NCBI GenBank assembly: GCA_008690995.1
Contig: VRMN01000006.1
Location: 1-64,000, forward strand
DNA length: 64,000 bases
Direction: 5' to 3'
Source: Porphyridium purpureum
Taxonomy: Eukaryota
The position numbers and the translations under genes are program-made. The notes beneath the pieces were generated by a model. That model was not told the DNA's origin, ran no database searches, and saw only the letters and a list, made by a program, of their open reading frames with translations. Positions 1 to 64,000 of the stretch are shown in pieces. Each line of letters starts with the position of its first letter. The stretch's first letter is position 1.

Positions 1-3
1 AGA

Positions 4-3000
4 TTAGAACCATGAGTGCCAGCTGGGATCCATCTGACACAGGGCGTGCGCGCTCCCCGCGAGCGACACAAGCTCGGATACCTTCTTCGAGACTCCGTCC
101 AGATCCTGCAGTACGCCGTCCGCGTTGGTGGGCGGATCCGGAAGTGGCTCCAAACGCTTGAGAATCAGGCGCACGCTCTCGGCCAGGCGCTTCTCTACAA
201 GAACTTGTGCCGGGTTGGGCACTGGCACTGCCAGCGGCGGCTCTGCTGTTGAAGACGGCGCAGCTGGACCCGACACAACAGTCGCAGCACTTTCAGATGC
301 ACCAAACTCGTCCCTCAGCACTGCAAAGAGAAAATGGGAAACCAGCTGCTCGCTATCCTTTAGCCCATCCACTGCAGCCGCCATGTAAGAGCTGAACGCG
401 CCGTGAATATTCGCATCACCCAGCAGGCGCACAAAGTTGCGCGTAAGCCGGAACGGCACGCCTTCGTCACACTCGATCAGCCCGCGCGACGACACAAGCG
501 GTCGTGTCTGCACGTGCTGAATACGGCCCGACTTCAGCGAAATAAGCATGTGCTGCGGCCTGCGCGCACCAATGGCTAGCATGTAGTTCACCAGCGACGA
601 GACACCCAGCGACTTTGCCAAGCTGTGTCGAAGCGCAAACAGGTCACCGGCGGTTTGCACGCGCATCTGCACCCAATGCAGCAGAGCCGTTTCCGGCACC
701 ACACGCTCGCAGAGATAGTTGAATGCCTGCAGGCGTGCCATGAGCGCGTCTTGTCTGGCGACGGCCCCAGTCTTGATGTTCACGGAGCTATGCTGGAAGT
801 GCCCTTCGCCATGGCTTGGTGCCAGTTGCTGCAGCAGTTCGGCGGAGCTCCGAGCCGCACCCGTGTCGGACCAACCATCTGAAAACAAGCAATCAAACGT
901 GCGGCGGCGAAAGAGAATGCAAACTTGATCGACGCTCATGTTTCTCCTCGCAAGCCCGGCTTCTAGAGCTTGCAACAATGATTGCGAGCTCGGATCATCA
1001 CGCACTAGCCGTGTGTGTTGCGACGTCGGGATCAAACATGGCGCATCAAGGCCAACCGGTGCGAAACCAAAGCCACAGCGGCGACCCAAGAAGTTCTCCA
1101 TGAGCAAATTGAACAGTCGATACAACTGCGCCGCGCGCTCTTCGGTGCGCTGCGTGCTCACGTTGACGCTCGTCTCGAGAATGAAGTGGTACTGGTTCCC
1201 GTCGGTCCCGATCAGCTCCAACCTCTTACTCGCATTGTTGTAGTGCCGCATCACTGTCACGTTTGCCGAAATGCGCCCAATCTTGATGTGCAGGTCTGGA
1301 CTCGGCTCGCTGCCATCAACACCAGTGTACTGGCCGAACACTTCCACTTCCGACTCATGCAGCAGGAGCAAGTAGCGCGACATATGCTCCAAGCGCTGTA
1401 CGCGCGGAATCGCATCCACACGGCGCTGGAAAATGTTCTTCCAGCGCAACAGGCGCCTGATAAAAGGCTCAATTGTGGCGGGAAAGTCCTTCGCCGTCTG
1501 CGGCGCCAGCTCAGCCTCAAAGGCCTCCTTGAGGTCTACAATCGATGGTGCAATTTTGAAAGAAGAGGCCGGCGGGGCGGCCGCGCCCGCCGATACCGTG
1601 CCAAAGCACATGCGCGCAACTTCTTCCAAAGCACTACGAATGGACGGCGCCACCACCTGGACTGCGTACGGCGCCAGCTGATAGCAGCGATGTAGCAGCG
1701 CTTGCATGAGCCCTAGCAGCTGCTCTTCATGCTGCGGTTTTAAACGCATAGACAGCTCAAGCGCTGTGCGTTCCAGCTCCACGTACAGGCTCTGATGGTG
1801 TTTGATCAGCATCGCCATCACGATCTCCGCGTGCTGGTGTGCAGAGCTGGCCGAAAGCTTGGCAGCTGCTGCTATTGAGAGAGCAACTGCCTCATTGGGG
1901 TCCATGCTCACAGCAGCCTTGGGCACCAATTGTGCAGACGCAGCCGTGGCATGTGGACCCACGTTCGCCTTCATTCCCGGTGACGTACTACCTGGAGGGG
2001 AGGCTCCACTGACCGGTGCGCCCGCTCGGGGAACTCCGCTAGGCGGTGCAGTTCCCGGCGATGGTGCGGAGGGCTGTGCAGTACCAGCGCCAGCGTCCTT
2101 ACCAGACACAGCAGCTACTGAGGGTGGCGATGGAGTCGCGGCACCTGGGGTTGCCACGGAACCGACAGCGCCTGCACTGCTTCCAGTAGCGACTGCGCTG
2201 GGAGCAGCACCTGCGGCTCGCACAGCTCCTGACACGCTCGCAGTAGGAGCTGGACCGGCTGCTTTGACTCCAGCAGCAGCACTGCTGAACACACCTGCCC
2301 TAGCACCTGCCGCTCCGGCAACCGCTGAGCCGCCCGGCTGCAAGCCTGTCATCTGAGCCATTTGATTCTGTCTCTGCTGCAGGGCGGTCGCCTTGTTTGC
2401 GAGTTCAGAGGCCTGCTTCTGTGCGCTGCTTGCGACCTGAGCTGCTTTTTCAGCCGCTGCTCGCGCAGCCTGCTTGGCGGCGGCAGTCACGGTACTCTGT
2501 GACTCCAGCTGCCTTACATTCTCGGCGGCCTGTAAGGCATGCGCCTGCAGTTGCTGAAACTTGCTTAATGCAGAGTTCGCCGCGGCCTGCGCGGCCTGCA
2601 GCTGCTGCTCTTGCTGGATGGACATCTGCTGTGTCGCGGTCGGAAGCAGTGGCGGCACATTTTGTCGCGGAGCCTGTAATGCCTCCTGCACAAGTGACGG
2701 CGTTGGACTACCACCAGAGGTTCCCTTCATGTCGAGCGGGCGCCGCTCCTCGAGAAAAGAGCGCAAATTGTAGAAAACTGCCTGTGGATACTGCACTGCA
2801 ATTCGAACTAGAATATCTCTCGCCACACTGGCTTCCCGTCGAGCAAGCATTGGTAGAAGCTGGTGAATCCAAGGCAACCACGCCCAGTTTGGAAATAAGT
2901 CGAGAAAACGCAGAATTGCTTGCGCCACCAAAGTCTGCGACGCTTCATCTGCAGTGCTGCTACTGTCTAACGAAAGTAGCCTCAGAACTCGCGAGATAAA

Positions 3001-6000
3001 CATACGCGCACGCCGCGATCCGAACCGCACGGCCATGAGGTAGCATGTCACAGTAGCTTCAGGCCACGAATGTTGCTGATTGAAAGTCGCGCCCGGTATC
3101 CTGGGCGCGGCAGCCGGTCCGGCTGCAGAGGTGGCTGCACCCCCAGAAACTGTTCCGGTTTCTGGTCCAGCCCCTGACCCGGCCATTCCACCGAGGACCG
3201 AGGCAACTGGAGCTGACTCTAGCGCTGCAGCGTCACAATACTGTCCCCACGCAAGCCAACTCGAGCTGAGGTCTGCAGCGAAGCGTAGCGCCTCTGTGTA
3301 AGCCTGACTCGCCTCCGGCCCCTGCTTCAGCCTGAAAAAGAACTCACCCTTGAGACAAAACAGCTTGGCCTTTTGCTTGGACGGGAAATGCTGGATATTG
3401 CAAGAATTTGCGTGCCGGAGGCCCACAGCCAAGGGGTTATCAACGAACTTGGGGTACTTCAAGTAGGACTTCAGCTGCTGCTTTGTTTTGACGAAAAAGT
3501 CACCGACATCCATGGTCGGATAGGTGTACATCTTCATCAGCACGTAGAGGCAGCTTTCCGGGAGACCCTTTTTCCGGTACATTGTGCCGATTTTGTTCAC
3601 GATCCATGCAGTTTCGTTCACACCCAAGCACAGCACGGGCGGCGGAACGTCGCGTCCAGCAGTCTCCTTCAGTGACTGCATCGTGTTCAAAATACAGGTG
3701 AATATGTGCTGCCGCCAGCCCAGAAGGTCGGTCCACACCAGCGGCGCATCGCTATACGCCGGCAGTCGCTCGCGCCACGACGTCAGAACTTGACGAATGT
3801 TATCCAGTGGGATATCAGTGCCGACCGGATGCGTATTTGTGTTCACGCCGGGCGCGACACCTGCTCCGCCTTGATTCGCGGCATTCAGCTCAGAAATTAC
3901 ACGTACCGACTCCTGCAGCTCCACAAGCCGCTGAAAAACAATCAAACTTGGCGTGTACGCCGTGAGACCTGCATTTTTGGGCAGCGAGTAGAAGGCCTCC
4001 AACGCCTTTTGCGACGCCTGCTCTACTAGCTGCGTTACATTTTCGAGCTTGTTCTCCTGCAGCTGGACAAAGCCTTGATAGAGCCGGAGTTTCACGGGGT
4101 CGTCGATCGGGTGCTTGGCCAGCAGCTCCTTTAAAGCTGCCCAGTCGGGCGTACGCCAAAGGCATTCGTGTAGCAAGTCAGTGTCCACAATGGAACGTGA
4201 ATACTCCGTCAACACATCCCAATGGCTCAACTGCTTCGTACAATGGATCCACTTATCCTCCAACATTCGCGCCTCTTTCAGTGTTACATGCTGCTGATTC
4301 TGATGCTGACGCGCATGAGCGTGACTATATCGTTGTTGATATTGATGGCTGCGTTGCTGCTCGCCCTGGGCAAGGCCGCCTTGGCTCGAAATAGCGCCGG
4401 ATAAACTCTCTAGATACGCGCGCATTGCAGAATCATAATCTTTGCGCTGCTCGAGAAACAAGGCCGTTAGGGTCATGCTACTAGCAGTGCGCTGCTTCCA
4501 CAGCGCAATTTCCATGTCGTGCTCATTCAGCAGCCGGTACAGCTCGCACAACACATCCTGCAAAGTCTCGACCTCAGCTTCCAACACTGCATTCCAACCC
4601 ATTGTATGCGGCGAGTACGAGCCGCCTCCCGGACTACCCATCGCGACATCGCCATAGGTATGGATCTGATTGTACGTGCTACTACTCCACATTTGAAGAT
4701 CAGCGCCACCACCGCCACCGCTGGGGCCAACACTCGTGCTGCTGTATGTCGAAACAATCCCCCGCATACGTAGCAACGCACCCAACCGGGACTCGAGCAA
4801 ATATATCGACACATACCATGTGCCAAATTTTTGCGCGGTGTATAACAACAACTCGGCAGGTAGATTTAGATCCAAGCTGCCATCACTTTCACCGTCAACG
4901 TCACCGCCATCTTCGTCCGTGCCCACACCAGCGCACCCCTCGACGAGACATTGCACTACGTTCTGACGCCGACCGGCTTGCTGAAGCATGTATTCTTTGC
5001 CGATGAGCGCGATCAGCGCTTGCAGTACTGGACTCGCTAGTACGTCTACGTAGTTGCAAGACAGCATCGTCAGTTCGTATGGACTCGATCTGCTGTATCC
5101 AGAGCCATAGAAATCATCTTCCCTCGGAAGCGTTTTCCACGCGGCGCGAAAAACCGACAACCAAATCTGCTTGCAGAAATCCACGTCTGTGTGGATAAAG
5201 AAACGCACACAGGACAAGAAGAATTCGACCGTGCTCGTGCGCTCACGCAGCTGCAGATCCACCACGCCTACTGCGCTATCAAGGTCGTAATCATTCGTCC
5301 AATCTGGCATTGTATCCATGGCGCAGCAGTCGCGCGCTTGGCCATTCACACCACGAACGACCGCATCCGAGGTGGCGACGCATTGAATTGACAAGTTCAC
5401 TTTTGAATCAACAATATCCAAGAGCAGCTCAACTGCCTGGCGAATCCAGAATGAATCGGCGATGTGCTCCCAGTCCTGCTGTGCGAGGATGTAGTAAAGT
5501 CGGTTCTCTGGTGTTCTACCTACCGGAGCACATAGCAGCTTGGTGAACTTGGCACGAATTTGCGGGTCCGAGCTGCGTGTCCCAATAAGAAACGGCTTCT
5601 CCAGCTTCCCCAGTGCGTCTTCGTACGTGCTGGCATCTGGCGCGGCGAACAGGTTATAAATGACTTCCAGGTACGACGCCTGTAGCTGGTTGACACCAGG
5701 AATGTGCGCCTGCAGGCGCTCAAATGATGCCATGCGATTTAGGAACTGCAGCTTTTCCTTGTCAACCAAAGGACTGGTTGGGAGAACCTTGGACGCCTCA
5801 CCAAAGGTCACCCACTTGGCCACGCAATCCGTCAGAATGCACTGCAAGATACTGGGCTGTGCGCACCGCTCGAGAAGCGCCCACAACACCTGGATGAACT
5901 GCTTTCGATGTTCGTCCAAGGCTGAAACCCTTTCACTTAGCAGCCTAATGATGGAAATCAACAAACTCACTTCTGACTGCTCCTGCACCGGAACACCGGG

Positions 6001-9000
6001 CGCCCCGGCCGCAGCAACGGAGCCTGCGCTCGTCACGCGCACAGGAGAGGCTAGTGAGGCCGTTTGCTGCTCCATTGCCGAGGTGACTCCCATGCCACTC
6101 GATCCCGATGCTGACCCAGACTTTGACTGCGCAGCGTGCGCAAGCGCCGCAGCTGCGGCCGCTGAGACTGGAACCGCGCCGCGCTGACCCGGAGGATTCT
6201 GCGCAAGCGGCGGCCTTGCAGCTGTACCGGGAATTCCAGCGGCAGACTGGGAAGCAAGGCCAGACACTCCGGCACCCATTCCCCCACGAGCTAATGAAAC
6301 GTGCGCTGAGTTCTGATTCTGAGGGGCATGAGCCTGCGAGATTACGGCACCCGCGTTCGCTGTTGCTGCCGCGACCGACGGTGTGGTGTCCACGGCTGAA
6401 ACAGTATCTCGCTTGATTGTGACCACTTCCTTGGCGACCCGCGTGAGCACGCGAACCATTGTTTCGTCGTGGCGTTTCATGCGCTCAGGTGCATTGCGGT
6501 TCAAAAACGCTAGCACCGGCACCACATTACGTATTATCGTATGCTCGAGTGTCGCTAAACTGTGTTCTAGGTCGTCCTGGAATGACACCAGCAGGTTCTG
6601 AATCATCACCTTGCTTGCCTGCGCACTCAGTGGCACCGCAACACCTGCATCGTTTCGAGGCGAAGCAAGTAGCGATGACGCGGCTGCACCTGGCCCACCG
6701 GAAACTGACGCAACAGACAGACCAGGCTTGGCATCCTTCTGCTTGTCTCCATCTACCGATGCCGCGGCTATGGGTTGAGAGAGGGTCGATGGTGAAGCAA
6801 TTGCCGCTTGCGACCCCGCAGGTGGTGATCCTCCGACTTGCCCAGCCACCGGCCCCACCGGGGGCGGTCTTGTCGCGAGCTGTGCTGCTTCAACCGCTTG
6901 TACCGGAGCGCGTACAGCCGCCGACTTGAGGACGCTGAACTGCTCCGCTGTGGCAGTTTGGCCAATTGGAGAGCATTCACCGCCGCCACCCGTCACGTCG
7001 CTGTCCGTGTCCATTTTTGTCTGTGCCTCCTCGTACAACTTGAGCAGCACAGCGATAAGCTTGACAAGCACGTCCGGCATGCCCACCGCATTGGACCTAA
7101 ACGATGGCAGAAAGACCGCCTTGAACGCCCCTAGATTGTTCTCGGCACCCCTCAAACCTTGCTTCTCGAGAACGACCGAACACAGCTTGACCGACGTCCA
7201 GATGCTCACCTGCCGCACCAGCTGCTTCTCTATTGCTTGAACATCTACAGGCGATTGAAAACCACCAGACGGAGAAGCAGAGGCCGCTCCAGAGAGTGAT
7301 TGCATCTTCGTGGCCCCCGCGTCCACTTGATGGCCTCTGGCAGCTGCCGAGGCTGCTACCGCCGAAGCGGTTTGTCCGCGCTGCTGCTGTGCAGCAGCCA
7401 ATGGATTCACACCTATATTCATATTCATCCTCCCTACTGATGGATTCTGGCCACCCCGATCCGCGGCGGGAGCGGCCGCGGAGGCCGCTGCAACCGCCGC
7501 GGCTTGGGCGGCAGCCGCGGCTGATTGCAAGATCTTTTCCACATGCTGCAGACGGATCAACGTGTCCGGCCAAAGATCCAGAGCGTCACTGATTAGCGCA
7601 CAGCAGCGCTCCGCGAGTGCCATGCGCTCTTCGCGCACTGACGCCGCAAACGCAATTTTTGCCAAGAAATTCACAATCATCTCAACCATGGCACTTGTTG
7701 GCTTAAAGTCGTCATCCATCGCTGCAGCCGATGCCCCCGCAGCTAAGGCAATACCCTGCTTGTGCTTCACATGATTGAGACTACTACCTGGGCTTTGCGG
7801 ACCTGGAGATGGGGACGGGGATGCAGAGGGGGATGCCGACATTACGTCAGCCGCATTATCCTTATTCGAGTCCACAGCAACAGATACCGAAGACGATGAT
7901 CCCGCGACTTTTCCTCTGCCTGTTTCCCTCTCCAAAGTGACTGGAACCGGAACAGGGACCGCGTTTCCAGAAGCATCTTTGAGCTGCTTGGCTGGCCGCC
8001 GGTCGGTTTCCACCAGCATTTGCGCGTCTGTCGCGCTCGATTCCCGTTCAACGCCACTCCTACCCGGGGCGTCTCTCAAGGGGTCAATATTCACATCAAG
8101 TGACTTGGATTCGTCTTCCGGCTCCTGCCGCACCCGCTTCCCCCCAGCCGTCGAGCCTGTGGCGCTGGCAGCCTCGTCCTTCTCATTGTCCATTTCTCCA
8201 TACCCTGGTGCGTTTGTCGGCTCGGTGATGGCGGACCGTGCAGCAGCCGCAGCAGCCTGCCTCGTTTTCTCCCACTGAATCACAAGTTCAGCCAAATCAA
8301 CGGTAAGGCGTCGGTTCTCGGTGGTGGTGGATGGGCTGAGCCCAAGTCGCTGCAGGCTGTTCACCATCTGTGGAACGAACTGCGCACGCGCTGGATAAAA
8401 CAAAGATCCGTGACGAACCAAGAGCTGCCAGATGTGAACGAGATGTTGCAACGAGTGACCTTCCTCGACCAGCATCTTCTTGATATATCGGATCCATATC
8501 GGGTATTTGTGTTCCTCCGCGTGATGCGGCAGGCGTATGGGCAGTACGGGAGTGAGAACGTCCAGTGCTTTGCGAACTAACGTTCGCCCTTCGGGCTGGC
8601 ACGCCCGCAACAACGCAACGTACACCTGCAGGATAATCTTGTCCGGCGCTACGTATGCCTCGAAGAAACGACACACATTCATAAAGGCCCAGCACTTGGT
8701 CACCGAGGCGTCTCTCTTCAAGTGGTTCCAGCCGAACTTGATTAGTTCCTTGCGATACTGCACGAGCTTCGACGGCAAGTTCTGGATGAGTAGTGTCGCA
8801 AGCTGCAGTAGTTCAGCAGCAAACGGTTGAGGTGGCGGTAATCCTTGAGCCTGATGTCCGCTTTGATGAGCACTTGAATGTACGTGTGTTCCATCCCTCT
8901 CCTCCGCTGCTGCAGTACTGCTTAATGCCGCACTCGGCACCGACACGGACTCATCACCATAGTCGAATAACTCCCTGACCATGCGATCTATCACGTCTGC

Positions 9001-12000
9001 ACTGACGACAGGATGGTCTGCACCAGCCTGGACTTGGATTTGATTTTTGCTCGGTTCGGCGGCGCTGGCGACATCAGTCACTGTCGCGGGGTCGTGCGCA
9101 TTCATGCTCGATAAAATCTTTTCCATGAACAGCACGAGTAGCGTGAGCGCGTGACCCTTGCGCTCTTGCGGAACGGATGTATCCTTGAGTAAATTGAGAA
9201 AGTGACACAGCACCGCGTGCTTCTCTGCATCTGAGTACTCTGTTGGGATGGTGAGCGTAAAGTACAGTTTCACAAACTCAAAATCACGAAGCGAGCGTCG
9301 AGAGAACACTGATAGCAGCTGAAAAAGCGCCGCCAGCTCGCCACGCTGACGGTAACAGTAGCGAAGAATGCATTCAGCAAGCGTCTGCGCCTCGCCAATC
9401 TGCTCAACTGGCAGCAAATCTTCCTTCTTAATGTGCATTTCCACCCAATCCGGGTTATTCCACACATCTACGAGACAACCAAACACATCTGCCTGCTTGG
9501 CGAGCCAGTCAGGCAGGCGTGAAGACAAAATTTCAACTACAACAATCCCACAGAAGGTGAGCGATGACAAGGGCGGGATGGCGGATTGACCCGATGCTTG
9601 ATTCGGCGATGCAAAAGAAGCACTGCCTGGTAGCAACTGCGCTGCAGCGGAACCGGTGGGTGCAACAGAGGAAACGCCCGGCGCGGCGGTACCAGCCTGA
9701 GAGCTACCACTTGGTGGTGCGGGGACCGATGGCAAACTCCCGCTTGCCGGCTTGCTCGCACCTGCACTCACACCTTGCCCGCTGACCCCCCCTGCCACTA
9801 CCGGTTTGAACTTGAACGTGGCGTCAATTAACTTTTGAGTGTTTCCAGCGAGGGCGTCTCTCAAGGGACCGCCGTCATCAGCCCACAAAAACGCAAAAAA
9901 CAGATTGCGCACGTTTCCGTGCCCAGCTCCAGTAGCATTTCCGCCAGCACCGGTCAAATTGTCGCTGCGCAAGAAAAAATCCACTGCATCCGACGCATAC
10001 CGATTGCAAAACTTCAGCAGCGCCGCGCGGAACGGCGATGACGAGGACACGTGCTGGCCCGCGAGGCCTTCGTTACTGTAGCACACGGAGCTGAGCAACA
10101 TAGCCCCGCCGAAGTTCACCTGCTCGAGGTGCAACACAGTGTGTACCAGCGGTTCCATGAAGCGCACAGCGCCACTCGGAAGGAGATGGAAGAGCTCGAG
10201 AATGGCAACGGCGACCTTGATTTCTGAGCCTGCCGGCCACTTCTTTGCCGCAGCGAGCTTCTCCGGCTCCATCCACTTTTGTAAGTGCTCCAGAAGCTTG
10301 TCAGCAAGATTAATATTGAACCAGGACGACAGTAGTTCCAGCACACGCGACAGACCAGCCAAGTAGTTGACCGACAGTTTCAAATAATCGGAGAGCAGCA
10401 CTAGAATTGAACGCAGATTCGCCTGCAGAATATCCTTCGGTACGTGCGGCTCTGCTACGACAAGCCTTAGTCCATCACACGCTTGCGTCACGATGGCTTC
10501 GTGGCGGCTTTCGAGCGCGCGAAAGAAAACGCCTACAATCGGCGCTAGCAGTTCCGCGTGTGCGGAGCCTTGCGACTGAAATACAGCCTTGTCGCGCATG
10601 AGCACGGTAAAAAGCTGCAGGATTGTGAGCTTGATGTTCACCAAGGCCTTGGCGACGCGGCGGTCAACGAGCTTGTTCTCGGTGAGCCTTATAAGTGCCG
10701 CGTCCTCAGCCTCCACAAGCCGCAGGATCGTTGTGTCTTCCGCGATTTCTATCGACGCCGCAACTATGGCTTTGAGCGGCGCATGGTCTAGGACCTCTCG
10801 TGCGGTAAATAATGGAGGCTTGGCGCGACCGGCATCCATACTCATTACAAAACACAGCATGCTGACAATGCCTGCCTGCGTCACAAACGGAACTGTCCGC
10901 AGCGGACGAGAGGCCGGTGCTAGCGAGCGCGCCACATTCTCTTTCCAAGGGCCCGTCCACAGCTCGCGCAGGCCATAACCGCGCTCGCGGCAGATAAATG
11001 CCACCACACCTTGCGCGGCCTCACGCGTCAGCGTGACGTCCGCGATGCAGTCTTGGAACACGGCGAGTGTCACGTCTCGATCTACATCCAGTAGCTCCTC
11101 TGCGCTTGGGAAGGGGCCACGCGCAGCCGGCGAGACTGCTGCGACATCGGAAGCGACTTTTGCTCGCGTTGGACCACTCGCATCCCCGCGCGGAGAAAGT
11201 GCTTCGTCAGTATCATCCCTCATCGTGACCGGCCCGCTTTCCTCATCATCATTTTCATCGATATTTGTGGCCTCCTCCTTCGCGCCCTCTTTCAGCATGA
11301 CCTGGCCCTCTGCCTCTGATGCCGGCGCGTGCGCATCCGCCAATGTTGTGGACATGTCATCAAAGCAGATGTTGCTGTGACACGCTTTCAAGCAATTGCT
11401 AATGCTCTCTGTCGCGCACGCGGTGAGATAACTCGCGCTTTGCACATGTGTCTCGCGAAGGACCGCCAACAGGCTTTTCAGAATTTCGATTTCGAGTGTG
11501 GGTTTGTACAGCTTGCTCTCGATTCCACTAAAGTACAAACCACTGGCAAGAGGAATCGAGGACAGGGGCGCAACCAGAAAACTTCGCGGCAGGCGACGAA
11601 CGAGCAATCCTAGCACGCGCGTCGCGCCATACTTTTCTTGCCATTTGATGCCGTGGCAAAGGTGGCAACAAGCGCTTAGAATTCGCAGCACCGCGGCACC
11701 CGCCGCCGCAGAACCAGAACTCCCGCACGCAATCAGGTCCAGTTCGGATTCACCTTGCAACTCAGAGTGCACCTTGAGTAGCTGTGCCACAAATTCGTCC
11801 AGCAAATCGGAAGCGTACACGGACGTCGAAACGGAGGTCTCTGAGAGGGACTCAATGCAAGCAGTCACGAAGGTACCGGCCGAAATGTTGACTTCCGATG
11901 CTTGCACACTACTAGAAGAATCAAACAAGTCGGCGGTATTTCTACCCGGGCACATCGCATCCTTCCATTCGTCCAAATCCCCACTGCTCCCTCCCGCCAT

Positions 12001-15000
12001 GACCTGGCGCGCGTACATGGCTATCACTGAAAGCATGAAAGCGTCCGGCGGCGGCAAGCTGTCGTCCTTTTCGAAACGCACTGCTTCGCGACCCACGTGT
12101 ACATCTGGCGGCTCCAGTGGTGCTGAATCGCTAGAAGACGTATCGACATGCGCCGAACCTGACCATGCCGATTTGATGTCGGCGTCTGTACAACACACCA
12201 CCAAACATTTGCACAAATCAAGCGCCACCTGCTTTCCAGCACCTGGAAGAGAACGAGCCGCCGAGGCCGCTGCAACTGTAGCGAGACTCACATTTCGACC
12301 AGATCCACCCTTCGAATCTTCAAGTTCATTCCTTTTGCGCGCGCTGTCGCCGTGATGAGGAGATGACTTGCCCCTCAAAGCAGCGCTTGTAGCAACGTCA
12401 GCATTTCGAAACGCTTGGTATATACTCACAAGCAGCTTATATGCGTGCACTTTCTGCTCCAAGAGAGCTGTCGAGCTTGGGGCAGACGAGTTTCCTGGAA
12501 GGAACCCCAACCCGAACCCAGATCCAGCGTTAGACAGCGCGGCCTGCGACGAAAAGATGCTGCGACAAAAGGCCACGAAGTAGTCCATCTTCATCGAAAC
12601 GCCACAACTGTGCATCCCTTCACAGTCCCAAGCGAGCTCAGCTGTGACTGACGGAGCACAGCCGACTGGCGGGAGGTTCCTTTGTGTGTCGTCCGCGCGA
12701 ACTTGCATGCAATTTTGCAGATGCTTGTCCCGGTTCGCCGCACCCATTTTGCCGAGAATTCTTACGCAAGTCATACCAAAGCCCGTTGTTCCCGGGCGCG
12801 CGTGCTCCCACAACCCGTAACTCAGCTGCGGCTCGACTTTGCTCAGAAGACCCTGCAGGAACTCAGGATGCAGTGTGTCCACCCAGAACTCGAGCGTGCG
12901 TAGCGCAAGGCTCGTGAGTTCGTTCGAACACTTGAGTGCCTCTGCTATGGGCTGAATATGGAGCGAAAGGCAGGGTAACAATGTACTTGGACGCGCTGGA
13001 ATCGTCAGGCACAGCTCAAGCATGAGATCCCTGTACTTTTCACCATGCGGTCCGTTCAGACTGTGCATGAGCGTGGTGAGCGTGTTGGCTACGAGAGGCA
13101 TAATTTCCTTGTAAATGGGATCGTTCCGGCCACCCGCAAGAGACTTGAAGAGTGCGCGCAAAAGCTGCAAGTAATGCACCGGGTCTGCGTCAATTCGCGA
13201 AATTCCAGTCAAGCAACCATTCACTAATGTGCCCACGTGCAGTCGGAGGGCGCTTTCGTTCTCAGGAAACACAGTGACAGACGCAAAGAGGATCTTGAAT
13301 AGCCGCAGCAGCGCCTGCGACCGTGAGAGCTCAGTCACTGGCGCTGTGCTTGTGGTCATCTCGCCCTTCTCGCCGTCCTTTCGCGCGGCCTTGTCTTGCT
13401 TGCCCGTTCCACGGATGGGCAATCTCGTCGTCTCGTTCTTTGCTCTCAATCGATCATGAAGCTCCTGCCCGTTTAGCTGATCTTTCGGCCGATCATCTGT
13501 GTCCCGCGCCTGCCGCTGCGCTTCTTCCTGATTTTCCTCTACCCGCTGCTGGCGCTGCTGCCCCCTTTGGCCCCCACGCACGTCACGGCCAGAGCCAACA
13601 CTTTTGCTTCGACCACTTATGACCACATTCAACGGCCCGCCACCTTCGTCCAGCTCATCCAGGCGTGATACCAAGAAGTTGCCCAGTATGGTTGCAAAGT
13701 AACGGGAAATATTCGAACTCGACAGAAACTGCTGCTGAATCATTAGTGTGGCCTGGTTTGTCGAATTGAGATCAAAAAGCGCGCCTACGCGAGTGCTGAA
13801 CAAACTCAGAAAGTTCTTCGGCTCTAGCACGGTAAATATTTGCGCAAACTGGTCAACAATTTCCTTTTCCTCGGCCTTCGCGGTCTCGACAAGCGATGAT
13901 CTGCCGCTTGAGCTCGTGCCCTCCAATGTTGAGCCCAGCAAGGACGCAGCAGCTGCCACCGTTTCCCGGTACAACTCGATACAGCCAGGGAACGCGTCCA
14001 ACAAATCCGCCAACATCGCACATTCCTCCTCGGACAATCCCTTTTCCTTAATCGGTCCAGGCGCTGTGAGCGCAGTGCTCGCCCCTGCCCCTGCCCCTGC
14101 CCCTGCCGTGGCGTCAGTTGTACCATCAATGCGAGTTTTTCGCACCGCCGGTAGTGCGACCGGTGTGTTGCTGGCAGACCACACCACGGTTTTAAGACCC
14201 ATGGTGAGCGTTTTTAACAGCGCTTTGGTGTCGTGATATTCCTTGTGCAACGTGGCCAAAGGGTCCTCGGGCGAGCGATATTCGGACGCAATTCCGCCAC
14301 CGCCATGCGACAATGGCGTGCTGGTCCCAGTTCCGGTCCCGGACGCCGACGGTGACTGCTGCTTCGAACTGCTGTTGTTGGGCTCCTTTTCCTTGAGTTC
14401 TTTCACCTCTGCCGCAGCTTTCTTCACTCGCTCAATCAAGAGCGGCACGCTGCGGCGCATGGCGACGTACTTGCTTACCATGGTATCCATAATGCGTACG
14501 AGCAGAACACGTGCCTTCGGATCTGTATCCGACTTGTTCAGCAAACCTTCAATCAAATTCAGCAAAAGGCGCACACTGGTGGTTTGGATGTGCGGGTTCA
14601 GCGTAGGGTCGTGCACGTTGGTCGAAAACAAGTAAATGATGCGGCCCAGGTGCGGCAGGCTCAAGTTCAGTCGCACATAGTGCACGAGCTCGGCCAAAAA
14701 CGAGTAAGCGAGTGGTCGCAGTGACTCGTGAGCTTGGCGGCCAGTGCCTATGAGCACCTTTTCGTCGAGCAGCAAATCAATTTGGCTGTAAAATGCCGCA
14801 CGGAAGTCGGCAGCAAGGATGTGTCGCGTCGCGATCAACAGCTCGCGTCGAATGGGTACAGCATCGGCCGGACAACTCAGTAGAAGCTGCACAACCGACT
14901 GGGGAATTGAGCGCTCATACGGCCGTAACAGGTCGTTGAACTGCTTGAGCACAAACGACAAAAATGAAACCGTCTTCACCTGTGCAGCGATGAGATCGTG

Positions 15001-34800: not shown

Positions 34801-36341
34801 ACGCATGCAAGCTATGAGCGCTCGCACACTGACTTGGAAGCCGGTGGGCGTGCACTGCTGTGCCAGGCCGGGCTTTCACCCGCATGGTGCGGAGCTGCGG
34901 TGAAAAACTGGGCGCTCGCACGGAATCTCACGTGGGTAGGGTCCGGGGTGCCTCGGCGTTCCAGCTCCGATTCGGCCTGCGTTGGAGACGTGCGTTGCCT
35001 TTGTTCGGACAGGGGGTGGTCGTGTTTGACAACAGTCCAGCTGATAAATTCGCGAGCCGCGGACGCACGGCGGCGGCGACGGGTTCTGTGTTACCGAGGC
35101 TAAACGACCCGTGCGACAAGGTCAATGCCTCGGTCGTGGGCCCTGAGGATGAGGCCGGCAGCCGTGCATGCGGCCTATGAATGGAAGGTCCTCGAAGACT
35201 GTTGGTCCCTGCGTAACCTTGGTCTGCGTCTGGTCACGGAGCTCGAGTGGCACACCGCACAACCAGAATTGAGCGAGCGTGTGGAGGCAGAAATGCTCAA
35301 GTCTTGCACGCAGTGCAGAAAACCATGGATGCAAGACGTCGCGGTGACATGTGACCGGTGTTTACAAGGCAGAAAGTCGGATGCAAGGTACGAGTCGGCC
35401 GTGGCATATGGCAAGCGACGATGCTGTTGTCCAAGACTACCAGACGGCACGATTGGTGCTGAAGCAGTGCACGACACGAGCAGAAGTAGGAGGCCCGTGC
35501 AGCGGTGGTCCGCGCAGGAAGATGATGCGATACGAGACAGATATGCCCACGCGGGGGCGCAATGGAAGCTCTTGCGTGGTATACATGCGCGTGTGTTCGA
35601 CGAACGCGCGCGGACTCCTCAAGGCCTGCGCAGCCGCACCGTGGCGCTAGGCCTTGTGCCAGGCAAGAAAGGCACAACGCACGGGAATGCAAGCGCAAAT
35701 GCAAGAGCAGCAGCAGCGCAGGCTGCCGAGGTGGTGCCGCTAGGCACGGCCGTAGGGACAGACGCTGGACGGAGGGTACTCAAGGCCGAACTCACACCCT
35801 TGGTTCAGGTCGGCGCTTTGCAGCTGGACAAGGCTGTCGAGCACCGCGACGTCACGCGGAAAGCAGGCGTGCGGTTTGTGAAGCTGAAAGCAATCATGGC
35901 GGTGAAGAATGCCGAGATGCCGACCGAATACAGGAAGCACAAGTGCAGAATAGTTGCACAAGGGTGCATTCTGCGTGACGGCGATGGTCGGTTCGCGACG
36001 CCCGAGCCATTCAAGCACAAAAAGCCCCCGGGGCTGAGCAGCGTGCGCGCAACGATGAGCAGATGTCTTTTGGCGTATAGTTGGGAGGCCGAAGCCGTGT
36101 TCCTTGATGTTGATAGCGCGTACCTGCACACAAAACTCAGCCGCAACCCGACGTATGGCACGTTACAGACGCTTCTTTCCCTCTTAAACGGGTCCTTGCA
36201 GCAAGCTTTGCTCGAGCGACTGCGCAGAATGAAAAAACCTGTCGTGCACTTGCCACTGGCCCTTTATGAGCTTGCGCGTGCCGGCTCCGATTTTACAGAG
36301 CACGGACGCAGGGAGATGCTGGCGATGGCATGGCGCGAGAG
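31846..36341 (+). mobile_element. LTR retrotransposon A (unusual lineage), degenerate and 3'-truncated inside RT
   Basis: PBS GGTTATGAGCCCAG at 32152-32165 after ..TTCTCG. Gag from 32274 (FAPANAAKQA.DEL, GPAPMEL, CYRCKRRGHIACEC); protease AVVDTDASHTFV..LLLGIDWL; integrase HALTHMPASPSCGIC, VDILD, YERSH; Cys cluster and Myb-like domain; RT N-half (KCRIVAQG, LDVDSAYL, LALYEL). 5' LTR start is tentative. Confidence 0.85.
32914..33200 (+). mobile_element. Solo LTR (TG..CA, 287 bp) inserted in gag of element A
   Basis: TGTCGT..ACGGCA, 4-bp TSD CGCA, internal TATATAAG. Removing it restores the gag frame CLRSAGLSEEEKLDRF. Confidence 0.88.
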
Positions 36342-36518
36342 CGTCGTGAGCGACCTGATGCATGTCTCAGTACAGCGGGTACGCATCAATACAATTGATG
36401 AGTGTACGAAAAGTACATGTATGCTAGAAACCTCCAGAGAAAGTGTCAAATTAGACAGAGAAAACTTTTGGCGCTCGAGCGCGCGGTAGAGAGGAAAGCT
36501 CCAAAGCTCCTGTCAACA
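36342..36518 (+). mobile_element. Internally deleted LTR of the 45799-46410 family, at the point where element A is truncated
   Basis: cgtcgtgagcgacctgatgcatgtctcagtacagc resembles TGTCGCGAGCGCCCTAATGCAGGTCTCAGTACAGC; ends aaagctcctgtcaaca. Confidence 0.65.
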
Positions 36519-38418
36519 AGGTGAGACACAAACAGTCGCGTCCCACGGTATTTTCTTGTGGAAGATTCTGTGCGCGAAGACGAGTTCATCACTTCTGAAC
36601 CCGTTTCCACTTACCCACGAATAATTCCGAGACACACTGCTTATTCCAAAAGAAAACTACTTTTAATCCTTTTCACCCGTAATCTTTTCCTGTGAAAGCC
36701 GCTCCCCGTCGACACGTTCTGCCATGTCCTTAAATCGTCCTCTGTGACGGACACAGACTTGAATGAGCGGATGGAGAGGCGGCGTACACGGCTATTGCGA
36801 ACGTCTCTTGCGCTGATGCAGGCTCATACTTGAAGAGAAAGGAAGCTTCCGCGAAGCTACCTGAGGCGCAGCGACGAGCCCACGGGAGTGGATAACGCCC
36901 AAGCGCTGTCGCTCTCTTTCCTTCTTCGCGCTGGTCGATGGAATGTGCGCGCGTGCCACCTACTTGGCAGTGCGCTCGGCGGAGTGATGGGCGCTCACAC
37001 GCCCACAAGTTTTCTTGCCGCCCCTCTCTGCAAATCTCGACACACAAGAACTAAGCCTTTACTCCACTGCATATCTCTCTTGCTGTCAGAACCACATTCC
37101 TCCAAGCACATCCATGCGACGATCAAGAATTTAATCAGTGATATCGAGACGCCTGAGCTGAGTGTCTTTATTTTTTTTTCGATGCTATTGGTTGACCTGA
37201 AAGTGTCCACACAAGGTCTGCCAGACTTGCTGTTGGCGGCTGCCAGCACAGAAGCATGTCCGAGAAATGAAAGAGCGTGTCAGATCTAAGGACCGTTGTC
37301 TGGAAAGCGCACAAGGTCGAGCAAGCGTTTGAAAATAAAAGTGGATACATTCGTCTTTGTCGAAGGCCATTCCAGCAGATTTCGGTCACTGGGAGGAACT
37401 CTGAGACAGCCGCCTTGCTAAGCTCCCATGCGCACAAGTGCGCACGTTGGAGCACCTTACGTGAAGTCCGCTCCATACAGCGACCTATATCCATAGGATC
37501 GATACTGGCCTCTTGCCTTCAAGAAAGAAAGACTCGCCCTCCGGCGATCTCCACGCCAGCCCTTCTAACATGCTCTACCCTGGCGGCAAACACCAAGCGC
37601 AACTGTGAAATATATCCTCGCGCCTCCGTGCCCCGTGTCCGCCCGAGACTGTGAGATATCCACAGAGGTCGGCTTTATTCCCAAATGCCACACGGCTTGT
37701 CGCTACGTGAAAGCATCAGTGGGCAGTGTTTTTCTACAGCCATTTGCCAACTTGTCACGGCTTTCACGTGCTCGTATACGGCAAGTCTGTCTGCTGCATA
37801 CACATGCGGCCAGCGCACACTTATTTTGGGCATCTTGAGAGCATGAAGCTTCTTCTCACTCCAGCCCTCTTCCACAGCGCTCAGTGTCGTCTCATTGTCT
37901 TCCTCATTTGCATACGCGGTCACTTTCCACGCGACTCTTCGATGAATGTCGCTATTGGGAATGCTCTGTGCTGCGGGACAGTACGCAGGAAAATAAGCTC
38001 CAACTCGGCTGTAGATGTCGCAATCCTCCCCTGTCGACTGCTTAGCCAATCAACGGTGCGCTCAGCTCCGCTGGCGCTCATGTACGCACAAATACCCGTC
38101 CTTGATCCTTCCTCGCAAAGATCTGGATCCGAATAATAGACAATGACGGGCGCGAGGCCCTCGGTCGCAGCGTCGCGTATTCAAGATGCCAGTCCGCGCT
38201 ATCTCGAACGCATCGCGGTATGTTCGTCAAACATTTATCCGCCACCTGGTTTTATCTGTCCGTACACCGCGCCAAAAATCCTGCGGCGAAGGGCTGAATT
38301 AGTTGTTGTCGTTCGAACGAGCCATAATACTTGACCGAGCCTCCTGCGCGATTCGGCCCCGCAGCGGCTGCCGTCGATGTCTAGTTCAGGTCGCTGGACC
38401 AACGAATTCGTACGCTTT

Positions 38419-38672
38419 TGTCATGATACTCTCCACCTTAACTGTACCACCCACCGCACGACTGCTTTGTACCCTCTAGATTCAAACCTCGTTCTAACTG
38501 GCGCCTCCACTTATTACAGGGAATCCACTGTAGGGTAGGGTGGAGTATTCAAGCGCGTCGCCCACGATGCGCTACCTATCTTGTAAACCGGAGGGCCGAT
38601 ATGGCCAGTGGAATTGCGGCTGGGTTGACGGAGGAGGGTAGTGAATTGGCTCTTCGGGACCATATCACGGCA
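38419..38672 (+). mobile_element. Solo LTR of the 32914-33200 family inserted in RT of element D
   Basis: TGTCATGATA..TATCACGGCA; shares ggagggccga..ggccagtgg.attg and ggac.atatcacggca with the other copy. TSD not clean. Confidence 0.75.
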
Positions 38673-39437
38673 TACGTCCAGAAAGCGACCATCAGCCTAA
38701 TTGCCATGTTCCAAGATGACAGCACTAATTGCCGCCCTCACAGACACCAACCCCGGTGGCTTTTCCCACGCAAAGGGGTCGACCACAAGTCCTTGTGCAT
38801 TCTGAACAACAAAGTCCTGCGCAACCAAGCGGTGCTCATGCCGGGAAGCTTCGATGCCGAATTCCGCGTTTTTCATCGCAAAGATGACCTTCAGCTTCAC
38901 GAGCTATATGCCGGGCTTTCTGACCGCGTCCGCTGTCTCTCCATGGCCTTCTTTAGAAGCATGGCGCCAATCTTCCGTAGTGCATTCAGTTCCTTCTCAA
39001 ACGCCAAGCGTCCCGGTCGCGATCGTATTGCTCCCTGGGCGTCGACGACCTCAGTAACCAGTGGCACGCACATTATGCTGTAAAGGTCTGTCGCTGATGC
39101 GCGCAGTCTTTCTCTGCATGCCGCTCCCGACTTCTAACACCGGTGCTCCACGAGGCCTTGCGCCTCCGGACCTGACAAAGTGATCGCCTGCGCTTTTAAC
39201 CGTACACCTTTTGAACTGCGACCTCCGGGAACACTGCCACTTTCTCTCTTGATTCTGGTCCACTTGGGCCCTAGTTGTTCAAAACCTTTGCGCATCGCTG
39301 CACACGCCTGTTCTGACCATGCTCGCCTTCTTGTGCGACCATCGGTCTGGTAGGCTTTTCCATTCCGCCACCCAACGAGCTGCCGCAGGTCTCAAATCGC
39401 TGACCGGTGCAGCCAAGATCTTCGAAACCTTCAGGTT

Positions 39438-39737
39438 CAGAAGATGTCTCCGACCGTTTCAACATTCTTCGTCACAGTCCAGTCGAGTCTGGACACGGTT
39501 CAGAGCAAACTCGTCCCCGAAGTTGCAACGGACGGCAAAGTGGCGGGCACGAGATGGCTGCGGTGCTCTCAGCGGGCCGCGATGGGTATAAAGTCGGCGC
39601 TCACCAATTGTTTTCGTCTGGCGCTGGGCCCACATCACAAGACACAAGCAAGGGAGCTAAAAAGGGCGAAGGACTAGTTCAGGATTAAAGGCAGTCGTTG
39701 TTGCTTGGGAGCACTGAACTTTGTCGCCCATTTACCG
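39438..39737 (+). repeat. 5' LTR of element B (CAG..CCG)
   Basis: Direct repeat of 44048-44347; TATAAA at about 39587. Confidence 0.95.
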
Positions 39738-39792
39738 TGGTATCATCGCCTCGCTGAGTGATCAAGAGTCTTGCGTGGTGGTATAAGCTGAC

Positions 39793-40626
39793 ATGGAGAA
39801 CCTAAGGCAGACATTGGCTCCGAGAGCGGGTGGACCGCTTGAGCCTGAAGTGCGGGTGTCTCGGCTTGACTCGTTTGACGGTACGAGGGATGTGGTAGTC
39901 TTGCAAACGTGGCCCTTCACGGCGCGTGAAGTGATCCTTGTCCCGTTGAGGGATGCCGCGGGCTTGTCGGCTAGGGCGGGTCCAGGAGACGCGCAGGTCT
40001 TCGCTCAGGTAGAAAGAAAGGCAATCCGGGTTGCAGCGACCTATTTTAGAGGCTCTGCCTTGATCTGGTGGATTGGAGTTGTGAGTGCAAATAGCCCTCC
40101 GGACACATGGGATGTCTTTCAACGTGAAGTGGAGCTGCAGTTTGCGCCGCCAAATGCTGTGCGGCAGGCGCGCGATGAGCTCGCGGCGCTGACGCAGACC
40201 GGAGAGGTTTCTGAGTATTGTGACCGCTTCAATCATATTGTTCTGCGTGTGCCAGGGATCACGCAGGATGAAATGCCGGATCGATTCGTCCGTGGTCTTA
40301 AAAGGGCGCATCGCATTGAGGTGCTCAAGGCTTGCGTGGACAATGTCAGCGATGCAATGAGGGTGGCGCTCTCGGTGGAATCCGCTCTTTCGATATACCC
40401 GGGGGTATATGTGGAAACGCGAGGAAGGCAAGTGACGCCCTTCGGGCACGGACAGGGGCCGGTACCAATGGAACTGGGCCTTGCACGTGCTGGACCAGCG
40501 GGGGCGGGGAGAGGGCTTGTTGCTCGAAAGCATGGCTCGAAGTGTTGACTCTGTGGCAAGATAGGACACAGAAAGGCCGAGTGTCCCGAAAAGAATCGTC
40601 GTGGTCCGGGCGCGGGAAACGTCTAA
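39793..40626 (+). pseudogene. gag of element B with a premature TGA inside the CCHC knuckle
   Basis: FDGTRD, ATYFRGSALIWW, FAPPNAVRQARDEL, DRFVRGL, GPVPMELG, then C*LCGKIGHRKAEC and natural stop TAA at 40624-40626. Confidence 0.88.
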
Positions 40627-43600
40627 GCCCCCACTCAGATGGAAATATTCTGACGCTGGGGGCGTCAGACGTGTGCGCTTCGGCACCGAATTTGGAGCAG
40701 AATGAGAGACGTGGCTTGGTGGTTCCTCTGCTTTCATCTCCTTGCGCGCTTCAGGTTCGCTTGGGGGAGGAGTTTGCAACAGCGGAGGCTCTCACAGACA
40801 GTGGTGCGAACGCGTGTTTCATGCGTAAGGTGGTGGCGGACAAGTTGGTCCGTGGTGGTGCGAAATTGGAGAGATGTGAGCCTATTGAAGTTTGCTTGGC
40901 AAATGGCTTCGCTTGTACGGCCTCTAATCTCCTTGTTTGTGCGGTAGCAGCTCTTAGCGTGCCGTTGTTTAAGATCCCTGAGTCACGCTTGACGTGCCAA
41001 TTTATCGTGGCAGAGCGATTGAGCTACGAGGTCATCCTAGGAAAGCCATGGTTGGAGACGGCGTTGAAAGGGTCAGTTGAGGCTATGGCTTCCAAGGTTG
41101 TACCGTGCCATGACCTTATGCACTTGCCAAAGGATCCCGCATGTGGCCCTTGCCAGACGGCCAAGCTCCGACGCACCTCTTCGTGGCGTTCAGGAGACCA
41201 AGCTGTGTCGCGTTCAGTCTTGGAGTTAGATTTGGTTGACGCGGGTGGTGATGAGCGAGGATGGCCTAGACGCGGGGCAAGGTATCTAATGGTTGCTTTG
41301 GACCATCCTGACCGATGGTTGGCAGTCGAGCCATTGATGAGCAAGTCGTCCGACCCTACGGCAGAAGCTTTAGAGCGTATCCTTGCGGGCGAGGCCTGGC
41401 CTTCTGTGATAAAAACGGATGATGGCAGAGAGTTTTCTGGGGCTTTTGCAAGGACTGTGCTCAAACATGGGGCAAGGCACGAGGGCGCCGTTCCTCGTCG
41501 GCCAAATACTCATGCGCCTGTGGAGTCAATGAATCGGACTCTTCTAGGGGCCGTGAGGACGACTTTGGTCGCCGCTGGTTTGCCTCTCCGCTTCTGGGAA
41601 GATGCAGCACTGTCGTTTGCCTTTGCGTGGAACCGCGCGGAGCGCGACGAAGTGTCCCAGAAATCTCCGTACGAGGTCAGGTACAAGAAGAAGTTTGCTC
41701 AAGAAAAATTGCTCCCTTTTGGCTGCGCAATTATGTATCTTGACGAAGAGGCGGCAAAGTTTGAGTCGCGCTCGCGATTGGGAATCTTTATCAAGTACCA
41801 TGAAGAAACTCGAATAGTTGTCGTGGATTCGGAGGAGCTTGCACGTGGAAGAGCTCGCGAAATTGTCACTCGTGATTATGTCCCCAAGAAGATTGACTAC
41901 CCTGCGAGACGCTTAGGATTGCGTCCTCTCGGTGAACAACTGTGGTTGGAAGACTTTGGGCAGGAACACAACAATGGAGATCATGCGGCATATGAGCTTT
42001 GCGGCAAGTGCGGTAAAAGGAAGGTGCTGCAAATTCGCTGCCTGAAATGCTTGGGAAAAAGGGGCAAGAGGCACCGTAAAGATGATTCTTGCACGCTTGG
42101 CGCGTGTCGGTGCACCCCGACAGAGATTTTGGAGCATGCGCGCAAGGTAGCCGCGCGCGCAGAGCACCAGGCGGCGCAGTTCTTGGAGACACAGAAGAGT
42201 GAGCAGGACCGTCTTGCTCGCGCCAAAGCAGCTGCGGAGAAAGGAGAAAGGAGAGCGCAGTGCGCAAAAGCGGGAGCGTCGAGCGTCCAGACTTCGCGCG
42301 AGGATAAGCCCTACAAGCGGTGGGCGTGTGGTACCCAGTCCGCAGACCACTCGGTCTGGTCGAACTGTCAGGCAGCCGTTAAAGCTCGGCTTAGGCGTTA
42401 CCACTGTGGTTGCGCGCTCCGTCGCTCTTGTCCAAAAGGGCTTTGCAAAAGCCAGAGACGTCGAGGTTGATCGCCATCGGCGTTTTCGAACATGGGACCC
42501 GGAACCTGTATCCTTTGAATGTGCCAAAGCCGAGCCAGGAGCTGTTTTCGTGAATGCTCACTTCATTTACACTCTGAGGCATTCGGAGGCGGCGCAGCAA
42601 GTAGAAAAGGTGCGACTGGTGGCGGCGGGAAATAATGTCAGAGACGCCGGGGGCGCAAGATTATCGCGGGACGCACCGTATGCAACGCCGGCAAGCCTGG
42701 CGTCTTTCCGCACTGCCGTTGCTGTCGCTGCCGCGCGTGGATATGAGATCGCCAAGTTGGACATGACGTCTGCGTACTTGCAGGTTAATGTATGAGGCGC
42801 GCCGGATTTCGTCCGATTACCGGAAGAGTTGCCAGAATCGAAGGAAGGGGTCTTCAGGCTGAGACGTGCCCTGTATGGTTTGGAGCGCTCAGGCGCAGAC
42901 TTCATCATTGAAGTGACCAGGAGACTAAATGAGCAGGGCTGGAAGGAAGCAGCGCCGTCTCTGTTTGCTCGCGAAAAGGCAACTCTTGCAGCCTATGTGG
43001 ACGACTTTCTCCTTGCCGGGCCGGCTGACGAACTGAGTGCAGTGGAGCGCTCGCTTCGCCAAATGTTCACTTTTGATGAGGCTTCAGAACGCCTTTCCTG
43101 CGGGGAAATTAATTTTCTGGGTATCAAAGTTCGTCGTGCCCAAGGTTTTATTGAAATCGACCATACAGACTACGCGAAGTGGGTCGGGACGCACACAAGT
43201 TTGTGCGCGGGTATTGACGCAACGACACCGGACGTGGAGGTTCCGGCAGAGGATTACGATAGTGTCCTGTTTGGTGTGGACGCGCCTCGTGCGCAGATAG
43301 GTGCCCTACTCTGGTTGTCAAGGACTACGCGACCTGAGATCAGCCGGGCAGTTGCACGTGCTGCACGCTTCTTGGACAAGTGGAACATTGGTGCGCAGAA
43401 GATCTTGGACCGCTGTCTTTCTTACCTTCGAGGGAAGAAGAGGAGCATTCTGCGCTATCCTTGTGGAAGTGCAGAGGGTGAATCGTGCGCTGACGTCTGT
43501 CTCAAAATCTATTCAGACTCGGACTTTGCTGGTGATTCTGGAGCAACGTGCAAGAGCACTAGCGGTATGGTCGTATTTATCGAGATTCGTCAGAGAAAAT

Positions 43601-44298
43601 ATTTGATTGACTGGAGCTCAAGGGCGCAGAGAGCGGTTTCCACCTCCTCTGCTGAAGCGGAAGTAATCGCGCTGAGTCAGGCCTGCAAAGTAAGTCTGGG
43701 CCTTGCGCCGACCTGCGAGTTGTCAGGCCAAGGTGAAGCTGTAATGCTTGATGTGTATACCGATAGCCAGGCTGCCTTGAAGGCAGTAGAAAAGGGCTAT
43801 TCGGCAAAGTTGGCGCACGCGCGCAGAACGCAACGTGTTTCGATTGCATGGCTCCATGAACTGGCAGAGGATGGCCTCGTGAGATTCAGATGGATTCGGG
43901 GCACTGAGAACCCTGCTGATTTGTTCACGAAGACCTTCAGCCGACCGCAATTCGACATTAAGCTGAAAATTCTGGGTCTGGGGGACGATCGGACAGGTAA
44001 GAAACTTTGTGTCAACGGTGGCGACGAGACTGGCTCTGAAGGGGGCGCAGAAGATGTCTCCGACCGTTTCAACATTCTTCGTCACAGTCCAGTCGAGTCT
44101 GGACACGGTTCAGAGCAAACTCGTCCCCGAAGTTGCAACGGACGGCAAAGTGGCGGGCACGAGATGGCTGCGGTGCTCTCAGCGGGCCGCGACGGGTATA
44201 AAGTCGGCGCTCACCAATTGTTTTCGTCTGGCGCTGGGCCCACATCACAAGACACAAGCAAGGGAGCTAAAAAGGGCGAAGGACTAGTTCAGGATTAA
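40614..44298 (+). pseudogene. pol of element B (PR-IN-RT-RNase H) with one frameshift (about 42200-42470) and one TGA (42793-95)
   Basis: LTDSGANACF, ILGKPWL; HDLMHLPKDPACGPC, LDLVD/KTDDGREF/VESMNR; KVRLVAAG, LDMTSAYLQ, LRRALYGL, AYVDDFLL, TRPEIS; YSDSDFAGD..KSTSG, SSAEAE, NPADLFTK. Confidence 0.9.
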
Positions 44299-44347
44299 AG
44301 GCAGTCGTTGTTGCGTGGGAGCACTGAACTTTGTCGCCCATTTACCG
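44048..44347 (+). repeat. 3' LTR of element B
   Basis: Follows the PPT directly and is followed by TSD AGGTT. Confidence 0.95.
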
Positions 44348-45798
44348 AGGTTTTTCTTTTCTGTCTTTTTCACTTTCATACCAATAACCAAACGGATATC
44401 ACTTGGTTAATATTTCTTCGTGAACTCTGAAAATACAGAGACAGCACGATCGTGTGGCGGTATCGATCCAACCCAGTCTCGACCGTATCATTTCTCGAAC
44501 AGAGTTTTATCGCTGGCTCGCCCGCTCCAAGTGAGGCGTCTGGCGACAGCCTAGTAGCTCGCAGTGAAAACAAAACATGTCATTCGCAGCCCGGACTGCA
44601 GCAAAAGAACGCGCAGGGATGCATTCAAATTTCGGTGAATGCGCTCTTTGATCAGCATGCGTGTTCATCCGCCGCACCATTCCGCGCTTGCGTGCAGTCA
44701 AATGATCCCACAGGGTGACCTCAAAGACTCCTTCAAAGTCAACACCACCATTGGATTCGACCAACCAAGGCCAACCCTTTCCTCACTAGCTTGCTTTCCA
44801 TGCCAGAAGCGCCGACTCTGCTAGTATGTCTGGCTGAGCACGATCATCAACTCATCCTGTCTCCACGCCCCGATGAAAAAAATCCAGCGCGTTCCGTCGA
44901 CGCCCGGCTGAGTTGGATCAACGATGTCCACCAATACCGCGAAGTTACATGCGACAACAGGTTGGTCCCTTCTGCGTGCAGCTCGCTTCCAGGTTATCTT
45001 CTTACCTAGCGCGCACGCACTACACCCTTTTGACTCTGGCATGTGCGTGGCATCAAGACGTCACTCATTCGCTTCTTAATTTTTAGCATCTGAAAGATCG
45101 TTGTCGCCCAAAGCGGATTCTTCGCACAATACAGCGAGACTCTTCCTGATGTCCGTTAAAAACGTTTCCAGCTCCCGATAAACATCAACCGTTTCACGCA
45201 ACTGTATCGTCATTCCCCCGAACGGTCTCGCCCGTAGATATAAGTGAAGTGGCTACATCCGAGTTTGGGTCGGCGGCTGGGTACAAGACCCCGCCGCCGC
45301 GATTGCGGGCTAGGCAAAGAAGAATCAAGACGGACAGAGTTGATGGGAAGGAAGTTTGCTCCATACCAAAACCATTCTTCCAGAGTCACGGGTAGAATCG
45401 ATTCATTCGTTTTCGATACCCCGATCTGTTTGATCGCGTGTGTCACCAGGGGTTGCTTTGCTCTGACGGTCTTTTTTTTTTTGCTTAGACACAGAGCCTC
45501 TGCAGAAAGTTTTCCCTCCAAGGCGCTAGCTTTTTCCATGAGCTCGACACCAGTCAAGCCCGACAATCACGTCATGCTTGCCACTGTATATAATCGCGGT
45601 CGAACTGGCGTTGCGAAAGTCAGCCGTTCCGATCACAATCCGTGCTGTTCCACAAGCCTGAGTGACAGCTCGATTCACGAATCGAAAAGCACGAGTTGCG
45701 CGCTTCAGAACCTGTATACCGGCACGAAGACAAAACGTGTGAGACAAGAAGGTATTCGTCGCGCTAGTCTCTCTAGACACAATGGCAGCGACGCCATC

Positions 45799-46410
45799 TG
45801 TCACAAACGGAGCTTTCTCCTTCACTTTTTCTTCTCTCCTCCTCTACCTCTTCGTCTTTTCTCTCTAGGCTTTTTTATCGTTTAGCTGCCGCTCGCTCTG
45901 TTTTATACCCGCCTTCCGGCGCCGCAATGGCTTGCCCGGCGGGTTAAGCCCTCGGAATAACCCAATCCCGCGGCCCTCAATATAACTCAGCTGTACCACA
46001 CAGTACACCCGATAACTGTACTTTTAGTACACTTAGCCTTGGAGAGGTGCTCCACGGGATCGGCCGAGAAAGATCGATGCTACCGCCGAAAGGGGTGCGG
46101 GTGCGCACGGCGAAACGCGCAACACGTGGGCCACAAGTGTGGCGGACTCTTCGAGGCGCGCAGACGATTCTGCGCCATCTCCCTATCGCTCCCAACAAAC
46201 GACTTACCTTTACCTCACCACGCTAAAGAGTCTCTATCTTCGCTAGTTTTCCGGCCGAGACCCGGCCGCTCCACACAACGTACTTATGCAGCACCGCCGG
46301 TTAAGTGAACACAGGAGTCCGCGGTTCAGCGGGACCTCATCGTTCCCACGTTAGCAACTGTACTTCTGTGTACTCGCTGTACTGAGACCTGCATTAGGGC
46401 GCTCGCGACA
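45799..46410 (-). mobile_element. Solo LTR (TG..CA, 612 bp) inserted in the protease of element D
   Basis: TGTCGCGAGC..GTTTGTGACA, 4-bp TSD CATC on the plus strand. Removal restores VSMDGVAAIVSRETSATNTF. Confidence 0.85.
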
Positions 46411-48214
46411 CATCCATACTCACGTCTCGTTTTATTAGAGACGAAGCCGTTGAGCGGGCCGTGCCCCACTCAACGTGGAGCAGCTTCAGCTCTAGGCCAT
46501 CAGTTTCCGCGTCCGAACAGTCTCGCTGCCATCGTCCCTTCTTCTTACACGCTTGATCGTCATCATTTGCCTTGTCTTGCGCTCTGGGTTTTTTAATTGG
46601 ATGTTTTCTTCTTTCGCGTCTGTTCCGTGGCACCCAACTCCACGGGCACCCGACCGTCCGGCACGCCTCCGAGCGAATGACCTCCGACCCTGCGCTGACC
46701 TGTTTTAAAGGCAGAGTCTACGGCGAGGGCGTTCGTCAGCCCATCTCCATGGGTCGACGGCTGCCGCAGCAAGACTTCAATTCTCAAACGTTCGTTTAAT
46801 ACCCAGACGAATCGATCGAGCTTTACCGCGCTGCGCATGTCGAGGATTTTTGAGCACAGCGAGTCAAATGCAATGATAGAAGCTTCAATGCTCTTGTCTC
46901 CCTGTTGCGTCTCGACCAGCTAGTCTCAGGCACTGTTGGCGAAGTCCATCAGACCGATTCACGCAGTCGGCTCTTCCAAAACTCAAAACACTTCCCGGGC
47001 TTCCGCGCCAGATGTGCGTACCAAGATTTGGCATGTTCTTCTTGGTACACCGCGCCTGTCCGCACAGCCGAATGTCCACCCAGCGCCGTCCAGGTGCGAC
47101 CACTTGCAGCAGCTTCATCCTTCAGCGGCTCGTAGATCCTCTCCTTTGCGTCAATAACCCATGTGGCAATGTCCGTCGCGTCCCGTACCCCAATGAACAC
47201 CTTCATTGGCGCTGGCCCGGCGACGCGTGAGACTGCACTACCTGACAAGTGGGACGGTCCCACGTTCTCTCTCGCTGCTCGCTCTCGCAAGAGTTCTTTT
47301 TCGAGCATCACAATGCGCTCACTAGCACTTCGAAGATCAGCGCCGAGCAACGTGTGCATTCGAGCTACCAGAGCTTCCATGCCGCCTTGCGATAAACCAG
47401 CAGCACCCTGCTTCTACAGCTGCTGAGCCTTCACATACTGCTGGAGCTCGCACAGGCTGCCCCGTTACCGGGCAGCATGCAGGTCAGCTGGCAATATTCG
47501 CCGCTCCGTCAGGTCAACGACTGCACCGGTGACAACCTTTTCGTTTTCAGTACGTCTTGCTTTCCGGCTTTCGTGGTTTGGTGCTCATGCTGGTACGAAT
47601 GAAGTAGGGGGCATATTATCAACTCAAGGGCATCCTCGGTCCCACACGGCTTCAGTCCTTCGGATGCTTTGGGCCTCGCTCCGAAACGGCTAGCCCGCTA
47701 ATCATGGAAACAATACAAAACGCCGCGACAGAAGAAATCAAGTAACAACGAAGACCACTAAGACGCAAAAGAAAAGATAATCAGCAAGTGCACAGCCAAA
47801 GCTCACCCTTGTGAGACCCGCTCGAACTGTGCTCATAGCCCTCGAAAACGTCTGGGAAAGGAAAGTTCCCAGAAGCTCACCAAGGCGCAGGAAAGAGCTC
47901 ACCGAAACGGATAAAGTTCAAGCACTGTCGCTCTCTTTCCCTCTCGCGCCGGCCGCCGGGGATGCGCGCGTACCACCCGCTTGGTGATACGCTAGACTAA
48001 GTGATGAGCGCTCACACGCCGACGCGTTTTCTTGCCTCCCCGCTGAGCAACTCTCAACACACAAGAAGAACGAGTTCTTTACACCACCGCATGCCTCTCT
48101 GGCCTCTTGCCTCGAGAAAGCAAGAACCGCTTACTGGCGATCTGTTCGCCAGCACTTCTTGAACGGTTTACTCTGACGGCAAGTACCAAGCGCTGCGGTC
48201 AATGCTCGTGAACT

Positions 48215-48816
48215 AGTTGTGCCTGTGTCTATGCTGCAAACAGAACTTCGAAATTCAGTGCGTAATGTGGGAGTACCTCGCGAGCGACACGTAGGACACA
48301 TCTTGCAGGACTCCTGGGAAAGCAGATACGATGGCCTACGGGGCGAGCGGCGCAGACAGTGCAGCCGGGTAACATAGCGTTTACCCTAGAGTCCTCTTCG
48401 ATGGATCGTAAGCAAGTTCCTCTTCATCCACGCGAAAGCGTACAGCCAAATGGAGGATAGAACGGAGGATGGAACATCGTCCTTAACACGAGAAGACAAA
48501 CTGTGTAGTACGCGACTCCGAGCGCATCCCATCAGCGGTTCGGTATGGAGTCATCGGTCCGGCAGCGTGTGCGATCCTTTACGGATGTTTCCTCAATTGG
48601 GTGTACTGGGAGGTACGCATGACTTCTGTTGAGGGTCGCGTGGCTGGGTTATTCCGAGAGTTGAAGCCATTCAGGCAATCCGTTGCGAGGCTCCCGGAAG
48701 ATGGATATGAACCCAGAGCCAGCGCGAGCTGAACAAGTAAAAAAGCGAGGAAGAGGAGAACAAAAGACGTAGGATTGGAGAAGAAAAAAGAGAGAGAAGA
48801 AGCTCTGCTTGTGATA
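48215..48816 (+). mobile_element. Diverged third copy of the 45799-46410 LTR family
   Basis: Shares gggtgtactg..ttgaggg.cgcg..tgggttattccgag (48599-48658), the purine-rich tail and the end agctctgcttgtgata. Start approximate. Confidence 0.6.
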
Positions 48817-49195
48817 GGCTCATCGCTTTACACGGCAGCAGCCATGCGGGATCTGCAAGGATCCTCCGATCAAACTTCACACGCGAACAAAGATCCTGAG
48901 AAAAGCACTGATGCAGCGAAAAGGACGGACCAGAAGGGCCAAGCGCTTCTCGAAAAGACCGTATGCGCTTTTGAAGATGAAACGACCATAGTTGATGGCC
49001 ATGAGTATTCGGACCGTGAAGGAAGCGAGACGAATGATAAAGAATAGAAAGCAAGGAACTCGGAGGACGAGCAGCACTGGCCGACCACTGGTGCTGGCTC
49101 GATTAGGGCAGAAAGTATCCGCTAGCCTGAAGACGACGAGAAACAATTGCTGAGATAACACTTGACAGACCATTCGCAAAGATGCGCAGATCAGC

Positions 49196-49820
49196 TTGGA
49201 TGAGACGGCCCAGTCATCAATTTGGCCTGTTAACAAAGCCTGTCAAAAGATCAAAGAATGGCCGTACGATCTGAAGAGGGCCTTGGAAAAGGAATCATCA
49301 GCACACGCGAAAGCCGAGACTTTTGACGTCCAAGAGATCATCGAGCATGACGACATCGAAGATGGCAATGCACAAGTAGTCCAGTTGAGGTTAATTCACC
49401 GCTTGAAAAATCAGGAGCTTGGCCCAATGAGGGCCACCAAAAGCACGCTGAAGCGTACCGGGCTGAACTCTGAGGCCAAGAGAAGGCGGTCAATTGATCC
49501 TGGTGAAGGAAGAGGTACAGCACGAGTGTCCCGGCGTCTTTACAAGTCCTGCGGCTGATCTTAAAGCTCGCTCCGTTGATATCAGGACACATGGATATCC
49601 GATATTGAATATACATACTTGCATGCTGCGCTGCTTGGTCTTGCCGTATACATGAGAGAGTCACAAGGTGTAGCAAAGGTCGGGCCCCGCAAAATGTGCC
49701 CCATTTGTCTGACTATGAAAAGCGCGCTACAGCCTACCGCGATCAAAGGGAGACTGCGGTCAGTACGTGTAAGAGCAGCTGAAGAGACTAGAATGGACGC
49801 CCACCATTGCGGATCGTAAC
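49196..49820 (+). pseudogene. Copia-type reverse transcriptase remnant
   Basis: ALEKE..ETFDV..VVQLRLIHRLKN..KSTL, then SVDI; heavily decayed. Confidence 0.4.
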
Positions 49821-49869
49821 TTCTACGTGAGGAAATCAAGGGGCGATACAAACTCGCTGGCGCTTTTGT

Positions 49870-50274
49870 TAGGTAAGTTCAGTGAGGGTAAAGTTCCCCG
49901 AAGCTCCCAAAGGCGCAGCAAAGAGCTCACAGGAGCGGATAAAGACCAGGCACTGCCACTCTCTTCGCGTCCCACGCCGGCCGATGGGGTTGCGCGCGTA
50001 CCACCCGCTTGGTGGTGGCTAAAGGGAGTGATGGGCGCCCGTACGCCCACGCGTTTTCTTGCCGATGTGTTTTCTTGCCGCCCCGCTTTGCAGCTCTCAA
50101 CGCACAAAGGGGAACTCACTCTTTATTCCACCGCACGCGTCTCTTGCCCTTTGCCTTCGAGCAAGCGAAATCCCTTCCACCGCCGATCTCTTCGCCAGTT
50201 TTATCCAATATGCTCTTATCAATGGTGCTCTACCCTGTCGACGAATACCAAGCGCAACGGTCAATGTTTCCTCG
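49870..50274 (-). repeat. Additional LTR copy of the element D family
   Basis: Aligns by eye with 47841-48208 and 36823-37620 (gcgcgcgtaccacccgcttgg, gttttcttgcc, taccaagcgc); begins CGAGG on the minus strand. Confidence 0.75.
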
Positions 50275-51599
50275 TATCATAATGTAAACCCCGTGGTTCT
50301 AGATCGCGCTCAAACTGCTGGTCGAGAAGGCGGGCGCACGTTCGAGCAGTGTGCGCTACATGCGCACGAGGAAGGCGCAGTATTCATGGAGCTGGCCAAA
50401 GCGGCCTGGAAGATGGCGAGCAGGGGAATGGATATGCGTCGGGCGCGTGTCCAGCAGATCGGCGCAGAAACAAAAGTCTCCAGAGACACGCGTCAGGTCA
50501 ACGCGCTCTTTCCAGTGAGTGTAAAAGGAGCACATGACAGCAGTCGTGTGCACGAGCTAGCGGCAAGAAAAGGCAGGAAACTGTGCGAGTCTAAATCAGT
50601 AAAAGGATCACGGCTTGTCGTCGATTTGGGATCAGGCTTGCGACGCGGGTGCAGGAACTTTGAGTGGGACACAGGCCAGGTGGGCTTCTGTGTTGGTGTG
50701 AGGAGTGTGGTGGCTGCGGGTTCAGTACTCAGCAAAGTTCTGAATCAGCGTTGCCACATCACGGTTTGGATGCTTGTGGGAGCGCGCGGGTCGCTCTCGT
50801 ACGAGGTCGGGTAGCCTGTAACCAGGGCAACGTGGGGGAGGGGTGCCAACTCGGGCGGCTTTGGCGTCCTGTTTGGAGTTGGGTGGCCGCAAAAAATTGC
50901 TCTGAGTCGCTTGAAACTTCTGCTTTGGCTCTGCATGTGTAACCGGCTGGTTCCAACCCAGTCGTTCGATGAGGCTGTTGTTGATTCCTTCAAATTGGTT
51001 CATAATCTAAATAATGTCCGGACGTCGGTCGGATACTTTGGGAGACGTGGCCGGACGTCCAACTGTGGCTAACATCACGGCCGATGTGGTGGCTCTTTAA
51101 GCACGCATACAGCTGATCACGTCCGGCCAGAAACAGATGTGCATAAGTGTTGGCCATACGCGTGAACGCATAGACATCATCATGCAGCGCCTCGAGACGC
51201 AGAGGGACGAGTCCGCAGTTTCGTACCGAGCGGGATCGCGATGCACGGCCAAGTGCCTTCGCCCTTTCGGATGACGGTATCGGCGGGCATCGGTGGTTTG
51301 AGCCTGTTGAAGATGTCTGAAGAGGATTTGCGGCTCATCAAGCCTGAGCAGGAGATGGAGAGGTCAGTGATCCGCGAGATGAAAGTCTCGTGCAATCACT
51401 GTGCTCGTGATCTCAGGTTTGACACCACACGTTTGAACCTGGGTGAAAGCGTGTCGCCAGCTTGTCACGGACGGTCCTCTCAAGCGACCGCCGTCTTTCG
51501 CAGTATAAGTCTCTCCTCTCTCTCTTTTCTCCTTCAACGCCCGTGCTGTCTTTTGTGACCTCTCTTGTTCTATATACGGATTATGCCTACCATCAATTT

Positions 51600-53323
51600 A
51601 ACGGTTCCTTGCACCGACTTCGTTCAGCGCCCTGATGTGCACGCTTTGGACCGTTAAAACCAGTAGACCGATAATCTCACCAACGGTTACGCCGTTTCGC
51701 GATGAAATCGCTGAACCATTACCATCTTTCGGGTCCCGTGACAAGTGTGGACTCTCGATCAACTACCAGGCGCGCTGGTGCTCCAAAAGGTGTAACTCAG
51801 AGCTTGAATATATCTCGCGCATGTTCCGCATACGTCGCGTCCTCCTTGACCGGCTGCACCACGGTTAGCTTTGTACCCGCACACACTATCTGAAGGACCT
51901 TGATCTTTGGACGCTCGGGGAATTCTTCTAGGAACACAAAGCCCGCAAACACCACATGATTCAAGCTTGTTTCAACTTCTGCTGCTTCGCTGAACGGATT
52001 GCGTCGCCCCGCATACCACTTGCACACATGACAATCATCGCATATGCGTCGTAAAGTCACACGGTCTCCCGCAGTCACTTCTTCCGCCGCGCGCCGTAAG
52101 AGACTGTCGATTTTGCGATGGTGAGCGTGTCCGAACCTTTTATGCAAGGTCCTCAGCTCATCTGCTGTGTAACAAATAGCAAGCTCTGCCCGAGATTCTA
52201 CACGATAAGGCCCTACGACAACGATATGCCCTCCGTGTTGTGCAAGTTTGATGGTTCATGTGCCGCACGTGCTCTGCAGCCTCCACGGGTCGGGGAGAAG
52301 TGCCAGATTCTGCCTTTTCATGAACTCAAGGTCCAGAATCATGGGAAGCTCTGCGTCACATGTGCTATCGTCGAATACAACGATTGACGCCTCTAGAAAG
52401 TACTTCCCTGTCTGTTCTGCGATTCTCACGTTTGCGCGCCCGATGCTTGTCAGTCGCTTTCCCCGTGTGACACTTTCTGTATCTAGTGGTTCAAGATTTT
52501 CATTGTTGCCAGTGACCTCGCAGAATGCTCGCCACTGCCTTAGTCCTGCGACGTCCCCAAGCGAGCCCGTGTCGACGACCAGTCCACGGAATTTTGCCTC
52601 GTGGATTGTCAACACCGTGTTAACTCCCCTCGCGGCGTCCATCATCACCGCGAGTACTGATAGCTCCGGACTTGCACTTTCATCGCTCGACGATTCGGAT
52701 CCGGAGGATTCTTCTTTTTCTAAGGCGTGTACAGCCGATGCCGGAGGAAACCCGGCCTTCTTCCGCCTGCAATAAGGTTCAGTATGTCCGTCTCGCTTGC
52801 AGTGCGTGCAGAAGCGCTTGACTTGGCGCGGTCCTCGAGGCGGGTTTTCATTCTTTGCCTTCTCCGGTTCCTTCTCCGGTTCTTTCTCTTGTACGTTTAG
52901 CGCGAGTGCGCGAACCGCACTCGACAGTTCCTCGATGGATAAGACTTTGTCGCTCTCCGAGTAGCGGCCAGGTTTTCCCGCGAACGCGCTCATAGTCAAG
53001 GCACGGATGCGCAATTGCGCCGTCGTATACTCCGAAGTCTCGTCTACGATACAGACTGCTGAACCGAACACAGATGTTTCTGCGAGCGCTGTTGTCATAG
53101 GATTCAGATAAATCTCCGTGGAGATATTGTCGCCCACGTCGTCTCTTATTTCATTGATTTTCCGAACGATCGATTCGAAGCTCTTGAAGCTGCTTGCGGT
53201 GCCGAAGCCGAAAGAAAGCTTCCGGTGAGCTGAAAGGATGACTGCGCGTGGAACGTAGTGTGCTTCAACGCGTGCCACGATTTGGGGGGTACCCCAATCG
53301 TCCGCTCGTGTCCCAGACCCCAA
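51600..53323 (-). mobile_element. Fragment E of a different copia-like element: gag-PR-integrase N-half
   Basis: CTHCKRDGHTEPYC knuckle, LVVDTGSLGDVAG..W protease, standard-length HHCC (LHKRFGH..CDDCHVC), FGAPARLVVDRE. Confidence 0.8.
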
Positions 53324-53490
53324 GCGTTCAAAACCAACGTCTTTTACTCTCTCCCCTCTTCTCTCTCCTCTTCTCCAATCCCCGCCGTGAAGCGGCAGAG
53401 CTTAAATATGCTACAACTAGACCCTAAAGCTAACCGGACCGCCCAGTTATTTTGGGGGCCTATGTACTGTACCTCTTGGCCACAGCATGG

Positions 53491-56400
53491 CTTTGATAAT
53501 GGCGTCTTGGTAAGGCACGCGTATACCAAACATGTACCAATAGTAAACTACTGGTGGCTAGCTGAAGCAAGAGGTCCACAACAAGACGACTTTACTCCTT
53601 AGCACAACCAAGCTCTTCCCTCAAAAGGAGACAGAGCGCCGACTCGTCGGCCGTCTCTCACACTCTAATGATATGCTACTGTGGTTAACCATTACGGTCA
53701 CCAACCAACGGAGAGTTGTCATCATTAAGTATTTGATGACTCCTCATCACGTCATCAGGCAGGCAGAGAGGGATGACTATATTCCACGCACACCCTCATC
53801 ACTTCTGCGCTGGCTGCAAAGGAACGCATCACACTCGCTCGACAAGGTGCCAGCGGGTGTACGGATCATTGTCACACGACATTTTCTCATCATGATGGCT
53901 GTACGCATAGCCGCGCATGCCAGCATCATCGTCGCAGTCGTCGGGCTGCATGAGCATCGCGAAGGCGTTGCCACGGTTGGCGGCGGAGCGAGCATGCGTC
54001 ATACGCTGGGCGACGCCAAGGGATAAGCTTGCACCGTACAGGCCCCACGCGGCTGCATGGCCGCGAAACACGTCGGTGGCAATCGGCTTCGTCAAGCCGT
54101 CAGCGATGTTGTCGCGCGTAGCGACATAGACGAACTTGACGAGTCCGTCCGCTGCTATCTCGTGCAACCATCTCAGCGAGATGCGCTGCATCTTTGGCGC
54201 GTGCAGTAGCCGGTCACTGTGGCCGCGCTTTACCGCGCGCAAAGTCGACTCGTCGCACCGCACAACGATCGGAGGCCAGCGCCTCAAAAGTTCTTCCGCC
54301 AATGTCGCCACTGGGAACACGCTGCCTTGCGCTGCGTCGTGCAGCGCTACCAACTCAGCCTCGGTCGTCGAGGTGCTGACGCGCCGCTGGCGCCGACTGG
54401 TCCAGTCTACAAGGTGTTGGCATCTGCCATTCGATATGAAGAGCACGGCGCCGCTCGTGGATGACGGTGCCGAAAAGTCGACATCAGCCCACGCGTGCAA
54501 CCGAACGTCGCGACTGCCTGCCGCGGGTATGTCGTATTGCAGACAGACGTCCGCATGCTTCTTCAGATACCCGACGATCTCGTCGAGCGCGCGATCCGCG
54601 CTTGGCCCCCACCGGTCGACATAACGCGCCACATGCGCCGTGGCATAAGCGATGTCTGCTCGCGTGGTTCGGCTGAGCCACAGCAGTTGGCCAATCACTG
54701 TTCGCTTGTTTGTCGGGCACGCGCGCCCGCCGGGTCCATTGTCGTCGACCCGCTCGCTGAGTGGCGTGCTGCGCACGCGCAAATTGTCCGCGGTGTGGCC
54801 GTTCGCCACATGGGTGGCGTACACCCCCGAATCCAATATCCATCGGCCGCCGTCGCGATAGATGTGCATGCCGAGATACTTGATAGGGCGCGTACGCGCC
54901 GAGTCTGCAATGTATTCGACCTTCTGGTCGATTCTGAAAACGGTCTTCAGTTGTTTGACCGCCACTCGTACCGCATCCGTATTGCCGAAGAGTGCGCCAT
55001 CGTCTACGTACATGCTCAGCGTGAGCATGCTGCCGTTTGCGCCGCGGCGCCAGTACTGGTTCTTGTCCGCGTTGGATTCTTGCCATCCAAGCCGCCGGGC
55101 ACGCTCGCGAGCGTCGTGGCTGAAGTCATTGCCGCTCCGTTTCATTCCGTACAGAGCCAGCGGTAGCTCCACGACAGGCTCGCTGCACGCGGCTATCTTG
55201 CTGTAGTCAGCTTCGCTGACTAAACCCTTCACGACCGGGACCAGGTCGCGCAGATATCCGAATGTCGGACGGCCGCCCAATGGTGCACTGGGGTAGGCAC
55301 ACGTCACGTCGAAAAAGGCGCCGTCGGCGGATGGTCCATGGAGCATGAGCGCCATGCTCATTGAGGCGCGGATCGCCAGCAAACCTGGCGGGCGATCAAA
55401 AGGGTACGGTTCTTCGCGCGCGCGACGCCCATCGGCGTCCAGCACGACGCATTCTTGCGCGACGATGCGGCACTTCGTCTTGTGGAAGGACGAAGGCATT
55501 TCTGAATTTTTCTTATTGGAGAGGAGCTTCAACTTAACAAATTGCGCGTTCGGAACGCGCGCCGCCACTGCCTTGTCCATCGTGCGGCGGAAAGGCAGAG
55601 CGCCGGTGCTGGTGAGCGCACGAAACTCGGATGCCAATGCATGGCGGCCGGCGGGCGTGGCCATCGCCATCGCTGTGGCCACAACTTCTGCCACCCCCAG
55701 ACCTGCCGCTTCGTCCTCTGTTCCCCCTGTCGCCGCGCTTGTATACGTTGCGTCGCTGCTACTCTCTGCTCGCGTCGCGTCGTTCCGCGTCGCATCGCTC
55801 GCTGCTGCTGCGTGCACTGGAAGCACACCCAGTTCCGCTGCGCGCGCGCGTAAGCTGGCTGGTTTGCGGCCGCGCATGAAGAATGCTGGCCTACCCGCGA
55901 TGGCAAGCCAGTCCTCACCAAAACGGGCAATGCCTTCGGATATGGCAATGTCCTCGGCCGGACTCCACGGCAGCTCAATGCGCCGATACTGTGCTCGCGA
56001 CGCGAGCTTTCCGTGCTCGTCTCGGTTGCACTGGCAGTGCATTTGCCTGCATGCGCCGTCACCAGTGTGACGTCGGCTGGGCGCCGGACCCAAAATGCAT
56101 TTCTCGCATTCGGTGCTCCCACCGACTATTTTCTTGCACTGTGTGCAGAATGCACGGTCCGGTGCATTGTCGCGTGCTCGCGACCATTGATCACCCGTCG
56201 CAATGGCCTCATCTGGAGGCCGCAGTGCCAAACGTCGCAATGGCCACTTGTCGGGAAGTGGCTTCCATTCGCCGACCTTCCTGATCGCAGATGGCCGCAA
56301 GTTGGCAATGGGCAGGGCGAGCAGGTTTATGGGCTGCCGCGGGTCATTCGCCCTCGGTGCCGTGAACCCAACGACGATTGCAGGCAAGCCTTTCGGCTCA

Positions 56401-64000: not shown

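What the first reader, a model, noticed from the sequence alone, without database searches (positions are those of the whole stretch)
35488..55986. Myb/SANT-like domain fused behind the integrase in three retrotransposons: candidate targeting module
Seen: between IN and RT, A has WSAQEDDAIRDRYAHAGAQWKLL..RTPQGLRSR (35488-35655), C has WSPAEDIAISEGIARFGEDWLAI..FF..RKPASLRAR (55986-55828), and D has WSEQACAAMRKGFEQLGPKWTRI..GRSSKGVRLK (about 39335-39180, in a frame the ORF track misses). All show W-x18-W followed by an R(T/K/S)...(L/V)R helix; B lacks it. Known: this is the Myb/SANT pattern, close in style to single-repeat TRF-like domains. Integrase C-termini carry targeting modules (chromodomains, the Ty5 targeting domain), and Myb-domain proteins bind rDNA terminators and telomeric DNA. 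Inference: a Myb-guided integration system that could explain clustering beside rDNA. I know of no description of this fusion, but have not searched.
Basis: partly seen in the sequence, partly recalled or inferred. Interest (0 to 1): 0.85.

Follow-up and report, generated by a model that had tools for sequence, protein, structure and literature searches.

The report
Myb-armed integrase in algal retrotransposons
Retrotransposons of the red alga Porphyridium carry a small domain, predicted to fold like a Myb DNA-binding domain, behind their integrase; the few insertion sites we could read for one family share a short motif about 19 bases from the element's end, so the domain likely steers where the element inserts.

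Summary
Elements A, C and D carry a single Myb-like domain between integrase and RT; B lacks it. The window is Porphyridium purpureum DNA. PF00249 is the top or second Pfam hit for each isolated domain, at or just under the curated cut-off. The AlphaFold model (pLDDT 85) is a three-helix bundle matching TRF and c-Myb folds. The domain occurs in about ten divergent Porphyridium families and in none of the more distant relatives found. It is better conserved than the linkers beside it.

The rDNA idea is not supported: family C lies on 12 scaffolds, and its other flanks are not rDNA.

New here: family-C 3' flanks carry GTAC(A/G)G 19 nt past the LTR end in 3 of 3 outside insertions, and at 18 nt in the window copy (ambiguous). 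Myb-less B shows it in 0 of 3. Chance is about 1e-4, but the motif was found post hoc and the sample is tiny. LTRs end 5'-C...G-3', not TG...CA.

Best reading: a Copia-order element whose integrase likely uses its own Myb domain to read target DNA at a fixed distance, as R2 does. Binding is untested (confidence 0.5).

The parts
55827..55967 (-). Myb-like domain of element C
   Evidence: PF00249 E 7.7e-5; AF2 pLDDT 84.8, three helices; TRF2 Myb Z 6.9, rmsd 2.0 A, 51 aligned
35506..35652 (+). Myb-like domain of element A
39182..39319 (-). Myb-like domain of element D (degenerate copy; intact relative P0006)
56028..56147 (-). Cys/His-rich putative zinc module (CxxC..CxxC..H..C..CxC) of C, just upstream of the Myb
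   Evidence: sequence; pattern in 23 of 55 tree rows, mostly without Myb
35305..35436 (+). Cys-rich module of A (variant spacing)
42000..42113 (+). Cys/His-rich module of B; no Myb follows
53491..59419 (-). Element C, full length. LTRs 59419-59124 and 53788-53491 (282 of 296 identical), termini CG...AG; PBS from 59123; gag 58898-57705 and pol 57701-53832 separated by a stop in this copy
56250..56933 (-). C integrase core (56933-56547) and SH3-like region (56447-56250)
   Evidence: rve E 1.4e-7; region mapping
53898..55694 (-). C RT and RNase H, Copia-type
   Evidence: RVT_2 E 1.2e-4
53467..53472 (-). GTACAG in the 3' flank of C, 18 nt past the LTR end (candidate target motif; this copy is ambiguous)
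39438..44347 (+). Element B, Myb-less control. LTRs 39438-39737 and 44048-44347 (298 of 300 identical), termini CA...CG, perfect 5-bp TSD; inserted into the integrase region of D
37700..47840 (-). Element D, degenerate, split by B (PBS at 47840; 3' limit approximate)
32152..36400 (+). Element A from its PBS to the truncated RT (frameshifted; 3' limit approximate)
22890..28608 (+). Single rDNA unit (SSU, 5.8S, LSU); context only, no element inside

Best explanation
These are Copia-order LTR retrotransposons of Porphyridium purpureum whose polyprotein carries, behind the integrase, a single domain predicted to fold as a Myb helix-turn-helix, which likely stays on the integrase and likely binds a short target-DNA motif (GTAC[A/G]G in family C) so that integration would occur about 19 bases away. 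Shown: domain order, the conserved domain in about ten families, C...G LTR ends, and the motif at a fixed offset in the few family-C flanks read. Predicted: the fold. Inferred: that the protease leaves the Myb on the integrase, that it binds DNA, and that it, not the core, SH3 or zinc module, reads the motif. Families with a different helix 3 would read other motifs; families without the domain (B) would insert with no such motif.
For: Fold and profile. Conservation: against five relatives (one of them, P0003, without a recognisable Myb) C's Myb is 29-50% identical in the four that have it, while the linker behind it is 5-18% and the stretch before the zinc module 12-24%. The domain is basic in A, C, D and most main-clade families (pI 9.4-11.9; helix-3 region net +2 to +4), as expected for DNA-binding Myb rather than acidic SANT (the rule is recalled). 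Flanks: the three loose-end rows at C's 3' LTR end read GTACAG, GTACAG and GTACGG at the same 19-nt offset, with otherwise unlike sequence. Random window 30-mers do this in 409 of 3,000,000 trials. B keeps the zinc module, lacks Myb, and has the motif in 0 of 3 3' flanks. In P0178 the Myb lies upstream of an RRSxR motif typical of Copia integrase tails (motif role recalled). Precedent: R2Bm ZnF and Myb read a motif at -34 to -22, with a required spacing to the cut site (PMC10499050, passages).
Against: Only three outside flanks, and the motif was found post hoc. Two of the three rows are mixtures (X1: 2 contigs, agreement 0.65; X22: 26 reads, 0.74), and 68 loose-end rows were not shown. The window copy is at 18 nt, has no clean TSD, and the joined empty form has 21 letters where this flank has 17, so its offset may be a later accident. 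B differs from C along the whole integrase (27% identity), so it does not isolate the Myb. No flanks for any second Myb-bearing family. The domain was lost or decayed in several lineages (B family, P0024, P0003, P0023, P0177) and is acidic in P0035/P0174 and P0069/P0178 (pI 4.5-4.8), so it is dispensable and may not bind DNA in all. No Foldseek row reaches E 0.001 and the best Z is 6.9 (small domain).
Confidence: 0.5

Rival explanations
1. The domain tethers the integration complex to chromatin or a host protein (SANT-like, chromodomain-like), giving nested clusters such as this one; the flank motif is chance or marks a host factor's site.
For: SANT domains rank among the fold matches. The domain is acidic in the two chimeric families. 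Insertions are nested: B in D, C in another element. Chromodomains at the integrase C-terminus occur in Copia CoDi-A (PMC2774666, passages).
Against: C, A, D and most main-clade domains are basic. Myb-less B nests in the same cluster. A fixed 19-nt offset is unlikely by chance.
Confidence: 0.2
2. The motif is real but is read by another part of the integrase (core, SH3-like region or zinc module); the Myb binds DNA non-specifically or binds the element's own cDNA ends or LTR, helping intasome assembly or transcription.
For: C has both zinc module and Myb, and the zinc modules of B and C differ in sequence. C's LTR holds two GTACA sites. The unusual C...G ends show that end recognition is altered in this clade.
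Against: B has C...G ends and the zinc module without Myb and has inserted recently (LTRs 298 of 300 identical), so the Myb is not needed for end handling. A motif 19-25 nt from the junction lies beyond the usual target footprint of integrase cores (recalled).
Confidence: 0.2
3. The domain is a captured host fragment with no present role, and the flank motif is a small-sample coincidence.
For: Repeated loss and decay. Pfam scores at or under the cut-off. Three flanks only.
Against: Both Trp residues and the helix-3 Arg are kept across families only about 40-50% identical in RT, while the linkers are barely alignable. It is kept in families with a quite different gag-protease-integrase (P0174, P0178).
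Confidence: 0.07
4. The Myb directs insertion beside rDNA or telomeres, like Reb1/TTF1 or TRF proteins.
For: The cluster starts about 3.5 kb past the LSU end. Tbf1 is the top single-domain PDB sequence hit (E 2.2e-5), with Trf1 and Reb1 lower.
Against: Family C is on 12 scaffolds. Its three outside flanks are not in this rDNA unit. C lies 25-31 kb from the rDNA. B clusters here without Myb.
Confidence: 0.05

Closest known systems
R2 and R4/Dong non-LTR retrotransposons
   Same: An element-encoded Myb domain, with zinc fingers in R2, reads target DNA at a set distance from the insertion site (PMC10499050, passages). A diverged Myb/SANT domain is reported in R4/Dong (PMC7998251, passages).
   Different: Those use an endonuclease and target-primed reverse transcription, with the Myb at the N-terminus. 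Here it trails a DDE integrase in an LTR element, and its binding is untested.
Chromoviruses and CoDi-A Copia elements
   Same: A small host-type domain at the integrase C-terminus, proposed or shown to guide integration (PMC2774666, passages; PMC12477314, passages).
   Different: A chromodomain reads histone marks; this is a Myb fold, basic in most families, with a DNA motif in the flanks.
Ty1/Copia superfamily; PyRE1G1 and GalEa-like elements of red algae
   Same: Integrase before RT; RT matches RVT_2. Red-algal Copia lineages PyRE1G1 and GalEa are named in PMC5029228 (one passage) and PMC3587641 (passages).
   Different: Gag and protease match Ty3-type profiles; LTR ends are C...G, whereas the GalEa-like CoRex1/2 have TG...CA. 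I did not have the PyRE1G1 sequence; its 'gypsy-like integrase' is recalled, so kinship is untested.
Troyka LTR retrotransposons
   Same: Non-canonical termini that begin with C and end with G (5'-CG...CG-3'; PMC12440569, abstract, introduction and start of methods).
   Different: Troyka is an animal lineage near Gypsy and retroviruses with 3-bp TSDs; these have Copia order, Copia-type RT and a 5-bp TSD in B.
Single-repeat Myb proteins TRF1/TRF2/Tbf1 and c-Myb repeats
   Same: Three-helix fold; TM 0.6-0.7, Z 6.5-6.9; W-x18-W.
   Different: The third aromatic residue is replaced by a small residue; no telobox motif (recalled); 15-28% identity.

Membership tests
Myb/SANT domain (PF00249) | Regularly spaced Trp residues in helices 1 and 2 | tested here: met
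   W-x18-W in A, C, D and in most rows of alignment A4
Myb/SANT domain (PF00249) | Three-helix bundle with helix-turn-helix | tested here: met
   Predicted: H9-22, H25-30, H42-52, pLDDT 84.8; top matches Myb/TRF, Z 6.9, rmsd 2.0, 51 aligned. An earlier 8-sequence model was poor, pLDDT 59.
Myb/SANT domain (PF00249) | Profile score at the curated cut-off (24.4 bits) | tested here: inconclusive
   C 23.2, D 16.8, A 13.5 bits; P0006 24.3; best isolated member E 6.1e-7, bits not shown
Myb/SANT domain (PF00249) | Sequence-specific DNA binding through helix 3 | not testable with these tools
   Only indirect: basic charge and the flank motif
Telobox (TRF-type) Myb | Telobox consensus in helix 3 (recalled) | tested here: not met
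   Helix-3 regions lack it; TRF and c-Myb structures tie within 1 Z
Ty1/Copia superfamily | Order protease-integrase-RT-RNase H | tested here: met
Ty1/Copia superfamily | Copia-type RT (RVT_2) | tested here: met
   B 32.0 and P0023 33.8 bits against cut-off 31.6; C 22.2; no RVT_1 hit in the Porphyridium proteins scanned. The tree used canonical Copia as outgroup and cannot show nesting.
Ty1/Copia superfamily | LTRs, PBS and 5-bp TSD | tested here: met
   B: perfect 5-bp TSD; C: LTRs and PBS, TSD unclear
Canonical Copia elements | TG...CA termini (usual, not strictly defining) | tested here: not met
   C: CG...AG; B: CA...CG; A and D 5' LTRs end in G before the PBS
Canonical Copia elements | Copia-type gag and protease (usual, not strictly defining) | tested here: not met
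   Retrotrans_gag, Ty3_capsid and gag-asp_proteas hits instead
Chromovirus / CoDi-A | Chromodomain at the integrase C-terminus | tested here: not met
   No chromodomain hit
R2 / R4 site-specific elements | Non-LTR, restriction-like endonuclease | tested here: not met
   LTRs and a DDE integrase; a functional analogy only
Troyka | CG...CG termini, 3-bp TSD, Gypsy-like order | tested here: not met
   5-bp TSD in B, Copia order
PyRE1G1 clade | RT groups with PyRE1G1 | not tested

The most novel reading that the evidence does not exclude
An LTR retrotransposon clade with C...G ends whose integrase carries its own sequence-reading Myb domain and places the cDNA, in one orientation, 19 bp from a family-specific hexamer: R2-style self-encoded targeting on a DDE integrase, with about ten natural specificity variants and natural deletion controls in one small genome.
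Probability: 0.4. Interest if true: 0.88.

Novelty: new variant of a known kind. Interest (0 to 1): 0.7.

Why it matters
Well-studied LTR elements reach their targets mostly through host proteins or chromatin marks (Ty1, Ty3, Ty5, Tf1: recalled; chromodomains). A DDE integrase that finds a DNA motif through its own small domain at a fixed spacing would be a different route. It would show how a fused DNA reader can impose site and orientation on an integrase, a long-standing aim in vector design. The system is directly testable: one genome holds Myb-plus families with different recognition helices, Myb-minus families, and chimeras that join the Myb and RT to a canonical Copia integrase. The C...G ends also mean that tools expecting TG...CA would miss these elements.

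Tried and rejected
No whole genome was held, so junctions could not be collected genome-wide. A scan of metagenome contigs for C's LTR end gave 119 loci, none like the window by blastn or tblastn. Viral contigs: 132 pattern matches, no relative. The first AlphaFold model (8 sequences, pLDDT 59) gave no significant Foldseek hit and no VIA-wide match at Z>=2; the second model was not run in the wide library. The ESM Atlas gave only sub-0.9 leads: Myb-labelled clusters for the C region, nothing named for the zinc module. A search for the Myb's donor found one non-element protein, a fungal Myb at E 0.003, among 7996 scored candidates; the donor is unknown. A TG...CA reading of C's LTR was considered and dropped, since loose ends fall at 59124 and 53788. 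P0003 was first read as a decayed Myb and included in alignment A3, but it was the 1 of 8 without a Pfam hit and scored under 4 bits with a profile not seeded by it; it is counted as Myb-less. The 3' ends of A and D could not be fixed, so their flanks were not used. A first tree run timed out. Four look-ups in earlier findings returned nothing. No complex prediction was run.
Full report
Setting. The window is eukaryotic: a single rDNA unit at 22890-28608, then a nested cluster of retrotransposons. Element C's pol is 98% identical to a Porphyridium purpureum protein. That protein's cluster has 16 members; the 15 listed lie on 12 scaffolds, and one may be this copy. Four related elements are in the window: A (+, truncated), D (-, degenerate, split by B), B (+, LTRs 298 of 300 identical) and C (-, LTRs 282 of 296). 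All four copies here are broken by stops or frameshifts. Their order is gag, protease, integrase, RT, RNase H. Gag and protease match Ty3-type profiles and RT matches the Copia profile RVT_2.

The observation. The three peptides are at 35506-35652 (A), 55967-55827 (C) and 39319-39182 (D), each W-x18-W, each between the integrase SH3-like region and RT. Isolated, they hit PF00249 at E 7.7e-5 (C), 0.0074 (D) and 0.08 (A), all below the curated cut-off; B's region hits nothing. In an 8-member alignment 7 hit PF00249, best E 6.1e-7. The profile's best single-domain PDB hit is Tbf1, E 2.2e-5, followed by c-Myb, Trf1 and Reb1; five ankyrin/DARPin rows among the 33 are spurious. With 16 aligned sequences AlphaFold gives C's domain pLDDT 84.8 and three helices. 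Foldseek's top rows are Myb, SANT and TRF domains (probability up to 0.97, TM 0.6-0.7, none at E 0.001). VIA-align puts TRF2, TRF1 and c-Myb R1 at Z 6.5-6.9. An earlier model from 8 sequences was poor and gave nothing significant. The domain is Myb-like; it is not a telobox by sequence (motif recalled).

Spread. A profile of integrase to RNase H was run against 1.84 billion representatives and the best 150 were listed. Among 155 proteins scanned with a local Myb profile, 12 scored over 20 bits; 10 of these were seeds, and reversed sequences reached 3.6 bits at most. The first-round profile, seeded only with A, C, D and P0002-P0006, found P0026, P0032 and P0025 at 29-89 bits and P0041, P0056, P0035 and P0069 at 7-14 bits. 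Pfam independently gave P0035 and P0026 PF00249 at E about 0.007. Every Myb-positive protein whose source I looked up is P. purpureum; P0032 was not looked up, and P0054 is the window's own A. In a FastTree RT-RNase H tree of 55 sequences, chosen from 89 usable ones, 11 rows are Myb-positive. They fall in three Porphyridium subgroups, with losses in B's family, P0024, P0003 and P0023. The root and the deeper joins are weak, so one gain with losses and spread by recombination both remain open. The Cys/His-rich module upstream of the Myb is older: 23 of 55 rows have it, mostly unnamed metagenome or transcriptome proteins without Myb. P0174 and P0178 join a canonical Copia gag-protease-integrase to the Myb and this clade's RT. 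C's Myb is 29-50% identical to the four Myb-bearing relatives compared, against 5-18% for the linker behind it, which points to selection.

LTR ends. Loose ends of contigs and reads fix C's LTR at 59124 and 53788, giving 5'-CG...AG-3'. B's ends are 5'-CA...CG-3' with a perfect 5-bp TSD, confirmed by two other insertions at 39737. The 5' LTRs of A and D also end in G directly before the PBS. Among seven plant non-canonical types the first T was invariable (10.1101/137141, passages). CG...CG ends are known from Troyka, an unrelated lineage (PMC12440569, first of five parts).

Target sites. Laying four public runs on C gave loose-end rows at the 3' LTR end for three runs. Read in the element's direction, they carry GTACAG (X4, one contig), GTACAG (X22, 26 RNA reads, agreement 0.74) and GTACGG (X1, two contigs, 0.65), each starting 19 nt past the LTR, with unlike sequence in between. 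The table withheld 68 rows, and none was shown for X8 at this place. The window copy has GTACAG at 18 nt. Random window 30-mers give the three-flank pattern, for any hexamer at any offset, in 409 of 3,000,000 trials; three of four sharing a hexamer within 1 nt occurs in 42 of 400,000. The two 5' flanks seen lack the motif. The same four runs laid on B's LTR gave three distinct 3' flanks, none with it. Against this: the sample is tiny and post hoc; the window copy lacks a clean TSD and differs locally from the joined empty form (17 against 21 letters), so I rest the case on the three outside rows; and B differs from C throughout the integrase. None of the three flanks occurs in this window or its rDNA.

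Mechanism. Most likely (0.5) the Myb stays on the integrase tail and reads target DNA, fixing the insertion about 19 bp away. It is basic in A, C, D and most main-clade families. B, with the zinc module and C...G ends but no Myb, shows no motif. R2Bm does the like with ZnF and Myb at -34 to -22 and a required spacing (PMC10499050, passages). Rivals: chromatin or protein tethering (0.2), favoured by the acidic variants in the chimeric families; another integrase part reads the motif while the Myb binds the element's own DNA (0.2); no role (0.07); rDNA or telomere targeting (0.05). RNA reads cover C thinly on both strands, the Myb region included, which shows little.

Novelty. Ten full-text searches listed no paper on a Myb domain in an LTR element's integrase or on this clade. 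Searching three papers on LTR or Ginger extra domains for 'Myb' and 'SANT' found none in their main text (PMC3248453, PMC9289625, PMC2836005). In PMC12477314 I saw one of three 'Myb' passages, about host genes. The library lacks most subscription papers, including those on PyRE1G1, and I saw no Repbase or GyDB entries and no supplements, any of which could mention the domain. I file this as a new variant of a known kind: a Copia-order element with an integrase-tail accessory domain. The domain is real; its targeting role has first, thin support.

Noticed in passing
window 39438-44347 and 53491-59419: LTR termini are C...G (B: CA...CG; C: CG...AG), not TG...CA; A and D 5' LTRs also end in G before the PBS.
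   Followed up: yes
window 56028-56147, 42000-42113, 35305-35436: A Cys/His-rich module behind the integrase SH3-like region with no Pfam family; found in 23 of 55 relatives, many unnamed and Myb-less. Fold and role unknown.
   Followed up: partly
proteins P0174, P0178 (P. purpureum): Chimeric elements: canonical Copia gag-protease-integrase, then an acidic Myb, then the RT of this clade.
   Followed up: partly
window 32152, 59123, 47840 against 39738: A, C and D share a PBS of the internal (half-tRNA) initiator type, B has a 3'-end type (types recalled), within one clade.
   Followed up: no
window 51800-53401 (-) and 53440-53473 joined to 59419: C is inserted in another, canonical-looking Copia remnant; the joined form without C is seen in all four runs laid, including 63 RNA reads.
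   Followed up: partly
window 7-15801 (-): A 5265-codon open frame encoding TRRAP/Tra1 (Tra1_central, Tra1_ring, FAT, kinase, FATC).
   Followed up: yes
window 22890-28608: One rDNA unit standing alone between ordinary genes and the retrotransposon cluster, with no tandem copy in the window.
   Followed up: no
window 61119-62563: Tc1/mariner element with 43-bp inverted repeats and an open 335-codon DDE_3 transposase frame.
   Followed up: no
window 45798-46013 and 48596-48817; 29704-29748 and 63954-64000: Two pairs of inverted, diverged repeats (71% and 91%) of unknown origin.
   Followed up: no
window 36837-37083, 47856-48152, 49890-50198: Three old LTR-like copies of D's family (70-75% alike); one is followed by a PBS remnant.
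   Followed up: partly
protein P0045 (unnamed): A relative of this clade with an AAA_28 domain behind RNase H.
   Followed up: no
window 16403-18100 (+): Gene for a three-RRM protein.
   Followed up: no
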